In this document: one piece after another, positions 1 through 64,000 of the stretch
Layout of the letters: every line of letters begins with the position of its first letter
How positions within the stretch are numbered: position 1 is the stretch's first letter
IMG/VR virus record: IMGVR_UViG_3300011980_000002
Span: 96,001 to 160,000 of that record
Direction: 5' to 3' (one strand)
Source: a virus
DNA length: 64,000 nt
Program-made: the position numbers and the translations under genes
The notes under the pieces: model-generated
The model's input: the letters and a program-made list of their open reading frames with translations, nothing else
Database searches by the model: none
What the model was told of the DNA's origin: nothing

Positions 1-488
1 ATGATAATAATGAAGATGATAATAGAGTATTAGATGAAGAAGAAAAAGATATAGAAGATGAGGATATTGATACAGATGTTGCATTTGAAGGTGCATTAGT
101 TGGAAACCCCGTATTAAATTCTAATGTGGGTATGACTTTATTCGGGCATCAGTTTAATTCTGTATTTGGATATTCTATAGATATGGATATGGGTGCATTT
201 TATCCATCTACAGTTATATCTCATAATATTGCAGCAGCTTGTTTATACTTTAAAGCATTCTGTTCACATAAGCAATTTGAATATAATGGTGGTAAATTAA
301 AATTCAATGGATATACAAATATCCCAGTAATTAAAACTAATGATACTTTATTAGATGATGATGTCGCTAAAGAATTATTTGATAATTTCCAAACCGGTAA
401 TTACATTTCATTTGGACATAAGTGGATGAATTTACCAACTGTAGCAGATATTTATAATAAGTACTTAGAAGAAACAAAAGGAGTTTAA
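1..488 (+). CDS. Family B DNA polymerase, N-terminal fragment (3' end of the gene, partial at the window edge)
   Basis: The frame is open from the window edge. The translation reads ...FEGALVGNP...SIDMDMGAFYPSTVISHNI, which matches PolB motif A (Dx2SLYPS). The ORF stops about 75 aa later, before motifs B and C. Confidence 0.75.
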   Translation, partial: DNNEDDNRVLDEEEKDIEDEDIDTDVAFEGALVGNPVLNSNVGMTLFGHQFNSVFGYSIDMDMGAFYPSTVISHNIAAACLYFKAFCSHKQFEYNGGKLKFNGYTNIPVIKTNDTLLDDDVAKELFDNFQTGNYISFGHKWMNLPTVADIYNKYLEETKGV

Positions 489-493
489 GATAA

Positions 494-1102
494 ATGGCTA
501 AAAAAGAAAAAAGCAGTAGAGAATTATATTTAGATATGTTAACTAAGATTAAATCAGTATTTAATAAAGATATCTATATTTATAATAGAAGATATATAAT
601 TGCTGGAAATGAATCTTATAATAACATAATTGGAAATATATATTGTAAGTTAAATACTAATTATGATTTTTTTAGTGACTTACCAGTAAATACTAATAAT
701 AATATTATTATTTATATTCCATCTGTAGTAGATGAGAAGAAAACTGAAGTTGGTACTTTAGCTCATATAGTAGATAATGATTTAGAGATTCATAAAGTTA
801 ATAAAATAATCAATCAATTTAATGATATTCCATCAGAATTTATTATATGGAAAAAGTTAACCGAGCAATTATCCGATGAAGCTATCTCATTAATTTTTAA
901 TGAGAATAACTGTTATAATCTTCAATGTAATTCCAAGGAAATTACAATATCCAAACAGATATTACCATTAGTAACGGCTAAGAACATTGATGATGTCACA
1001 TTCTCATTTAAGATAGATGAAGAGAATAAAATAAATAAGATATTATTTTTAATTATGCATAAATATTTTGATATTTATGCTTTATATAAATTTATAGCAT
1101 AA
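494..1102 (+). CDS. Hypothetical protein
   Basis: 202-aa ORF with AAAGGAG about 10 nt upstream. No motif recognised. Confidence 0.6.
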   Translation: MAKKEKSSRELYLDMLTKIKSVFNKDIYIYNRRYIIAGNESYNNIIGNIYCKLNTNYDFFSDLPVNTNNNIIIYIPSVVDEKKTEVGTLAHIVDNDLEIHKVNKIINQFNDIPSEFIIWKKLTEQLSDEAISLIFNENNCYNLQCNSKEITISKQILPLVTAKNIDDVTFSFKIDEENKINKILFLIMHKYFDIYALYKFIA

Positions 1103-1111
1103 ATTTAATAG

Positions 1112-1159
1112 AATTACCATTAATAAGAAGACATAGTAGAATTCTTATTAATGGTAATT
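1112..1159 (+). terminator. Stem-loop terminator
   Basis: 18-bp perfect inverted repeat, aattaccattaataagaa / ttcttattaatggtaatt, directly after the stop codon. Confidence 0.6.
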
Positions 1160-1267
1160 ATTTACCGTAAAATATACCAATTTAACAATTTCCTAATATA
1201 AAACCCTTATTAAAATAAATAATAAGAATATTATTTACGGAAAGGAGTTAATTAAAAAAGAATTTGA

Positions 1268-3625
1268 ATGGCTAATGAAAGTAAGACAACAAAAAATGTC
1301 AATAAGACTAATAAGAATTTATTCGGTAATATAAATTCGTTAATAGATAAATTACATGCATCTGCTTTTGGTACATCTTCTAACACAGATATAGATAGAC
1401 TAAATGATAGATTTTCGAATTTCTTACAAGCTGAATCGGATACTTTTAACAGGAGTAATACTCAAGATAACAACCAGTCATTTATACAGAAATTATTTGA
1501 TAAGAACGATAATAATCTTTCAAATAATAATCAAGAAATTATTGATCAATTAACTAATATCTTTGATAATAAAGATATGGATAGTATGGCTCAATCATTC
1601 ATGGATGAAGTTTATAAAAATAAGCTTCTTAAGTTAAATGACTTACATGAAGTATCTACTCAGTTAATAGAGTTAAGAGAGTCTATATTAATTACAAGAG
1701 ATGCGATTATATCTTCAGATATTGTAGAAGGAAGAATGTCGAGATTACTTAAATTCGATGCTACAGGATCTAATAATAATGCAAAGAATATAAGTATTGT
1801 AGAATCTATGGAAAAGAAGTTTAGTCTTCAGAATAAGATTAAAGACTTTATTATCCCAAGAACTCTGGAATATGGTATGTATTATGCATATGTGATACCA
1901 TATTCCAAAATTTTCTCTGACTTTATGAAGTATAAAGAAAAGAGAAAAAATAAAATGGGAATTATGATGGGAGAGTCTACACTATATGAGAATGTAAGAC
2001 TTAATGAAGACTATGATGACTTCACTAAAGTATTTAATGAAAATTATTCTATACATAGTGAAAGTAATAATCCTAAAGAGAATAAAGAAGCTATTATTAA
2101 GAATAATGAACTTAAAAATATCTTTGATAATAATCTAAAATCTATATTAGAGAATGTAAGTATATGTAATGACGCTATACCATTACCAGTAATGGAAGAA
2201 GGATATGATAGTATTAAATTCTTCGGAGATAAATGTGTTGATGAAGTATTTAATGAAAAGAATTATCAGATAGATGATATCGGTAGTGATAGTTACTTTA
2301 ATACCGTAATGAAAACAAGTGATGCAGGAACATACGATATTAAAGATAAAAAAGAAGATAGTAATAAGAATTATGAAAAAGATTTTAAGAAAATTCATGA
2401 TTGTTATATTAAGATGATAGATCCAAAAAATATGAAACCGATTAAGATAATGAATAAAGTAATTGGTTATTACTATCAGACTGCTGAAGAAATATCTGGA
2501 GTTAATGGAAGTATATTATCTCCTACAAGAAATAGTATATCTGAATTAACTAACTTACAGAATAATTCTAACTTAGTAGATATAATTGCTAAGAAGATAG
2601 TTAAATCGTTTAATAAAGATTTCTTAATGAATAACCCTAAGTTTAAAGAGTTAATTATGGAATCTTTAATGTATTATAACTTAAACACTACTAAGATAAG
2701 ATATCAATTTATCCCAGCAGAATATATTATAGAGTTTAAAATATCTGAAGATGAATATGGTAATGGTACATCAATGATAGAAGGTTCTTTATTCTATGCA
2801 AAACTCTATCTTATGTTATTACTATTTAAGATGATGAGTATTATTCTTTATAGTAATGATACCAGAGTTAACTATATTAAGAATTCTGGTATAGATAAGA
2901 ATGTAAGAAAGAAGATAGAAGAGATTGCAAGAATAAAGCAACAAAGACAGATTAATGTAATGGATATGTTCTCTTATACCGGATTGATTAATAAAATAGG
3001 TATCGGTACAGAAACCTATATTCCTACAGGAAGATCTGGTGAAAGAGGAATAGAGACTGAGATATTACAAGGTCAAGATGTACAGATGAATTCTGACTTA
3101 ATGGATAATCTTAAAAAAGGTTATATCTTAGGTACAGGAGTTCCTGATGCAATTATTAACTATCTTAATGAAGCAGATTTTGCTAAATCTGTAGAATTAG
3201 CTAATACGAGATATTTAGGAAGAGTCGTAAATTATCAATTAGACTTTGCTGAAGGAATCACTAAACTATATCAGCAGATAATGAGATATTCTACAGAGAT
3301 AGAAGATATGGATATTAATGGATTTGAATTTTCATTTGCTCCACCAAAAAATACTAATACACAAATTAAAGGTGATATGATAGGTAACTTTGAAACTTTT
3401 GCCACATGGGTATTAGGAATGACAATTGGACAAAATGAATTAGATAACCCTGAGAATACAGAAGTTGTTAAATTACTTAAGAGAAGTTTAGCAGAAGACT
3501 ATTTACCAATGATTAACTTCAAGAGTATTGATGATGCATATGAAAATGCGATGATTAAAGGAACTGGAAGAAATATAAGACCTAAAGGTGAAGAAGTATT
3601 AGACGATGGTAACTTAGGATTATAA
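1268..3625 (+). CDS. Large virion-associated protein, possibly portal
   Basis: 785-aa ORF just upstream of the sheath/tube block. Size and position fit a portal, but I recognised no diagnostic motif. Confidence 0.3.
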   Translation: MANESKTTKNVNKTNKNLFGNINSLIDKLHASAFGTSSNTDIDRLNDRFSNFLQAESDTFNRSNTQDNNQSFIQKLFDKNDNNLSNNNQEIIDQLTNIFDNKDMDSMAQSFMDEVYKNKLLKLNDLHEVSTQLIELRESILITRDAIISSDIVEGRMSRLLKFDATGSNNNAKNISIVESMEKKFSLQNKIKDFIIPRTLEYGMYYAYVIPYSKIFSDFMKYKEKRKNKMGIMMGESTLYENVRLNEDYDDFTKVFNENYSIHSESNNPKENKEAIIKNNELKNIFDNNLKSILENVSICNDAIPLPVMEEGYDSIKFFGDKCVDEVFNEKNYQIDDIGSDSYFNTVMKTSDAGTYDIKDKKEDSNKNYEKDFKKIHDCYIKMIDPKNMKPIKIMNKVIGYYYQTAEEISGVNGSILSPTRNSISELTNLQNNSNLVDIIAKKIVKSFNKDFLMNNPKFKELIMESLMYYNLNTTKIRYQFIPAEYIIEFKISEDEYGNGTSMIEGSLFYAKLYLMLLLFKMMSIILYSNDTRVNYIKNSGIDKNVRKKIEEIARIKQQRQINVMDMFSYTGLINKIGIGTETYIPTGRSGERGIETEILQGQDVQMNSDLMDNLKKGYILGTGVPDAIINYLNEADFAKSVELANTRYLGRVVNYQLDFAEGITKLYQQIMRYSTEIEDMDINGFEFSFAPPKNTNTQIKGDMIGNFETFATWVLGMTIGQNELDNPENTEVVKLLKRSLAEDYLPMINFKSIDDAYENAMIKGTGRNIRPKGEEVLDDGNLGL

Positions 3626-3639
3626 AAAAATAATAGGTT

Positions 3640-3681
3640 GTGGATAGTATATGTAATTCAGCTTTTACATATACTATCCAC
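3640..3681. terminator. Bidirectional stem-loop between convergent genes
   Basis: 16-bp perfect inverted repeat, gtggatagtatatgta / tacatatactatccac. Confidence 0.6.
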
Positions 3682-3695
3682 ATTTGCTTTGACTC

Positions 3696-4031
3696 TTACA
3701 TCAAAGCAAATGCTTTACAACCTATTATTCTTCCTTCCTCGTCTCTGACAGGGTCAGAGGTGATGAGTAAATCATCACATCTTCTTCCTTGAGACTTTGC
3801 TGCACTCACTGTGAGTGCAGAGAGGATGTAGAAGGTTCCATCCTCATATGCGGGAAGCCCCATCACTTCCCCGTATGTGTTTCTGGTGAGACGGTATGGG
3901 AAACCGTCTACCTCTACCTCTTCGGTAGACATACTGGCTCTTGCGATTCCCTCTGAAGGGAACTCTGCAAGAACCTGATTGTCCTGGCTGAACAGGACAA
4001 TCTTATGTGGGGTTAAATTAATAACTTTCAT
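3696..4031 (-). CDS. Small hypothetical protein, G+C-rich single-gene cassette
   Basis: 111-aa ORF with AAAGGAG upstream and its own promoter and terminator. Its base composition is visibly far more G+C-rich than the flanks. Confidence 0.8.
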   Translation of the reverse strand: MKVINLTPHKIVLFSQDNQVLAEFPSEGIARASMSTEEVEVDGFPYRLTRNTYGEVMGLPAYEDGTFYILSALTVSAAKSQGRRCDDLLITSDPVRDEEGRIIGCKAFALM

Positions 4032-4044
4032 ATTTTTCTCCTTT

Positions 4045-4096
4045 AATATGTATATTTATTTTACTACAGATAAATAGTATATCATCGTATATAGAT
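4045..4096 (-). promoter_or_regulatory. Cassette promoter (CCGTATTT-N16-TATACTATTTATCTGTAGTAA)
   Basis: The reverse complement reads ccgtattt-16 nt-tatactatttatctgtagtaaaataaata. The same bipartite motif recurs at six further sites in the window (three with variant upstream boxes); looser variants of the downstream box occur at about eight more. Confidence 0.6.
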
Positions 4097-4181
4097 AAAA
4101 TACGGTATAAATAAATCAATTTAACATAGTAGTAAGTAACTTACCTTACTTATAGATACTTATTTATTGATTAAATGAAGA

Positions 4182-4264
4182 ATATAGAGTATGTGGAATT
4201 AATCTTCCCATACTCTATATTTTTTATAAGGATTTCTATGTAACTTATGATAAATCCTTATTTT
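4182..4264 (+). terminator. Two tandem plus-strand stem-loops with T-runs
   Basis: atatagagtatg / catactctatat followed by ttttt, then ataaggattt / aaatccttat followed by tttt. Confidence 0.5.
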
Positions 4265-4318
4265 CTCATCAAAACAAGTATATAATCAAAAATTAAGATA
4301 TAATGAAAGGAGATATAT

Positions 4319-6283
4319 ATGGCACAAACAGTACAAATAGTACCTCGTTATTTGCACTCTCATGTTGAGACAGTCATTAATGATTATACAACATTTGATG
4401 ATACTCCACCAGTGGAAGTCGATGACAGTGTCAAATTTCTAGCCGTATTTATGGGTCCTCAGGGTATTGATAATACTTTGGTTAAAGTAAAAAATACTAA
4501 GGATTTTGAAACAATATTTGGTAGATCAAATTATGCTTTATATGGTCAGCCTATGATGATGGCGGAAGCGGAACTTAGAAGTGGAGAAGCAAGTGTATGG
4601 TGTATGAGAATTATGCCAGATGATGCTAAATTTGCTAACTCAGTTCTTTCTGTTTATTATAAACCTGATGTTGCTAAGAAGAAATTCCGTATTAAGTTTA
4701 AGGCTAAGGCTCTTATTAATGCATCTGCTGTTACATCTAAGACAGACTTACTTGCTAAAGGTCAAACTTTAGATGGTACTCCTGGTGGTGATGGATTATA
4801 CAAAGATGCTGATGGTTATATCCAGCTTCCTCTAATTACATTTAGAGCTATGGGTAGAGGAGCTTATGCTAATAACTACAGATGGAGAATGGCTCGTAAT
4901 AAGGACTGTGAGAATGATTATAATGTTAAGATGTATTCATTCGAAGCCCTTAGTGCTACTAATGGAATATCCACAATAGCAACTTATAGAGGAACAGTTG
5001 TTGATTCAGAGAAGTTTAATAGATCTACACTTATCAATGATATCGTAGATGATTCAGAAACCGGAATAGCTCCTATAGATATTCAGGCTTATGAGAACAA
5101 TTATCAACTTCTTTATGAAGCTTATGTTAAGTTCTTAAAGGATGTTGAAACAGCTACTACTCCTGGAACAGTTAAGCATGTTCCTACTATAGATGAATTT
5201 GACCCATTCTTTGCTTATGGAATGGCTAATAATATCAAAGATGAATTTATATACTTCACAAAGGTTAAGAGTCCTGGTGTTGAATCACAAGCCGGATACG
5301 ATGCTGATAATTATACAGAGACTAATGACATTATCCAAGTAGATAATGTTGAAGGAACTTTACTTGCAGGTGGTTCAGATGGAGCTTTTGCTAATGCTGA
5401 TGCTAATGCAAGAGACCAGGCTATTGCTGCTACATATATTAAAGCTTTTAATGGTTCATTAGACCCAATTATATTAGCTAATAAGAGAGTTCCGGTTGAT
5501 GCTATATTTGATGCTAACTATCCATATGAAGTAAAGAAAGAACTTGCAGCTTTATCACTTGCAAGAAATGATTGTATGTGCTACATTGACTGTGGACTTG
5601 TAGAGTCTTTCTCTTCTGGTAATCAGATGAAGTTGATTGAGAACTATGGTGTATTTAATACTAGAGGAATTTCAAAGAATCCTCAGTGGTATACAATCAA
5701 GGATCCAATTACAAGAAAGAGAGTTCCGGTTACTATTACATATTTCTTTGCAGAAAACTATGCATCTCATGTAAGAGATAATGGATTCCATATTCCATTT
5801 ACTAATGTATATGCACAGCTTAGTGGACATATTAAGAATTCACTTCAGCCTGCTGTTAATGAGCATGAGTCATCTCTTAAGGAGTGGTTATACACTAATA
5901 GATTCAACTACTTTGAAGCAGTTGGTGAAAATGTATTCAGAAGAGCTTCACAGAATACTTCTCAGATAGTTAATAGTGATCTTCTTGAAGAGAATAACAT
6001 GACTACTCTCTTTAGAATTAAGCATATACTTGAAACAGATGCTAAGGAGAGATTATATAACTTTGCAGAAGCTGATGATAGAAATCTCTTTACTGCTTAT
6101 GAGACAGCTAAGTTCTCTTCATGGATTGGTCGTATGTTACAGTCATTTACTATAGATTTCCAGATGAATGAATTTGAAGCTGAAAGGTCAATTCTTCACT
6201 GCTATGTAACTGTACAGTTCAAGACCCTTAACAAGAGAACTATAATCGAAATTGATGTTAATAAACGCGACTTCGGTGCATAA
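4319..6283 (+). CDS. Tail sheath protein
   Basis: 654 aa with a strong RBS. It contains LLAGGSDG followed by a conserved-looking C-terminal region typical of myovirus sheath proteins, and a tube-sized ORF follows. Confidence 0.65.
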   Translation: MAQTVQIVPRYLHSHVETVINDYTTFDDTPPVEVDDSVKFLAVFMGPQGIDNTLVKVKNTKDFETIFGRSNYALYGQPMMMAEAELRSGEASVWCMRIMPDDAKFANSVLSVYYKPDVAKKKFRIKFKAKALINASAVTSKTDLLAKGQTLDGTPGGDGLYKDADGYIQLPLITFRAMGRGAYANNYRWRMARNKDCENDYNVKMYSFEALSATNGISTIATYRGTVVDSEKFNRSTLINDIVDDSETGIAPIDIQAYENNYQLLYEAYVKFLKDVETATTPGTVKHVPTIDEFDPFFAYGMANNIKDEFIYFTKVKSPGVESQAGYDADNYTETNDIIQVDNVEGTLLAGGSDGAFANADANARDQAIAATYIKAFNGSLDPIILANKRVPVDAIFDANYPYEVKKELAALSLARNDCMCYIDCGLVESFSSGNQMKLIENYGVFNTRGISKNPQWYTIKDPITRKRVPVTITYFFAENYASHVRDNGFHIPFTNVYAQLSGHIKNSLQPAVNEHESSLKEWLYTNRFNYFEAVGENVFRRASQNTSQIVNSDLLEENNMTTLFRIKHILETDAKERLYNFAEADDRNLFTAYETAKFSSWIGRMLQSFTIDFQMNEFEAERSILHCYVTVQFKTLNKRTIIEIDVNKRDFGA

Positions 6284-6318
6284 TTAAAAATACTATAGAA
6301 AGGAAATATTAGAAGAAT

Positions 6319-7128
6319 ATGGCACATACTATACAATCCAATATTCATAATCATACATTTGATCAGTTGGATAAATATGCATTATTCCTAAGTGGTTTAA
6401 ATGTAACCCATGATGTTCTTCAGTCTTACGACCCACTTAAAACTGGTTGGGGAAGAATCTTCATGGTAAGAAAACCTCTTATGGTATGGAATTTGCTACC
6501 AGGTAAGTTAAAGAAGTTTAAACATATATTAGAGTTTGCAAATACAGGTGTTTCCGGTCTTAGTGATATGACAGTTAACTTTGCTAATATTAGTGGTGGT
6601 TATGCTGGTAGATCATTTGAAGTACCGACAGTTGTAGATGATAGTACAAACTCTTTTACTATAAAGACATATGAGTTTTCAGGTTCACCGATGAGAGAGA
6701 TAATCCATTTCTGGATTAATGGTGTTACTGATGTTCAGACAACATTCTCTCATTATTATAATCAAGCAGGTTTGGAAGTTCAGCAGGCAAATCATACTGC
6801 TGAGTTTATTTATGTTGCTACAGACCAGACTGGTAAGAATATAGAGTATGCTTGTATGTTTGCTAACTGCTTCCCTAAGTCAATAAACGTTGACAGTTAC
6901 AACTATGAAGCATCACAACATGATACAGTTCCACTTGATATAGAATTTTCATGTACTAAGTATGAGTCTCCGCAGATAAATGCTAAGGCTATGGAACTTT
7001 TACAGAAGTATACAATACTTACTAACTCACTTAACTTCCACTCCGGTATTACAAGTTCTGTTATTAATCAGAACGGTACTTCTAAGAAGACATACAATAT
7101 TCAGACTGGTATGTTGGAAGAAAGATAA
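6319..7128 (+). CDS. Putative tail tube protein
   Basis: 269-aa ORF immediately downstream of the sheath gene, with a GAAAGGA RBS. The call rests on position only. Confidence 0.45.
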   Translation: MAHTIQSNIHNHTFDQLDKYALFLSGLNVTHDVLQSYDPLKTGWGRIFMVRKPLMVWNLLPGKLKKFKHILEFANTGVSGLSDMTVNFANISGGYAGRSFEVPTVVDDSTNSFTIKTYEFSGSPMREIIHFWINGVTDVQTTFSHYYNQAGLEVQQANHTAEFIYVATDQTGKNIEYACMFANCFPKSINVDSYNYEASQHDTVPLDIEFSCTKYESPQINAKAMELLQKYTILTNSLNFHSGITSSVINQNGTSKKTYNIQTGMLEER

Positions 7129-7218
7129 GCTGAATATATTAAACACTTGAGGCTACGCAAGTTTAAAGACTCTTACGAAGAGATGAGATTATGTATTTAA
7201 ATAACATAATCAGTAGCA
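7119..7218 (+). mobile_element. Orphan right-end (omega-RNA-like) remnant of the TnpB element, no tnpB ORF
   Basis: 7141-7218 is near-identical to the tail after tnpB at 30619-30695 (cttgaggctacgcaag...ctcttacgaagag...gattatgtatttaaat(a)acataatcagtagca). Weaker similarity (aaagataag) extends back to about 7119. Confidence 0.8.
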
Positions 7219-7284
7219 AGAGAGATAAGTTACTCTAAATTAATTAGTGTTAATAAATAATATAATAAAATCCTTAAAATTATT

Positions 7285-7326
7285 AAATTCATATACCCAG
7301 ATTACAAATGGGTATATGAATTTTTT
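7285..7326 (+). terminator. Rho-independent terminator
   Basis: aaattcatataccca / tgggtatatgaattt followed by a T-run. Confidence 0.65.
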
Positions 7327-7429
7327 AAAGTAATTTTACCCTTAAAAAACATAGCTATAATGTTATATAAGGTATAAATATAACACTAAAAATACTATTT
7401 TTAAAGAAAGGAGTTATGTAAGATATTGA

Positions 7430-8566
7430 ATGGCTAATAGAAAACTCCAAGTTCATTATAAGAAAATTTATAAAAATGGAAATGTAGATACTATATATTT
7501 CGTCAATAGAGCTAAAGATGTTATTGTTGATGAGAATGGTAATGTTAGATTAAATACAGTATTAGAAAGATTAGATAGAGTTGCTAATGGAGCTAATAAA
7601 ACAGCTAAATCTGATAGTAACGGATATATCAAAATCAATGATGTTGATACCTTGGTATATGAACATCCTAAAACTGGTGTTACTGCTGGAAAGTATAATG
7701 AAGTAGTTGTAGACGATAAAGGTCATGTTGTCAGTGCAAGATATTCTAATATTTGGGGTGGGATTGTAAATGGTGATATCAGTACTGCGGTTGTTAATAC
7801 CATAGGAAATTTCTATGAGACTAATCCTAATAATATACATCAGATAAGAAATGGTTGGAATATACAAGCTATTGTTAGTACTATAGGTGGTATACTTAAA
7901 TTAGTAAAACCTCATGCATATCAAGATTATATTTATACAGGAAATCTCGAACCAGCTTTACAGAATAAACTTGCCAGAATGGTTGATGGTAGTAAAGTAC
8001 AACATACTATACAACGCCCATATGATACAACTAACCGTGATATTAATAGAATAGCCAGTATGTATGCATTAGAGAAGGTGCAAGGTAGTGCTGATAGTTG
8101 TTGGAATGTGGCTAGTAGTAACGCTAGAAGATTGAATGATGTTGATACTATAATGAATAGACATTCGGTTATTTTAAGTAGACCTGGTAGTAACCTGAGA
8201 AATCAAGCAATAACATATCATATTCCTTTAACAAGCACATTTAGAGAGATATGGACTGAGAATAATTTCGAAGAAGGCACATATCTTGTCACATGTATTA
8301 TAACATGTATAAATCAACCAACCAATCGTTTCTATAATTTCCAATTGTGTAGGAATAGTGAAGATAATGTATTTGATTCCGAAGGAGATATTAGTGCCCC
8401 TTATAGTATTGGTAGTAAAACTATAAAAACATTAGGTACTTTCATATATATACCACAAGGTGGTCGTATGTTTTTAAGATGTAATTCTGGAACTGATAGT
8501 ACTAATCCAAATTCTCAAGGAATTGTTATTGAGCATGTGTGGTATCAAATATGTAGAGTTTGGTAA
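7430..8566 (+). CDS. Tail fibre-like structural protein
   Basis: 378 aa. HPKTGVTAGKYNEVVVDDKGHVVSA resembles the GVTAGxYxxVTVDxxGHV motif common in myovirus fibre proteins. Confidence 0.4.
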   Translation: MANRKLQVHYKKIYKNGNVDTIYFVNRAKDVIVDENGNVRLNTVLERLDRVANGANKTAKSDSNGYIKINDVDTLVYEHPKTGVTAGKYNEVVVDDKGHVVSARYSNIWGGIVNGDISTAVVNTIGNFYETNPNNIHQIRNGWNIQAIVSTIGGILKLVKPHAYQDYIYTGNLEPALQNKLARMVDGSKVQHTIQRPYDTTNRDINRIASMYALEKVQGSADSCWNVASSNARRLNDVDTIMNRHSVILSRPGSNLRNQAITYHIPLTSTFREIWTENNFEEGTYLVTCIITCINQPTNRFYNFQLCRNSEDNVFDSEGDISAPYSIGSKTIKTLGTFIYIPQGGRMFLRCNSGTDSTNPNSQGIVIEHVWYQICRVW

Positions 8567-8608
8567 AAGAATATTTATAAATTTAGAAAGGAAAATTATA
8601 AAACTACT

Positions 8609-9460
8609 ATGACGAAAAATTTCATAAATATGGACATATTCATAGAAGCTAAAAACTTCTATGTAGATAGACTTAATGATATCGATAATGTATATTATGA
8701 TTATGAATATTCCCTATTAGAGTCTAAGTTAAATTTTGATTTCTTTGATGATTACTTATTAACAGAGGCAACTGATGACGCTGTTAATGAAAAAAAGAAA
8801 CAAGGAATTTTAGCTAAGATTGGTGATGCAGTAATGGGTGCAATAAAGAAACTAATTGGAATTATGGACACATTCGTACAAAAATTTCAAGAGTTTGTCT
8901 GGAGTAGAAAGAGTGATGATAGGAAGATAGATGAACTCATAAGATTACATCCAAGACTTAAAGATGAAATAGTTGCACATAAGAAAGATTTAAATTTACA
9001 AGATATAAAATCTGTTAATGATATTCTTAATGGTACTTATAGTGTAATTAATCAGATTAATAAAGGTAAAATAAGTGAACCTGAAGCTAAGAGTAAGTTT
9101 GATAAACTTGTAGATTTTGCTAAGAATAAAGCAACACCTATATTATCAACTGCTACTGCTGTTATTACATTTACTGTCGCAGCTAATGAATTACTTCCTA
9201 AGATGACTAAAGCTAAATTAGATTATGAACAGAATAAAGCTTCACTGATGCAGTTAAAAAAAACGGCTGATGAGGCTGCAAAGAATAGTAAAGACGCTGG
9301 AACCATAAGTAAATCAAGATTAATATCTTCTTTGATAGTAGGTGCTTGTAGTGCTGCCGCGTTTATTATTGGAAAGAATTCAGCTACTATGAATAAACTT
9401 AATAGTGCAGTAAATAGAACTGTTGCAAAGTATGAAAATAAAGAACCGGAATCTAAATAA
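8609..9460 (+). CDS. Hypothetical protein with two hydrophobic segments
   Basis: 283-aa ORF with TM-like stretches ILSTATAVITFTVAA and LISSLIVGACSAAAFIIG. Confidence 0.6.
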   Translation: MTKNFINMDIFIEAKNFYVDRLNDIDNVYYDYEYSLLESKLNFDFFDDYLLTEATDDAVNEKKKQGILAKIGDAVMGAIKKLIGIMDTFVQKFQEFVWSRKSDDRKIDELIRLHPRLKDEIVAHKKDLNLQDIKSVNDILNGTYSVINQINKGKISEPEAKSKFDKLVDFAKNKATPILSTATAVITFTVAANELLPKMTKAKLDYEQNKASLMQLKKTADEAAKNSKDAGTISKSRLISSLIVGACSAAAFIIGKNSATMNKLNSAVNRTVAKYENKEPESK

Positions 9461-9480
9461 GAAAGGTAGGTATTTCGTAT

Positions 9481-12447
9481 ATGCCAAATAATGACGCATT
9501 AGTAAATATTCTATTTTCTAATATAGATAATCTTAATAATTATGATATTAATGTATTTGATAGTAAATTAAATACATATACAGAAGATGGTGATACTTTT
9601 ATTAATAATCTTAAAGCTTCTATGGACAGTAATCCTTATAGTAAAGAATTTGCATTATTGAAGTCTAAATTATCAGAAGTTACAGATTCATTATATAAGA
9701 CAAGAGAAGTTAATAAATTTTTTACAAATATTAAGGATTATATTAAACTAGAGAAACTTCCAATAACTATAGCTGTAGAAGATACTGACATAGTAGATAG
9801 CGTTAATCCTCAATATCTATCTCAATTTATTAATAATATTACTATTAATATACAGTCGGTTATTGATGGTAAGAATAATTATGAGACTTTACAATCTTCT
9901 TATCTATCTAATGATTATTTAGTTACCATGAAAAAATCATTAGTAAAAACTTTGATACCGTATGAATTGGATAATACTGAATTATATACTTATCAGAATA
10001 AGAAGATAGTTACGGTTAATAAGGAATTCATTATATCTGTATTATTACCATTTACCAGTTATGTAAGTTCATATATAGAGAAAACTACAGAATTAATTAA
10101 AGATACTAATAGAGTAATTAATGATAATGAAGTTACTATTAATAATATAATGAGTGCAATGAGTTCATTAGAAGAATTGGATAGTGATACATTAAGAGAT
10201 ATAGAAAGATACGTTTACGAATCAATAAGAATGTATAAGACCCTTGTTTATTATATTATCTATATGATAATGAAAAAACTATCATCTATGCAATTTGATA
10301 TTGATGCTTATTACTCATTAAGACAGAAATTATTAAGTTTTCATCCAGAAGGTTCAAGAGTAATGCATGAACATGTATTGGATGGAAATCCTGAAGATGT
10401 TGACAGTACTAATACATTGAGTAGAGTACTTAATGGGGATTATTCTGTATTTAAAGCTATATTAGATAATCTTTATCATACATATAAGTATAATATGGCT
10501 AATAATACAGATATTAATGTATTCACCTCTATGAACAAAACCGATGAATATGATAGAGATATTTACATAGTACTTAATAAATTATTCATTATTATTAATT
10601 ACGGTTTAGAAACTTTAAATTCTTTATCTGATAAGGATATGATATCAACATCTGATGTATTAATTAAATCTGATTTAGATAAACCATTATCAGAAACTTA
10701 TTCAGATGTAATATCAAGACTATCTGATATAGATTTATATAAAGATAATAGTGATGTTAGAAATCCTTTAGGTAGTGCTAAGATTTATCTATCTATGTTA
10801 AATGAATTAGATATTGCTCGTACTTCTATGTATGAAATAGTTAAGTCTATTTATAATACATATAATAATTATCTTAATATAAAAGAAAATCTTATTGGTA
10901 AATTGAATAATATAGAGTATAATAATCAAGAGAAGATAAAAGAATTATGTAATAGGTTAAATTCATTTAATAGTGAATATAGAGAATTTGTAAATAATAT
11001 AACTAATACAATGATTAATAGATATAGGGATATATCTAATCTATTAGATAATTTAGAGTCTACAATATTTAAGAGTAAAGAATTATTTACCCTTAATCTA
11101 AATAATCCTGATACAGATAATTCATTAAATAGTGCATTAATAGAATCATATTCTAATATGTGTAAGATTGATATGGATTATATATTAGAAAGTAGAATGG
11201 GTGAGTATAATACTATAAGGAATTTACATGAGTTTGGAATAACCTTATTTGAAGATGGTGATAATTTAGCTACTAATGCTAATCAGAGTAATACTAATAG
11301 TAATTCTAATACAACCACAAATACCAATACATCTAATACTAATACCAGTAGTAGTGGTAGTACAGATACTAGTGTTAAAGGTGCATTAGATAAACTTATT
11401 ACTACAATAACTAATTTCTTCCAGAAAGCTGTAAATAGTATTAGAGGTGTTGTTGAAAAGCAAAAAGGTAATGTATCATGGTTAAATGATAAAGCTAATG
11501 ATATATTAAATAAGGTTAACTATAATAATGTGAATATTAGTATAGTCCCATATGATAAATACTTTAAGGCTGATGAATTACTTAATAATATGAATGATTT
11601 AGATAATAAGATTAAATCTATTACAGTAGACCAGATTAAGAATACTTTTAATGGTAATAGAGATGCTCTTAATAGTTATTTATTCTCATTTATAGATAAT
11701 GGATTGCTTCAATCTAATTTAGGAAACTTCTTCCCATTCTTAAAGACTTATTACAAGACTAAAGGTAAGAAGGTTGAGGCTGTTCCATATAAAGGTGCTG
11801 AAGTAAAACAGGTTGCAGAATTTGCAATTAATTACTGTAAGAGTTATTATACTGATTATTCAGATAAAGTATTAAAAGCATCTGAGAATATAAAGAATAG
11901 CTTAAATAATAAAATAACAGCATTAACTGATGATGTTATGAAAGAATCTGTGGATTTATTCTTAGAGGATACTAATACAAATAATAACCAGAATAATAAT
12001 GCTAATCAGAATAAACCTAATAACAGTAATAACCAGAATAAGGGTAATAACAAAGGTAATAATAAAGGTGGCAATAAATCTAATGTAGGAAATACTAAAG
12101 TACAAGTAAATGCTACAGATGATAATGGTAATAAAGTAGATACTAAAACGAATACTAAAGCTACAACTACATATGTTAAAGTATTTAGAGATTTGGCATC
12201 TTCTGTGGAAAATTATACCGCTTCAGTACTTAATACTACTAAAGATATTAACTTTGATTATTTACAATTATTAGATGGGTTGTATAAGTTGATTGGTAAT
12301 AAATCTGGTGATAATAATGTAGAGGTTAATAATAACGAGAATAAAGAAAATACCAATACAGATAATTTTAATAATAATACAGAAAATACAAATAATAACC
12401 AAAATAATAATAGCAATAATAATCAAAATGCTAATAATAAGAAATAA
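9481..12447 (+). CDS. Large Asn-rich coiled-coil protein (possible tape measure or internal virion protein)
   Basis: 988-aa ORF downstream of the sheath/tube block, with long N/T/S and N/K/G low-complexity tracts. The function is only a guess from position. Confidence 0.25.
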   Translation: MPNNDALVNILFSNIDNLNNYDINVFDSKLNTYTEDGDTFINNLKASMDSNPYSKEFALLKSKLSEVTDSLYKTREVNKFFTNIKDYIKLEKLPITIAVEDTDIVDSVNPQYLSQFINNITINIQSVIDGKNNYETLQSSYLSNDYLVTMKKSLVKTLIPYELDNTELYTYQNKKIVTVNKEFIISVLLPFTSYVSSYIEKTTELIKDTNRVINDNEVTINNIMSAMSSLEELDSDTLRDIERYVYESIRMYKTLVYYIIYMIMKKLSSMQFDIDAYYSLRQKLLSFHPEGSRVMHEHVLDGNPEDVDSTNTLSRVLNGDYSVFKAILDNLYHTYKYNMANNTDINVFTSMNKTDEYDRDIYIVLNKLFIIINYGLETLNSLSDKDMISTSDVLIKSDLDKPLSETYSDVISRLSDIDLYKDNSDVRNPLGSAKIYLSMLNELDIARTSMYEIVKSIYNTYNNYLNIKENLIGKLNNIEYNNQEKIKELCNRLNSFNSEYREFVNNITNTMINRYRDISNLLDNLESTIFKSKELFTLNLNNPDTDNSLNSALIESYSNMCKIDMDYILESRMGEYNTIRNLHEFGITLFEDGDNLATNANQSNTNSNSNTTTNTNTSNTNTSSSGSTDTSVKGALDKLITTITNFFQKAVNSIRGVVEKQKGNVSWLNDKANDILNKVNYNNVNISIVPYDKYFKADELLNNMNDLDNKIKSITVDQIKNTFNGNRDALNSYLFSFIDNGLLQSNLGNFFPFLKTYYKTKGKKVEAVPYKGAEVKQVAEFAINYCKSYYTDYSDKVLKASENIKNSLNNKITALTDDVMKESVDLFLEDTNTNNNQNNNANQNKPNNSNNQNKGNNKGNNKGGNKSNVGNTKVQVNATDDNGNKVDTKTNTKATTTYVKVFRDLASSVENYTASVLNTTKDINFDYLQLLDGLYKLIGNKSGDNNVEVNNNENKENTNTDNFNNNTENTNNNQNNNSNNNQNANNKK

Positions 12448-12450
12448 ATT

Positions 12451-12490
12451 AATTGTGTATATAGGTGATAATAAACCTATATACACAATT
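12451..12490. terminator. Bidirectional stem-loop between convergent genes
   Basis: aattgtgtatatagg / cctatatacacaatt. Confidence 0.6.
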
Positions 12491-12498
12491 ATCTTTCT

Positions 12499-13686
12499 TT
12501 AATCTTTTAAATTTAGTATATCATCAGTGATAAAGTGCTGTTTAATTTTATCACTACTGATATCTTCATTATACTTAATTTTAATATACTGTGAACTTTT
12601 ATCTTCTAAACTCAATGATTTATCGAAGACAGAACCATATTTTTTTACAGTTTCGTTCAAATATGTCTTATTCACAGTAGATACTCGATTAACAAATCCA
12701 TTATTAAATTCTACTTTAATATTCTTAATTCCTTTAAATCTTTCTTGTATATAAAGAATAACAGATTCCCCATTTTCATAATCTTCTGGTAAGTTAAATA
12801 CTAACCTCAATTTACCATCTATTCTATCATTCTTAATATTATTAGTAATCTTATCTAATTCTTTAGATAGATTATCCATAGATTTAAATATAATACTATT
12901 ATATCCATAATAAATAGTATTATATTTAGTAGCCAAAGTATTAATAATAAAATTAGATTTATACTTATTATTCTTATAGGTAAAATGGTAAAATCCTTTA
13001 TCTTCTTCTTCTCCAAATTTTGTTCTTGAGAAACTTCCACAATAATGAATATTATCATTAATTGTAGAATTTATATGATAGTGCCCAAAGAATACTTCTC
13101 CTTTACATATATGAGATAATTCATTAGAATTAAAAGTAGGGACTTTTAATCTATTAGAATTAGTAGATTTTTTATTTACATGAACTGAAGATGGCATTAA
13201 TTCGTTAATAACCCCATGTCCAAATATATAATCATATTTATTCTCATTATTAAAATAATTCTTATAATAATCTGACTTATTATAGATATATTCTTCGGGA
13301 ACATATAAAATCATCATATTATTAATACACTCTTCTTGTACAGTTTTAATTAATCTATAATCTATATTAGAGTTATTTATCCATTCATTTAAATATTCAT
13401 ACTGGTTACATTCGTGTGATTCTGTACCATAAACAATTCTTAACTTAGCGTTAAACTTCTTAATTATATCTATTAATTTAATCATAAATAAAGAAGCATA
13501 ATAAGTATGATTATCATTAAGATATAATAACTTATCAAAATAATCTCCAGATATAACCACTAAATCTAAATTATCTACTTTCAATGAAATATAGTCTAAT
13601 AACGAATATTGTAACTCATTAAATAATTTAGACGAGTCCATAGACCCAAAATGTATATCTGAAAAAACAATCCCTTCAAATTTCAT
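12499..13686 (-). CDS. Mre11/SbcD-family metallophosphoesterase nuclease
   Basis: Ordered phosphoesterase motifs are present: FSDIHFG, ISGDYFD, GTESHE, GHGV and FGHYH. GAAAGGA RBS. Confidence 0.75.
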   Translation of the reverse strand: MKFEGIVFSDIHFGSMDSSKLFNELQYSLLDYISLKVDNLDLVVISGDYFDKLLYLNDNHTYYASLFMIKLIDIIKKFNAKLRIVYGTESHECNQYEYLNEWINNSNIDYRLIKTVQEECINNMMILYVPEEYIYNKSDYYKNYFNNENKYDYIFGHGVINELMPSSVHVNKKSTNSNRLKVPTFNSNELSHICKGEVFFGHYHINSTINDNIHYCGSFSRTKFGEEEDKGFYHFTYKNNKYKSNFIINTLATKYNTIYYGYNSIIFKSMDNLSKELDKITNNIKNDRIDGKLRLVFNLPEDYENGESVILYIQERFKGIKNIKVEFNNGFVNRVSTVNKTYLNETVKKYGSVFDKSLSLEDKSSQYIKIKYNEDISSDKIKQHFITDDILNLKD

Positions 13687-13728
13687 TTAAGATAAAATCC
13701 TTTCATTGTCCGATTATAAGAAAGTAAA

Positions 13729-13771
13729 TTCGTATTTTAAGTATTATTAAATATATACTATTTATGTGTAA
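13729..13771 (+). promoter_or_regulatory. Cassette promoter
   Basis: tcgtatttt-N16-tatactatttatgtgtaaaataaat. Confidence 0.6.
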
Positions 13772-13786
13772 AATAAATATATTTAA

Positions 13787-13815
13787 GGGTGGAGATAATA
13801 TCAAGAGCCCAGGAG
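13787..13815 (+). promoter_or_regulatory. Conserved 5' leader element, copy 1 of 3
   Basis: gggtggagataatatcaagagcccaggag. Near-identical copies occur at 50269-50298 and on the complement of 28115-28145. Confidence 0.7.
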
Positions 13816-13820
13816 TTAAT

Positions 13821-14075
13821 ATGAGAAAGAAATTCGATTACACAGAAACACTTAATTCAGCTATGGAAGTTGTGTCTGCTCCACACAACAACTTTAGCAG
13901 ACCGACCCTGATGAAAATCGCAGCTCAGCTCGAAGCCGCGAAGTCAGGGTTAGAGAGAGGTGAGGAGTGGTACCTCTCTAAATTCAAGGACACTCCACCA
14001 TACGTTGAGAAGGACTTAGCTGAAGCTGAGTTCCTTCTTGACAATATTGAGGCTAGGTTAGAGTGCGTTCTCTAA
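13821..14075 (+). CDS. Small hypothetical protein, G+C-rich cassette gene
   Basis: I prefer the ATG at 13821 (GGAG 6 nt upstream) over the track start at 13764, which lies inside the promoter. 84 aa. Confidence 0.7.
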   Translation: MRKKFDYTETLNSAMEVVSAPHNNFSRPTLMKIAAQLEAAKSGLERGEEWYLSKFKDTPPYVEKDLAEAEFLLDNIEARLECVL

Positions 14076-14091
14076 TCTAACCACAATAAAA

Positions 14092-14135
14092 AATAAGAAC
14101 TGTGGCATGAGCAACCATAGTTCTTATTTTTTTTT
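14092..14135 (+). terminator. Rho-independent terminator
   Basis: aataagaactgtgg / ccatagttcttatt followed by a T-run. Confidence 0.7.
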
Positions 14136-14146
14136 GTATAAGCTTA

Positions 14147-14164
14147 TATAATATTAATATGTAA
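14147..14164 (+). promoter_or_regulatory. Promoter, TATAAT variant of the cassette motif
   Basis: tataatattaatatgtaataaaaa, about 40 nt upstream of the start codon. Confidence 0.4.
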
Positions 14165-14203
14165 TAAAAATATTATTAATAATATTAAAGGAGAAAAAGA
14201 AAT

Positions 14204-15097
14204 ATGAATAATGAAAATGTAGTTACAAATCCAAGGTTATTGAACTTTGAAAATATGTGTTCCGAGAAGAATATTAATTTTACTGGTTATATTGACCATG
14301 TGGAGTTTTTACAAGCATATGATGATAAAGTCGTTTCAAATTTACTAGATGAACCACTTTTTATTGATGATGACTGTGATCTTATAATAAACCGTATTAT
14401 CAGATATCTCATGAATAATACTGATAAGAATTTCATAATGTATATGTCTACTCATTACGTATTACTTAGGTCTAGCTATAACGAACTAGACAATATGGAT
14501 ACTGTAGATGATATTATGTATAATGGAAATACTCTACATATCTATAGTAAATATATCTCATCAAATAGAAAGACTAAAATTATTAATCATAATAGGTTAT
14601 GGGCATATAAAAATAATACTATATATGATAAATTAATATTTGATAAGGAACTATTTCAGTGTCTTAAGCTTAGATATAATAATAGATTACATACATCATT
14701 TAATATAAATACCGATAAATACTCAAATAACATAATAGCAATAGACTGTTGGGAAGATTACGATTACTACTCATCTAAGGATACACTTATATCAGATTGG
14801 TCTCATAATAAAACCATAATAAATAAACTTGTTAAATATCCAGATGATTCTAAATTCTCTATAAAGAATTCATATAAATTAATATATTCAAAATATGAGT
14901 TAGATGAAGAACCAACTGGTGAATTCTCACACTTTATAACTGGTAGAATAGAATTTGTTTGTGGTTTAAATATCTTTTCATGCAATGTTGAAACTGGTGA
15001 TGATGTTACAAAGGATATACTAACATATATAGATTATTTAGGTGGTCGCAAATCAAAACTTAAAGGAGAAAAGAAATATGAAGGTTATGCTAATTAA
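14204..15097 (+). CDS. Paralog family member A (hypothetical)
   Basis: Shares the blocks DxxDxIxYNGxxLHIYSKYI and FITGRIEFV with the next three genes. Confidence 0.7.
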   Translation: MNNENVVTNPRLLNFENMCSEKNINFTGYIDHVEFLQAYDDKVVSNLLDEPLFIDDDCDLIINRIIRYLMNNTDKNFIMYMSTHYVLLRSSYNELDNMDTVDDIMYNGNTLHIYSKYISSNRKTKIINHNRLWAYKNNTIYDKLIFDKELFQCLKLRYNNRLHTSFNINTDKYSNNIIAIDCWEDYDYYSSKDTLISDWSHNKTIINKLVKYPDDSKFSIKNSYKLIYSKYELDEEPTGEFSHFITGRIEFVCGLNIFSCNVETGDDVTKDILTYIDYLGGRKSKLKGEKKYEGYAN

Positions 15098-16136
15098 AAT
15101 AACTAAGAATATCTACGGATTCGAGGCTATTAGATATGATGAGAATATTTATGATCCGCATATATATGATATCATTGCTTTTAAAAATAAGCACCATAAT
15201 GATGTTTCCGTTATCAGAATAGAATATATTGATAAGGTAATTGATGCTGAGGATTATGATATAGATAATGTGCATGAATTTCTTTCATGTATAAAAATAC
15301 CAAACTTTATTAAATTCGCTATTAATAATAATATAGCATATGATTACATAATTAATGGAGTTGATTTGTTATATGTTGATAATAGTAGTATCTTTGTAAA
15401 AGAAGTCACTAGCAGTAAGTATATAAAAGGCAGTTGTCATTTATCTCTTCCGTTATATGATATAATTAAAACTAATGATAAATATTTCATATATAAAATT
15501 TACGATAAATTCATATCGATGATGATGAGTAATATCAAATATGATGATATAGAATGTGTTGATAAAATCATATATAATGGGGAAGTTAAATATATTTACA
15601 CAGAACTGTTAGAACTTGACAATATTAGACTTATGTATGATTCAGACATCACACATCTGGCAAAGATTAAGTTACCTCATAATGAATATATGTATAGTAA
15701 AATATATAATAAGTATAATAATGTAGTTAAAGTCTGGGATATTATTGAAGAAGAAGATGATCTGGATGGTATGTATACAGAATGTGATAGAATTTCTGAA
15801 ATTTATGACAATACTACAATATTTGGAAATATTGATTGTAATTGGAAATTTGATAATACATACGAAGATTTATTGAACCTATTTAAACATGATGACTCTA
15901 TAATATCTGAATTGAATAAACAGTTCAAATACAGGGGCGATAGTCTAACGATATCAACAGATTCAAATGTTATGTATACAATATCAGATTACGAATTATC
16001 GAAAGATGATAAATTGTATAAATATGTTACTAAGAGATTAGAATATGTTGGAATTGTTCATCAATATAATATAGGATGTAAATCTATTTCTAATGCTGTA
16101 GTTAGCGTGTATAAAATATCATCTGAGAGATGGTAG
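15078..16136 (+). CDS. Paralog family member B (hypothetical)
   Basis: The ATG at 15078 has AAAGGAG upstream and overlaps the upstream gene by 20 nt. The N-terminus MKVMLIKI...YDENIYDP...IPNF is shared with members C and D. Confidence 0.7.
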   Translation: MKVMLIKITKNIYGFEAIRYDENIYDPHIYDIIAFKNKHHNDVSVIRIEYIDKVIDAEDYDIDNVHEFLSCIKIPNFIKFAINNNIAYDYIINGVDLLYVDNSSIFVKEVTSSKYIKGSCHLSLPLYDIIKTNDKYFIYKIYDKFISMMMSNIKYDDIECVDKIIYNGEVKYIYTELLELDNIRLMYDSDITHLAKIKLPHNEYMYSKIYNKYNNVVKVWDIIEEEDDLDGMYTECDRISEIYDNTTIFGNIDCNWKFDNTYEDLLNLFKHDDSIISELNKQFKYRGDSLTISTDSNVMYTISDYELSKDDKLYKYVTKRLEYVGIVHQYNIGCKSISNAVVSVYKISSERW

Positions 16137-16150
16137 TATTCTATATAAAA

Positions 16151-16187
16151 TATAACCTGAGTTTAATACTTGGGTTATATTTTTTTT
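16151..16187 (+). terminator. Rho-independent terminator
   Basis: tataacc..gggttata stem followed by a T7 run. Confidence 0.65.
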
Positions 16188-16188
16188 A

Positions 16189-16228
16189 TCGTATATATAT
16201 ATATTGATTATATACTATTTATCTGTAA
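16189..16228 (+). promoter_or_regulatory. Cassette promoter
   Basis: tcgtatat-(TA)n spacer-tatactatttatctgtaaataaaataaat. Confidence 0.55.
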
Positions 16229-16263
16229 ATAAAATAAATAGTATATATTAAAGGAGAAAAAAT

Positions 16264-16899
16264 ATGAAAAGTATAATAGTTGAAATAGAAGTTAATGATA
16301 AAAATTGTAATAGAGCTTTTGAAACAGATGATACGATATTATTGAATTATGATGAAAGTTTATATACCCCAAAGGTGTATGATAACATCATATACACAGA
16401 TATTGATTATGATGACATTATCCACATGTCAAAAATACTTTCAATATACGAACCTAATGAGGAGCTATATCAAGAGGTTGATGAGATATATAATTTAGTA
16501 GCAAGTTTTAGGCTACCAAATATAGAGGAGTTCTGTATCGGTAATAGAATACCATATGATGGAGTCTATTATAATGCAAATTTAAAATACATCAATAACT
16601 CTACAATATTTAACAAATATGGTATATCTTCAATAGATAGTGTTTCAAATAGTAATATCGGTTTTCCAATATATCATGCTTTGAAAAAGCAGGATATTGA
16701 AGAGGTGTATGAAATATCAGATAAATATATTTCGTTCATGATATCAAAGGATAAAGTGGACGGTTTTGATGCATGCGACTCATTTACATATAAAGGAACC
16801 ACCATGTATATCTATATAAAATATCTAAATGTAACATTTGATAAATTGGGTATCGTTATAATTGATGATTTGGAGAAGCTTTCTAAGTTCCATGATTGA
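16264..16899 (+). CDS. Paralog family member C, N-terminal part (ends at an in-frame TGA)
   Basis: Aligns with the N-terminal 60 percent of members B and D. Its stop codon TGA at 16897 is directly followed by ATG in the same frame. Confidence 0.6.
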   Translation: MKSIIVEIEVNDKNCNRAFETDDTILLNYDESLYTPKVYDNIIYTDIDYDDIIHMSKILSIYEPNEELYQEVDEIYNLVASFRLPNIEEFCIGNRIPYDGVYYNANLKYINNSTIFNKYGISSIDSVSNSNIGFPIYHALKKQDIEEVYEISDKYISFMISKDKVDGFDACDSFTYKGTTMYIYIKYLNVTFDKLGIVIIDDLEKLSKFHD

Positions 16900-17376
16900 A
16901 TGATTTTTAATGGAGAGCTTTTCGCTTTCATCAAAGAGAAATGTCATAAGAAGATCTATAACTGGTTTATTGGTCATAGTTCAGATAATGAATATGGTTA
17001 TCCGAAATATGATTATAATAAAGTCGAGAATATTCTTGAACTACTCGATCTTGAAGATTTATATAGGTATAATTACATACCTAGCGATTGTGAAATTTAT
17101 AATCGTGATGATGTGCTAGAATATATTAAAGATATACCCGAACTAATCGGTGAAGGTAATCGCCTATATGATAACTTCGATGAAACTCAAGAGGTGAAAT
17201 ATTCATATTCTTATTCTTATATTTATAATGTAAATCATCTTAACTGTGAGGTAAATCCAGAACTTAAGAAATATATCGATAAACAGTTTGAATTTGTTGC
17301 GACTGTTAAAGATATAACTCTTATGTCACTATCTAACAATAAATATCCACTATCTACTTATGTCGTTAGTAGATAA
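16900..17376 (+). CDS. Paralog family member C, C-terminal part
   Basis: Same frame as 16264-16899. Its C-terminus YIDKQFEFVATV matches the family C-terminal block. The combined length is 369 aa, against 352 and 338 aa for the paralogs. Confidence 0.55.
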   Translation: MIFNGELFAFIKEKCHKKIYNWFIGHSSDNEYGYPKYDYNKVENILELLDLEDLYRYNYIPSDCEIYNRDDVLEYIKDIPELIGEGNRLYDNFDETQEVKYSYSYSYIYNVNHLNCEVNPELKKYIDKQFEFVATVKDITLMSLSNNKYPLSTYVVSR

Positions 17377-17389
17377 TGGATAACTTAAA

Positions 17390-17429
17390 AATATTAACCC
17401 ATGAAATTAATCAGGGTTAATATTTTTTT
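17390..17429 (+). terminator. Rho-independent terminator
   Basis: aatattaaccc / gggttaatatt followed by a T-run. Confidence 0.7.
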
Positions 17430-17437
17430 ACTTTGAC

Positions 17438-17460
17438 TATATAATATTTATCTGTAGTAA
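17438..17460 (+). promoter_or_regulatory. Promoter, TATAAT variant of the cassette motif
   Basis: tatataatatttatctgtagtaa. Confidence 0.45.
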
Positions 17461-17489
17461 AATTATTTATGTTAAAGGAGAAAATAAAT

Positions 17490-18506
17490 ATGAAAGTTAT
17501 ACAGTTAGAAACTATTAATGTTGAGAGTAGTAGAGTTTTCAAATATGATGAAAATAAAATTAGTATTCATATTGATGATCATGTTGTATTTAGATCTGAT
17601 GATAATAGAATACATATAGTAGAAGTTGAAGAAGTTTATAGAGAGCCTGTTCTTTGGTATGATATTAAAGATATATCTGAAGTTATAGGGTCATTCAGGT
17701 TAGATAACTTTAAGAATTTTTGTATAAGTAATTATATATGTTATAGAAAATATATTAGGCATATTAACATATATCAGGTTATTGGGGATAAATTATGTGT
17801 TGCAGACAAGTCTTTTGTGATTGACTCTGAGCTTCCTAAGCAATATACTATGTATAATTTTATTGATGTAGTACATGATTGCCTATCTGATATTAATAAC
17901 TATCAATTCGGGTATTTCGACTATGAGTACTTTGCATTTATTGCAAGTACAGAAGAAATTGAAGATATGGATAGTTGTGATACATTCAATTTTGAAGGCA
18001 AAGATATCCATATCTATAGTAAGAGAATTACTGATTTAGTTGAATCTCGTATATTTGAAACCATAGATAAAGTAATCGTGAACTACGAACAATTCTATTT
18101 CGATAAAGAAAGATTAGACCTATTAGATACTGCGTATAATAGTATGGTTCATTACGGAAATGATATACCAAGTATTTTTAAAGATAATGATGATTTGGAA
18201 GTATATCAATTAAATCCGTCATGGTACGATAGTGAATTATCTATAGATAAAGAATATGAAGATAGTATAGAAAATTCCTTGGTTAAGATGAACGAATGTT
18301 ATAAAGACACTTCTATCCATAGGATAGTAAATGTGTATGTTTTATTTACAAAGAAAGAAATCACAGCATATCTTCCAAGTAATCTTAGTAAATTCATAAA
18401 ACATAGACTAGCTTATATATCAGATTTAATAGAAGTTGGATTTAAATCAACTGCTCCTACACAAGATTCTAAAAAGACTAGAGCTAGAATTTATTATATC
18501 AAATAA
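17490..18506 (+). CDS. Paralog family member D (hypothetical)
   Basis: The ATG at 17490 has AAAGGAG upstream. It shares N-terminal, central (DSCDTFNFEGKDIHIYSK) and C-terminal blocks with the family. Confidence 0.7.
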   Translation: MKVIQLETINVESSRVFKYDENKISIHIDDHVVFRSDDNRIHIVEVEEVYREPVLWYDIKDISEVIGSFRLDNFKNFCISNYICYRKYIRHINIYQVIGDKLCVADKSFVIDSELPKQYTMYNFIDVVHDCLSDINNYQFGYFDYEYFAFIASTEEIEDMDSCDTFNFEGKDIHIYSKRITDLVESRIFETIDKVIVNYEQFYFDKERLDLLDTAYNSMVHYGNDIPSIFKDNDDLEVYQLNPSWYDSELSIDKEYEDSIENSLVKMNECYKDTSIHRIVNVYVLFTKKEITAYLPSNLSKFIKHRLAYISDLIEVGFKSTAPTQDSKKTRARIYYIK

Positions 18507-18526
18507 TTATTAATTCATTATCTAAC

Positions 18527-18570
18527 ATATAGACTAATTAGAAATTAGCATTTTTCTAATTAGTCTATAT
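18527..18570 (+). terminator. Stem-loop terminator
   Basis: atatagactaattagaaa / tttctaattagtctatat. Confidence 0.6.
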
Positions 18571-18672
18571 AATATTAATTAGATATCAATCATGTGTAGA
18601 ATAATTACAATCATTATTCATTACATCATGTCGATATAAATTTATTTTTTAAATATGAAAGGAGTAACGAAA

Positions 18673-19410
18673 ATGGCAGAAATGTATCGTTACAAGGGCG
18701 GTGAGTCCGAACATCATGATCCGGTCAGATTGTATAAGACATCGGACATACAGAATTATATTCAAGGTAATGTAAACACAGTTCTTTCTTTATTAAGAAA
18801 GAAAGATAAGGCTTATGTAAATATGCAAGATATTAATGTAAAAGTAGTATCATGGCAAGCAAGTCCAAACTGTATACCTTTCATCGTTCTTCTCCCACCG
18901 GCAGTATTAAAGAATGTTAATGAAAGTAAGAATAACGATTCTAACATACCATCTATATTCTATAATCTTGATGAAGAAGACCATCAGATTATGATAGATG
19001 AATTAGAGGCTATGTTTAAGATTTATGCTTACACAGAAGAAGACATTCGCGCATTAAAGAAATCAGAGAAACTACTTAATGAATTAAAGTTAAGTAGGAA
19101 AAATGCTATGATCCTTGCTAATATGGCTAGACCAAGATTTAGAAAGTTTAGGTCTGGTAATAGTGATGATGATAACTCTGATGCATATGTTATGTTTATC
19201 ATTGACCCGATAAGGGTATTCCATGATATGATGGTAGATACCAGTAATCTTGGGGAACAATTTAGTGTTGACATAACATCAGTAGATAAAATCCGTAATG
19301 GGGAATATCGCTTTAGAGTTAAGAGGTCAAGAAATAGAGGAAAGAAGAAGAACAAGAATGGTATGAATATGTATAACGAGATATTAGCAGCATTAAGAAA
19401 TAATGGCTAA
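18673..19410 (+). CDS. Hypothetical protein with a basic C-terminus
   Basis: I prefer the ATG at 18673 (AAAGGAG 8 nt upstream). No motif recognised. Confidence 0.65.
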   Translation: MAEMYRYKGGESEHHDPVRLYKTSDIQNYIQGNVNTVLSLLRKKDKAYVNMQDINVKVVSWQASPNCIPFIVLLPPAVLKNVNESKNNDSNIPSIFYNLDEEDHQIMIDELEAMFKIYAYTEEDIRALKKSEKLLNELKLSRKNAMILANMARPRFRKFRSGNSDDDNSDAYVMFIIDPIRVFHDMMVDTSNLGEQFSVDITSVDKIRNGEYRFRVKRSRNRGKKKNKNGMNMYNEILAALRNNG

Positions 19411-19435
19411 ATCTTAAGTTATACATTTTAAAATT

Positions 19436-19482
19436 AATAATAGATATACTAGAATTTGATCTAGTATATCTATTATTTTTTT
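19436..19482 (+). terminator. Rho-independent terminator
   Basis: aataatagatatactag / ctagtatatctattatt followed by a T-run. Confidence 0.7.
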
Positions 19483-19484
19483 AT

Positions 19485-19526
19485 CCGTATTTCCTATATA
19501 AATAGTGATATACTATTTATGTGTAA
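19485..19526 (+). promoter_or_regulatory. Cassette promoter
   Basis: ccgtattt-N16-tatactatttatgtgtaataataaaat. Confidence 0.6.
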
Positions 19527-19559
19527 TAATAAAATAATATATAATAAGGAGTATTAATT

Positions 19560-19802
19560 ATGTTAAAGCAAGAATGGTTAGTTAGAAGAGAAGGGAACTG
19601 TGCTCATGTTCCTTTTATCTCTAATAATGTAATTGAATATGTAACCGGAAACCAACTAACTTCAGATGAGGTTAACAGCCTCAGAGAGTTAGTCATTCAG
19701 AACAGAGACCTTGCGGACTGCTACATTTCCGACCAGGAGTTTATGTTTGATATGTTGAATATGGCAGATAAGTTAGAGGCTGCCATAGCCAAATATATCT
19801 AA
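19560..19802 (+). CDS. Small hypothetical protein, moderately G+C-rich cassette gene
   Basis: 80-aa ORF with AAGGAG upstream and its own promoter and terminator. Confidence 0.7.
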   Translation: MLKQEWLVRREGNCAHVPFISNNVIEYVTGNQLTSDEVNSLRELVIQNRDLADCYISDQEFMFDMLNMADKLEAAIAKYI

Positions 19803-19826
19803 CATAAACTATCTCTATTATAAAAT

Positions 19827-19867
19827 AAAACCTGTATATAGAATATCGTATATAGGTTTTATTTTTT
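19827..19867 (+). terminator. Rho-independent terminator (imperfect stem)
   Basis: aaaacctgtata..tataggtttt followed by a T-run. Confidence 0.5.
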
Positions 19868-19968
19868 GTCATTATCTATACTCTAAAAAACTTTCTCTTA
19901 ATCAGAAACATTATTTTTTTTTTATAAAGAATATTTATAAACAGTGAAAGGGATCATAGAAAAAGCGT

Positions 19969-21060
19969 ATGAATGGGAAGTATGATTTATATAATTCATT
20001 CTCCGTATGTTTTAATTTATTAAAAATTAAGTATGTAGATTTTGACGAGAGTTTTAACCAAATTGATTTAATTACACCTAGAGACAGTGTAAATGTATTT
20101 ATTAATTTAGAGACGGTTTTAAATTATATAACCGGAGTTAAAGACATAGATAAGAAATTATTAACCGAAAAAGATTATGAAGATGTAATGGTTGTAGATA
20201 TATTAAATCTTGCAGCCCATTATAAGAAGTTCTTTACTGGTAATAGATTAGATACGAAAGTTTTTTTATATATGACAGATTTAACCAGTAATGATTTTAA
20301 AGAGTATAAGTATAATGAAGATTATAGAAGTTATTATTTAAACAAGTTTAATACTAATCCTAAATTTACAATATTAGCAGATTCTATAATTAATAAAATA
20401 GTACCAGAGTCTTCCATGATATCAGAGTTTTTACCTAATGTATATTTTATTAATGCTAAGAATATAGAATCTTCTTTAGTACCTTATATAGTGTCTAAGA
20501 AATATCCTAATAGAAAAAATGTAATTATTACCGGAGATGTATATGATACTCAGTATATATTCATTCCTAATTTTGTAACTCATTTTATTAGGAAGTCTCC
20601 ATTAAGAAGTAGTATAACCTGGACACTATATGATTATATTAAAGAGATTATTAAAAGAGATATAGATAATATGGAATTTAACTTACTTAAAAATATAAGT
20701 ATGTACTTAAGTATGCTATCCGTAATTGGAGATAAAAATAGGTCAATTGATTCTATAAGGAGTGTCGGAGCACTTACTGTGATAAAGCAGTTACTAACAG
20801 GAATTAGTAAAAATATCATTAATTATGACACAAAATCCATAGACATAATTAAAGAAGTTTTCCCGATTAATATACAAGATGAATTAGCTAATAATTATTA
20901 TCAATTCGATATTAAAGATAAATATGATAATTTATTAGAGAATGATATATTTAATATAGAAAGTCAGATAGTTGATAGATACGATAAAGATAGTTTAATT
21001 AAGTTAAATAATACTAAGTATTATAATCATCAACTAATGTTAGAAGCTTTAACCTCTTAA
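19969..21060 (+). CDS. Possible RNase H / FEN-like 5'-3' exonuclease
   Basis: The layout resembles T4 RNase H (VFINLET, FLYMTD, NIESS, IITGDVYD), but only some of the acidic catalytic positions are retained. Confidence 0.3.
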   Translation: MNGKYDLYNSFSVCFNLLKIKYVDFDESFNQIDLITPRDSVNVFINLETVLNYITGVKDIDKKLLTEKDYEDVMVVDILNLAAHYKKFFTGNRLDTKVFLYMTDLTSNDFKEYKYNEDYRSYYLNKFNTNPKFTILADSIINKIVPESSMISEFLPNVYFINAKNIESSLVPYIVSKKYPNRKNVIITGDVYDTQYIFIPNFVTHFIRKSPLRSSITWTLYDYIKEIIKRDIDNMEFNLLKNISMYLSMLSVIGDKNRSIDSIRSVGALTVIKQLLTGISKNIINYDTKSIDIIKEVFPINIQDELANNYYQFDIKDKYDNLLENDIFNIESQIVDRYDKDSLIKLNNTKYYNHQLMLEALTS

Positions 21061-21095
21061 ATAAATATTAATTAAGAAAGGTGTATTAATTTATT

Positions 21096-23966
21096 ATGGC
21101 AGATACAGCTTTTATTTCATCGGAAGATACTAAAGAACTATGGAAATATGAAGTTACAGAATTTACTATACTTTATGCATCTTCCACATATAATGTGCCA
21201 GTAGAAAGAATTACTGCATTAGACATTATTAATGACTATGAAAAGAATATAGTCCCTATTATGAAATTAAATATGACTATAGAACCATCTGTATATAATG
21301 AAATCATTAAGAATAAGCAAAATATCAAATTAAAGATAAGAATGCAAAAGTTTTATACAGAACCTGGAAGTGAAGAAAAGTCATTAAAGAGAGATTATAT
21401 ATTAGATACATTTAATCTTATTATAGATGAACAAGATGTGAATGTAGATAATTTTATTGATAAAGAAACTAAGAAGAATAAAAATACTAATGAGCCTAAG
21501 AATGATACTAATGAATTAAATCATCAGTTAGCAAATAATAATGAATTCTATTTATATAAACAAGATACATTATCAGCAATGAGATGGGCTCTTAATAATG
21601 TACTTGTTAATTGTACTATGGTTGGAGCTATTTCATATGTAGCTGCTATAGTAGGATTAAAGAATATAATAATGAGTCCATTAGAGAATAACCAGGTATA
21701 TCCTGAAGTATTATTACCACCACAGTCTGCATTAAATACATTGCAGTATTTAGATACTAATTTTGGTTTTTATAAAGCTGGGACATTAATGTATTTTGCA
21801 GAAGATTATGGATATATCCTTAATTATAAAGGTGGTTGTACAGCATGGAGAAAAGACGAGATTAAAGATACCACTATATTAATTCCAAATAAAGGTGGTA
21901 CTTTTGGTACATTATCTTGTAGCTTAACTAAAAAAGGACAAGAGAATGAAAGAAAGTTTATTGTAGTAAAAGCAGAGAATGTTAGTATTAGTAATGATAG
22001 TATAAGTAATAATGTTACAGAAGGTAATAATGCTACTATTATTAATAATACTACACAGACTACAAGTAATACTACATCTGGTGCTGAAGGTGCTGGTGTT
22101 AGTAATACTAATGTAATTACTACCAGTAGTAATAACCCATGGTTAGCAGATACTTTTGCTACACAAAAATCGGCTAACTCTATTGTTATTAGTTGTGGGT
22201 GTACTGATTTTGATATTGGAGTAATTGCCCCTAATAAAAGATTTACCTTCATATTTGAAGATACGGCTAATACTGAAAAGTTTAAAGGGGAATATACAAT
22301 TGCCAGCAGTAATATTAACTTTAAAAAAGATGGTAACGATTTCACGATAAATGCATCTATGACATTTAAAAAAGCGGGTATAAATAATAATACTACTACA
22401 GTAGATACATCTGGTAAACAGGAACAAAAGACTGCTTTAGGAGAAGGAGTTTCTCATGAGGTTAATCCTGAGCAACAATCTGAAGATGCTGGTATATCAT
22501 ATGATGAAAACGAATCAGATGAACCAACTCCTGGATATGATGTTAAGTATAAAGATAATTATGAAGATGAAGCTGATGGTACAAAAGACCCGTTAGCTCC
22601 ACCAGAGGAAAAAACTGAAGAGGAACCTAAACCTATTCCGGATGATAGTCCTAAACCTAAGAATCCATTATTTATAACAGAAGATGATGCTTACTTAATG
22701 GATAATCTTTGGTATGATGATAGTTACTTAGATGAATCAAGAGCTATTATAGAAGAAGAGAATAAAAGAAAAAAGAGTATTATGGATGTTGAAAGTGGAC
22801 AAGCTATATGGGATACGGAACATCCGAAAATACCTGAACCTGATATAGATACTAATAGCAGTGAGAATGAGATAAATAATGCTAAGAAAGAATTAGAAGA
22901 TCAATATAAAGCTCAGAAAAAGGTTATTGAAGAAGATAGTGGTATGAATATACATACTAAAGAAGAAGAACTTCGTAAATTAGCTGCTGAATTAGATTAT
23001 AGGAAATATAAGTTAGAAGTAACTGAGAAATTAAAAAATAATCCATTTTATCCACCTAATCCAATTAACTTTGCTGATAGAAATTGGCGTACTAAGGAAA
23101 ATATGAGAATAGATAAAATCTACGATACTGAAGTTAATAGGATTAATAATTATGATATCTCAGAGAGTGAAAAAACTCGTAAGATAAATGAATTAAATAA
23201 AAAGAAAAATGAACATGTTAAACTTATGATGGATGGTATGGAAGCTACTTATAAAAGATTAAATAAAGAGCAAAGAGATAATATGGAAGAACTATATGAA
23301 AGACAAGAGAGTATGAAACGAAGAGGGTTTACTAAAGAAGAAACTTTAGAAGATGATAACTTCGAAGAATATAATCTCAATATAGATTGGTTTGATGTTA
23401 CTGCTCCATGTAAGTATATAGAAGATCTCAAGTCAAAAAATAAATATCCTAAATCAAATATAACACATGGTAAATTAAGTGAAGATTATAGTAACTATCT
23501 TACCAAGATACTCAAAAGATATCAGAAATATCCAAATGTTTTGAAGAATCATAGAGAAAAACTGGAAGCTGATTATTTGTATTATAGTAATTATATTGAT
23601 CTGTATTTAAAAAAATGCATCGGGAATTTAGTAACACCGCCTAGACCAGAATACAATAATGAATATGTTCCAGATCATGCTTTAAATCTTTCAGAACCCA
23701 ACGCTGTTGAAAATGAGAAGAGACGAGTTAATACACTATGGGAATCTATAAAAAATGAGATTAATACAAGTAAACTTGACCCTAGTATTATTAAAAATAA
23801 AATAGACTCAACGAATGCTCATAAAGTAGATTATATAAGAGAGCTCGATGATTTAGTTAGTTCTTATAAAAAAAGAGATAAAACTTATCGTGAAAAAATG
23901 AAAGAAGAAGAGAATAAGCGTAAAGTGGAAGATAGAAAAAAGAACGGTTATCGTAGGTGGAGATAG
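21096..23966 (+). CDS. Large hypothetical protein (S/T/N-rich centre, E/K-rich C-terminal half)
   Basis: 956-aa ORF with a GAAAGGT RBS. No diagnostic motif. Confidence 0.6.
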   Translation: MADTAFISSEDTKELWKYEVTEFTILYASSTYNVPVERITALDIINDYEKNIVPIMKLNMTIEPSVYNEIIKNKQNIKLKIRMQKFYTEPGSEEKSLKRDYILDTFNLIIDEQDVNVDNFIDKETKKNKNTNEPKNDTNELNHQLANNNEFYLYKQDTLSAMRWALNNVLVNCTMVGAISYVAAIVGLKNIIMSPLENNQVYPEVLLPPQSALNTLQYLDTNFGFYKAGTLMYFAEDYGYILNYKGGCTAWRKDEIKDTTILIPNKGGTFGTLSCSLTKKGQENERKFIVVKAENVSISNDSISNNVTEGNNATIINNTTQTTSNTTSGAEGAGVSNTNVITTSSNNPWLADTFATQKSANSIVISCGCTDFDIGVIAPNKRFTFIFEDTANTEKFKGEYTIASSNINFKKDGNDFTINASMTFKKAGINNNTTTVDTSGKQEQKTALGEGVSHEVNPEQQSEDAGISYDENESDEPTPGYDVKYKDNYEDEADGTKDPLAPPEEKTEEEPKPIPDDSPKPKNPLFITEDDAYLMDNLWYDDSYLDESRAIIEEENKRKKSIMDVESGQAIWDTEHPKIPEPDIDTNSSENEINNAKKELEDQYKAQKKVIEEDSGMNIHTKEEELRKLAAELDYRKYKLEVTEKLKNNPFYPPNPINFADRNWRTKENMRIDKIYDTEVNRINNYDISESEKTRKINELNKKKNEHVKLMMDGMEATYKRLNKEQRDNMEELYERQESMKRRGFTKEETLEDDNFEEYNLNIDWFDVTAPCKYIEDLKSKNKYPKSNITHGKLSEDYSNYLTKILKRYQKYPNVLKNHREKLEADYLYYSNYIDLYLKKCIGNLVTPPRPEYNNEYVPDHALNLSEPNAVENEKRRVNTLWESIKNEINTSKLDPSIIKNKIDSTNAHKVDYIRELDDLVSSYKKRDKTYREKMKEEENKRKVEDRKKNGYRRWR

Positions 23967-23969
23967 AAA

Positions 23970-24016
23970 AATAATAAGATATACTAGGAATATTAAACCT
24001 AGTATATCTTATTATT
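23970..24016. terminator. Bidirectional stem-loop between convergent genes
   Basis: aataataagatatactagg / cctagtatatcttattatt. Confidence 0.65.
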
Positions 24017-24027
24017 TATATTACAAC

Positions 24028-25293
24028 CTATACCAATTTTGGATCTGTTAATCTGTCATTTGTTATGGTAAATTTATATACTTTACCATTTGTTAATCCG
24101 AGCATATATATATTACATACATCAGATTTGACCTTGATAAATCTATATAAATCTGGTTCTACTTTACCAAATGAATATTCAATATCGTCAGGTACATCGA
24201 TAAATAATGATACTATATTAGACTTATTCTTAATGCAAATAACATCTATACCAAGGGTTTCTTTGATTATATATTTATTATAATTATTTGGATTTGTGAA
24301 ATCTTCTACACTATCACCTATCGCAACAGTTTTTATTTCCATTTTATCAATCATGATTGGAAGAATTTCTACTATATCACTAATATCAGCCGTGGTAGTT
24401 ATTTCATTATCTTCATATTTATAGATATAGATTATATTAGTTAAATCTACATTATAAGTATTATCAGATTTAATAGGTCTACTATAAACTACAGCATCAT
24501 CTACTGATTTTATATCATATGATTTCTTTAATTCACTTGGATTTACAAATAGTATATCCTTAAGGTTATCAGCCCAAGCTTCTATATAAGTTATCGGAGA
24601 AGCTACTTTATTGGTTATATAGTTAAATAACTTATCTTTATAATCGTTATCATCATTATCCCATATATCGTCTGTTATAGGATCGTAGTTATCTGATATC
24701 TTATCGTTGGACATATTTGATAAAATATCTATATGACTCTTTATTCTAAACTTATACGGAAGTATTAAGTATATAAGAAGATTTCTTAAATACTCAGATA
24801 CTTTATCCTGATACCCTGTATCATTTATATACCCCAGTATTACTGGTAATGACTTACTTAGTACATTAGATATACTTACTACAGAAGACATATTCATATT
24901 CTCTATAGCTTTAACCGCTTCAACTAAATCATCATAGTCAATTACATCATAATTAATATAATCTGTAATTAACATATTGACACCATGTTTACATAATGAC
25001 TTAGGTAAATTCTCATACCTAATTATATTATTCCATATCTCTCTTCTGTGAGAATTATCATTATACTTAGCAACTATTTCCAATATAGTAGTTTTGAGAT
25101 TACTGAGTCTCTTAGTGCTACTATTTTGAATATAGGAAGTTTTAGCAGTTTCAATAATCTTATTAGCCAGACTTTTATTTTCTCCTTGGAATGATAATAA
25201 TCCAGACCCATCTAATACTACCTCATATGCTAAAGCAGCCATCTCCGGTCTCTTTAATAAGATGTCATAAGAGTTATTTTTTGTTGTTTCCAT
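24028..25293 (-). CDS. Hypothetical protein
   Basis: Long ORF. I prefer the ATG at 25293, because the track GTG at 25302 lies inside the IS right end. No canonical RBS remains upstream. Confidence 0.6.
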   Translation of the reverse strand: METTKNNSYDILLKRPEMAALAYEVVLDGSGLLSFQGENKSLANKIIETAKTSYIQNSSTKRLSNLKTTILEIVAKYNDNSHRREIWNNIIRYENLPKSLCKHGVNMLITDYINYDVIDYDDLVEAVKAIENMNMSSVVSISNVLSKSLPVILGYINDTGYQDKVSEYLRNLLIYLILPYKFRIKSHIDILSNMSNDKISDNYDPITDDIWDNDDNDYKDKLFNYITNKVASPITYIEAWADNLKDILFVNPSELKKSYDIKSVDDAVVYSRPIKSDNTYNVDLTNIIYIYKYEDNEITTTADISDIVEILPIMIDKMEIKTVAIGDSVEDFTNPNNYNKYIIKETLGIDVICIKNKSNIVSLFIDVPDDIEYSFGKVEPDLYRFIKVKSDVCNIYMLGLTNGKVYKFTITNDRLTDPKLV

Positions 25294-25296
25294 ATT

Positions 25297-26625
25297 TGCC
25301 ACTGATTATTTGCACATAATCTCATCTCTTCGTAAGAGTCTTTAAACTTGCGTAGCCTCAAGCGTTTAATATTACACATCTTCTATCTTTAGCACTATAT
25401 ATGTTAATAGCAGCATTAATATCCCTATCTATTTCATATCCACATGATTTACAAATGAATACTCTATCAGGTAAAGATATATGTTGTTTATTACCACAAC
25501 ATGAACATTTTTTAGTACTTGGATATAGCTTATCTAACAATCTAAGTTTAATATCATATTCTTTACATTTATTAATCATACGAGATTTAAAGTAATAAAA
25601 ATTACTATACATGATTAATTTATGTAAACTATGAGTAGTATTATTACTTATCATATCAGATATATCTAAATCTTCTATTGTAATACAATTAGGCTTGGTT
25701 TTCGCCGTTAATTTATTTATTAATTTCTTAATAAAATCTTCTCTTATATTAATTAACTTATTATTATATCTTTTAATTTTACTAAATAATATTCTTATAC
25801 GAGATGAATCATATGCTTTTCCTTTCATTTTATTTTTATAATTTTCATTTGGAGTACTATGATGTTTATCATAGTACTTATTTAGCAACTTACCATAATT
25901 AGTCTCTACTTTATTACTAATTATAACACTTAACTTATTAATCTTATCTTCGTAATACTTATATTTCTTATAATCTTTATAATGATTAGTTTTATAAACA
26001 GTATTACCATCATAAATAATAGCATAATTCTTTATGCCTAAATCTATACCCAGTTTTGTATCACTTAAATATAATGGTTTATTATCATAATTATAAAATA
26101 ATAATACATAATATTTATTATATTCTTTAATAATTCTACCAGATATAATATCTTCTTCTTTAGGTAACGATTTATGATTAGTAATTCTTACTTTCTTTAA
26201 TAATGGTAATTTAATAATATTCTTATTATTAGTATAATGGAACCCGTCAAGACAAAAGTAATATGACTCTTTATTTAATCTTTTACGAGATTTAAATTTC
26301 GGAAATCCTTTCTTTTTCTTAAAGAATGATTTAAATGATCTTTCTATATTCATTATACTTTCTTTAATAGCTTTACTACTATAATTCTTTATCCATTTAT
26401 AATAATCAATATTATTCTTTAAGTAAGTTATTATCTTATCAAAATCATAAAATGATAAGAATTTACCTTCGTTCTTATAATAGTCTATATTAAGTCTTAT
26501 ATAAGAATTCATAATAAACCTACAACAAGATAAAGTATTATTAATAAGATTTAATTGATACTTATTTGGATATATTCTTAATTTAATAGATTTAATCATT
26601 GTACTTTCACATATTTAACCCCCAA
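25297..26625 (-). mobile_element. IS605-family tnpB-only element, copy A
   Basis: tnpB ORF plus a right-end tail (25297-25367) homologous to 30619-30695 and 7141-7218. The left boundary is approximate, placed at the shared tgaaagtaca upstream of the start codon. Confidence 0.75.
25358..26599 (-). CDS. tnpB: TnpB (OrfB) RNA-guided nuclease family protein
   Basis: 413 aa containing LGIDLG, ITIEDL, CSCCGNKQ...CKSCGYEIDRDINAAINI (a split RuvC triad plus a zinc ribbon). Confidence 0.9.
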   Translation of the reverse strand: MIKSIKLRIYPNKYQLNLINNTLSCCRFIMNSYIRLNIDYYKNEGKFLSFYDFDKIITYLKNNIDYYKWIKNYSSKAIKESIMNIERSFKSFFKKKKGFPKFKSRKRLNKESYYFCLDGFHYTNNKNIIKLPLLKKVRITNHKSLPKEEDIISGRIIKEYNKYYVLLFYNYDNKPLYLSDTKLGIDLGIKNYAIIYDGNTVYKTNHYKDYKKYKYYEDKINKLSVIISNKVETNYGKLLNKYYDKHHSTPNENYKNKMKGKAYDSSRIRILFSKIKRYNNKLINIREDFIKKLINKLTAKTKPNCITIEDLDISDMISNNTTHSLHKLIMYSNFYYFKSRMINKCKEYDIKLRLLDKLYPSTKKCSCCGNKQHISLPDRVFICKSCGYEIDRDINAAINIYSAKDRRCVILNA

Positions 26626-26702
26626 TATACTTTTCTTCAGATAATTCATAAGTATGTTTAATTTCCATATTTCTTTTTCTCCTTTAAAAATAAAATTTAT
26701 TA

Positions 26703-26720
26703 TTACATGATAATATTATA
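26703..26720 (-). promoter_or_regulatory. Promoter variant upstream of a 17-codon ORF and tnpB copy A
   Basis: The reverse complement reads tataatattatcatgtaataataaa and is followed by AAAGGAG. Confidence 0.4.
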
Positions 26721-26770
26721 TAGATAAATTATAAATTTTATTTAATATAGGAGAATATCATCTATATCAT

Positions 26771-27151
26771 TTACTTCTGTAGATAATATAATATTTTAAG
26801 ATAAAAAGTATCATCCATATCATTTACTACCATAGATGATATATTGTCATTATAAATATCATATAAATAAAATGTACATGTTAAATATGATGGTATTTTA
26901 TCACTTAATTCAGATTTCTTTAATAAAATATAATCATTCTTACTACCATCATCTTCTATAGTGGTAACTAAAGTAATATGGGTATTATCTATATCAAAAT
27001 CTTCTATATTATCTACATTAGTTCTTTCTTCAATAACAGAAATATCAAGATTATTTATCATATATGAATTTACACCATCGTTACCAAGTCTATTAAGTAT
27101 TTCGTTGTAATCTAAACTATGTAGTTTATTCATCAATTCATTATAGCACAT
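26771..27151 (-). CDS. Hypothetical protein (island cargo)
   Basis: 126-aa ORF with a GAGGAA RBS. Confidence 0.6.
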   Translation of the reverse strand: MCYNELMNKLHSLDYNEILNRLGNDGVNSYMINNLDISVIEERTNVDNIEDFDIDNTHITLVTTIEDDGSKNDYILLKKSELSDKIPSYLTCTFYLYDIYNDNISSMVVNDMDDTFYLKILYYLQK

Positions 27152-27155
27152 ACTG

Positions 27156-27590
27156 TTAACATTCCTCGCATATTAATTTATTTTCATTATTTAGTTTTGT
27201 TAAATATAAATTCATCGTATCTATATTAATTAAATAAATACTTCTATAATTCTCTAATTGATCTTCATAATTAATTATCATATAATCACCTTTGGGAACT
27301 CCGGCATTATTATTCTTATCTAATGATAATACTACAGTTTCTCCATTATTATCGTTGAGAATAGTAATAGCTTTTATATTCCAAGATTTAATCATTATAA
27401 ATCTGAAATTTGGATCTAAATCAAAGTAATATCTAAACATACTACCTGACCTAGATAATATTTCTAAGACATTATACAATTTCTTTTCTACTAATACTCT
27501 TATCTTATTAACAATTTTTAATACATTACCTTTATTAAGAGAACCAGATATTGCTATCCAATCTCCAAAATCATAAATATTATTCTTCAT
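27156..27590 (-). CDS. Hypothetical protein (island cargo)
   Basis: 144-aa ORF with TATACT and GAAAGGA upstream. Confidence 0.6.
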   Translation of the reverse strand: MKNNIYDFGDWIAISGSLNKGNVLKIVNKIRVLVEKKLYNVLEILSRSGSMFRYYFDLDPNFRFIMIKSWNIKAITILNDNNGETVVLSLDKNNNAGVPKGDYMIINYEDQLENYRSIYLINIDTMNLYLTKLNNENKLICEEC

Positions 27591-27649
27591 TATTGATAAT
27601 TTTTTCTATGTTCCTTTCATTATATTAAGTATAAGTAAGGTATGATAAT

Positions 27650-27698
27650 AAAAAAAAAATAAAGCCAATTGAAATTAATCCATCGGCTTTATTTTTTT
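27650..27698. terminator. Bidirectional terminator (A-run, stem, T-run)
   Basis: aaagcc..ggcttt stem flanked by an A10 run and a T7 run. Confidence 0.55.
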
Positions 27699-27704
27699 AT
27701 TTGA

Positions 27705-28106
27705 TTATAAGCATACCTCTACGATATCATCGTAATCCTCAAGGTTAACAGCTACCAGTTGTCCATTTCCATATAACGGACAACTGAAAGGTGTAACCCA
27801 CAGTACTATTCTTATACAGTCTGGATACATAACAAAACTATTGTTTCCAAGAGAACTGGTCATAAAAATATAGTTTGTAAACTCCATCATTTTATTATTA
27901 ATGGTTTCCGGAATATCTTCATGAGCAATTATCTCTTCGTCAAATTTGCTAAATGATTGTACACTACGGATAAGTTTTTCAACATTATCCGCAAGATTTA
28001 CAGTCATCTCGCAAATTTCATTAGTAGTTACCTCATCTGTTGTTGATACAACTTCTAAATCATGTCCTTTTATATCTACATTATACTTATTCATTTCTTT
28101 TGTCAT
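27705..28106 (-). CDS. Hypothetical protein, G+C-richer cassette gene (island cargo)
   Basis: 133-aa ORF preceded by the conserved leader and a cassette promoter. Confidence 0.7.
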   Translation of the reverse strand: MTKEMNKYNVDIKGHDLEVVSTTDEVTTNEICEMTVNLADNVEKLIRSVQSFSKFDEEIIAHEDIPETINNKMMEFTNYIFMTSSLGNNSFVMYPDCIRIVLWVTPFSCPLYGNGQLVAVNLEDYDDIVEVCL

Positions 28107-28114
28107 TATATCTA

Positions 28115-28145
28115 CTCCTTTGGGCTCTTGATACTATCTCCACCC
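28115..28145 (-). promoter_or_regulatory. Conserved 5' leader element, copy 2 of 3
   Basis: The reverse complement reads gggtggagatagtatcaagagcccaaaggag. Confidence 0.7.
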
Positions 28146-28174
28146 CGCTCATCTGTGAGCATAATATATTTTAT

Positions 28175-28216
28175 TTACAAGTAAATAGTATATATATATG
28201 AATAGAGAAAATACGG
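28175..28216 (-). promoter_or_regulatory. Cassette promoter
   Basis: The reverse complement reads ccgtattt-N16-tatactatttacttgtaaataaaat. Confidence 0.6.
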
Positions 28217-28223
28217 ATAATTA

Positions 28224-28256
28224 ATAAGGTATATTGGATAATCCAATATACCTTAT
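28224..28256. terminator. Stem-loop after the nuclease gene
   Basis: ataaggtatattgga / tccaatataccttat. Confidence 0.6.
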
Positions 28257-28259
28257 ATT

Positions 28260-29054
28260 TTAATATATACTTATTAATTCATTTTCTTTTCCAACTTCAG
28301 TATTATATTTAAGCCTTTCTAAAAATTGGAAAAATCTCTTATACTCTTTATTTACAATTTTTATATAATGAAACGATTTACTACTAACGACTACTTCATC
28401 TTTAAGCTTTTCTTTTACCTTATCTACATCTACTATCTTATGATGAGTATTTGGATTATCCCCACCATCTTTAATTTCAATCTCTAAATTTAATGATGGT
28501 ATATATACATCCGGAAAATAGAAATGTCTCTTATTATCATATACATAATAATATACATGTGGACTTGGAGCCATTATATCGTTATAGTTATAATTCATAA
28601 CATTGTCTAAGAATTTAAGAAAGTCTAATTCATAACTTCCCGTATAACCAACTTCACCTTCTCTATTACTCCAAGTATATTTACCACTTATCTTCCTATT
28701 TGCTAACATTATTTTTTGTTGCTCTGGGTCATTTAATAATGTTATTTTCCCATACTTACCAATCATTCTTTTTTTAAACATTTCTCTATATTGCTCTTTA
28801 CATTTTGGATTATTACAAAATCTATTATACTTACAAGTTTTTTCATTAAATGATGTAGGTTTTTTATCTACGATACATTTACCTTCTTTTTTACCGGTCT
28901 TTAAATAATAATAAAATTGTTTTGGGCTCATATCATTTGGAATCATATCTTCATGCTCAGATTCTAAATGCGCAATATAAGCATCTACATCTCTATGGTA
29001 AGAATCACAGAATTTACATTTTAATCTGGATTGTATTTTGATCTTGTTTGCCAT
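28260..29054 (-). CDS. Putative C2H2 zinc-finger plus PD-(D/E)xK-like nuclease
   Basis: I prefer the ATG at 29054 (GAAAGGA upstream). The N-terminus has CKFCDSYH..HLESEH and the C-terminus has FPDVYIPSLNLEIEIKD, which resembles a D...ExK restriction-fold motif. Confidence 0.45.
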   Translation of the reverse strand: MANKIKIQSRLKCKFCDSYHRDVDAYIAHLESEHEDMIPNDMSPKQFYYYLKTGKKEGKCIVDKKPTSFNEKTCKYNRFCNNPKCKEQYREMFKKRMIGKYGKITLLNDPEQQKIMLANRKISGKYTWSNREGEVGYTGSYELDFLKFLDNVMNYNYNDIMAPSPHVYYYVYDNKRHFYFPDVYIPSLNLEIEIKDGGDNPNTHHKIVDVDKVKEKLKDEVVVSSKSFHYIKIVNKEYKRFFQFLERLKYNTEVGKENELISIY

Positions 29055-29194
29055 TGTAAAAATTATTTTCCTTTCAAAGATTTTTCTTAATATATTCAAG
29101 TATCTGTCAATTAAACCAATGTTTTTTAAAGGTTTATTAAGAAAATTACAATAAATTAAGTATATAGAAATAACTATGGAAAGGAAATTTATTT

Positions 29195-29368
29195 ATGATA
29201 AGAGTATTAATTAAAGCTTTATTAGCAATTATTCATACAGCTCTAATATGTATGGTATTAGGAATATTTTCACTATCAGGAATCCATTACCTGTATGAAT
29301 TTATTAATAAGCACGGTGATAATAAATTAAAAGATTTTTTAGATAATGAAAGTACAAATCTAAAATAA
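29195..29368 (+). CDS. 57-aa predicted membrane protein (below the ORF-track cutoff)
   Basis: ATGGAAAGGA motif 10 nt upstream. Hydrophobic core LLAIIHTALICMVLGIFSLSGI. Its last codons run into the left end of IS copy B. Confidence 0.45.
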   Translation: MIRVLIKALLAIIHTALICMVLGIFSLSGIHYLYEFINKHGDNKLKDFLDNESTNLK

Positions 29369-30695
29369 AGAAAGTATTAGATAGTGATGATTAAATCTGT
29401 TAAATTAAGAATATATCCAAATAAATACCAATTAAATTTTATTAATAATACCCTATCTTGTTGTAGGTATATTAAGAATAATTATATTGCTTATAATATT
29501 AAAGAATATAAAGAAAATGGTAAATTTATTACTGGATATGATTATAGTAAAATAGTAAATAAACTAAAGAAAACTGATGATGAGTTCTCATGGATTTGTA
29601 ATTATAGTAGTAAAGCTATACAGCGTGCTATGGTGGATGTAGAGAAATCATTTAAAGAATTCTTTAAAAAGAATAGAGGATTTCCGAAATTTAAATCTCG
29701 TAAAAGATTAAATAAAGAGTCATATTATTTTACAAAGAATAGTATCCATTATACAGATAATAAGAATATTATTAAATTACCTATATTAAAGAAAATAAGA
29801 ATTACAGATAGTAAATCTTTACCTAATATAAATACTATTATTAGTGGTAGAATTATTAGAGAATATGATAAATACTATGTGTTATTTATTTATAATTTAG
29901 ATAATAAACGCCTATCTCTAAATAATACTAAATTAGGTATAGATTTAGGTGTAAAGAATTATGCTATTATTTATAATGGTAATATTAGTTATAAGATTAC
30001 TCATTATAAAGATTATAAAAGATATAAGTATTACGAAAATAAGATTAATAAGTTAATGAATATAATTAGTAATAAAGTAGAGACTAATTATGGTAAGTTG
30101 TTAAATGAATACTATGATAAGCATCATAGTACTCCTAATGAAGTTTATAAAAATAAAATGAAAGGAGAAAGCTACAATACATCTCGTATAAGAAAATTAT
30201 TTAATAAAATTAAAAGATATAATAATAAATTGAATAATATAAGAGAAGATTTTATTAAGAAATTAATAAATTATTTAACGGCGAAAACCAAGCCTAATTG
30301 TATTACAATAGAAGATTTAGATATATCTGATATGATAAGTATTGATAATAATCATAGTTTACATAAATTAATTATGTATAGTAATTTTTATTACTTTAAA
30401 TCTCATTTAGTTGATAAATGTAAAGAATATGGTATTAAACTTAGATTATTAGATAAATATTATCCAAGTACTAAAAAATGTAGTATATGTGGTAATAAAC
30501 AACATATATCTTTATCTGATAGAATATTCATATGTAAATCATGTGGATATGAAATAGATAGAGATATTAACTCAGCAATTAACATATATAGTGCTAAAGA
30601 TAAGAAATGTGTAATACTAAACGCTTGAGGCTACGCAAGTTAAAAGACTCTTACGAAGAGATGAGATTATGTATTTAAATACATAATCAGTAGCA
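29345..30695 (+). mobile_element. IS605-family tnpB-only element, copy B
   Basis: tnpB plus a 3' tail with hairpins cttg..caag, ctctt-acg-aagag and the 12-bp stem gattatgtattt / aaatacataatc (30665-30688). The left boundary is approximate. Confidence 0.75.
29387..30628 (+). CDS. tnpB: TnpB (OrfB) RNA-guided nuclease family protein
   Basis: 413 aa, about three-quarters identical to copy A. The RuvC D/E/D positions and the CxxC..CxxC zinc ribbon are intact. Confidence 0.9.
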   Translation: MIKSVKLRIYPNKYQLNFINNTLSCCRYIKNNYIAYNIKEYKENGKFITGYDYSKIVNKLKKTDDEFSWICNYSSKAIQRAMVDVEKSFKEFFKKNRGFPKFKSRKRLNKESYYFTKNSIHYTDNKNIIKLPILKKIRITDSKSLPNINTIISGRIIREYDKYYVLFIYNLDNKRLSLNNTKLGIDLGVKNYAIIYNGNISYKITHYKDYKRYKYYENKINKLMNIISNKVETNYGKLLNEYYDKHHSTPNEVYKNKMKGESYNTSRIRKLFNKIKRYNNKLNNIREDFIKKLINYLTAKTKPNCITIEDLDISDMISIDNNHSLHKLIMYSNFYYFKSHLVDKCKEYGIKLRLLDKYYPSTKKCSICGNKQHISLSDRIFICKSCGYEIDRDINSAINIYSAKDKKCVILNA

Positions 30696-30716
30696 TAATT
30701 TAGAGGACTAGAAATT

Positions 30717-31109
30717 ATGGCTATTACAAAAATGAAAATGTCTCAGCATTATGTAGGTACAACTTCCAGAGGAATGACTATGGTAAGTGAGAAAGGTTGT
30801 AAACCTGGTGGTACTATGCAAGTCTATGTTCCTGAACTTATGCCAGGTATAGAATTTGCTGCACCAGTACTTAGACTTACCATTACCAAAGGAGAAACTA
30901 TATTCGTTAATGCTGATGAATGTAAAATAACAACACCACCTTCAGTTAGGTCAAGAAACTATATAGAACCTAAGATGGAGAATAATGCTTCTTGGAATAA
31001 TATCGTAGAAGACCCTGATAAGACTAATATACCAAGAGGTACTAATGTAACTGTAAACTTTGTAGGAGAGAATATTTATAATCCTACATTCAATACTAAT
31101 CAAACTTAA
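30717..31109 (+). CDS. Hypothetical protein (possibly structural)
   Basis: 130-aa ORF with an AGAGGA RBS. Confidence 0.6.
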   Translation: MAITKMKMSQHYVGTTSRGMTMVSEKGCKPGGTMQVYVPELMPGIEFAAPVLRLTITKGETIFVNADECKITTPPSVRSRNYIEPKMENNASWNNIVEDPDKTNIPRGTNVTVNFVGENIYNPTFNTNQT

Positions 31110-31129
31110 GAAAGTGAGGTATTTAAGTT

Positions 31130-31531
31130 ATGCAAATACCTGCTACAATTACTGAGCTAATTAGATGGGGTGAAACTGAAGAAGTATCTTATAGAAATCT
31201 TCATACAGAATTAATCGTTACTAATGAGCAAACTGACCATAATATAAAAATTCCATTAAATGATTATTTAGGAGACTATCGTTTCTTTATGAATAAGATT
31301 ATAATGGAAGTAGAAATGAATGATGATGAGATGGTTGTATATAAATGCAATCCTAAAGCATTATCATTAAAATTGTATGGAACTACAGAATATTGGTATG
31401 AGTTATTGGTACTTAATAACTGTATATCCAAATTAGACTTTGTGGAAAAGAAAGTTAAAGTATTTTTACCTAATAAGATTAAAGGATTTACCAATGAGGT
31501 AATGATATTAGAAAAGCTCCTTTCTAAGTAG
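31130..31531 (+). CDS. Hypothetical protein
   Basis: 133-aa ORF with a GAAAGTGAGG RBS. Confidence 0.6.
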   Translation: MQIPATITELIRWGETEEVSYRNLHTELIVTNEQTDHNIKIPLNDYLGDYRFFMNKIIMEVEMNDDEMVVYKCNPKALSLKLYGTTEYWYELLVLNNCISKLDFVEKKVKVFLPNKIKGFTNEVMILEKLLSK

Positions 31532-31597
31532 TAAATATGGGAAATTTATATACTATTAATTTAGGTATATTAAATATGGAAAGGAAAGAAGAAATAT

Positions 31598-33718
31598 ATG
31601 AAAAAAATTAAAGAGTTAAATAATATTAATGATACTTCATCATTCTTAGAAAAACTTCATACTTATCTTATTGGTAATAAGATATCTATAGATGATGTAT
31701 TAGAAGTTTTCCATAAGAGAATAGTACCATTAATAAGTTATTATATTTCCAAAGGTTCTAGTCAACCTTTGGAAAATTTTAACGACGAAGAAAGACAGAA
31801 TATATTTATGATAATAGAGATTTTACAATTTATCTATAATAATTCTGGTAAAGATACTGGAGTATCAGATATCGACTTTGATAACTTGTACGAGTTATAT
31901 CTATTATTTGGGAATGATGATATTATTGGTTCATCATTAAATACTAAAGTAAATATAGATAATCATAAATATCCATCATTAAGAGGTACATTAGATAAAA
32001 TCCATTATCTATCAGATAAGGATTTAAGAACTAACCCCTCTAGGAAATATCTATCATCATGGATTAATAAATGTGAAAAACTCTATTATGAAAAAACTGG
32101 TAAGAAAATAGACTTATCTAATATAGATATTATCATATTTCCTAAATATGATGGAGTATCTTGTATATTTGAATATGATGATAATGGGAATTTAGTAAAA
32201 GCTTTAACAAGAGGAAATGTACTTACTAATGAAGCTCAAAATATTACCCATATATTTAAAGATACTGAGATGAATCATTGTAATTATGGATTTGCTACAG
32301 GAGTTAAAACTGAGGTAGTAATTACTAATGAGAATTATCTTAATAATAATCATGGTAATTATAAAAATCCTAGGTCTATGGTATCCGGAATACTAAATTC
32401 AGATGATAATGAATTTAGTGATTTATTAACTGTAGTTAAATTAAGATATATGGATAAAGAAGATACATTAGAGCATTTAGATAAAGATGTGTTTAATTAT
32501 CCATATATAAGATGTAAGATTAGTGAAACTAATACCATTAGGGGTTTTGCTAATGATAATAAAACTGTTAATGGAATTAATTGTGATGGTGTAGTTATAA
32601 GAATAGATGATGATGCTATTTGTAGAGTCTTAGGAAGAGATAATAACAAGAATAATTATGAAGTTGCTTATAAGTATACTGAAGAAGTTGCATTAACCAA
32701 AATCAATGATATCACATTCCAATTAGGAAATAATGGATATATCACACCAATAGCTCGAATAGACCCTGTTATTTTAAAACAGACACAAATTACTAATGTA
32801 AGCCTAGGAAGTATCAACAGATTTCTTGACTTAAATTTAGGAAAAGGTGATACTGTTAAGATACTATATGATATAGTACCATACTTAATATTCGATAAGG
32901 ATTGTAAGCATAAAAGTAAATCTAAGAAATTTGATATGATTTATAAATGTCCTTATTGTAATACTATGTTGGATTTAAATGATGATGGTCTTCCATGCAA
33001 ATGTAATAATATACATTGTGAGTGGAAGAAGAAAGGAAGAATTCTTAATTATGTAATTAAGATGGGAATTCCTAATATTGGTGAGAAAACTATAGATAGA
33101 TTATTTAGTAATAATATAGTAACTTCCATAGAAGATTTATATTTATTATATAATAAGAAATCTGATATATTAAAACTACAAGGGTTTGGAGAAAAAGGTG
33201 TTACTAGATTAACTGAGTCTATTAATAGTATAAAAACTATAGAAGACTACAAATTACTAAGTTCCTTAGGTATTGATAGTATTGGTATAGAAAGCTTTAG
33301 GAATATATGCAAAGAATATACTATTAAAGATTTATTATCTATCATGGCTAATAGAGATTATGAGTCATTAATGAAAATAGCAGGTATTAAAGAAAAGAAA
33401 GCTATTAAAGTTATTGAAGGATTATTAGCTATAAAGAATACCTTACTATCAATATCTAAATATCTCAACATAATACATCCAACTTCATTTGATGAGAAAT
33501 TCTCTGTAGCATTTACTAAAGTAAGAGATGCTAATATAGAGAAAGAAATTATTAAATTAGGTGGAAGTATACATGATACTATTAAGAAGAATACTACATA
33601 TTTAGTAGTACCTGATAAAAATACTAATAGTAGTAAAGTAGAAAAAGCTATTGAATATGGTACAAGAATAGTACCGATAAATTTAATCATTGGTACTATA
33701 GAAAGGGATTTTAGTTAA
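31598..33718 (+). CDS. ligA: NAD-dependent DNA ligase (LigA family)
   Basis: Contains the adenylation KxDG motif (FPKYDGVS), a four-Cys zinc finger (CPYCN...CKCNNIHC), helix-hairpin-helix-like repeats, and a C-terminal BRCT-like segment (FAFTKVRD...GGSI...YLVV). Confidence 0.85.
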
Positions 33719-33752
33719 TAATATAATTTATTTTACAGGAAAGGAAATAATA

Positions 33753-34181
33753 ATGGAAATTAAAGTTAAATATCTAAATGAAGACTTAATTAAAATGAAT
33801 AAGATAGTAATAGGGGATTGGATAGATTTAAGAGCTGCTAAAGATATAACTCTTAAACAATTTGAATCTGCTAATATACCATTAGGAGTAGCAATGGAAA
33901 TTCCTAATGGATATGAGGCTATAGTAGCACCAAGGTCATCCACATTTAAGAACTTTGGTATTATTATGGCTAATAGTATTGGTATTATAGACAATTCATA
34001 CTGTGGTGATAATGATGAATGGAATTTCGTAGCATTAGCATTAAGAAATACTACGATTAAGTTTAATGATAGAATAGCTCAATTTAGGATAGTTAAGAAT
34101 ATGCCTAATTTAGATATTAAAGAAGTTAATCATTTAGGTAATTTTAATAGGGGTGGAATTGGTTCTACCGGAATTAATTAA
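33753..34181 (+). CDS. dut: dUTP diphosphatase (trimeric dUTPase)
   Basis: dUTPase motifs [15 protein letters not shown] and RGGIGSTG are present. Confidence 0.9.
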
Positions 34182-34198
34182 TGTAAATTTATATTTAA

Positions 34199-34242
34199 TA
34201 TATCTTGGTACTTTAGCTTAAAGCTTTTAGTGCCAAGATATA
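34199..34242 (+). terminator. Stem-loop terminator
   Basis: atatcttggtac..gtgccaagatat. Confidence 0.5.
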
Positions 34243-34308
34243 TAATATTTATTTGGTTATTAAAACTAATTAAAAAAGTATGGAAAGGATATATGGGAAA
34301 AAAGAATT

Positions 34309-34884
34309 ATGTTGAATGATCTTAAAAAGAGAATTAACGCCATAAACAGACAGTTTAAACCATCGAACGAGTCTGTAAAAAGTTATCCAAAGAAAGATGT
34401 GAAAAGAGATGTAAAGAAGAAGGTTAATAATAAACCTAATAAACCAATTCCAATTAGGGAAATTGAAGTATTAAGAAATAAGTACAAGTTAAACTGTGGG
34501 AAATTTCCACAACTATTCTATGAGATGGTAAATAGGATAGTAGCTGAATCTATAAAAGATAAACAGGAGATATCTGTAACTTTTAGAGAGGAAAGCCAAG
34601 AGAAAAAAGATAATGGTATAGTAATGATAAGTCTTACTATATTAAATCATGATAGTAGTAAAGCTGTAACTCTAAACTTCTTGTATTCAGAGGATAGAAG
34701 AGTTGTTAATAGAGAAAAGACTTTAGAGACTATCGTAGAATCAATGTGTATATCTATCATTAATCCGAACTTATGTAAAGTATTATTTAATATACATGGT
34801 TCTCAGGCTATAGATAAATCTGAGAAGTACATAACTAGGATTATTAATGATAATATAAATTTTGTATCAAATAACAAGAAATAA
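34309..34884 (+). CDS. Hypothetical protein with a basic N-terminus
   Basis: 191-aa ORF with the ATGGAAAGGA motif upstream. Confidence 0.6.
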   Translation: MLNDLKKRINAINRQFKPSNESVKSYPKKDVKRDVKKKVNNKPNKPIPIREIEVLRNKYKLNCGKFPQLFYEMVNRIVAESIKDKQEISVTFREESQEKKDNGIVMISLTILNHDSSKAVTLNFLYSEDRRVVNREKTLETIVESMCISIINPNLCKVLFNIHGSQAIDKSEKYITRIINDNINFVSNNKK

Positions 34885-34904
34885 ATAAAGAAGGAGTTTA
34901 CACA

Positions 34905-35615
34905 ATGGCAAAGAGATATATTCAATTCGTAGAGGAAAATGTAATAGATAATATGGATGATGTTTATAACATTATAGATTTAGCTGATAAAGAACTATCA
35001 TCCAATTTCGATATTAAGATAGACAGTAAAGAAATTCCAATTATAATATTTGGAGTAACTTTCAGGACTATTGTAAATATACTGAAAGAGAAATCTATAG
35101 CAGGTTATGATAAATATAAAATCAATATCGCAAATAGATTTGAAGTTGGATATGATAATACTACTAATGATGAATATGAGAAGAATGGTGGATTTATCAT
35201 CTACATTAAACATCTATATCAGAACTTCAGTACTCTAAGAGAAAGAGAATATGATGACGACACAATAGCACTTTGTGTGGAATGGAGTGCCACTAATATA
35301 ACTAATGATGCAGATGCTATTAAGAAAATATCTACAACAGCTTTAACCAAATTGGATAGTGAGTATGATATTAAACTTGGTACAGCAGATTGTGTTATAC
35401 CAATCTTTGTTACAATTTACGATTGTCTTATAGCTTATCTTAAGATAGAAAGAGCTTCAAGAAAAGAATCAGAATTCGAAATTAATTTCATCGGATTATT
35501 TGATATAGCCGCACAAGAGTCAGATGATAATGATGATATTATAAGAATAACTCCATCTATAGACTTAAAGTTAACTATTAAGTCAGATGGTTTGGGTTCC
35601 GCAAAATATGATTAA
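34905..35615 (+). CDS. Hypothetical protein
   Basis: 236-aa ORF with an AAGGAG RBS. Confidence 0.6.
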   Translation: MAKRYIQFVEENVIDNMDDVYNIIDLADKELSSNFDIKIDSKEIPIIIFGVTFRTIVNILKEKSIAGYDKYKINIANRFEVGYDNTTNDEYEKNGGFIIYIKHLYQNFSTLREREYDDDTIALCVEWSATNITNDADAIKKISTTALTKLDSEYDIKLGTADCVIPIFVTIYDCLIAYLKIERASRKESEFEINFIGLFDIAAQESDDNDDIIRITPSIDLKLTIKSDGLGSAKYD

Positions 35616-35655
35616 TATTATACATATTATAAATTAATCGAAGTTACTTAAATAG

Positions 35656-35721
35656 AAATAAAGACTACAGAAAAGATTATTAATATATCATTAATATGAA
35701 ATTTTATAGTCTTTATTTTTT
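35656..35721 (+). terminator. Long-loop stem-loop with a T-run
   Basis: aaataaagacta / tagtctttattt followed by a T-run. Confidence 0.4.
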
Positions 35722-35759
35722 AACTATAGTAAATTAGAAATGAGGAGTATATAAGAATT

Positions 35760-37150
35760 ATGCTTAAATATTTAAATATGTATAAGAATAAATACAGAGA
35801 CCAATTAAACAAGAAGCTTATGAAAAAAGAAGCTGATGAACCATTGGTTGAGTATATTAAAGATGCGTGGAAATCATTAGAGATAGCTCCTGCTATTAAG
35901 ATAGTTGATTTTAAGTATTCTGAAATAGAGAATGATATCAACATCAATAAGTATATATTCAAGAGAGAGAAGAATAAGAAAAAGAAAGAGAAATTTGATG
36001 TAAAGTTTATTAATGACAGTAGATGTGGTAGTCTTCGTACTACTATAGAAATAACTTTACCTGTTAAAGACCCAGTATCTGGAGAAATCACTATACATAA
36101 GAAAACCTTGAGTAAAGATATTCTTATTCCTATACAAGATGATAGAGGATATTATACTATAAAGGGTAAAAAGTATTATATGATTTATCAATTGGTAGAG
36201 AAATCTACTTATACAGGTAAACAGACTATTACATTGAAATCATTAATGCCTATTGCTATACAAAGAAATAGTACTGTAGTAAAAGGTTTATCTTTTAAAC
36301 ATGAAATGTTAACAGAAGAATTAGAAAAGGATAGTGGAGTAATGACCAAGAATTCCACTATAGCAGAAACTGTTAATGGTGATACTTATAAATTACCAGT
36401 TTATTACATTTACATGTTTAAGAAAGAAACTCCTATATTACCATTCTTTTTAGCAAGAGGAGCAGAATATGCTTTAGACTTTTTACAATTAAATAGAATT
36501 ATCTCATTTGAAGATGGGGAATCATTTCTTAACAGTGAGAAATCTGATAATGAGATATGGTTTGTTATAAGTAATAACAAATGTTATTTAAGAGTAAAAG
36601 ATAGAGAAATCTTTAATAAGTATCAATATTTACAAGCTATGGTAGGAAGTCTATTAGATATAATGAGTAATAGACTTACTAAAGAGCAAATATATGATAC
36701 TACATTATGGGTTAAGAAGTTAGGTGGTGGAAGTCAATCTAATTCTTATAATAAAGGATTGGATATGTTAACTTTCTTCAGTAGACTATTAGATGAGACT
36801 ACTAAGAAGATATTAAGAATAGATGATATTCATAAGAAAGACATTTATTCTTTAATAAGATGGATGATGATGAATTTCAACGAAATACGATTAAAAGACA
36901 ATATGAATTTATATAATAAGAGAATTCGTTGTAATGAGTATATATCATCATTACTTACAATAGAATTCAGTAGGAGACTTAACAGAATAATATCCATGGG
37001 TAATAAAGCTACTATGGATAATTATAAAGAGATATTTAAGTTCCCAGGAGAAATCTTATTACAAAAGTTACATGTATCGGGAGTACTAAGATTTGATGAT
37101 TGTATTAATGATATGAATTTCTTTAGTAAGTTTAAAGTAACTTTCAAAGG
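35760..37150 (+). CDS. Multisubunit RNA polymerase beta-like subunit, N-terminal half, exon 1 (3' boundary approximate)
   Basis: NKRIRCNEYISSLLTIEFSRRLNRI aligns with bacterial beta [25 protein letters not shown]. Coding similarity ends near ...FKVTFKG, and the track ORF tail to 37241 is intron read-through. Confidence 0.7.
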
Positions 37151-38130
37151 ACGAATTGATAAAATGTGGTCCCGAAATATGGTAACATATTGGAAAAACC
37201 GCTTTAACTGCGGGAAAATCTTAATAAACTTTAATTACTAAACTTATATAGTGATATGATAAGTGGCAATGGGTAACTCCAAAGGTATAGTAAAAAGATT
37301 AAAGTTTAAGACAATCCGCAACAAAGATACTTTTATAGAAAAGGATGGTGCATTTTTATAACTATGGAAAATGAAATTATATGGAAAGATATCCTATTAG
37401 ATAGTAAATATTATTACTTTGAAAAGTATGAGTGTAGTAATACAGGTTTAATAAGATATAAAAAGACTAAAAAACTTGTTAAGATATTTGACTCATACAG
37501 ACACAATCGTAAAAATCAACATTGGAAAAGATGCTTTTTATATTTTGACAAGGACCATTTTTATAAAGTGAGTGTACACAGAATAATAGCATTTACATTT
37601 ATACCAAATCAAGATCCAGATATTTATATTGAAGTTAATCATATAGATGGGAATCCTGAAAATAATAATGTTGATAATTTAGAATGGGTTACAAAATCAC
37701 AAAATATGATTCATGCATATAAAAATAACCTAATTAAATTACCAATAGGTGGTAGGCGTAAAGAGGCTATATTTGACGACGATGATGTACGAGCTGTTGT
37801 GTATCTGATGAAACAAGGTATGAAAGCAAAAGAAATATATTTCAATTTATATGAATTAGGATTATCATATAATCCGATTCTAACTAGAGAAAGGATAAAT
37901 TCTCTAATGAAACATATTCGAAAAGGTACACACTGGAAGCATATCTATAAAAAAGTATAATGTTCAACGACTAGGGAAAGACATATTATAATTAATTATA
38001 ATATGAATCGAGTAGGCTCAATAATAGGGCGAAACGTAGATGAAACAAATCGAAACGGGCGGCTCCTTATATTATTAAATATAAGGATGATGATATAGTC
38101 TAAGAAATAGTGAATTGCACATTCACAAGG
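37151..38130 (+). mobile_element. Group I intron carrying an HNH homing endonuclease ORF (boundaries within about 10 nt)
   Basis: The conserved core elements are present: gttcaacgactag (37962-37974, R/P7 5' strand) and gatatagtc (38092-38100, S/P7 3' strand). A P9-like hairpin gtgaat..attcac follows, and then G residues at 38129-38131. Confidence 0.75.
37364..37960 (+). CDS. HNH homing endonuclease (intron-encoded)
   Basis: Contains a NUMOD4-like N-terminus (WKDI...YECSNTGLIRY) and the HNH motif VNHIDGNPENNNVDNLEWVTKSQN. Confidence 0.85.
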   Translation: MENEIIWKDILLDSKYYYFEKYECSNTGLIRYKKTKKLVKIFDSYRHNRKNQHWKRCFLYFDKDHFYKVSVHRIIAFTFIPNQDPDIYIEVNHIDGNPENNNVDNLEWVTKSQNMIHAYKNNLIKLPIGGRRKEAIFDDDDVRAVVYLMKQGMKAKEIYFNLYELGLSYNPILTRERINSLMKHIRKGTHWKHIYKKV

Positions 38131-38527
38131 GAACTCTAATACGAAAAAGATAAATACTAAGTCAAGAGGATTACATCCAAGTTATCTAACTAATTTTGAT
38201 ATATTGGTATGTGGTACTTCTGACCCAGGAACTTCTGCGTTATTATCTCCATGGTGTAATATTAAAGATTTCTATTTTGACTCAAGACCAGAATATGATA
38301 ATTTCATGTATGAGTTTAAAACAGATATAGAAAATTCTTCTAATACCGAATCTATAATTAATATATCATCTGATAATAAAGAGAGGTATTTTGAGGTATT
38401 AAATAAAATGGCTGACATCTTATCATCTTCTAAAGCATATGGACATAGTAATGATGTCTCATATCATATAGAGGAAGGAATAGAGGATGTAGATAGTAAG
38501 ACATTAATAGATAAAGAAGAAGAATAA
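38131..38527 (+). CDS. RNA polymerase beta-like subunit, N-terminal half, exon 2 (5' boundary approximate)
   Basis: The frame is open from 38114. SRGLHPSYLTNFDILVCGTSDPGTSALL aligns with beta [26 protein letters not shown]. The gene ends at 38527, so beta is split as in jumbo-phage RNAPs. Confidence 0.7.
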
Positions 38528-38533
38528 ATTATT

Positions 38534-39247
38534 ATGAAAAAAGTAATTTTAGATATGGGGAAAATATCTAAAGGGATGAGGTTGAAATTTGGTCTTATAT
38601 TATCTGATAATGAAATTCCTAATCAGAAATTTAATAATAAGATAATTAATGTATTTAATTTATCCGGTAATGAATATATTAAGATTTCACCTCATCCTTT
38701 TATTACATTAGACATTAGCTCTTCTTTTGATAAGAATGAGGATTGGTCTAATAATAAATCTGTTACTCTTAATAACGCTAACAAAATGAAGTTTGAGAAT
38801 TCATTACTTAGCGTTATTAAGAGTTTTCAAGTCAAAAATATGTTTTATTATGATAATAATAAGAAACTTATGTGTGATGATAATATCTCTAAGAAGAATA
38901 TGACTAAAATTATCGTTGGGAATAAAACTTGTATATTCAGATGTTTGGCTATACCTGATGAAAATAATAAAGAAGTTAATTATGAAGGAGTTACTATGAT
39001 GGTAAACTCTGTAGATAATTTCTGTTATTTATCATTTGAAGAAGTTAATGTCTTATTATATAGCCTTAAGAATATCAATATGTATAGTATGTCTATTTCA
39101 TTAATGAATTTAGTACAGAGTAATAGTGATTTATTCCCAGAGAAAATAGAAACTTCTAATGAAATAATAAAAGAAGAAATAGAAGAATTGCCAGAACCAA
39201 ATAAAGTACCACCAATAAGTAAAAATAATAGTATACCGGATTTTTAA
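38534..39247 (+). CDS. Hypothetical protein
   Basis: 237-aa ORF, tightly packed after the previous stop codon. Confidence 0.55.
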   Translation: MKKVILDMGKISKGMRLKFGLILSDNEIPNQKFNNKIINVFNLSGNEYIKISPHPFITLDISSSFDKNEDWSNNKSVTLNNANKMKFENSLLSVIKSFQVKNMFYYDNNKKLMCDDNISKKNMTKIIVGNKTCIFRCLAIPDENNKEVNYEGVTMMVNSVDNFCYLSFEEVNVLLYSLKNINMYSMSISLMNLVQSNSDLFPEKIETSNEIIKEEIEELPEPNKVPPISKNNSIPDF

Positions 39248-39317
39248 AATTATAAATTTATCCATATACTATTATTTTGTACTTATATTAAATAAATGGA
39301 AAGGAATAAGAAATAAC

Positions 39318-39755
39318 ATGTATAAAGATCAATTGGAAACAGTGTATGAAGGAACTGGTCTTAGTAAAATAAGAACGGCTCACCCAATAATCACTAAATT
39401 GGTATATGATAATTTATACCAATTAGATGGTTACAAGGGTGAAGAATTAGTATTCTATCATATACTGAGAATATGCAACGATTTTGGATTATTAGATAAG
39501 AAACTTGCTAAAAATAGCAAGGCTTATATGATATATTCATATATAGAAGACGAAAGTAAAAAGAAGCAGGTTTATATTGATAGATATAAGCCTGATAAAG
39601 TAGATGGTAAAGATATACTAGGAATGATATCGGTCGATTATGATAAACCATTCCATGTAATGATGGATGAAAGACAGAAAGAACAAAAAATATCCATTAA
39701 GTATGCTCCTTCAATGGATAGTGCTATTATCAATATATTAAAAGAAGGGAACTAA
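39318..39755 (+). CDS. Hypothetical protein
   Basis: 145-aa ORF with TATACT...ATGGAAAGGA upstream. Confidence 0.6.
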   Translation: MYKDQLETVYEGTGLSKIRTAHPIITKLVYDNLYQLDGYKGEELVFYHILRICNDFGLLDKKLAKNSKAYMIYSYIEDESKKKQVYIDRYKPDKVDGKDILGMISVDYDKPFHVMMDERQKEQKISIKYAPSMDSAIINILKEGN

Positions 39756-39757
39756 TT

Positions 39758-40420
39758 ATGGAAGAAAAAAATAACCCAGAATTATATCTTACTGTAAAAA
39801 GTAGGACATTCCGTATACTTGGTAATATAGATGGATTTGATAAAGAGTATGAAAATGGAAAAGGTTACTGTGATGAAAATAGAGTATATATTTATTATGC
39901 AGAAAAACCTGAGAAATTTGAATATCCGTCATTCTATAAATCTAATGATGGTTTAGTATTTGAAAGAGGTAAAGAAAGCAATTATGATTACTTTGATACT
40001 TCATTATTACAGGATTTAACCTATGATGTAATAAAGAATAATACTAATGCTGATGATGTATATTTTAATGAGCAAGAACTAAATGATATCAATTCAGCTA
40101 CCAGTGTTTATACTCCAACAATGAAAGATAATGATGACTTCTTAAAGAAGTTAATTAAAACTGCACTATTAGAAAAGTCCATCAATCTCAATAGGTTAAA
40201 GTCTAAAGGTCCGGAAGCTTATTCTGTTAGTAATATGAAGACTGCTTTGCAAAATGATACTAAGATGTCAGTAAGTAATTTTGTAAAGTGGTGTGAATTA
40301 TTAGGGATTAAGTTTGAGATAGTAGTAGAAGATAATGGGTTTGATAGAATTAATCCATTACTTAAGAAATTAAAGTATAATAGCTCATTTGATACTATAG
40401 ATATTATTGATAAGAAATAA
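39758..40420 (+). CDS. Hypothetical protein with a possible C-terminal helix-turn-helix
   Basis: 220 aa. The C-terminal segment SVSNMKTALQNDTKMSVSNFVKWCELLGIKFEIV looks like an XRE-type HTH. Confidence 0.5.
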   Translation: MEEKNNPELYLTVKSRTFRILGNIDGFDKEYENGKGYCDENRVYIYYAEKPEKFEYPSFYKSNDGLVFERGKESNYDYFDTSLLQDLTYDVIKNNTNADDVYFNEQELNDINSATSVYTPTMKDNDDFLKKLIKTALLEKSINLNRLKSKGPEAYSVSNMKTALQNDTKMSVSNFVKWCELLGIKFEIVVEDNGFDRINPLLKKLKYNSSFDTIDIIDKK

Positions 40421-40463
40421 ATATATAAAAAATAAATTATAATGGAAAAAGGAGAAAAGAAAT

Positions 40464-41120
40464 ATGAGTTTTATAAATAAATTTATGGAGAGTTTCAAGT
40501 TAAAAGAAAGCAAGGAAGTCGTTAAGAATAATGATGGATTGTGTGAATATATCCATGATTATCTATTAAGCACGGTTCCAGTAAGAGCTACTGTAGAAAT
40601 ATTGAAATTATCCGAGTATGCTAAACTGGAACCAGTAAGAGTTCTATTCAATAGGGTTACTGTAAAAGATATTAGTAATAATCCTAAATTAATCAATGAG
40701 CTAATTCCTAATGATAAAGATTACGGATTTACTTTAGACTACGATGTTAAAGGATTTAGAAGAACTCTTAATAGAGTTTATACTACTGATAATATATTAA
40801 CCTTTAAATGTGAAGATGGAAGAACCATCATGATAAAGATAGAAGCTCAGATGGATTTATATAATGCAAGTCCTGATACAGATGAGGCTGCTTTCTCTAT
40901 GATGTATATCTATATAGCTGATTTATTAACCAGCTTAAATATCGTAGATGCTACCGGTTATTATTTCGAATTACCTCTTAATTATATCGGGATAGACGCT
41001 CAGTATAAGAATTTCTACGAAGGATATATTGAGCATAAAGAATTAGACCTATTAGGTGACAAGATTAATAGGGATAGAATAAGAAGAGAATGGATGGCAC
41101 AGAATTACGATAATATGTAA
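40464..41120 (+). CDS. Hypothetical protein
   Basis: 218-aa ORF with an AAAGGAG RBS. Confidence 0.6.
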   Translation: MSFINKFMESFKLKESKEVVKNNDGLCEYIHDYLLSTVPVRATVEILKLSEYAKLEPVRVLFNRVTVKDISNNPKLINELIPNDKDYGFTLDYDVKGFRRTLNRVYTTDNILTFKCEDGRTIMIKIEAQMDLYNASPDTDEAAFSMMYIYIADLLTSLNIVDATGYYFELPLNYIGIDAQYKNFYEGYIEHKELDLLGDKINRDRIRREWMAQNYDNM

Positions 41121-41127
41121 CATATTT

Positions 41128-41172
41128 AAACCAGTGGGAATTTATTATTAACTTAATATTTCCCACTGGTTT
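41128..41172 (+). terminator. Stem-loop terminator
   Basis: aaaccagtgggaa / ttcccactggttt. Confidence 0.6.
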
Positions 41173-41214
41173 ATAAAATTTATTTTTTTATAATAAAGAA
41201 AGGATTAACTAATT

Positions 41215-41703
41215 ATGATTAATTTATTAAACGATATTAAAGATGTTTTATCAGATACCGATACTAAATGCATTACTATAGGATTATCATTGAATGGTTA
41301 TAGAGCTGGTAATAGTATTATCGATTGTTATGCTCTGTTATATTTAGATGAGAATCTAATATCTGTAGAAAATGAAGCTTGTAAAATGTATGAAGATAAC
41401 TATGTTCCTGAGATTGGTGATTATTGTCTTCATATATACTCTACAATCAATTTTACTAAAGCTTTACATGAATTACCCAATGGATACAGATATTATTATT
41501 CCAATGAAGAAACTAATAGAACTATTTTACTTGATAAATATTTTATTTGTAATATGAAATTATTTGGTGACCATATAGATTTTATGCCTTATGATTTAGA
41601 GATTACAAATATTACTAAAGATGAAAATAGTGGTGTGGATTTCATCTTTCATATAGATGGTAATAAGAATGTAATAGAGGATTATATTAGAATTACACAA
41701 TAA
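41215..41703 (+). CDS. Hypothetical protein
   Basis: 162-aa ORF with a GAAAGGA RBS. Confidence 0.6.
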   Translation: MINLLNDIKDVLSDTDTKCITIGLSLNGYRAGNSIIDCYALLYLDENLISVENEACKMYEDNYVPEIGDYCLHIYSTINFTKALHELPNGYRYYYSNEETNRTILLDKYFICNMKLFGDHIDFMPYDLEITNITKDENSGVDFIFHIDGNKNVIEDYIRITQ

Positions 41704-41757
41704 GCATATACTATTATTATGGTAAAATAATTTTTATATAATAAAGGAGAAAGAAAT

Positions 41758-42510
41758 ATGAAAAATTTAGAAGTGTTAAGAGTTACTGATGAAGAGATGG
41801 ATAATCTTGAGGGGTTATTTGTAAGTCAAACAAGTAAAGTTCCAGTTTTAAATACATATATAACTAAAACTGTATCTGCAATAATAGTACCCGATGTTGA
41901 TATCGTAATAAATACAACTAAGGATAGTAAGTATAATGTAAGATATTTACTAACAGAAAATAGAATTAGTAATAGTAGAATTACTGACACATTACCAAAT
42001 AACGTAACTGAATATGAGATGTGTAGTACAATAATAACCACACATGATAACACAGACTGGGAACTGGTAAATTTACCAGTCTCACAGTTATTAACATCTA
42101 GTGGTAAACTTGATATAGAAAAGTGCTCAGAACTCCATGAGATTAAAACTTATGAGTATGATGAAAATTGTAGTTTGAGCTTAGTAATGAATTTATCTAC
42201 TATAGATAGTTCATTTAGTATATTAACATCTATAAATGGTAAATTACTTCCATTAAAGGGATGTAAACCTACTAAGTTCCTTATGTATAGTTATCCTAAC
42301 AGTGAAACATTCATCACTCATCATAATAATGCTCACAAACATATTGGTAGTGGAGCTTCAATCGTTATGGAAGTAGATGTACCATTAGGAATAGTTGAAA
42401 ATAACCCTGATAAATATTTCTTATTACTTGGTAAGGAATTCAAAGTGGATGTTTTCAATATTAATGAGGAAGCAGATTTAATTAGTTGTATTGCTAATGA
42501 AATAGAATAG
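41758..42510 (+). CDS. Hypothetical protein
   Basis: 250-aa ORF with a TATACT promoter variant and AAAGGAG upstream. Confidence 0.6.
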   Translation: MKNLEVLRVTDEEMDNLEGLFVSQTSKVPVLNTYITKTVSAIIVPDVDIVINTTKDSKYNVRYLLTENRISNSRITDTLPNNVTEYEMCSTIITTHDNTDWELVNLPVSQLLTSSGKLDIEKCSELHEIKTYEYDENCSLSLVMNLSTIDSSFSILTSINGKLLPLKGCKPTKFLMYSYPNSETFITHHNNAHKHIGSGASIVMEVDVPLGIVENNPDKYFLLLGKEFKVDVFNINEEADLISCIANEIE

Positions 42511-42521
42511 GTGGTGGTATT

Positions 42522-42782
42522 ATGACCGATAGGGAATTCCAAGAATTGTGTATAGAGAAGATAATTGAATATCATAATTCTAAAATAAGTAACGATGAAC
42601 CTAAACTAAGACCATCTATGGTATATTGTACTCATGCAGTTAATCTAACGATAATGCGTAAAACATTATTTGCCACTACTCCGGTTAGCAGTAGATATTA
42701 CGAATTAACATATACTGAGTTCAATAATGAATTAAGGTTAAATGTATACGATATGACAGATGAGCTAAAATTTAAACTATAA
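42522..42782 (+). CDS. Hypothetical protein
   Basis: 86-aa ORF with a GGTGG RBS. Confidence 0.5.
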   Translation: MTDREFQELCIEKIIEYHNSKISNDEPKLRPSMVYCTHAVNLTIMRKTLFATTPVSSRYYELTYTEFNNELRLNVYDMTDELKFKL

Positions 42783-42808
42783 AAAATATTAAAAAGGCAG
42801 GTATTATC

Positions 42809-44791
42809 ATGAAACTAAATTTAGATTCTTATGAAATGACTCATAAAGATATTAAGTTTAATAATAAATTTATTAATAGGGAACTGTCTTGGTTAGATTT
42901 TAATTATAGGGTACTGGATTGTGTAAACAATCCAAGTATCCCTATTAATGAAAGACTTAATTTTTTAGGTATAACAACTTCTAACCTGGACGAGTTCTTA
43001 TCAGTAAGATTTTCTTATGCTTATTATAACAAAGATAAAGAACCTTATAAAGATATTCTAAAGTCTATATATAAATTCTTAAATAACCAAATCAAATCTT
43101 ATAATAATCTCCAATTAGATTTAAAGAAAGAAGATATTTCTATATCTAAAGTATCTAAGCTAGATAAGAAAGAATTAAAGAAATTAAATAATATTTTCAA
43201 TCTTTCTATCTTCCCGTTATTATCTCCGACAAATATCAAATCTAATAATGATATTCCTAATATGAATAATGGGGATTTATGTGTGGGATGTCTATCTGGA
43301 GATAATGATTTAATCATAATCCCTATACCAAAATCTATAAATTACTTAATTAAAGTAAATAAGAAATATCTACTAATAGAAGATGTAATTCTTTCATTAA
43401 TAGATGATATCTTGATTAATAAGAATATAAAACATAAGTGTGTATTTAGATTAATAAAAGATATGTCATTTACTTTAGACCATGATAATTCTAAATTCAT
43501 TATAGATAGAATGAATGATATAATTTTACAAAGACAATCATCCAAACCTATCTTTTGTGAATTTGAATCTTCTATAGATAGTAATCTTAAAGATTTAATC
43601 ATCGATACATTTGATATTAATAAATCCCATATATTTTACAGTAAACAAATCGTAGATTATAGAAGATTTATGAAAAATAAGTTGTTATCGAGTAACTACT
43701 CGTATAAACCATTTAAATCACATAATCTTAAATTTAACGACTCTAAGTATAGCATTTTCTCTATAATAGATGAAAAGGACATTTTGTTACAACATCCGTA
43801 TGATAGTTATGAATCAGTAGTAAGATTTATCAACCATGCTGCGATTGATAAAGATGTTGTAGCAATTAGACAGACTCTATATAGAGTTTCATCTATAGAT
43901 GGTCCAATAATAAATGGATTATGCAAAGCTGCGAAGAATGGTAAACAAGTTACAGTATTAGTAGAAATAAAAGCTAGATTTGATGAGAAGAATAATATAG
44001 AGATTATAGATAAATTAAAAGAATCAGGATGTAATGTATTATTAGGAAATGAGTATCTTAAAACACATTGTAAGATGTGTTTGGTTATAAGTAAAGATAA
44101 TGATACTTATAAGATATATTCTCATGTGGCTACCGGTAATTATAATGAGAAAACCAGTATGTTATATACAGATATATCATATTTTACAAGTAAACAAAAA
44201 ATAGGTAATGACTTATTGCATATCTTCAATATATTATCTGGAGTATCCAAACCTGATAGTAAATTACAAAAGATATCATATTCTCCAGTTACTTTAAGAA
44301 AAACTATAATAGGTAATATTGATAAATGTATTAAGTTAGCGAAGAAAGATAAAAAGTCTGAGATATTTATTAAAGTTAATTCTATATCTGACAAAATTAT
44401 AGTTAAGAAATTATATGAAGCTGCTGATAGTGGAGTTAATATCTATATCATATGTAGAGGAATATGTTCTATTATCCCTAGGAAAAATCTCTATATAAAA
44501 TCTATAGTAGGTAGATTCTTAGAGCATAGTAGAATATATCATTTTAACTATGATGGAAATAAAGAATATTATATTTCATCAGCAGATTTATTAACTAGAA
44601 ATTTAGATAGAAGAATTGAGATATTATTAAATATCTCTGATAATAAGTGTATTAATAAACTACAAGAGATTATTAAAGTAATGAAGAAAGATGAAGTTAA
44701 TAGTTTCATTATGGATAGTAAAGGTAACTTTAGTAGAGGTAAAGGAAATTATAATTGTCATAACGAATTCATTGGGAATAAGATTAAGTAG
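42809..44791 (+). CDS. ppk1: Polyphosphate kinase 1 (PPK1)
   Basis: Contains FINRELSWLDFNYRVLD...ERLNFLGITTSNLDEFLSVRF (PPK1 N-domain signature), KTHCKMCLV, YSHVATGNYNEKTSMLYTD (phosphohistidine region), and VGRFLEHSRIYHF...YISSADLLTRNLDRRIE. Confidence 0.9.
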   Translation: MKLNLDSYEMTHKDIKFNNKFINRELSWLDFNYRVLDCVNNPSIPINERLNFLGITTSNLDEFLSVRFSYAYYNKDKEPYKDILKSIYKFLNNQIKSYNNLQLDLKKEDISISKVSKLDKKELKKLNNIFNLSIFPLLSPTNIKSNNDIPNMNNGDLCVGCLSGDNDLIIIPIPKSINYLIKVNKKYLLIEDVILSLIDDILINKNIKHKCVFRLIKDMSFTLDHDNSKFIIDRMNDIILQRQSSKPIFCEFESSIDSNLKDLIIDTFDINKSHIFYSKQIVDYRRFMKNKLLSSNYSYKPFKSHNLKFNDSKYSIFSIIDEKDILLQHPYDSYESVVRFINHAAIDKDVVAIRQTLYRVSSIDGPIINGLCKAAKNGKQVTVLVEIKARFDEKNNIEIIDKLKESGCNVLLGNEYLKTHCKMCLVISKDNDTYKIYSHVATGNYNEKTSMLYTDISYFTSKQKIGNDLLHIFNILSGVSKPDSKLQKISYSPVTLRKTIIGNIDKCIKLAKKDKKSEIFIKVNSISDKIIVKKLYEAADSGVNIYIICRGICSIIPRKNLYIKSIVGRFLEHSRIYHFNYDGNKEYYISSADLLTRNLDRRIEILLNISDNKCINKLQEIIKVMKKDEVNSFIMDSKGNFSRGKGNYNCHNEFIGNKIK

Positions 44792-44851
44792 TTTATATAA
44801 TATTAAATTGTAACTAATAAATATCTATAAAGGAAAGGAAGTAATAGAATT

Positions 44852-45199
44852 ATGGGAAACAAAGATAATATATTTGGTAGTAGAAAAGAGATAGCTAAGG
44901 GTGTAAGAAGAGATGCATCAGATTTATTTAGGTCTACAGATAGTAGACCTGTTGAAGAAACCGGTTCTAAATCATTAGTTTATTATCAGTCAAAGATAGA
45001 TGGCTATTTAGTAGAAAAAGAAGCTAATGAAAATAAAGCTGCTGTTTTAGTAGCAGAATGTCTTAATGACAGAAGTATGAGTGCTAAGAGTGAGAATGAA
45101 TTAGTTAGAATAATTAATGATTTACTCAAAGGATATGACTCTGAAGAGAAAGTTAGAATTCTTACTAAAGCTTTAGTAATTAAATTTAGAATGATATAG
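44852..45199 (+). CDS. Hypothetical protein
   Basis: 115-aa ORF with a GGAAAGGA RBS. Confidence 0.6.
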   Translation: MGNKDNIFGSRKEIAKGVRRDASDLFRSTDSRPVEETGSKSLVYYQSKIDGYLVEKEANENKAAVLVAECLNDRSMSAKSENELVRIINDLLKGYDSEEKVRILTKALVIKFRMI

Positions 45200-45220
45200 G
45201 ACATTCTAATAATTAAATGG

Positions 45221-45269
45221 AAAGAAATGAGATGTTTGTAGATTGTAGTACACATCTCATTTCTTTTTT
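45221..45269 (+). terminator. Rho-independent terminator
   Basis: aaagaaatgagatgt / acatctcatttcttt followed by a T-run. Confidence 0.7.
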
Positions 45270-45312
45270 ATTTAAAATATAATTAAAATGATGAAAGTGT
45301 GGTATAATTATT

Positions 45313-46038
45313 ATGAATATAATAGAAATACAAAAACTATCTCCTGATAATATCAAAACCAGTAAATATTTTAATGCTAAAGTATTAGATTTTCCTATAG
45401 ATAGTGGTAAAGATTTTATCATTCTTACTAGAGAATTGCAACCTGAGTATTATAACAACTTAATGTCTAAAATAGTAGATATTTATAAACTCTGTAGAGA
45501 TGCAAAGGATTTGTATTTCATTACAGAATACGGAGTGCTACTAGATATTAGTACAAGTCATAAGTTTGAATTGCGCAGTAACAAATCTAAGATATATCAT
45601 TTTAGAAGTAGTAGTGAGATTATATTTAATTTTATAAGGTCATTAGGATATTTCTATAAAAAGGTATCTATGGAAATACATGATAGAAATATCGTTGATA
45701 GAGTTGTAACTCATGGACCAACTACTACTGATATAGGATTACATTGCTCATATACATCTAATTATAATAATGATGTTATAGATGGTATAAATTTAAGTTA
45801 TAAGAATTTTTCAGATGCAATATATAAGTTTGTACCAGATATAAGTATGATAAATAGTGATTTATACTATTATATTATAAAGAGTAATTACTACGGTTGT
45901 GAGATAGTAAGTCTTAGTGATATAATATCTAGCGACTGTGGTACATGTAAATACATTAAAGGTTGCCACATAAAGAATATAATAAATTACTTTGAGATGG
46001 GTTCTGATAATCCTAAGGTAATTTCCTCTTTAGAATAA
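45313..46038 (+). CDS. Hypothetical protein
   Basis: 241-aa ORF. The start codon is uncertain. Confidence 0.55.
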   Translation: MNIIEIQKLSPDNIKTSKYFNAKVLDFPIDSGKDFIILTRELQPEYYNNLMSKIVDIYKLCRDAKDLYFITEYGVLLDISTSHKFELRSNKSKIYHFRSSSEIIFNFIRSLGYFYKKVSMEIHDRNIVDRVVTHGPTTTDIGLHCSYTSNYNNDVIDGINLSYKNFSDAIYKFVPDISMINSDLYYYIIKSNYYGCEIVSLSDIISSDCGTCKYIKGCHIKNIINYFEMGSDNPKVISSLE

Positions 46039-46079
46039 AGAATTTAATTTAAGAAAGGATAAACAAAACTACAGGTGAT

Positions 46080-47522
46080 ATGAAAAGAATAATTTCAGTA
46101 TATCATACTCATATAGAAATTTATCCATATGAATTAGGAGACTTTAGACGAATAGAAACTTTCTATTCAGAATTTGATATAGTATTTCATAAGTATAATC
46201 CAATAGCTTATTACTATGAGGATAATACTCTATATTTACCAAGAGGTACAAGTTTAACTTATTTGCAAAAGAATTTACCTGAGTCTGAAATAGTAATTAA
46301 GAAAGATACAGATGACAAAGAGTATATTAAGATAAATCCGTTAATTGGATATAAATCAGATATACAAAAAGAAGCAGTAGAATTTCTATCATCCGAGGGT
46401 AGATTTACTAAAGGATTATCATATTCTCAATTTGCATTAAACTTGGATACTGGTGATGGTAAAACTATTGCAATGATATTAGCAATAGCTCAAAGATATA
46501 AAACAAGAGCTATGATAATAATGAACCAATCGGATTTAAAGAAACAGTGGAAACGAGAATTTATTAAAGCTACGGATATAGATGAGAATAGGATATTAGA
46601 TATATCAGGTTCTGATACTATAGTTAAATTAATGGATAGTAATGAAATAGATTATGATATCTTTTTAATCAATCATCAGACTTTATCATCATTTGGTAAA
46701 AGATATGGTTGGAAAGAGTTATCCAATTTCTTTAAAAAGATTAAAATTGGAGTTAAAGTATACGATGAAGCTCATAAGTTCTTTACTAATATATCAATGA
46801 TAGATTTCTTTACTAACACAGAAAAGACTTTTTACTTAACTGCTACATTTAAGCGTAGTGGAGCAAGAGAGTCTACGATGTTTAAGAAAGCATTTAGTAA
46901 TTGCTATAGGTTTGGTGAAGAGACTCTTAATTATGAGAGTAAAAGAAAACATACAGACTATTTCTATATTCAGTTTAATAGTAATTGCCCAGTATTAACA
47001 CAATCAAGATTATATGGAAGATTTTCTGTGTCCCCATTCAATTATATTAAGTATCAATTATTTTGGGATGAAAGAAAAACCTTTTATAATGTCTTAAAGA
47101 AAGTAATTAAGCTAATAGAGAATTTAGAGGGTAAGATATTAATAATATCTCCTACGATAGAATCTACTGAAGTAATTGGTAAATTTATATCTGATAATTT
47201 TGATAAGAGAGTAGTAATTATGAATTCTAAAATTAATGAAGAAGTCGATTTTAGTAATTATGATGTAATAAGTGCTACGATGAAATTATTAGGTACTGCT
47301 ATAGATATAAAAGGATTAAGAGTATTAATTAATACCGAACCATTTAAATCTGAAGTTAACTTAAGACAATTAAAAGGTAGATTGAGGGAATATAATAGTA
47401 CTGATATGACATACATGTTTGATTTAGTAGATGTTTCTATAAGAGATGTATCTAGTATGGGACAAAGTAGACTTAATAATATGAAGAAATATGCTAATGA
47501 AATTAAGATAATTAATGTATAA
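46080..47522 (+). CDS. SF2 DEAH-box helicase
   Basis: Contains Walker A LDTGDGKTIA, motif II VYDEAHKF, motif III TATFKR, and motif VI QLKGRLRE. Confidence 0.8.
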   Translation: MKRIISVYHTHIEIYPYELGDFRRIETFYSEFDIVFHKYNPIAYYYEDNTLYLPRGTSLTYLQKNLPESEIVIKKDTDDKEYIKINPLIGYKSDIQKEAVEFLSSEGRFTKGLSYSQFALNLDTGDGKTIAMILAIAQRYKTRAMIIMNQSDLKKQWKREFIKATDIDENRILDISGSDTIVKLMDSNEIDYDIFLINHQTLSSFGKRYGWKELSNFFKKIKIGVKVYDEAHKFFTNISMIDFFTNTEKTFYLTATFKRSGARESTMFKKAFSNCYRFGEETLNYESKRKHTDYFYIQFNSNCPVLTQSRLYGRFSVSPFNYIKYQLFWDERKTFYNVLKKVIKLIENLEGKILIISPTIESTEVIGKFISDNFDKRVVIMNSKINEEVDFSNYDVISATMKLLGTAIDIKGLRVLINTEPFKSEVNLRQLKGRLREYNSTDMTYMFDLVDVSIRDVSSMGQSRLNNMKKYANEIKIINV

Positions 47523-47574
47523 CAAAATTATAAGCAATTAAAAAAATATTAAGATATATAGGAGATTACAGATA

Positions 47575-48156
47575 ATGAAGTATAATCATAAACTTTATGT
47601 AATTACTGCTCAGCCAGAAGTAGGTAACCTCGATAAACTCGCAGATAATATTATACAGCACTTCTTAGATCCGAATGCTGAATATACAAAACCGGAAACG
47701 GATTTCAGAGTTCATCAGTATAATAATGAACTCGTTCCACTATTCAATGGTGAAGGTGGTGAAAAGGTTGTTGATGCTATTAAGTATAGTCTCGATAATG
47801 GCGAAGGAAGTGTACTTTATGTTGCTAAGTCTGTAGACCAGTATAAGAAGCTTGTTGAAGTATTTGGTGAAGATAGGGTTGTTAACATAGTAGTTGAAGC
47901 ATCACTTGTTGATAGATTTAAGAGCTATGTAGATACTATTGATTACTCTGATGATGAGAGTTGTCTTAAGTGCCTTAAGCACTTCATAAACAGTAATAGC
48001 AAGTATGCTAAGCATCAGGCTTCCAGAGGATACAAGAATGCTGTTAATGAAGGAAGAGTATTCAAGTATAGATCAGATGAGAAGGCTGCTTCATCTTTAG
48101 TAGACGAGGTGTCTAACTTCATACTTAAAAAGGGTGGATTTTACGAAGCTAAGTAA
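47575..48156 (+). CDS. Hypothetical protein (G+C-richer)
   Basis: 193-aa ORF with an AGGAG RBS. No motif recognised. Confidence 0.6.
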   Translation: MKYNHKLYVITAQPEVGNLDKLADNIIQHFLDPNAEYTKPETDFRVHQYNNELVPLFNGEGGEKVVDAIKYSLDNGEGSVLYVAKSVDQYKKLVEVFGEDRVVNIVVEASLVDRFKSYVDTIDYSDDESCLKCLKHFINSNSKYAKHQASRGYKNAVNEGRVFKYRSDEKAASSLVDEVSNFILKKGGFYEAK

Positions 48157-48191
48157 ATTACTTTTATAATTGCTTTAATATTATAAATAAT

Positions 48192-48230
48192 ATACCATAT
48201 GGGTTCTATTCCCATATGGTATATTATTTT
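48192..48230 (+). terminator. Stem-loop terminator
   Basis: ataccatatggg / cccatatggtat. Confidence 0.6.
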
Positions 48231-48274
48231 CCGTATTTCATATATATATATACCGATATACTATTTATGTGTAA
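48231..48274 (+). promoter_or_regulatory. Cassette promoter
   Basis: ccgtattt-N18 (TA-rich)-tatactatttatgtgtaataaaataaat. Confidence 0.6.
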
Positions 48275-48305
48275 TAAAATAAATATATAAAGGAGATTAT
48301 TAATT

Positions 48306-48536
48306 ATGAGCATATATGAGGCATATAAATATACAATAACTAAACTAATCAATGAAGGAAGAATTGATGCAGTTAAAAATTTACTTTCAGGGTGGAAAGA
48401 GCTCAATGAAAGTAAATTAAAAAGACTCAGAGGAACACACAGTGCTCCAGAGAGTCAAGAAATGCTACAAAAGAAATCTATAGTACCATTAGAAGTCCTC
48501 GCGGTTGTTGAGGAATTCAAAGAATATATAATATAA
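48306..48536 (+). CDS. Small hypothetical protein
   Basis: 76-aa ORF with an AAAGGAG RBS. Confidence 0.6.
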   Translation: MSIYEAYKYTITKLINEGRIDAVKNLLSGWKELNESKLKRLRGTHSAPESQEMLQKKSIVPLEVLAVVEEFKEYII

Positions 48537-48551
48537 AAAAGGAGAAAAAAT

Positions 48552-48728
48552 ATGTTTAGGAAAGTTGCTACAATGGAAGATGTGGAAATGGAATTAGAAA
48601 AGGTTTCCGATGAAATGGATAACATCTTTAAGAAGGCTGAGGAAGACCTTCTCAATAGTCTTAATATAAAGACTAAAGAGAAGACCTTTAGTAAAGGCTT
48701 CTTCAACTTCAATAAAAATAAAGCCTGA
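48552..48728 (+). CDS. 58-aa hypothetical protein (below the ORF-track cutoff)
   Basis: AAAAGGAG lies 7 nt upstream of the ATG. The ORF ends at a TGA inside the terminator stem. Confidence 0.5.
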   Translation: MFRKVATMEDVEMELEKVSDEMDNIFKKAEEDLLNSLNIKTKEKTFSKGFFNFNKNKA

Positions 48729-48753
48729 TAATCTCAGGCTTTATTTTTTTTTT
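48718..48753 (+). terminator. Rho-independent terminator
   Basis: ataaagcctga / tcaggctttat followed by a T-run. Confidence 0.7.
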
Positions 48754-48824
48754 CTATTTATAAGCATTATCTATATAATATTATTTTGTAATTAAATTTA
48801 TAATGGAAAGAAGGAGAAAGAAAT

Positions 48825-49613
48825 ATGAAATTACTAAAGAAACTATTTAAACACCATAATAGAAATATTACAGATATTTCTGAGTTAAAAGACTTTTATC
48901 TTGCTAGTAATATTTCCAAATTAGTATTAGTTAAGAATAATAAAGATTACAATTTAGGTCTTTATATTCCTTTTACTAAACTTAATGAAATTCATGAAAG
49001 TTTGGAAATGGTAACCAAATTAGTATCTATTTACAATGATCCTGTATTTGATATAGAACCTTTGTATCTTTATATTGTAATAATAAAAGAACCAGGTTCT
49101 ATAGAGTCATTATTTAAAATCTTTATATCTAATAAATATGATATTGAAAATAATCATAGTGATAATGATATCATATTAAGAATAAAGATTAAGAATGATA
49201 ATAAGGATAATATTGTTAATGTATTAAGTTTAATGAGGGATGGTTATAAAAGCTGTATTAATACATTACATAATTCAGTTGTATACAATGTGGATATTAA
49301 CTCAGCTTATGTTAAATTACAATTAGCAGAGAATGAAATTACCATAAGTAAACTAACCTTATCTAATATGATGAAGAATAGTTTATATTATGACATATTG
49401 GAAATAATGAATAATGATATGTTTGTGATAGAAGGAGTAAATGAAGAAGTTCCAGGTATCTATAAGATACAGCATTGCCCATCTGAATTAGATGAAAATA
49501 GTGTGATTATAGACGGTATATTATTAAAACAAATAATACATGGCGATGCTATGAATATCTTAGATAAAGTGATATTGAAAGATGACTTAAGAGTTAAGAA
49601 AGACGGAGAATAA
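48825..49613 (+). CDS. Hypothetical protein
   Basis: 262-aa ORF with a TATAAT promoter variant and an AAGGAG RBS. Confidence 0.6.
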   Translation: MKLLKKLFKHHNRNITDISELKDFYLASNISKLVLVKNNKDYNLGLYIPFTKLNEIHESLEMVTKLVSIYNDPVFDIEPLYLYIVIIKEPGSIESLFKIFISNKYDIENNHSDNDIILRIKIKNDNKDNIVNVLSLMRDGYKSCINTLHNSVVYNVDINSAYVKLQLAENEITISKLTLSNMMKNSLYYDILEIMNNDMFVIEGVNEEVPGIYKIQHCPSELDENSVIIDGILLKQIIHGDAMNILDKVILKDDLRVKKDGE

Positions 49614-49618
49614 GAAAT

Positions 49619-50140
49619 ATGAAAACTAATATTAGTAATATAATAACTATAGAAAGAATATCTAACCCATACATAACAAAAGAAGGTATAATACTATATC
49701 TTTATAAAACTATAGGTACTATACATGGTAATTATTCAATAATGATGAGAAGATTAAAGGATAATGAATCTAATGAAGTGCTTATTAGAAGTCTTTATTT
49801 AACTGGAAAGTTATTTGGAGTAAGTGACGAGAGATACATATTAAAGAAATTTAATATTGCTGATGATATTGATATATCTAAAATAGATGTCATTAAACAG
49901 GATTTTGATGTATGCCCAAAATACCTATTCCTACATTGTAAAGATAATTCTGATGGTAATAGGGAATTAACTGCTGTAAGAATGAGTAATGATGGATATT
50001 TAATAGATAAGGATTTATATGATCCTAAAGAGAGAATATTTAGATTATCAATGAATATTGTCAATTATCAAAAATATAAAAAGACAATAAGTGATATGTT
50101 AAATAAAGTACTTTTAGAAACTTGGCACAAAAATAATTAA
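49619..50140 (+). CDS. Hypothetical protein
   Basis: 173-aa ORF with a GGAGA RBS. Confidence 0.6.
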   Translation: MKTNISNIITIERISNPYITKEGIILYLYKTIGTIHGNYSIMMRRLKDNESNEVLIRSLYLTGKLFGVSDERYILKKFNIADDIDISKIDVIKQDFDVCPKYLFLHCKDNSDGNRELTAVRMSNDGYLIDKDLYDPKERIFRLSMNIVNYQKYKKTISDMLNKVLLETWHKNN

Positions 50141-50150
50141 ATGAATTATT

Positions 50151-50189
50151 AATAAGAGTATGGTTGTATCATACTCTTATTTTTTTTTT
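50151..50189 (+). terminator. Rho-independent terminator
   Basis: aataagagtatg / catactcttatt followed by a T-run. Confidence 0.7.
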
Positions 50190-50191
50190 AT

Positions 50192-50237
50192 CCGTAATAT
50201 GTATATCCATATATATATATATACTATTTATTTGTAA
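50192..50237 (+). promoter_or_regulatory. Cassette promoter with a long (TA)n spacer
   Basis: ccgtaata-N20-tatactatttatttgtaagataaaa. Confidence 0.5.
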
Positions 50238-50268
50238 GATAAAAAAATATATTGCCTATATATAGGTA

Positions 50269-50298
50269 GGGTGGAGATAATATCAAGAGCCCAAGGAG
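50269..50298 (+). promoter_or_regulatory. Conserved 5' leader element, copy 3 of 3
   Basis: gggtggagataatatcaagagcccaaggag. Confidence 0.7.
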
Positions 50299-50303
50299 TT
50301 AAA

Positions 50304-51008
50304 ATGAAATACACATCAATCAGTTCTGTAATTGCTAAGCTAACTAATGGTATAGAGATTAAGCTTTTAGATGGTCATACATTAGGCGGTACTAAAGTTG
50401 TAGCCTGTGTTGACCCATCTAATAATGAGCATAATAAAGAACTCTTAAAGAACTTGAGTAGAGCCGCTCATATCTGTGAGTCTGGCTCTACTCCAAAATA
50501 TATGTTTGTTATAACGCAGTACGATAATGGGTGCAAGCTCATAGATATTATGTTTACAGATAATCTATTGGATATAAATAATATATATGAAACAAACCCA
50601 AATTGCCATGGTTCTTTGGTTGAGACTAATAACCAAAGAACTTATAGTGGTATGATGGAAACTATCGTAAAGCTTCGTGATATGTATAGTGAAGCTTTAC
50701 AGGAATTAAATTCTACTGGAAACGAATTAAAGTCATTCAGATATAATGGCGAAATGCTAGTATTGAGAAGGAATGACGATAAGATGTTTTCAGTAGATAC
50801 GGGATCATTACTCAGACAAGGAACTTTATCAGTTCGTATGAAGTTCAAGTACTCTGAGTATAATAAGAGGAAGTTCCTCTTAATGAAAACGAGCCCACAA
50901 CGAGTTTCATTGGAAGAAGTCAACCCAAATGGAACAGTAATCAATGGTGATGGTGTCACCATTACCATGTTACAACTGGATGAACTTCTGGATGTAATAA
51001 GACCATAA
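50304..51008 (+). CDS. Hypothetical protein, G+C-richer cassette gene
   Basis: I prefer the ATG at 50304 (GGAG upstream), because the track start at 50271 lies inside the leader element. Confidence 0.7.
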   Translation: MKYTSISSVIAKLTNGIEIKLLDGHTLGGTKVVACVDPSNNEHNKELLKNLSRAAHICESGSTPKYMFVITQYDNGCKLIDIMFTDNLLDINNIYETNPNCHGSLVETNNQRTYSGMMETIVKLRDMYSEALQELNSTGNELKSFRYNGEMLVLRRNDDKMFSVDTGSLLRQGTLSVRMKFKYSEYNKRKFLLMKTSPQRVSLEEVNPNGTVINGDGVTITMLQLDELLDVIRP

Positions 51009-51056
51009 AAAATAAAACCCACTTACATAAATTACAATAAGTGGGTTTTATTTTTT
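51007..51056. terminator. Bidirectional terminator between convergent genes
   Basis: An A-run, then aaaacccactt / aagtgggtttt, then a T-run. Confidence 0.7.
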
Positions 51057-52008
51057 AGAATTTATTCATATATAATATCTCATTATATATTATATTTTTT
51101 ACCATCACATCATCAGATATTATTCCGATAAACTGTAATAGCTTTACTGATAGATTTAAACTTTCGTTTATATTCACATCTTGGAAATAAGTATAGCTAT
51201 TTGGAGCAATTAATAAATAAGCATCTATTATAAATGGTCTATTATTATCTTCCCAATGTTTGATTATTATAGACCCTAATATCTCAAGAGATTTCCTAAG
51301 CTCTTTATAGCTCATCTCATCTATAAATTTAATTTCTTTAATCCCCGAGTATTTACCCGTGCATATAATATAAATTAATCTCATTATCTCATTTACACTA
51401 ATTACACTACTTGGTCTATATTCTTTTAACTCATCACTTATCTTATTAAATATCTTATAAATCTTATTAGGGATATTCTTAGTAATAAATGATGATTTAT
51501 CATATAACCAAATATACTTTAATAAATCCATTAATTCATTATAATAACTTCCATATATACTCATATTACTATTGATATACTTGTCAATAAATCCATTTAA
51601 TGAATGATAGATATCGGTAATATTGCTATTAATAGATTTATGGTTGTCTATACAGGTAAGTATATTCTCGATATTATTTAGCATATAGCCAAGTATTAAA
51701 GAACAAAATTTTCTTTTAAAGATATCTTCATATATATTATAAATATCATTATGCTTATAGTCTAAAACCATATCTATTAACTTATCTTTATCTAATGAAT
51801 AAATATCATCAAATATATAACTATCACCATCTTTATGTAATTTACTATACTTAGATAAGTTATAATAATTATCCAATAATACCATAATCTTACAATGACA
51901 ATATAATTTGAATCTTGATATAGACTCATTATCATTTCCCATAATAGATTTCTTATGGAAAAAATCATCTATACTACTCATTATTTTTTTAATCTTCTTT
52001 CTTTTCAT
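51055..52008 (-). CDS. Hypothetical protein
   Basis: I prefer the ATG at 52008 (GAAGGAG upstream). 317 aa. Confidence 0.6.
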   Translation of the reverse strand: MKRKKIKKIMSSIDDFFHKKSIMGNDNESISRFKLYCHCKIMVLLDNYYNLSKYSKLHKDGDSYIFDDIYSLDKDKLIDMVLDYKHNDIYNIYEDIFKRKFCSLILGYMLNNIENILTCIDNHKSINSNITDIYHSLNGFIDKYINSNMSIYGSYYNELMDLLKYIWLYDKSSFITKNIPNKIYKIFNKISDELKEYRPSSVISVNEIMRLIYIICTGKYSGIKEIKFIDEMSYKELRKSLEILGSIIIKHWEDNNRPFIIDAYLLIAPNSYTYFQDVNINESLNLSVKLLQFIGIISDDVMVKNIIYNEILYMNKF

Positions 52009-52124
52009 ATTTCTTTTTTCTCCTTCAATAATCATTACTACCATATTAATATTATATATACAATGATTTTATATATTATTAATATGAATTATATTTATAA
52101 TAATGGAAAGGAACATAAAGAAAT

Positions 52125-52895
52125 ATGAGTATTATTGATATTATAAGGGTATATGATTATGTAGAAAAGAAGGACTGTATGAAAATAAAAGTTAAATCGT
52201 TAGAAACTTCAAAGATTAATATATTGGTAATAAGAATACCGGTTAATTATAAAGAAACCGGATTAGTTAATATTAATATCGTAGAAAATATATTAAATCC
52301 AATTTATACTGATTATGATACTATTGACGATATGTATAATTCATTGAAGAATACGGATAACAGTTATTTTGATTTCTTACCGAAATATTTATATTTATAT
52401 CATGATAGTGAGAAAGAAATAATCAAAGATATAAGATTATCTAATAAAGAAACCTATACATATACTGATGTTAATGATACAATATATCGTATCCATCTTC
52501 TTAAAGAAAATATAAGTGAGATATGTGAAGTTATATCTTCTATATATGATACATATCAAAATGCTATCACCTATCAATTATATAAATCCGAAGTTAAATC
52601 AGTTTATATAAGTGATATAGACGATGCTACAAGAATTACTATAGATGATGGTAATAAACCAGCCCACTTAACTCCTAATATGGTAAAAGGGATGTTTAAA
52701 AGATATGGTGTTGGTACCTTAGATAAGGATGCTCTATATATGATAAAAAGTATATATGGTAAATCTCTTCATTTAAGAAAATTGGATTATCTTCCAATTA
52801 ATACATTGAATAGAGATAAAATCGTTACATATTTTATTTTAGAGTCGATGTATGAATTAATGAATACGTTAACTAAGGACGACTTTTTATGGTAG
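52125..52895 (+). CDS. Hypothetical protein
   Basis: 256-aa ORF with ATGGAAAGGA upstream. Confidence 0.6.
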   Translation: MSIIDIIRVYDYVEKKDCMKIKVKSLETSKINILVIRIPVNYKETGLVNINIVENILNPIYTDYDTIDDMYNSLKNTDNSYFDFLPKYLYLYHDSEKEIIKDIRLSNKETYTYTDVNDTIYRIHLLKENISEICEVISSIYDTYQNAITYQLYKSEVKSVYISDIDDATRITIDDGNKPAHLTPNMVKGMFKRYGVGTLDKDALYMIKSIYGKSLHLRKLDYLPINTLNRDKIVTYFILESMYELMNTLTKDDFLW

Positions 52896-52965
52896 TTAAA
52901 AAACCTTGTAAAAACATTGAAGTAAACTAAATAAAATTAAATAAGAAAGGTGGTATATTGTAATT

Positions 52966-53445
52966 ATGTCTATACCAATGACTGAAAATAGAAAGCTGGT
53001 TGTTATTACTACTAATGGACCTATAATGGAACTTGGGGGTATAGCAGGACCAGTTGTTTCTCCATGCTATGTAAATGTAAGAACTCTGATTAACATGGTT
53101 CATTCAGGTGTATCTGTATATGAAGTTAACCCACTTAACTATGATGAGCAGGTTAAGCTTACAATACAGAATGTCAATGCTTCTAACTTCGAAGGTTCCG
53201 AAAAGACTGTATCAAATCCAGAGGCTACTAAGGCTGTTGATAATAAGCCTGTAGAGGAAGTATTAGAAGCAGAGCAGACCGGTTCAGCAGCATCTACTAC
53301 CAATGATGTAGAAGTTCCTAAGAATCCTCTTGATGCAGCAGTTGAAGAAGTTGCTAAGAAAGAGGAGAATGAAGAGAGTAAAGAGAAGGAAGCTAAGCCT
53401 GCTAATGAGAAGACTAATAAGTCAGATTTCTCTAAGAGGAAGTAA
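52966..53445 (+). CDS. Hypothetical protein with an E/K-rich tail
   Basis: 159-aa ORF with a GAAAGGTGG RBS and G+C-richer composition. Confidence 0.6.
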   Translation: MSIPMTENRKLVVITTNGPIMELGGIAGPVVSPCYVNVRTLINMVHSGVSVYEVNPLNYDEQVKLTIQNVNASNFEGSEKTVSNPEATKAVDNKPVEEVLEAEQTGSAASTTNDVEVPKNPLDAAVEEVAKKEENEESKEKEAKPANEKTNKSDFSKRK

Positions 53446-53462
53446 TTTATTATTTACTTTAG

Positions 53463-53521
53463 ATAAGCACTTATTACCAATTATCAAAAGAATATATTGG
53501 TAATAAGTGCTTATGTTTTTT
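53463..53521 (+). terminator. Rho-independent terminator
   Basis: 19-bp stem ataagcacttattaccaat / attggtaataagtgcttat followed by a T-run. Confidence 0.7.
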
Positions 53522-53581
53522 ATGTATATCTTAAATATTTAAGACAAATACACTGATTTAATTAAAATTGAAAGGTGGTTA

Positions 53582-54007
53582 ATGAAAGTAATGATTGACC
53601 CAGCGTTTGGTGTAAATTCATTTAATGAACCTAAATACTATAGTGAGTCACAAACTACTGCCAATAACATAATGATGATATTATATGGTAAACCAGGTTT
53701 CTACCCATCAATACCATACTTAGGAATGGATGTACCTCGTCTTAATGATACTTTTTTTGATGATTTGGATACTGACCAAATTAAATCAGAATTAGCAAGA
53801 CAGTGTAATGTATTCATTGATAATATAAGAGATGGTACTTTTGATGTACAGAAATCTTTAATTAATGGTAAACCATTATTAATATTCGTTGTACCGGTTA
53901 TATCGGAACAGGTTCCACAAAGAATTGCTATAGGAATAACTACCAATGAACAAGGTGAGCTAATTTATAGAATGAAGTATGCTGATGCAGAAGAGGATGA
54001 TAATTAA
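53582..54007 (+). CDS. Possible gp25-like baseplate wedge protein
   Basis: 141 aa. NNIMMILYGKPGFYPSIPYLGMDVPRL resembles the gp25/GPW core pattern (I..IL.T..G..P..P.FG). Confidence 0.4.
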   Translation: MKVMIDPAFGVNSFNEPKYYSESQTTANNIMMILYGKPGFYPSIPYLGMDVPRLNDTFFDDLDTDQIKSELARQCNVFIDNIRDGTFDVQKSLINGKPLLIFVVPVISEQVPQRIAIGITTNEQGELIYRMKYADAEEDDN

Positions 54008-54064
54008 TCATCTTGTAAACTCAATTAATAAATAATTTATAGGAAAGGAATATATTAAATTAAC

Positions 54065-55777
54065 ATGAGTGAAGAGATTAAGAATAATGATTCTGAATTA
54101 GATGATTTGATAAAATCAAAACTTGATGAGGTTGTTGACAATAAGGAAGCTAACGAAACTCCATATGTATTAGATGATAATAAAACCCCTTTACAACAGA
54201 TGCAAGAGTATAATGAGAAGAATCAAGGTCTTATCATTAATAATGCAGACTACACATCAAGTGATGGTAGTATAGAGCTTAAGGGTAATCCGGCAGATGA
54301 TAGAAGAGATACAGAGTACGATGAGTACATGAAAGAAATGGATGATATGATTGAAACAGCTAAGACTGTTAAATTAACTAAAGCTCCGGAAAACCCAATA
54401 GAGATGGCTGCAATGATAGACCAATTGGATACTCTAACAAGACAGCGTAGAGGTGATAAAATAGAAAAGCCTCTTGATAGGGATGGTAATGTAATAGAAA
54501 GAGCTGAAACAGAATTAACTCCGTTATCTGTTAATGGTAAGCAAACTACATTCTTTGATACTTCTGTAAAACCTGATACTGATACAGATAATGAGTCTGG
54601 TGAAGGTAAAGAAGAAGAGGATGATACAACTGAAGGAATTATTACTACAGAAGAAGACCTTAAACATGAAAAGATGGTTAATATTATTATTGATAAAACC
54701 GGAATTGGTCTTGAAAATAGAATAGAGTTTTCAGAAGAGGAAAAAGAGAAGCTTTCATTAGCTAATGAAATAAGAGTTACGACAGTAGAAACTTTGGAGC
54801 TTGAGTCATGTGATATAGTTGCACCTGATAAATCATTTGTTGAGAATATAGAAGCTAACGAAGTTACTGTTGGAACTACAGTAGTACCATGTGTATCTTC
54901 TGGTTATAAAGCAACAATGAAAGGTGCTGGTTATGGACAATTAGGAGACCTTTTAATAAATCCACAAACTGCACCATTTGATAAATACTATAAGGCTTAT
55001 AGCATTATCTATAACTGTATTGTTAATACTACTATAGGTAAATTCAAGACATTTGATGAGTTCTTAAAGAAAACATCATGGTTGGATATGAATGTACTCC
55101 TTTATGGTATTATCGTATCAACATTCCCAGAGATAGATGGAATTCAACTTACTTGTGAAAGATGCAGAAAGTCATTTGAACATAAGTATGTTGTTAGAGA
55201 CTTATTTGATATAAGAGCAGCTTCTACTGCTTACTTAGAGAAGTTTGATCAGCTTCTTGAACTTCGTGGAGAAGATGTGATGAAGTTTAATGCAGAAGCT
55301 CCGATTTATCATAATAAGCTAATCAAACTTCCTAATAGTAATTGGGTAATTAAATGTGGTATATCTACTGCATATGATTATTTATATCAGAGAGTTAATA
55401 ATGTTAATAATGAGGATTGGGCTAAAACTCACCCTGATGATGTCAATCAAATCCTTTACTCAAATGCAGAATTTGTTTCTGTAGTTAGAGGAATTGGTAT
55501 ACCTCGACCAGATGGTAAGATAGTTATGTATGAAGGATTTGATGATATTATAAATGCTATATACAAGTTACCTGCTGATGATATGGCTATACTTAATAGT
55601 GTACTTACTAAGTTCTATATGGATTACATCGTAACATTCTCTATTAAGAATACTAAATGTCCAAACTGTGGTAATACTGCTGATACTAGAGACGTAGATC
55701 TTTATCAATTGGTTTTTATCAAGCTTCAACTGTTGATGAGTACGGCAATCAATACGGAACTTATGCCAAGAATCTAA
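54065..55777 (+). CDS. Hypothetical protein with two CxxC pairs (possible structural or baseplate-associated)
   Basis: 570-aa ORF with CERC and CPNC pairs. A downstream ORF continues in the -1 frame; see findings. Confidence 0.6.
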   Translation: MSEEIKNNDSELDDLIKSKLDEVVDNKEANETPYVLDDNKTPLQQMQEYNEKNQGLIINNADYTSSDGSIELKGNPADDRRDTEYDEYMKEMDDMIETAKTVKLTKAPENPIEMAAMIDQLDTLTRQRRGDKIEKPLDRDGNVIERAETELTPLSVNGKQTTFFDTSVKPDTDTDNESGEGKEEEDDTTEGIITTEEDLKHEKMVNIIIDKTGIGLENRIEFSEEEKEKLSLANEIRVTTVETLELESCDIVAPDKSFVENIEANEVTVGTTVVPCVSSGYKATMKGAGYGQLGDLLINPQTAPFDKYYKAYSIIYNCIVNTTIGKFKTFDEFLKKTSWLDMNVLLYGIIVSTFPEIDGIQLTCERCRKSFEHKYVVRDLFDIRAASTAYLEKFDQLLELRGEDVMKFNAEAPIYHNKLIKLPNSNWVIKCGISTAYDYLYQRVNNVNNEDWAKTHPDDVNQILYSNAEFVSVVRGIGIPRPDGKIVMYEGFDDIINAIYKLPADDMAILNSVLTKFYMDYIVTFSIKNTKCPNCGNTADTRDVDLYQLVFIKLQLLMSTAINTELMPRI

Positions 55778-56058
55778 ATGACTTATTAGCAATATTTAAA
55801 GGTGAATTAACCGTATCCGATATTATGTATAATTTACCATATAAATTAGTTAATAAGTTAAAAGATGCTAGAATTAAGCAGTTGGAAGCTGAGAATAAAG
55901 CTCATGAACAGATGATGAGACAACAACAATCATCAGACATAAGAAAAAACATAATGAAACCTTAAGAAGTGTGAATATTTAGAAAGATATTATGAAAAAA
56001 CCATATTATTAATATTCTTTATTATATATTTTTTATAATAAGGGGATTGATAATTAAA

Positions 56059-56364
56059 ATGAAACAAAGATGTACAGATTATTTAAATAAATTATCTGGT
56101 GATAGATTTGATATATTAGAAGAACTAATAATAAATAAATATAGACATTTTAGAAAATTCTATAAATTTATTAGGTATTATAGTGAATATATATCAAATC
56201 TATTATACCAGTTTAATAATAAGGAATCATTAGATATTGTTATAGAAGTAGATAGTGATTTAGATAGTAGAGATTTTATAGATAAGATAATAAAAGAGAA
56301 TAATGATTATGATATAAGTATTGAATCTTGTCATGAAGGAATTCATATATCTATAAATGTATAA
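56059..56364 (+). CDS. Hypothetical protein
   Basis: I prefer the ATG at 56059 (AAGGGGA upstream). Confidence 0.5.
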   Translation: MKQRCTDYLNKLSGDRFDILEELIINKYRHFRKFYKFIRYYSEYISNLLYQFNNKESLDIVIEVDSDLDSRDFIDKIIKENNDYDISIESCHEGIHISINV

Positions 56365-56372
56365 AAAAGATT

Positions 56373-56417
56373 AATTAGAGTATACTGAGAATATTTAAAC
56401 CTCAGTATACTCTAATT
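56373..56417 (+). terminator. Stem-loop terminator
   Basis: 17-bp stem aattagagtatactgag / ctcagtatactctaatt. Confidence 0.6.
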
Positions 56418-56444
56418 ATTATATGTAAAATTTTCGGGTAAAGA

Positions 56445-56477
56445 TATAAACTAGACTAATTTTAAGTCTAGTTTATA
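56445..56477. terminator. Second stem-loop in the convergent intergenic region
   Basis: tataaactagact / agtctagtttata. Confidence 0.4.
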
Positions 56478-56675
56478 CTTACCATTTTATTTCTTTAAAG
56501 GAGTTGACCTCATTGAGATCTTTTTATGTTAAGAATAACTTTATAACATAAAAAATTGGAAGCCGTGATTTGTTGCCGGTTATGAATTTCACACATTATT
56601 TTTGAAGGAATATGAAAAACAATATTGACTTCCAATTTTTTAATTAATTGTATATATTATAAATATTTTTTATAT

Positions 56676-57449
56676 TTATGCTTTACCCGTTACCTTATCA
56701 GCTACCTTATTAAGAATTGAAGAACTTGATTTCTTAAGTCTTATGATATAAGCCTTAACTCTTCTAAGTGCTTCTCCTCTATACTTATGTCTAAGATGAG
56801 CCTTATAAGCTCTTCTTAATTGATTTATTCTCTGAAGCTTTTTATATACTGGGTCATTATGAGCTCTTGCTGAAGCATAAACTCCTATCTCAAATAACTG
56901 CTTTCTTCTATCAGCCTCATTAAGTTGTACTCTTGTCTTAGTAGCGAAAACTCTCTTCTCTTCAAATACATCATAATTATCTGTATTATATGGAGCCATT
57001 ATTTCATCTACAGACTCTTCAAGTATCATTCCTTCAGATACGGCTATATATGACTCTAAAGCAAATTCCTCTACAGTCTGCTCATCTTCTCTGAACTCAT
57101 CTTGAAGCATTGCTGGAGTAGCAGTAAGACTCATAATCTTATCAGCTTCCTCTTCTTCTGAACTATCAAGTTCAGCCTCTGATGTATCTGCTGACATAAG
57201 ATCTTCCTCGTCGATATCTTCCAATTCATCTTCTGAAATATCATCTAAATCAATATCTTCGAGTTCATCATCTATCTCTTCATCTATACTGTCTCTATCT
57301 TCATAATCATCTTCATCACTGTAAGATGTATCACCATCTTCACAAGACTCACAATCTTCTGTACTATACGCGTATGTATAATCATTGTCAGAATAGTCTT
57401 CTCTCTTAGATGGTAATTCTTGATTAAGTATATCATCAAATTTACTCAT
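56676..57449 (-). CDS. Highly acidic protein with a basic C-terminal tail
   Basis: 257-aa ORF with a GAAAGGAG RBS. Residues about 15-150 are dominated by D and E; the C-terminal 60 aa are K/R-rich. Confidence 0.7.
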   Translation of the reverse strand: MSKFDDILNQELPSKREDYSDNDYTYAYSTEDCESCEDGDTSYSDEDDYEDRDSIDEEIDDELEDIDLDDISEDELEDIDEEDLMSADTSEAELDSSEEEEADKIMSLTATPAMLQDEFREDEQTVEEFALESYIAVSEGMILEESVDEIMAPYNTDNYDVFEEKRVFATKTRVQLNEADRRKQLFEIGVYASARAHNDPVYKKLQRINQLRRAYKAHLRHKYRGEALRRVKAYIIRLKKSSSSILNKVADKVTGKA

Positions 57450-57607
57450 GTAATTTCAACGATCTCCTTTCTTGAATAACAATTTATTTTTAATTAACTT
57501 ATTGTAGTCGATATACATATATGAATTCCATGATATATCTTATGATTACCATATTTACATTTGGTTAAAATGACTATAAAGTTAGAACTGGAAAGGAATT
57601 ATCTATT

Positions 57608-59722
57608 ATGAAAAAAATTATAGATAGTGAATTTATTAAGAAATATAAAGAAAGAATGATATCATCTATTAAATCCATAGACACGGATATAGATGAAGAG
57701 AGATTAAATAATATTATTAATAAAGAAATTACAGATAAAATACAGATACCTATGTTGTATCTTAATAATAATTATACTGGAGAAAATAAAGATGCTAGTT
57801 TATTATCTGTACTAGATTGGATAATGACATCTAATACAATTAAAGCTGGTAATGGTACTTTTTATAAACCACATTATGAAGCATTAAATCCTAATGGTGT
57901 CATGCTAGATACAATTTTATTAGATAGGAAAGCTGATAAGAAAGCATTATTTAAAGTAGAAGATAATACATCTTATGAATACATTAGATTAGATAGAAGT
58001 CAGTTAAATCATAAGATAAATGCTAATAGTTATTATGGAGCCAGTGGATTAAAAAGTAGTGCTTTTTATAGTGAATATAGTGGACCTGCTACTACATTAA
58101 CAGCACAACAGATTATTGCTACTACAGAAAATACATTTGAAGCATTTATACATGATAATTATCAATTCTTTGACTTAAATGAATTATTTGATTGGTTATA
58201 TGGGATTAATAATAATTTACCTGAAGAAATTGATGATTGGTTAACTGAGATAAATAGAGATATTCTTATAGATAGATTATATAATAAAATCCTTAATCAT
58301 AAAGATATGGATAAAACCATTATATCTAATTATGTAAATAGACTAAGTTCTAAAATGGTATCATATATCTATTATAAGAATAATTTAATAGAGTTTATTA
58401 AAGACCATGATAATATTATTAAATTATACAAGAAGGTCTTTAGAGATGTACTTAATCTCTCATATATAACTGGTATTAAAGAAATTAATGAATATAAAGA
58501 GAAATATAATGGTATTATAGATTTCTCAAATATAAGTACTGTTAAAGAGATGAATAATTATATTAATAAATTATTCTTTATGGACCCAAATGATGTCCCA
58601 TTTAATATAAAAAATACTATAGAGGAATTTAATAAGTATTTAGTTAAATATGTATATTGTAGATATTTACCATTTGATAGGATTTATAGATTAAGGAATT
58701 TTAAAAGAAAAGTCGTTATGGTAATAGATACAGACTCTAATATATTAGCATTAGATGATTGGGTTAAATTTGTTAAATCTACTATATTAGAAAATAATGA
58801 TTATGGAAGAAATAGTATGAATAATGATTTTATTATTATTAATAGTATTACTTATACTCTTACAGATATTACTAAAGATATATTAAAGACCTACTGTATT
58901 GCTTCTAATATACCTGATGATTATCATAGGTATATTAATATGAAGAATGAGTTCTTTTTCTCATTATTAGCAATCGGTACTGCTAAGAAAAGATACATTT
59001 CTAAGATAATACTAAGAGAAGGTAATTTATTATCTAAACCTAAGATAGATGTTAAAGGATTTGATTTTATTAAATCTACTACTTCTAAAGAGTCTGAAGA
59101 ATTCTTTATGGGAGTTATTAAGAGAAGAATTATAGATGGTGAAATAGATACTATGGGTATGTTAAATGATTTAAAAGAATATGGTAATAGTATAAGAGAT
59201 TCTTTATTAAGAGGAGAATTAAAATATCTTCCAATTATTAATGTAAAAGATTTATCTGCTTATAAAAATCCTAAATCAATGCAAGCTGTTAAAGCTTATT
59301 TATTATGGGATATGATAAATCCAGATAAAGAAATCGAATTACCATCTAAACCCAAACTACTTAGTCTACTTATATCAGATGAAACAGATTTAGAGAGAAT
59401 TAAAGATACTTATCCCAATGAATACTCTATAATTATGGATAAAGTATTTAATGATAATAGTGGATATTTCGTAGAGAGTAAAACTACTAATGGTAAAACT
59501 GTAATAAAGAAAAAAGGTATTAAAGTATTAGCAATACCGAGTAATTTAGAAATCCCTAAATGGTGTATGGAGTTTATTGATTATGATACCATGGTAAACA
59601 AAATACTAGCACCATTCTTACCCGTACTTAAAATATTTGGTATTCATGAGGTTAATGTTGGTAAGAGTAAAGGTAATATAGATAGAAAGAGTAAGAAGAT
59701 TACTAATATAATCAAATTCTAA
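57608..59722 (+). CDS. Family B DNA polymerase, C-terminal fragment (fingers, palm, thumb)
   Basis: Contains motif B KINANSYYGASG, motif C VMVIDTDSN, and the KKRY motif GTAKKRYISK. Neither the exonuclease domain nor motif A is present. Confidence 0.85.
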   Translation: MKKIIDSEFIKKYKERMISSIKSIDTDIDEERLNNIINKEITDKIQIPMLYLNNNYTGENKDASLLSVLDWIMTSNTIKAGNGTFYKPHYEALNPNGVMLDTILLDRKADKKALFKVEDNTSYEYIRLDRSQLNHKINANSYYGASGLKSSAFYSEYSGPATTLTAQQIIATTENTFEAFIHDNYQFFDLNELFDWLYGINNNLPEEIDDWLTEINRDILIDRLYNKILNHKDMDKTIISNYVNRLSSKMVSYIYYKNNLIEFIKDHDNIIKLYKKVFRDVLNLSYITGIKEINEYKEKYNGIIDFSNISTVKEMNNYINKLFFMDPNDVPFNIKNTIEEFNKYLVKYVYCRYLPFDRIYRLRNFKRKVVMVIDTDSNILALDDWVKFVKSTILENNDYGRNSMNNDFIIINSITYTLTDITKDILKTYCIASNIPDDYHRYINMKNEFFFSLLAIGTAKKRYISKIILREGNLLSKPKIDVKGFDFIKSTTSKESEEFFMGVIKRRIIDGEIDTMGMLNDLKEYGNSIRDSLLRGELKYLPIINVKDLSAYKNPKSMQAVKAYLLWDMINPDKEIELPSKPKLLSLLISDETDLERIKDTYPNEYSIIMDKVFNDNSGYFVESKTTNGKTVIKKKGIKVLAIPSNLEIPKWCMEFIDYDTMVNKILAPFLPVLKIFGIHEVNVGKSKGNIDRKSKKITNIIKF

Positions 59723-59740
59723 AGAAAGGAAAATAGTGAT

Positions 59741-60007
59741 ATGAGTAATAATAATGATGTTATATTAGAAGATGTAGTATTCGATGATGAATTAAGTAAT
59801 AATAATGAAAAGCCTGTGAATGCAGAAGTTATTTATAACACACAATGTCCAATATGTGGTAAAATTGGAAAAAAAGTAAGAGAGATTTATAAAGTAAGAG
59901 GATTTCTTAAAAAAAGACATTTTCTTATTGGATATAAATCAGTATGTAATAGTTGTGGTTTTATTGGGAAATATTCTGCATATCGTGAATTAGACGGTAT
60001 CTCATAA
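59741..60007 (+). CDS. Small zinc-ribbon protein
   Basis: 88 aa with CPICG...CNSCG. Confidence 0.6.
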   Translation: MSNNNDVILEDVVFDDELSNNNEKPVNAEVIYNTQCPICGKIGKKVREIYKVRGFLKKRHFLIGYKSVCNSCGFIGKYSAYRELDGIS

Positions 60008-60060
60008 AAAGACAATAATTTAAAGAATATTAAAAAATAAGAAAGGAAAACTATGTAGTT

Positions 60061-60804
60061 ATGGCATTATATGCGTATGAGTTTGATCCGATACCAAAAG
60101 ATGTAGAAATCTTTCTATCGGATGAACCTCTTAATTTGTTAAAATCACAAATACAGAACCAATTTAATTCTAATAATGATAATAAGTACGACTATGTAAG
60201 TTCATTTATTGAGAATTATAATTATTCTGTATTACAGATAGAAGATGAATATGACAGTCAAGAATTAGAAAGACTGTCTACAGATTTTATTCTCTATATG
60301 GTAAATTTATTCAGGACATTTTTAGATATAGAGATTAATAATACTGATACAATGAGTATGAGTATGATATTAGACATAATACATATGACTTATAGATATT
60401 TTATTCTTAATAAGAAGAAGAATGTCTATAATGTATGTAGGAATTATATAGATAATTATTATGATAATATAATATCTATATATAATAAGAAAAATGGAAT
60501 GACAGCTTCACTTATAGTAAATGAAATTGGTTGCAGTGAAGAAGATGCTATTATTATAACTAATCTTAATGAGATAATAAAAGATATTATATCAATGGAT
60601 GCATTAACCGTAGATGATTTCTTAAAATATTCTATATATAATAAACCTATATTAGAATCAGATTTAATGATAGAATATTTTGAAGATTTTACATTAGTAG
60701 GAAATTTTGTTAAGAGCTATATGAATTTAGTCAGTGATGATTTAATTAAAGAAGTAGAATCTAAATTAAGAATTAAGCTAATGAAGAAATTAGCTAATAA
60801 ATAA
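60061..60804 (+). CDS. Hypothetical protein
   Basis: 247-aa ORF with a GAAAGGA RBS. Confidence 0.6.
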   Translation: MALYAYEFDPIPKDVEIFLSDEPLNLLKSQIQNQFNSNNDNKYDYVSSFIENYNYSVLQIEDEYDSQELERLSTDFILYMVNLFRTFLDIEINNTDTMSMSMILDIIHMTYRYFILNKKKNVYNVCRNYIDNYYDNIISIYNKKNGMTASLIVNEIGCSEEDAIIITNLNEIIKDIISMDALTVDDFLKYSIYNKPILESDLMIEYFEDFTLVGNFVKSYMNLVSDDLIKEVESKLRIKLMKKLANK

Positions 60805-60835
60805 AATTAATTATATAGGAAAGGAAATAATAATT

Positions 60836-61558
60836 ATGTTTGGAAGAACCAGTAATCAATCAAATGATGGAGTAAATGTAAATACAACTTTTAAAACCTT
60901 TTTCAGTAGTCTATCATCACTATCAATTGGTGGATGGAATACGCAGTTATCAATTAAGATAACTCCAGTAAGTGGGATAGACCAAGGTGGTCAAAGACAA
61001 TATGATACTAAGAGAAGAGCTAATACTGCATTAACTCCAGAAAAAGCATTTACATTGATAGATGGAATTAATGCTGTTATATTACCTGAAGTAAATAATA
61101 ATAGTGAGAATGAAGTATCTGTAGCAGTATCTATGGGAACTGCTGAAAAGAAGAATGTATTAGCAGTAGAATATAAGAAAGATAGTGAAACTAATAATAT
61201 GGGATTATTCTTAACTTTATATCAGATGATAAAAGAAGATAATTCTACTGACCCATCTAATATATATTCATATAAGTTTGGTACTAATACTTATGTTACT
61301 AATTATAATCCAAAAGATGGAAGTTTTGGTAAAGAAGAGAATGTTAATTCAGAATTTATGTTGTTTTATGATATGGTAAAAAATATAAGTAATATGCTAC
61401 CAATATCAGCTCATGGTAATAAGTATGCTAATACATTATCATCTAAGTATTCTAAGTTTAATGATACTACTAATACATCAAATAGTAATAATAGCTATGA
61501 AGCTCCAGTAACTAATTTTGGTACTGATAGCTTAGATGATATGATGCCATTCTCATAG
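60836..61558 (+). CDS. Possible single-stranded DNA-binding protein
   Basis: Sits in a replication-gene neighbourhood. It has an S/N-rich linker and an acidic C-terminal tip, DSLDDMMPFS, which resembles the SSB DDDIPF tail. Confidence 0.4.
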   Translation: MFGRTSNQSNDGVNVNTTFKTFFSSLSSLSIGGWNTQLSIKITPVSGIDQGGQRQYDTKRRANTALTPEKAFTLIDGINAVILPEVNNNSENEVSVAVSMGTAEKKNVLAVEYKKDSETNNMGLFLTLYQMIKEDNSTDPSNIYSYKFGTNTYVTNYNPKDGSFGKEENVNSEFMLFYDMVKNISNMLPISAHGNKYANTLSSKYSKFNDTTNTSNSNNSYEAPVTNFGTDSLDDMMPFS

Positions 61559-61595
61559 AATATAAAGAATATTAAGAAAGGTAACTTATTTTATT

Positions 61596-62423
61596 ATGAT
61601 TAATAATCCTAATATAAAATATGTACCATTTGAAAACCTAGGTCCAAATGAACGAGCAGTCATTAATTCTACAGATACAGTATTTACCGGTAGTAAATGC
61701 TTATTTGTAGAATATATGGACCTAATAAGATGTCCTTGGTATGTGTTATTAATGGTAATAACACAGAATGAAAAAATGAAGACATTTATTAAGACAGAAA
61801 AAATAGAATATATGGATAGAGACCAGTTATTCGAGTGGTACTGTAGAAGAGAAAATAAAAACTTTTTACTCGATTTGGCTAGGACTGGACCTGCATATGA
61901 GACAATAGATTTTGACAAAATACTAGATTTTATTATTAATAGTGATAAAATGTATTTTGAAGTGGATACTAAACTTAATATGTGTGGTGTTATAGCTGAA
62001 CTATTAAGAACTAAAGTATGTGATAAAATTATAGTATGGACACCAGAACCAATCGAGTATGTATATAATGATTTAGAATTATTATTTTTTAGAAAAGATG
62101 CCGTTGGATATTATTATGGAGATTTTAAAGATACTATTAAAAAACTCCCTACAGATATAACTTATTTCTTTTCAGATATAACACATGTTATAGACTTAGA
62201 AGAAATAGATAGACTTAATATGGCATCTATAGCAATTCCATATGAGTATGATTATAATTTCATTATGGATAGTGAAGGTAATAGAAAGCCTGTAATAGAT
62301 TTAGATTATTTTGCAGAAAATAATGTATTTAAGATAAATTACTTTAATGCAATTCCTACTACAGATTTACAACCAAATCCAAATAATATATCGGTAGAAG
62401 ATGCAATAGAGTTTAATAATTAA
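61596..62423 (+). CDS. Hypothetical protein
   Basis: 275-aa ORF with a GAAAGGT RBS. Confidence 0.6.
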   Translation: MINNPNIKYVPFENLGPNERAVINSTDTVFTGSKCLFVEYMDLIRCPWYVLLMVITQNEKMKTFIKTEKIEYMDRDQLFEWYCRRENKNFLLDLARTGPAYETIDFDKILDFIINSDKMYFEVDTKLNMCGVIAELLRTKVCDKIIVWTPEPIEYVYNDLELLFFRKDAVGYYYGDFKDTIKKLPTDITYFFSDITHVIDLEEIDRLNMASIAIPYEYDYNFIMDSEGNRKPVIDLDYFAENNVFKINYFNAIPTTDLQPNPNNISVEDAIEFNN

Positions 62424-62450
62424 AATGGAAAGGAATATAGTAAAAGAATT

Positions 62451-64000
62451 ATGAGAATATTAGGTAATTATGAGTATGATGAAAAAGAAGGAATGCTAAT
62501 AGAAACTGATGAAGTACATCCTTCTTTAGATATATCAAAAGAACCGATGATAAATATAATGAGTGATACAGAGTTTCAAAAAAGAGTTGCTACAGTATTT
62601 CAGATGATATCTGATGTATTAGAAAAATCATATGGACCATATGGGTCATCTTCTATTATAGAAAATTATCCTTATCATTATATGACTAAAGATGGATTTT
62701 CTATAATGAAATATATCTCATTATCTAAGAAGTATAATATCATTGATGATGCAATTAGAGGATTAATCGTTGGTCCGTGTAATAAGTTAAACTTCTTAGT
62801 AGGAGATGGAACTACTACTGCTATATTAGCTACTAATAAGATATATCAATCTTATATGGATAAATATAATGATATATTAGACTTTAGAGTTCCGCCTAGA
62901 GATATAATGAAATCATATAATAAGGTAAAAGACTTAATCATTAAAGAGTTAGATAATGAAACAGAAAAAGTTAATGTGGAAAATCATGATGAGATGGTTA
63001 ATATCATTAATAAGATAGCCTATATAACTTCTAATGGTGATGAAGAAATTACTAAATTATTTACCGAGTTATATGATGAATTAGGATATCCTATTATAGA
63101 TGTAGTAAAAGCTCCTGATGGAATTACTAAGAAGAAGATTATAGATGGTTATCATTACGATCTGATACTTAAAGATGCTATTTATGTTAATAGTGATGAT
63201 AGAAGTGCTACTTATAAGAATATGGATGTTATTATGATAGACCATAAAGTAAGTGCAGATATATTCAATCATATATTAATCCCTCTTAATAGTGAGTGTG
63301 CTTTTAATAATAGACATCTTTTAGTAATAGCACCATCTTATGATGATGTAGCTATGCTAAGAATGAGACAGTTATTATTAGACGAGTATAAACAGACTCA
63401 CGATGTTAATATGGTTCTTACTGTAGCGAATATTAATTTTGCTAATAATAGAGATTGTTATGATGATTTAGCAATGCTACTTAATACTACTATATTAACA
63501 AGAACTATGGTAGCAGATATTATCAAATTTACCACAGAAAATGATGGTGTTAAAATATCTAATATAATAGATATCAATAATAGAAATATTAAAGACATAT
63601 CTATTACAGTTAAGCATATTGATGATAATGAATATATTAATGATGATATGATTACTAAGACTATTGATAATGGGGAAATATCAGATGATGTAAGAATACC
63701 ATTATTTGATGAATTTAATATTAGATGCGGATTTGTTGGTAATGTAAGAATTAGCATGGAAGAATCTGATGGTAGTGTTTTTAATGATTTGATATATGAT
63801 AAAGAAATATATAATAGAACCATTAAAAATATCGAGGTAGATTTAGAAGAATCTATTAGAAAAAATGAAAACCTTGGTACTCTGGACTTCCACTCTGATA
63901 GAATAAGAACCAGATTATTTAAACTTAAAATGAAGATTGGTAGTATAGAAGTTGGTGGAGTTTCTCAGTTATCTATCGACATGTTAAAAGACTCCGTTGA
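62451..64000 (+). CDS. GroEL/Cpn60-like chaperonin (partial, runs off the window)
   Basis: The ATG at 62451 has ATGGAAAGGA upstream, and the frame is open to the window end. Contains SYGPYGSS..MTKDGFSIMKYI and the GDGTTTAILA nucleotide-binding signature. It is absent from the ORF track because there is no stop codon in the window. Confidence 0.8.
   Translation, partial: MRILGNYEYDEKEGMLIETDEVHPSLDISKEPMINIMSDTEFQKRVATVFQMISDVLEKSYGPYGSSSIIENYPYHYMTKDGFSIMKYISLSKKYNIIDDAIRGLIVGPCNKLNFLVGDGTTTAILATNKIYQSYMDKYNDILDFRVPPRDIMKSYNKVKDLIIKELDNETEKVNVENHDEMVNIINKIAYITSNGDEEITKLFTELYDELGYPIIDVVKAPDGITKKKIIDGYHYDLILKDAIYVNSDDRSATYKNMDVIMIDHKVSADIFNHILIPLNSECAFNNRHLLVIAPSYDDVAMLRMRQLLLDEYKQTHDVNMVLTVANINFANNRDCYDDLAMLLNTTILTRTMVADIIKFTTENDGVKISNIIDINNRNIKDISITVKHIDDNEYINDDMITKTIDNGEISDDVRIPLFDEFNIRCGFVGNVRISMEESDGSVFNDLIYDKEIYNRTIKNIEVDLEESIRKNENLGTLDFHSDRIRTRLFKLKMKIGSIEVGGVSQLSIDMLKDSV

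Follow-up and report, generated by a model that had tools for sequence, protein, structure and literature searches.

The 64,000-nt stretch of phage DNA analysed here (the window) probably carries three independent insertions of a single IS607-family lineage, in which tnpB and the right end (RE) have been kept and which putatively spreads by homing. The element is a known selfish element whose transposase has been lost, and its lineage inhabits a clade of jumbo phages of approximately 210–230 kb.

Two of the insertions, copies L and R, each contain an intact 413-aa TnpB that is, on sequence comparison and structure modelling, a predicted RNA-guided nuclease. tnpB-R occupies 29387..30628 (+), with the ATG at 29387 as its likely start and an in-frame GTG at 29384; tnpB-L, at 25358..26599 (−), is the more diverged copy. 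An earlier, sequence-only reading had described two ORFs about three-quarters identical with the full TnpB layout, and both points hold: the proteins align without gaps with 317 of 413 residues identical (77%), and every motif quoted is present. The RuvC triad (D186 in GIDLG, E309 in TIEDL, and D393 in DRD) and the zinc ribbon cysteines (C365/C368/C383/C386) are invariant among 30 homologues. The profile and structural comparisons proposed at that stage agree, with the Pfam domains HTH_OrfB_IS605, OrfB_IS605, and Cas12f1-like_TNB all above the gathering cut-off in both proteins, and with TnpB also matching PHROG 506 'transposase' (E 9e-82). The best PDB match of TnpB-R is 8IAZ, the ISFba1 TnpB (sequence E 3e-54); the TnpB-R model (pLDDT 87.9) fits its fold with TM scores of 0.74/0.79, and the triad aligns, D393 corresponding to D371. 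ISFba1 TnpB, of the IS607 TnpB clade (PMC11061315), is the best match in both sequence and fold, although its identity to the window TnpB is only 32%. At the DNA level, L and R are 84.5% identical over the coding sequence plus 44 nt, forming inverted-repeat arms of 928 nt (88%), 233 nt (76%), and 103 nt (87%), far above chance. The perfectly identical run noted earlier is present but is 67 rather than 65 nt long (30275–30341). Such a run would allow recombination between L and R.

By comparison with relatives, the elements belong to the IS607 family, with a serine TnpA, and not to the IS200/IS605 type, with a Y1 TnpA. The full element in relatives comprises LE, tnpA (a MerR-resolvase serine transposase), tnpB, and a structured RE of about 66 nt, with tnpA and tnpB overlapping by 8 nt; one relative (L030) has an intact 201-aa MerR+Resolvase TnpA overlapping tnpB, and the closest named phage matches adjoin a resolvase-type OrfA. 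Assignment to the IS605 family was rejected, as the relatives' TnpA is of the MerR-resolvase type and R keeps a tnpA 3′ end. The elements being IS607-type, the absence of a Y1 TnpA is not relevant; the informative point is the presence of tnpA remnants in an eroded state. At the left edge of R (29347..29386, +), ~40 nt remain from the end of an IS607-type tnpA frame, with the LE and all earlier tnpA sequence missing. This remnant shows homology to tnpA 3′ ends in L015, L016, and L030, and is missing from L001, a syntenic 210-kb relative used as the reference for the empty L and R sites. The left part of insertion L (26600..26661, −), also missing from L001, consists of a 52-nt filler followed by TGAAAGTACA, a 10-nt trace of the tnpA 3′ end, with no LE; the filler has no significant match to tnpA, LE, or any fetched sequence. 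A tblastn search (best E 1.9) found the window to encode no serine-recombinase TnpA. Since LE and nearly all of tnpA are lost, the window copies cannot transpose by the canonical route. tnpA is likewise eroded in L015, L016, L020, L025, and L039, and is deleted in L038, which keeps LE; of about 14 distinct insertions examined, just 1 has an intact TnpA, and among jumbo-size contigs TnpA clusters are much rarer than TnpB clusters.

A close described counterpart is ISCbt4/CboIStron, an IS607 element of Clostridium botulinum phage-plasmids (PMC10690162). As there, a serine TnpA lies upstream of and overlaps tnpB in the relatives, terminal inverted repeats are absent, the RE lies directly 3′ of tnpB with the flank as (here putative) guide, and a G directly precedes the insertion at 8 of 8 assessable junctions. 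The closest named phage matches are themselves of the ISCbt4 type, at 34% identity. Unlike ISCbt4/CboIStron, however, the window copies lack tnpA and LE, their RE ends in ...GUAGC instead of GG, they contain no group I intron, and the lineage inhabits uncultivated jumbo phages of one clade. The ISFba1-type TAM, AGGAG/GAGGG, was not confirmed at the junctions of the lineage, at which only the G at −1 is constant.

Each tnpB is followed by a structured tail, the putative core of an omega-RNA scaffold, located at 30623..30694 (+) in R and 25298..25363 (−) in L (covariance model 93 and 85 bits, respectively). That the two tails are shared and structured was correctly seen from the sequence; past the stop codon, they measure 66 nt in R and 60 nt in L, ending at 30694 and 25298. 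The conserved tail (~66–72 nt) has three covarying helices: P0, in which GCUAC just past the R stop codon pairs with the 3′-terminal GUAGC; hairpin H2 (CUCUU/AAGAG); and the variable hairpin H3. All three occur in L, where H3 is shorter and P0 contains a U-G wobble. In the alignment, 97% of cells are paired and four pairs show compensatory changes; RNAalifold predicts the same helices, and the RE, compensatory pairs included, is conserved across 40% protein divergence. A search of Rfam, RAGATH-18 included, matched the tail to no known family, and the RE core is found in no bacterial reference genome. Neither conserved structure nor excess synonymous constraint was found in the 3′ end of the coding sequence, so the scaffold would be much shorter than the ISFba1 reRNA, which is 184 nt long, lies wholly downstream of its gene, and contains RAGATH-18 (PMC11061315).

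The flanks of all copies diverge directly after ...CAGTRGC. Homology to L001 resumes exactly at 25297 and 30695, where the tails end, and thus these outer limits, already proposed from the sequence, are the true element boundaries. By analogy with TnpB biology, the flank directly 3′ of the RE is the putative guide (and target). For R, this is 30695..30714 (+), which covers the ribosome-binding region of a 130-aa gene at 30717; for L, it is 25278..25297 (−), which includes the start codon of a 424-aa gene (ATG at 25293) and whose first 11 nt (25297–25287) constitute the junction repeat AAATATGGAAA in its right-hand copy. The guides have no further match within the window.

Comparison with L001 identifies L and R as two independent insertions and the intervening 2.7 kb as native phage DNA. 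Empty sites in a related phage had been suggested as a check, and in L001 both sites are precisely empty; the L site differs from the window guide by one synonymous mismatch (position 13) and the R site by an indel and one mismatch (position 5). The four genes are present in L001 too, with order and orientation unchanged and no tnpB, and the segment (26673..29346, −; four minus-strand genes and a divergent 57-aa ORF) is therefore native and not the bracketed cargo that the sequence-only reading took it to be. Its 133-aa gene is a homologue of a 138-aa L001 gene (28% identical), its 279-aa gene matches PHROG 15137 'endonuclease' (E 7e-66), and for the cassette promoter suggested earlier, a scan for sigma-70 sites found them no more numerous than in shuffled sequence. 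The R insertion replaced the last codons of the 57-aa ORF, and the L insertion splits the 424-aa gene from its Shine-Dalgarno sequence. Insertion positions differ among close relatives: the site that holds a copy in L020 is empty in the window, and one relative has three copies at other sites.

A composite unit made of the two inverted tnpB copies, with the 2.7-kb segment carried or inverted as cargo, is accordingly very improbable. The 1.3-kb inverted repeats, with their overall identity and 67-nt identical run, make homologous recombination physically possible; however, the segment and its orientation are unchanged in a relative without either copy, no inversion isomer or other sign of inversion was seen, and the two sites are independently empty. 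The minus-strand block runs from 24028 to 29099, past L, so the copies do not delimit it. In addition, neither copy has an LE, there is no transposase, L and R have diverged too far for a recent duplication, and no contig other than the window was found to carry both. The outward-facing arrangement follows from two separate insertions, each co-oriented with its own downstream gene, and the DNA between them is thus ordinary phage DNA.

The third insertion, overlooked by the sequence-only reading, is a solo RE of ~118 nt at 7129..7247 (+), with an exact copy of the tail at 7151–7194(+) and a covariance model score of 89.5 bits at 7145–7217. The solo RE proper (about 7137–7218, 82 nt) comprises 14 nt of the tnpB 3′ end and the complete 66-nt RE, and is followed by 30 nt of foreign flank (7218–7247). 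The insertion is missing from the relatives L002 and L003, in which homology breaks at 7127/7245. An 11/12 direct repeat, AAGARAGATAAG, lies at 7118–7129 and 7218–7229; the one-base difference between its copies, together with the foreign flank, is what is expected of a donor allele lying beside a recipient allele.

Both this copy and L are thus flanked by 11–12-nt repeats of target DNA. IS607 elements are described as TSD-free, whereas several insertions of this lineage have target repeats of 8–12 nt. At L, the left-hand copy of the 11-nt AAATATGGAAA (26662..26672, −), present once in the L001 empty allele, is still joined to the orphaned Shine-Dalgarno of the 424-aa gene and now opens a 17-codon ORF (26668–26615). 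Target repeats exceed a permutation control, with 6 of 15 loci scoring at least 9 versus 11% of mismatched pairs. Throughout the lineage, the RE end is always exact, left ends are variable, and repeats span 4–12 nt. R has no convincing target repeat, and its left junction is explained equally well by a simple deletion joining TTTTTAG of the flank to TTTATAG of tnpA; the L020 junction involves a 533-nt deletion. L037 has a junction orthologous to the left junction of R but an unrelated right flank, a pattern that simple allelic homing does not predict.

The 11–12-nt repeats may have been left by homing between co-infecting phages, with TnpB cutting the target and the element then being copied in. 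ISFba1 TnpB cleavage falls at +16 on the non-target strand and at +22 on the target strand (PMC11061315), which fits repeats of up to 16 nt. An alternative is that the tnpB/omega transcript is reverse-transcribed at the TnpB-cut target, target-primed in the manner of LINE elements. Such a route would leave 3′ ends exact, truncate 5′ ends to varying extents, and duplicate the target site, and the exact RE end, variable left ends, 4–12-nt repeats, and extremely 5′-truncated solo RE fit it; yet microhomology-assisted, DNA-templated break repair explains the same anatomy with no extra components, and several junctions are equally well explained by deletions, leaving RNA-mediated homing scarcely credible.

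Comparison of the copies showed selection to maintain both the RE and tnpB, the latter being under purifying selection, whereas nearly all copies examined have a decaying tnpA or none. For tnpB, dN/dS is below 1 in all pairs, with values of 0.15–0.33 between close copies and of 0.42 between L and R (dS ~0.35); for tnpB-L against other copies, it is 0.24–0.42. Decay of tnpB also occurs, since it is frameshifted in the copies of L016 and L039. It is unlikely, though deserving of some weight, that the window copies are passive relics, dead-on-arrival or decaying remnants of TnpA-mediated IS607 insertions whose TnpB has no current role and whose ORFs are intact through recency. The loss of LE and tnpA, the two frameshifts, the junctions that ordinary deletions explain (R left and L020), and the somewhat relaxed constraint on L would all agree with this. 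With dS at this level between L and R, however, both ORFs remain full-length with every catalytic and zinc residue kept, dN/dS is well below 1 in all pairs, and the RE helices are maintained through compensatory changes. Repeated erosion of tnpA without erosion of tnpB is an asymmetry that neutral decay does not predict, and the 11–12-nt target repeats are produced neither by IS607 transposition nor by simple deletion.

Homing or inter-phage competition, both raised from the sequence, was judged the most plausible route for the copies to persist. Read-through transcription of tnpB would yield an omega RNA with the RE tail as its 3′ scaffold and the adjacent ~16–20 nt of phage DNA as its guide, which in both full copies putatively corresponds to the translation-start region of the downstream gene. 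Repair by recombination with the occupied genome would then copy the element in ('non-restorative homing'), making it the equivalent of a free-standing phage homing endonuclease. With a TAM-distal cut, the TAM-side end would retain the first target nucleotides and could then prime by microhomology inside the donor element, so that the 11–12-nt target repeats and variable 5′ truncations (L, the solo RE, and one relative's copy) may be repair scars. IS607 TnpB has been shown experimentally to drive homing (PMC10690162). TnpA-independent spread of IS605 TnpB in plasmid populations, a 'gene drive', is also reported (PMC11870625, as summarised in PMC13565253); according to that summary, a TnpB element is similarly copied into empty homologous molecules without TnpA, there demonstrated experimentally in multicopy plasmids, here proposed for phage genomes from sequence anatomy alone.

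A TnpB-omegaRNA serving the phage itself, by destroying competitors with guide-matching gene-start regions or by binding its own gene starts like TldR, is a doubtful alternative. The putative guides do cover the translation starts of conserved phage genes, TnpB proteins of this family are very common across the phage clade, the solo RE could provide an extra guide in trans, and competitor killing by phage homing endonucleases is documented (review PMC13565253). The intact nuclease residues, however, make a TldR-like repressor role unlikely; insertion positions that vary among close relatives are typical of selfish elements and not of a fixed host function; and L imposes a cost on the phage, since it cuts off an apparently important gene from its Shine-Dalgarno. 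Homing and the killing of competitors could, moreover, go together.

Under the preferred homing account, the window elements resemble the T4-like free-standing homing endonuclease genes SegF, SegB, and Mob (PMC13565253), selfish nuclease genes between conserved phage genes, with presence varying among close relatives and a proposed spread in which the empty allele of a co-infecting phage is cut and the occupied genome then serves as the repair template. Unlike those genes, recognition here would be through a flank-read guide RNA and not a protein, and the element is transposon-derived, with autonomous relatives still in existence.

tnpB-only and guide-only derivatives of IS200/IS605 and IS607 elements exist, as non-autonomous copies and stand-alone omega-RNA loci. 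The window copies resemble them in having lost tnpA and kept tnpB and RE, and in including a protein-less solo right end; IStrons that keep TnpB after the loss of TnpA are likewise described (PMC13565253). Unlike the guide-only derivatives, the solo copy is just 82 nt long, yet it contains the entire conserved structured tail.

The two tnpB copies, L (25358-26599, minus strand) and R (29387-30628, plus strand), each encode a 413-aa protein, and these share 77% identity in a gap-free alignment. Both possess an N-terminal HTH/WED region, an OrfB_IS605 RuvC core, and a C-terminal zinc-ribbon (TNB) domain, and both score above the gathering cut-off for the Pfam families HTH_OrfB_IS605, OrfB_IS605, and Cas12f1-like_TNB; a match to PHROG 506 was also obtained (E 9e-82). 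The RuvC triad D186/E309/D393 and the zinc-ribbon cysteines C365/C368/C383/C386 are invariant across 30 homologues. Among solved structures, 8IAZ is the closest in sequence (E 3e-54); its catalytic D371, the residue mutated there (D371A), aligns to D393. The AlphaFold model (pLDDT 87.9) likewise returned 8IAZ, the IS607-family TnpB of ISFba1, as the top Foldseek match (E 2.6e-27, TM 0.74/0.79), followed by 8H1J and 8EXA (both ISDra2 TnpB) and then by Cas12f and Fanzor2. Profiles, residue conservation, and fold thus agree with the sequence-only reading that two intact TnpB proteins with a RuvC triad and zinc ribbon are encoded here. The ratio dN/dS is 0.15-0.33 among close copies and 0.42 between L and R, most copies retain a full-length open reading frame (ORF), and tnpB is, judged by its sequence, under purifying selection.

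At the DNA level, the inverted repeat made up of L and R is interrupted; its arms measure 928, 233, and 103 nt and are 76-88% identical, and overall nucleotide identity is 84.5% (coding sequence plus 44 nt). The perfectly identical run reported earlier within these repeats exists, but it measures 67 nt (30275-30341 and 25645-25711) rather than 65 nt. It spans the catalytic glutamate; its codons are 97% identical among all close copies, though not between clades, and either gene conversion among the copies or a functional element inside the gene could account for it.

A related viral contig, IMGVR_UViG_3300008575_000010 (L001; 210 kb, approximately 82-87% nucleotide identity), was the one such contig found. 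It is collinear with positions 14-39 kb of the window except that it lacks exactly 29347-30694 and 25298-26661; both insertion sites are therefore precisely empty in this relative, and the outer coordinates 25297 and 30695, which coincide with the homology breaks, are real right-end boundaries as first proposed. All four minus-strand genes between the two sites have homologues in the relative in the same order and orientation, including the G+C-richer 133-aa gene, which is 28% identical to a 138-aa gene there, and the minus-strand block takes in a 424-aa gene beyond the L copy. The segment between L and R is therefore native DNA and not, as had been thought, a 2.7-kb cargo bracketed by the two copies. 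Nor do the copies make up a composite or invertible unit, as the orientation of the segment is unchanged in the relative without these tnpB copies and each tnpB simply follows the orientation of the gene immediately downstream. L and R are independent selfish insertions, which is how the two 'transposases' of the window should be annotated; the intervening genes are ordinary phage genes. Flank identity profiles against L001 yielded nothing interpretable as to co-conversion tracts.

Insertion L splits the Shine-Dalgarno sequence of the 424-aa gene from its ATG (25287-25302 and 26615-26690, minus strand). This gene now starts directly past the right end (RE) of the element, with no recognisable ribosome-binding site, while its orphaned Shine-Dalgarno opens a 17-codon ORF (MEIKHTYELSEEKYIGG). 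Insertion R removed the final native codons of the 57-aa putative membrane ORF (29195-29368, plus strand), which now ends inside the tnpA remnant (...DNESTNLK* versus ...DKLED* in L001). A 279-aa protein (28260-29099, minus strand) matches PHROG 15137 'endonuclease' (E 7e-66), with a weak match to a PvuRts1I-like N-terminal domain; it is kept in the tnpB-free relative (264 aa), and its gene may itself be a free-standing nuclease gene. An intergenic sequence of approximately 110 nt recurs at 77-84% identity (window 28113-28256 and 13748-13825; L001 20206-20315; L020, a related phage locus, 1876-1994) and ends with a perfect 15-bp palindrome and T-rich tail (28224-28256). The sequence probably serves as a promoter/terminator cassette common to these loci and may correspond to the 'cassette promoter' of the sequence-only reading; in a promoter and terminator scan, promoter-like sites were fewer than in shuffled sequences.

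The family to which the elements belong emerges from their relatives. Three copies in L001, at other sites, carry a serine-recombinase tnpA upstream of tnpB, with a MerR-type HTH, the active-site motif YTRVS, and a stop codon that overlaps the tnpB start by 8 nt; among the three, tnpA is frameshifted, bears an in-frame internal deletion, or is gone up to the tnpB ATG. An intact 201-aa MerR+Resolvase TnpA is encoded beside a more distant homologue on a 223.7-kb contig (L030). Among relatives, tnpA is eroded in L015, L016, L020, and L039, and contigs other than L001 have further independent deletions (L020, L025, L038, and L039). In the window, R retains the last ~40 nt of tnpA, and L retains a 10-nt trace plus a 52-nt filler. 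No homologue of this serine-recombinase TnpA was found in the 64-kb window (tblastn best E 1.9), and, among the top 120 TnpA relatives from the protein collection, contigs of the window's length are not represented. The missing TnpA, the retained remnants, and the serine TnpA of relatives together identify the window copies as non-autonomous IS607-family derivatives. The implied membership of IS200/IS605 falls away, given that relatives have a serine recombinase as their transposase and that the closest structure is that of an IS607 TnpB. For the filler in L, the possibility that it is a tnpA 5′ remnant (MEIKHTYELSEEKYIGG compared with MEKIYSVSEF...) was discarded after local alignment, tested against shuffled sequences, failed to support it, and blastn-short did not reveal where the filler comes from.

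In kind, these are ordinary non-autonomous IS607-family TnpB elements, which are known to be frequent in phages. They share with the family the lack of terminal inverted repeats: the RE (...ATAATCAGTRGC) is not an inverted copy of the left end (LE) seen in relatives (TTAACAGTRATTAG...). They differ from it in that the window copies have no serine TnpA and that several insertions are flanked by target repeats, whereas IS607 is described as leaving no target-site duplication (PMC10690162, PMC13565253). Among annotated phages, the closest matches come from Clostridium phages c-st and D-1873; these are ISCbt4-type elements, 34% identical and located beside a resolvase-type OrfA. Unlike IStrons, the window elements contain no group I intron (Rfam search of 24000-32000), and the copies become similar at the tnpB ATG or no more than 40-60 nt from it.

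Each tnpB is followed by a shared structured tail, as had been noticed from the sequence. All 13 distinct copies end in ...YAGURRC, and their flanks are unrelated immediately afterwards, diverging past GUAGC. The conserved RE block is approximately 72 nt, begins at the last sense codon (GCU UGA), and runs 60-66 nt past the stop codon. It folds into three helices: a closing helix, P0, in which GCUAC just past the stop codon pairs with GUAGC at the extreme 3′ end; H2, a 5-bp hairpin (CUCUU/AAGAG); and H3, a variable hairpin of 6-10 bp. Among ten distinct sequences, 97% of cells are paired, against 34%-60% in slid controls, and four pairs are compensatory, with changes from C-G to U-A in P0 and from A-U to G-C and U-A to A-U in H3. 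RNAalifold in 200-nt windows recovered the same three helices and none upstream. An invariant CUUG/CAAG stem enclosing the 5′ strand of P0, recognised by inspection and without covariation, would create a pseudoknot.

Comparison with known RNA families, which had been suggested for the tails, gave chance-level matches: in searches of the region and of the tail alone, the tail at E up to 10, no Rfam family matched, RAGATH-18 and omega-RNA included. Placement of the omega-RNA scaffold within the tnpB 3′ coding region was not supported, since neither an excess of synonymous conservation nor conserved helices were found there. The RE is best described as a putative guide-RNA scaffold followed by a variable flank, the putative guide, with the RNA, its binding, and TAM-dependent cleavage all predicted from sequence. 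Its conserved structured part is strikingly short beside the 184-nt ISFba1 reRNA; RAGATH-18-type reRNAs, at approximately 180 nt, lie wholly downstream of tnpB (PMC11061315), whereas the present tail extends only 60-66 nt past the stop codon. So compact a covarying tail, of 66 nt, may be of interest for the design of small guide scaffolds.

A third match to the 44-nt tail core stands at 7151-7194 (plus strand) in the window, with none expected by chance. In this solo insertion (7129-7247, plus strand, approximately 118 nt), the complete tail is preceded by 14 nt from the 3′ end of tnpB and followed by 30 nt of foreign flanking DNA; the solo RE measures 82 nt. The insertion lies directly 3′ of the stop codon of a 269-aa gene adjoining the tail sheath gene and is absent from two relatives. 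A search with a covariance model of the tails recovers these three copies and no others in the window, and no further solo copy in 315 kb of related loci; an occupied allele of the solo site was likewise not found in eight more distant relatives.

At the junctions, a G stands immediately 5′ of the RE-joined target in all eight assessable cases, as part of GG in four of them, and the RE itself ends in GC and not GG. The constant G agrees with the G/GG preference of IS607, and no longer motif is constant. Most insertions lie no more than 25 nt upstream of a start codon, directly past a purine-rich Shine-Dalgarno-like sequence, as is expected of a G-rich target motif in a genome of 25% G+C. The putative guide of L spans the start codon of the 424-aa gene and that of R the ribosome-binding site of a 130-aa gene; neither has a second match within the window. 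Against these guides, the relative's empty alleles show one synonymous change (position 13) at the L site and, at the R site, a change at position 5 plus an indel.

Several insertions bear a target repeat. At L, a perfect 11-nt repeat (11/11) stands at both ends and is single copy in the empty allele; at the solo insertion, the repeat is 11/12, and the RE-side copy runs on into 18 nt missing from relatives; and at one copy in the relative (L019/L017), a 12/12 repeat abuts the tnpB ATG. Weaker repeats occur at three LE-bearing copies (L016, L038, and L039). Overall, 6 of 15 loci have a repeat score of at least 9, against 11% of mismatched pairs in a permutation control. A secondary origin, as scars of repair, is likelier for these repeats than one in the properties of TnpA. 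The R junction, common to R and the related locus L037, has no convincing repeat, and a TTTTTAG/TTTATAG deletion accounts for it; a 4-nt repeat at R (ATAA) was dismissed as a target duplication because it is missing at the orthologous L037 junction, and 10-11-nt guide/upstream matches in L018 and L030 were set aside as chance, being away from any junction. At L020, 533 nt of the target gene were instead lost at the left junction.

Right ends are exact in every copy, whereas left ends vary, from a complete LE through an LE lacking 2, 5, or 25 nt to truncations that reach into the tnpA 3′ end, as far as the tnpB ATG, or close to the tnpB stop. Passive decay of element copies is a serious rival account. 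The simplest reading of the sequences is that tnpA-less copies would persist and spread by TnpB cutting empty sites, with recombinational copying. TnpB of IS607 cuts the empty site and triggers recombination that leads to transposon retention (PMC10690162), and ISFba1 TnpB cuts at +16/+22, on the TAM-distal side (PMC11061315). A cut TAM-side end would keep the first target nucleotides untrimmed and could prime by microhomology inside the donor element, which would give a repeat, a 5′ truncation, and a pairing of recipient and donor alleles as at the solo copy. For the same scars, an RNA-mediated route of element copying is a remote possibility.

Extended to the clade, cutting with recombinational copying leads to a tentative proposal, one we regard as possible but rather less than even in probability: that an IS607 lineage in these jumbo phages has in effect become a cassette, tnpB with a scaffold of ~66 nt, that acts as an RNA-guided homing endonuclease and spreads transposase-free between co-infecting phages. 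The 8-12-nt repeats, donor/recipient allele pairs, and variable 5′ truncations would then be scars of TAM-distal cleavage and microhomology-primed copying, and the 82-nt solo RE a guide-only hitch-hiker using TnpB in trans. If so, the omega-RNA scaffold would be unusually compact. For TnpB elements, homing into a co-infecting phage has so far been a theoretical category (review, PMC13565253); clade-wide loss of tnpA with retention of tnpB and RE, together with the compact tail, the solo copy, and the junction repeats, makes it testable between phages. Hundreds of related genomes of 210-230 kb, with occupied and empty alleles in close relatives, offer a natural data set in which copies span one intact autonomous element, many tnpA-eroded ones, and one guide-only remnant, and in which the scars at junctions might document how copying took place.

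Among these relatives, L037 (1-1671) encodes a TnpB 90% identical to that of R and has R's left flank and left junction but a wholly different gene past the RE; given this unlike right flank, the RE marks a mosaic breakpoint between phage genomes. L038 and L039 carry the element at opposite ends of one ~128-nt intergenic region, in opposite orientations, beside an SPP1-type holin gene, and serve as empty-site controls for each other. On a 52-kb viral contig (L018), two family tnpB copies (3001-4310 and 5899-7145) lie in the same orientation less than 3 kb apart, with a 426-aa minus-strand ORF between them.

The R protein has 2491 homologues at E <=1e-20, and dozens of the closest (55%-60% identity) lie on contigs of 209-232 kb; the contig of the window itself is 223,074 bp. 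The RE core was absent from GTDB representative genomes, a scan of the metagenome collection for it returned only the known 210-kb relative and one small contig, neither scan yielding a host or additional copies, and megablast of the 9-kb region against INPHARED gave no match. The tail sheath (4319-6283, plus strand) is approximately 26% identical to those of the jumbo myoviruses phiR1-37, AR9, and PBS1; the window has a G+C content of approximately 25%, and no tRNA genes were found in it. The source appears to be an uncultivated jumbo-phage lineage, some sample labels resemble those of human microbiome cohorts, and the TnpB element lineage is phage-resident. The window (42809-44791, plus strand) and L027 (4489-6507) both encode a homologue of polyphosphate kinase, which is unusual among the auxiliary genes of phages; the L027 gene has PP_kinase domains and 68% nucleotide identity to window 42878-44761.

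Follow-up and report, generated by a model that had tools for sequence, protein, structure and literature searches.

A subset of the early messages in a group of uncultured giant phages carries, in the 5' untranslated leader, a short element that is predicted to be a structured RNA. Comparison of its sequences argues that it is a real and widespread RNA motif with covariation support. Its action can be assigned to the mRNA, with translation initiation as the candidate role, because the element is strand-specific and dependent on G.U pairs, lies in the transcribed leader, is independent of the promoter, and is locked to the ribosome-binding site. Our tentative proposal is that a trans-acting protein, probably encoded by the phage, uses it as a translational operator and so gates a subset of the early genes. 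Giant phages with their own RNA polymerases control transcription independently of the host. To our knowledge, almost nothing has been reported about the control of translation in such phages.

Three copies in predicted early leaders

The window (the whole stretch of DNA that was analysed, 64 kb) has a G+C content of 27%. It encodes a contractile tail sheath, a phiKZ-type virion protein, an NAD-dependent DNA ligase, DNA polymerase pieces and a phage 'polymerase' family. The best relatives of the sheath, at about 26% identity, belong to phiR1-37, PBS1, AR9 and giant Staphylococcus phages, and proteins common to the related phages are only about 26-30% identical. A megablast search with the neighbourhood against 50,697 deposited phage genomes found nothing close at the DNA level. 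Because the kin of the sheath are this distant, and no deposited phage is close in its DNA, the window appears to come from an uncultured, very AT-rich giant myovirus that is distantly related to the AR9/PBS1 group.

An earlier note on this DNA, made from the letters alone, had described three near-identical copies of a leader element. This is borne out by three exact matches to the 25-nt core GGGTGGAGATARTATCAAGAGCCCA in the whole window, at 13787-13811 (plus strand, copy A), 50269-50293 (plus strand, copy B) and 28121-28145 (minus strand, copy C). The consensus of the element in the window is GGGTGGAGATA(A/G)TATCAAGAGCCCA (n=3), and no occurrence is expected by chance: 100 shuffles of the window gave zero core matches, even with up to 3 mismatches, and a fourth match at this tolerance was not found in the window itself. 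When a covariance model was run with the filters off, the window copies scored 43-48 bits and the next-best match 14.5 bits. Each core has a GGAG 1-3 nt downstream, with the ATG beyond it. As the earlier note stated, the element lies between a promoter and a start codon; the start codons are corrected here to 13821, 50304 and 28106 (minus strand) for copies A, B and C, and the Shine-Dalgarno sequence (SD) is not the 3' end of the element, but follows the hairpin. The flanks and coding sequences of the three copies cannot be aligned, except for a common block farther upstream. The features are as follows (P1, outer stem; P2, inner stem; P0, an additional hairpin upstream of P1).

13731 to 13768, plus strand: predicted AR9-type early promoter of copy A; CGTAT at 13731-13735, TATATACTAT at 13752-13761, 6-nt spacer, predicted start G13768
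13787 to 13810, plus strand: predicted hairpin of copy A (fold, covariance model 47.6 bits, covariation); P1 13787-13789 with 13808-13810, U.G pair 13790/13807, 5' loop GGA 13791-13793, P2 stem-loop GATAATATC 13794-13802, 3' loop AAGA 13803-13806
13812 to 14075, plus strand: SD (GGAG, 13812-13815) and gene for an 84-aa protein (open reading frame, ATG at 13821, end at 14075)
50192 to 50234, plus strand: predicted AR9-type early promoter of copy B; CCGTAA at 50192-50197, TATACTAT at 50220-50227, 6-nt spacer, predicted start G50234
50255 to 50266, plus strand: predicted hairpin P0 of copy B (CCTATATATAGG), 2 nt 5' of the motif (fold)
50269 to 50292, plus strand: predicted hairpin of copy B (fold, covariance model 46.8 bits); P1 50269-50271 with 50290-50292, U.G pair 50272/50289, GGA 50273-50275, P2 50276-50284, AAGA 50285-50288
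50295 to 51008, plus strand: SD (GGAG, 50295-50298) and gene for a 234-aa protein (open reading frame, ATG at 50304)
28178 to 28216, minus strand: predicted AR9-type early promoter of copy C; CCGTAT at 28216-28211, TATATACTAT at 28194-28185, 6-nt spacer, predicted start G28178
28147 to 28160, minus strand: predicted hairpin P0 of copy C (GCTCACAGATGAGC), immediately 5' of the copy (fold)
28122 to 28145, minus strand: predicted hairpin of copy C (43.5 bits); P2 loop AGT, not AAT
27705 to 28118, minus strand: SD (GGAG, 28118-28115) and gene for a 133-aa protein (open reading frame, ATG at 28106)

The mapped early promoters of AR9 have the form AAATATATATTAT-N6-G(+1) and are used by the injected virion RNA polymerase, and many of them carry CCGTAT(T/C)AAA upstream (PMC5312081). 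This architecture, in which 6 nt separate an AT-rich block with a terminal TAT from the G at the start site, is matched in the window. The block (C)CGTAT-N14-24-GATATACTAT-N6-G is present at at least 7 sites, usually right after a terminator-like hairpin; the promoter of copy B comes after such a hairpin at 50151-50181, and that of copy C lies just downstream of a palindromic one at 28224-28256. By analogy with AR9, the block is a predicted early promoter and G13768, G50234 and G28178 are the putative transcription starts. On this basis, the predicted leader has a length of 53 nt for copy A, 70 nt for copy B and 72 nt for copy C, and 19-35 nt would separate the element from the predicted 5' end.

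The element is found in 3 of the at least 7 leaders of this promoter class in the window. Four others lack it (starts near 4064 on the minus strand, 16228, 19526 and 48274), and run from TAAAATAAATATATA straight into AAGGAG and ATG. The element can therefore be described as an optional insertion, about 26-45 nt in length. It does not precede the gene at 3696-4031 (minus strand), but it does precede the homologues of this gene in L001 and L164. Other phage groups have different sequences upstream of the element, including a sigma-A-like TTGATT...TATAAT, and so the element is not part of any one promoter.

The three downstream proteins appeared unrelated to the earlier note, and no mutual similarity is detectable between them. 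They matched no PHROGs family, and no Pfam family other than a sub-threshold Phage_nozzle match of the 234-aa protein (E=0.059). Pfam scans of ten downstream proteins at other loci yielded a single domain of unknown function. The motif also precedes a homologue of the 84-aa gene in L001, and homologues of the 133-aa gene in L229 and L257. A higher G+C content than the background, claimed for all three genes, holds for the 84-aa and 234-aa genes (0.449 and 0.349, window 0.269). It is only modest for the 133-aa gene (0.321), which falls between the 75th and 90th percentile of the 300-nt windows. The island around copy C is indeed bracketed by TnpB genes, at 25358-26599 (minus strand) and 29387-30628 (plus strand), which are 77% identical to each other and both match the Pfam families OrfB_IS605 and Cas12f1-like_TNB.

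Distribution, fold and position of the element

Pattern scans of public collections found about 100 further occurrences in uncultured phage contigs of rumen and gut origin, many of which belong to giant phages that are related to AR9 and phiKZ and have a multisubunit RNA polymerase of their own. Viral contigs contain 23 loci with the strict core and 39 with a shorter core, in addition to further variants. Metagenome contigs contribute 94 loci, several of them from the human gut by record name. In bacterial and archaeal assemblies, with one genome for each of the 185,579 GTDB species, there are only 6 loci, on three rumen or gut assembled genomes labelled Lachnospiraceae or Pseudobutyrivibrio; the rumen is the named source in two genome-assembly records only. 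A 258-kb contig in one such genome encodes a phage-type RNA polymerase subunit and a topoisomerase II, and is for this reason best explained as a giant phage binned with a bacterium. The hits in bacterial assemblies all appear to be phage contigs that were binned into the three assembled genomes. Two other carriers (L024 and L033) encode phiKZ/AR9-type RNA polymerase subunits, and the carriers that can be classified are giant phages with a multisubunit RNA polymerase. Proteins in common with the window occur at 26 of 114 related loci, and one 210-kb genome contains at least 6 copies.

After removal of chance matches in coding sequence, about 97 distinct instances were left, for which acceptance as genuine included a downstream start codon preceded by an SD-like sequence; a few perfect-core copies without a nearby gene start were set aside. 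In the scan with a free inner stem, chance matches in G+C-rich coding sequence dominate among the matches listed, and only matches at intergenic leader positions were accepted. The accepted instances (n=97) precede at least 64 unrelated protein families, mostly small proteins and nearly all without a recognisable domain. The search for further copies that the earlier note had proposed thus clearly disposes of the possibility that only the window copies exist and that they stem from one recent duplication. The same data agree with its suggestion of a portable 5' module: the element precedes 64 families, is present or absent at orthologous genes, and is inserted into a standard early leader. In cultured phages, a blastn search with the 32-nt element against the 50,697 deposited genomes found no copy. 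For AR9, nine early leaders that were folded and inspected contained none, and neither did 56 kb of the genome, including the first 50 kb, that were scanned with the covariance model with the filters off.

The fold is described with position 1 as the first G of GGGU. In the outer stem P1, positions 1-3 pair with 22-24, and U4 pairs with G21. The inner stem P2 is formed by G8-A9-U10 and A14-U15-C16, and closes a three-base loop A-R-N. Between the stems, G5, G6 and A7 on the 5' side and A17, A18, G19 and A20 on the 3' side are unpaired, and make up an asymmetric, purine-rich and nearly invariant internal loop (5' GGA, 3' AAGA). The earlier note had suspected that GGGT...GCCC could close a hairpin and had pointed to a near-palindrome GAT...ATC, which corresponds to the inner stem. 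Both helices are predicted by folding and are backed by covariation.

The covariance model was built from the first 24 sequences and run over 86 sources, which gave 95 matches, 75 of them distinct. In the 75 distinct sequences, standard pairs are present in 93.7% of the cells and both sides have changed in 62 cells, figures that lean towards structure because the alignment was fitted by the model and the sequences were found by partly fixed core patterns. Neither value was reached in 500 shuffles, and sliding the 3' partners by one column reduces pairing to 27-53%. This analysis of folding and covariation, which the earlier note had recommended, supports the hairpin. The third outer-stem pair, for example, is GC in 33 cases, CG in 19, AU in 12 and UA in 4. 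P1 is GGG/CCC in the window, and CGG/CCG, AGG/CCU, UGG/CCA, GGUG/CACC, GGGA/UCCC, GGGU/ACCC, GAG/CUC or CAG/CUG elsewhere; outer-stem positions were left free in the shorter-core viral and the bacterial/archaeal scans. The U.G pair is retained in 74 of the 75 distinct sequences and replaced by C-G in the remaining one, and in the wider curated set U4 is changed to C, which pairs with G21, at 3 of 103 sites. G.U pairs are present in both stems. As their counterparts on the other strand are A.C mismatches, the fold is possible on the sense strand alone.

The inner stem is mostly GAUARNAUC. At intergenic leaders its pairs take the forms GAU/AUC, GAU/GUC, GGC/GCC, GGG/CCC and GGU/GCC, and the whole stem-loop can be replaced by GGC-AAAA-GCC, GGG-UGAC-CCC or a 7-bp helix. 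One orthologous site has GGU-AAGAUA-GCC, GGC-AAGAUA-GCC and GGG-AAGGAAA-CCC in three phages. Because it is replaced in this way by other pairing forms, the inner stem appears to be a genuine helix, with a sequence of its own that is of little importance. Complementarity of the inner stem-loop to the spacer before the start codon was seen on inspection in a few leaders, and is not general.

The internal loop behaves differently. Since the core patterns were partly fixed, its conservation is somewhat overstated, and more divergent members may exist. In separate viral and metagenome scans, the loop positions (either the 5' or the 3' loop) were left free. At genuine leader sites, these scans recovered GGA, or rarely AGA or GAA, as the 5' loop, and only AAGA as the 3' loop; all other loop combinations belong to coding sequence that has no gene start nearby. 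That the loop is conserved is therefore not an artefact of the search. Of 103 sites, 98 have GGAG in the 5' loop; the variants at genuine leaders are AGA (L040:2392 and L178) and GAA (L001:1758). The resulting AGAG and GAAG look functional, which weakens the idea in the earlier note that the internal GGAG is a second SD; as the defining feature of the element, a second SD is ruled out by these AGA and GAA variants. The conserved information thus seems to reside in the internal loop and the two pairs that close it.

Fold energies range from -5.8 to -11.7 kcal/mol for stretches that include P0 in two copies, with z-scores of -0.6 to -1.3. The stems are only 3-5 bp long and the structured part comprises about 24 nt. 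In view of the weak fold energy, the case for structure rests on covariation, not on stability. P0 is a fully variable hairpin. Its end lies 0-2 nt ahead of P1 in 40 of the 91 canonical instances, compared with 3.9 expected from shuffles, and in 33 of these 40 it abuts the outer stem without a linker. Copies B and C of the window both have it, and the sites in L257 and L229 that are orthologous to copy C show covariation in this hairpin.

The approximately 97 accepted copies lie on the sense strand, directly 5' of an SD and a start codon (the start codon being a criterion of acceptance). Measured from the core end (G21), the ATG is most often 13-14 nt away (59 of 103 sites). At 63 of 103 sites, the start of the SD falls between -1 and +1 nt relative to the point where the outer stem ends. 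At a minority of sites the element is 20-55 nt from the start codon. In a second class of leaders, an extra hairpin is inserted between the element and the SD (three copies in L024, and L031, L033, L035 and L037), which separates them by 43-47 nt in sequence; judged from the modelled fold, the inserted hairpin may keep them close in space. A position next to the SD and sharing among many mRNAs (97 instances, 64 families), as expected of a translational operator, are both found. In leaders from many contexts, the SD is unpaired in every predicted fold, and this fits an operator, not a riboswitch.

A candidate operator at translation initiation

The earlier note had considered a common translational operator or a site for an RNA-binding protein, and this reading has the best support, from a covarying, sense-only fold beside the SD. 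Some 11 invariant nucleotides, unpaired or closing the loop, on stems that are free to change as scaffolding, look like the signature of a site that is read by a macromolecule. We infer that this macromolecule is a protein that binds the loop, as well as its identity and the direction of its effect, whether repression or activation. In the proposed mechanism, the hairpin would fold with both stems as a pure scaffold, and the invariant loop 5'-U(G/A)(G/A)A-G / C-AAGA-G-3' would be displayed 4-5 bp from the SD. A trans-acting protein that is conserved in the phage group, and is most likely encoded by the phage or brought in with the virion, would read the loop sequence-specifically. Bound against the ribosome-binding site, it would set the translation of many unrelated early genes, and the most probable effect would be a shut-off of early genes after the early phase, in the manner of T4 RegA.

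That the classifiable carriers are giant phages with a multisubunit RNA polymerase, and that the matches in bacterial assemblies are limited to such contigs, fits a factor that travels with the phage lineage. As 64 unrelated families, nearly all domainless, lie downstream, the element is more readily seen as a general expression module than as the sensor of a single pathway. An autoregulatory operator of one protein family is ruled out, since none of these families dominates. When 63 of the 68 predicted window proteins were scanned with Pfam, no RNA-binding domain was recognised. Among 752 ORFs taken from 50 sources (49 loci and the window), there is no gene family that repeatedly neighbours the element, a comparison that covered fragments of the other genomes. 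Other considerations also speak against the operator. Translation of early mRNAs precedes the synthesis of any new phage protein, so that a host factor or the ribosome would be an equally natural reader. The conservation of the loop across phages with proteins only about 26-30% identical would be more typical of a contact with conserved cellular machinery. Finally, the tight spacing to the SD could reflect a geometric coupling with the ribosome instead of simple occlusion.

The main rival is a second reading, which we regard as unlikely, but which fits the tight spacing, the abutting P0 and the timing. The hairpin could be a ribosome-docking enhancer that stacks on the helix of SD and anti-SD, with the purine loop contacting rRNA or a protein of the 30S platform. 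Such a protein could be of host origin or supplied by the phage, and the tagged early mRNAs would be privileged from the first minute. The onset of the SD within 1 nt of the stem end at 63 of 103 sites and the sharply fixed distance to the ATG would follow naturally, as would the inserted hairpin of the second leader class, which holds motif and SD spatially close. A P0 that abuts the stem without linker (33 of 40) would form a junction-like stack on the ribosome. The targeting of early genes, at a time when host and virion components alone are present, and the extreme conservation of the loop across divergent phages, also point in this direction. However, some sites are 20-55 nt from the start codon, and leaders without the motif have an equally strong SD that is evidently sufficient. 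Apart from the SD, inspection revealed nothing complementary to the 3' tail of the 16S rRNA. Moreover, use by the host might be expected, and no bacterial gene in the 185,579 GTDB species has the element.

A related idea, to which we give somewhat less weight, treats the loop as a tag. It would be read by the ribosome or by a virion-delivered factor for privileged early translation, or it would route mRNAs for export or localisation from an early infection compartment. If this were true, it would mean a structured, sequence-specific takeover of initiation, beyond the SD, in bacterial viruses.

That the element determines the fate of the mRNA instead, as a recognition site for an endoribonuclease (T4 RegB-like) or as a 5' stabilising structure, is rather improbable. 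Its confinement to early genes, the frequent GGAG in the 5' loop (98 of 103 sites), and the location of the hairpin 19-35 nt from the predicted 5' end, often behind a second hairpin, are what such a role would lead one to expect. Yet AGAG and GAAG occur at genuine sites. A stabiliser requires a stable stem and not some 11 invariant loop nucleotides, whereas the stems here have 3-5 bp and fold weakly (z -0.6 to -1.3), and the fixed spacing to the SD would be left without explanation.

A riboswitch or ion sensor, with an internal loop that binds a small molecule reporting the state of the infected cell and so tunes translation, is very hard to reconcile with the data. A small conserved internal loop between variable stems, in a 5' leader beside the ribosome-binding site, is reminiscent of one. 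However, the folds from many contexts contain no expression platform, as no pairing hides the SD or start codon and no terminator follows. In addition, the 64 unrelated downstream families have no functional coherence, no Rfam riboswitch was matched even at permissive thresholds, and the structured part is only about 24 nt long.

Least credible of all is an element that acts as DNA, be it the operator suggested in the earlier note or a site of recombination, or the hairpin end, in a mobile cassette (such as one moved by the IS200/IS605 machinery that goes with the nearby TnpB genes), since its partial palindrome, the place of copy C between two TnpB genes and its gain and loss before orthologous genes are outweighed by the strictly sense orientation, the fixed distance to the start codon, the conserved U.G (74 of 75) and G.U pairs in both stems, which are A.C mismatches on the opposite strand, the inner stem that is free in length and sequence, and the use downstream of at least two promoter types. 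An IS200/IS605 subterminal hairpin in particular is ruled out, because a TnpB homologue is present at only 3 of 114 related loci and copies A and B are tens of kb away from TnpB.

Whichever factor reads it, the element is a compact, covariation-supported RNA that would mark a subset of early messages across uncultured giant phages of the rumen and gut. It points to a set of genes co-regulated after transcription and to a candidate reader factor. The element can serve as a handle to search metagenomes for early genes and for this phage group, and as a well-defined bait for its binding partner. Should it enhance or gate translation in Firmicutes, it could also become a small, portable part for the control of expression.

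Comparison with known elements

The earlier note did not recognise the element as any described one, and the searches concur. No family of Rfam 15 matched anywhere in the window at gathering thresholds, and with E-values up to 10 only unrelated sub-threshold matches appeared around copy B and the three L024 copies. The best Rfam match overlapping an element was preQ1-II, with 23 bits compared with the 47 required. A full-text search of 8.3 million papers for the sequence string gave no match, keyword searches gave no description of the element, and the paper on phage 201phi2-1 contained nothing comparable. The element would thus be new as an RNA family and familiar in its general kind, as an operator-like motif of the leader, and it was not seen in the AR9 sequence examined.

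AR9 is the closest cultured relative. An unnamed conserved motif has been predicted in the 5' UTRs of its early transcripts (Lavysh et al. 2017, PMC5312081, Fig. S3), which is likewise a feature of early leaders and is reported as uncharacterised. The element described here is absent from the nine AR9 leaders and the 56 kb, a comparison made with AR9 sequence.

An asymmetric, purine-rich loop between two helices brings the kink-turn to mind. G6.A20 and A7.G19 could be tandem sheared pairs, a G-C pair closes one helix, and loop nucleotides are variable on one side. A canonical kink-turn is nevertheless ruled out. The register with the 3-nt bulge needs G8.A20 and A9.G19, but positions 8-10 and 14-16 covary as a helix. 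In the other possible register, the bulge has just 2 nt and the opposite strand has one nucleotide too many. For these reasons we do not file the element as a k-turn. An L7Ae-like domain was not found among the 63 window proteins scanned.

The GGA motif in the SD region is shared with several regulatory systems. In CsrA sites, the GGA sits in a terminal loop. Like CsrA/RsmA targets, the element has a GGA in an exposed loop and a second one in the SD about 20 nt downstream, a spacing that suits the CsrA dimer. In contrast, its first GGA is in an internal loop, and the invariant AAGAG and the U.G pair have no CsrA counterpart. A CsrA/RsmA site is ruled out by the internal-loop location of the GGA and by its replacement with AGA (L040:2392, L178) and GAA (L001:1758). 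T4 RegB cuts GGAG in early SD regions, and STAB-SD sequences are 5' stabilisers of Gram-positive bacteria. The likeness to both lies in a leader GGAG that is at the real SD of an early or highly expressed mRNA, or upstream of it, and that in the element, too, would affect the fate of the mRNA. Unlike in these sites, the GGAG of the element is not obligatory (AGAG, GAAG), the AAGAG of the opposite strand is equally conserved, and the sequence forms a covarying hairpin.

The coat proteins of the RNA phages MS2 and PP7 repress translation by binding to their operators, in which unpaired purines are read sequence-specifically. With these operators, the element has in common a small hairpin beside the ribosome-binding site, unpaired purines, which in the element would be read in a similar way, and stems that are free to covary. 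In the coat-protein operators, a single bulged A and the terminal loop are used, the start codon is part of the site, and just one gene is controlled. The element, by contrast, has a 3-by-4 internal loop, leaves SD and start codon free, and precedes dozens of genes in giant phages with double-stranded DNA.

The T4 RegA sites are short, unstructured and AU-rich, and overlap the start codon. Although no RegA-like or other binding partner was found by Pfam among 63 of the 68 window proteins, the proposed regulatory logic would be similar: a single phage protein represses many unrelated early mRNAs via a common site at the ribosome-binding region, and the site is optional, being present in some early leaders only. 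The element differs from the RegA sites in being a structured hairpin upstream of the SD with a purine-rich internal loop. It is, therefore, structurally a family of its own, and functionally closest to the RegA regulon and the coat-protein operators.

Variant leaders, unusual settings and look-alikes

In a second class of leaders, with a full length of 75-80 nt, an extra conserved hairpin (e.g. CAGGCAACC..GGUUGAGCCUG) separates the element from the Shine-Dalgarno sequence, and the whole leader may represent a larger structured unit. Examples come from related contigs retrieved by pattern scans of public collections (L numbers).

Positions of the element in second-class leaders
L024:9435-9464, minus strand
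L024:11155-11184, plus strand
L024:12153-12182, plus strand
L031:9882-9911, minus strand
L035:3873-3902, plus strand
L033:6831-6860, plus strand
L037:3696-3725, minus strand

At L174:944-973 (-) and L175:7979-8008 (-), the element is flanked on both sides by direct-repeat copies of about 20-30 nt (gtccccttagcgggggtattatttctaaacg and ccttataggtacggtattac), and no start codon is found at the usual distance from it. These instances may be parts of tandem arrays of leader-like units. In two phages, a tRNA gene precedes the element on the same strand, at a distance of 15-60 nt, so that the leader may share a transcript with the tRNA precursor or be processed from it.

Loci with the element 3' of a tRNA gene
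L004:7190-7278, minus strand, tRNA-Lys
L238:7114-7191, minus strand, tRNA-Ile

The covariance model also matches GGGTGGAAAGAGCTC at 48387-48407 (+) of the window (14.5 bits, E=0.04), which resembles the element without its inner stem-loop. The match sits within the coding region of a small gene (48306-48536), and is probably due to chance. The string GGT(A/G)GAGATAGGATCAAGAGCCGATG recurs in seven contigs with a G+C content of 38-59% (L198, L200, L202, L223, L253, L184 and L213; e.g. L223:6929-6958). It appears to lie antisense to conserved coding sequence, and was rejected as a look-alike. Such strings would contaminate the hits of any search that naively relied on the element's sequence pattern.

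Genes of the window and their relatives

A family of small proteins (111-139 aa) with the N-terminus M-K-x-I-N-L-T-P-H, for which Pfam returned no match, is a recurrent early gene product in these phages (window 3696-4031 (-); L001:1700-1757 (-); L164; L017; L019). The element is present in the leaders of some members and absent from others.

Two divergently transcribed TnpB (IS605 OrfB / Cas12f-like) genes, 77% identical to each other, bracket a 2.8-kb block of minus-strand genes in the window.

TnpB genes of the window
25358-26599, minus strand
29387-30628, plus strand

No tnpA was seen with this pair. The surrounding genes are syntenic with the related loci L229 and L257, and further TnpB homologues occur in L040, L128 and L240.

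A full-length polyphosphate kinase 1, an auxiliary gene unusual for a phage, is encoded at 42809-44791 (+), with all four PPK1 domains matched (E-values down to 9e-65) and homologues in L002, L007 and L194.

An early-promoter-like block

The block (C)CGTAT-N14-24-GATATACTAT-N6-G-TAA occurs at least seven times in the window, usually directly 3' of a terminator-like hairpin.

Promoter-like blocks of the window
4064-4105, minus strand
13731-13768, plus strand
16190-16228, plus strand
19485-19526, plus strand
28178-28216, minus strand
48231-48274, plus strand
50192-50234, plus strand

The same block is found in the related contigs L001, L161, L164, L165, L167 and L222. Its architecture, including the upstream CCGTAT element, is that of the mapped early promoters of AR9, the nearest cultured relative, which are used by the virion RNA polymerase (PMC5312081).
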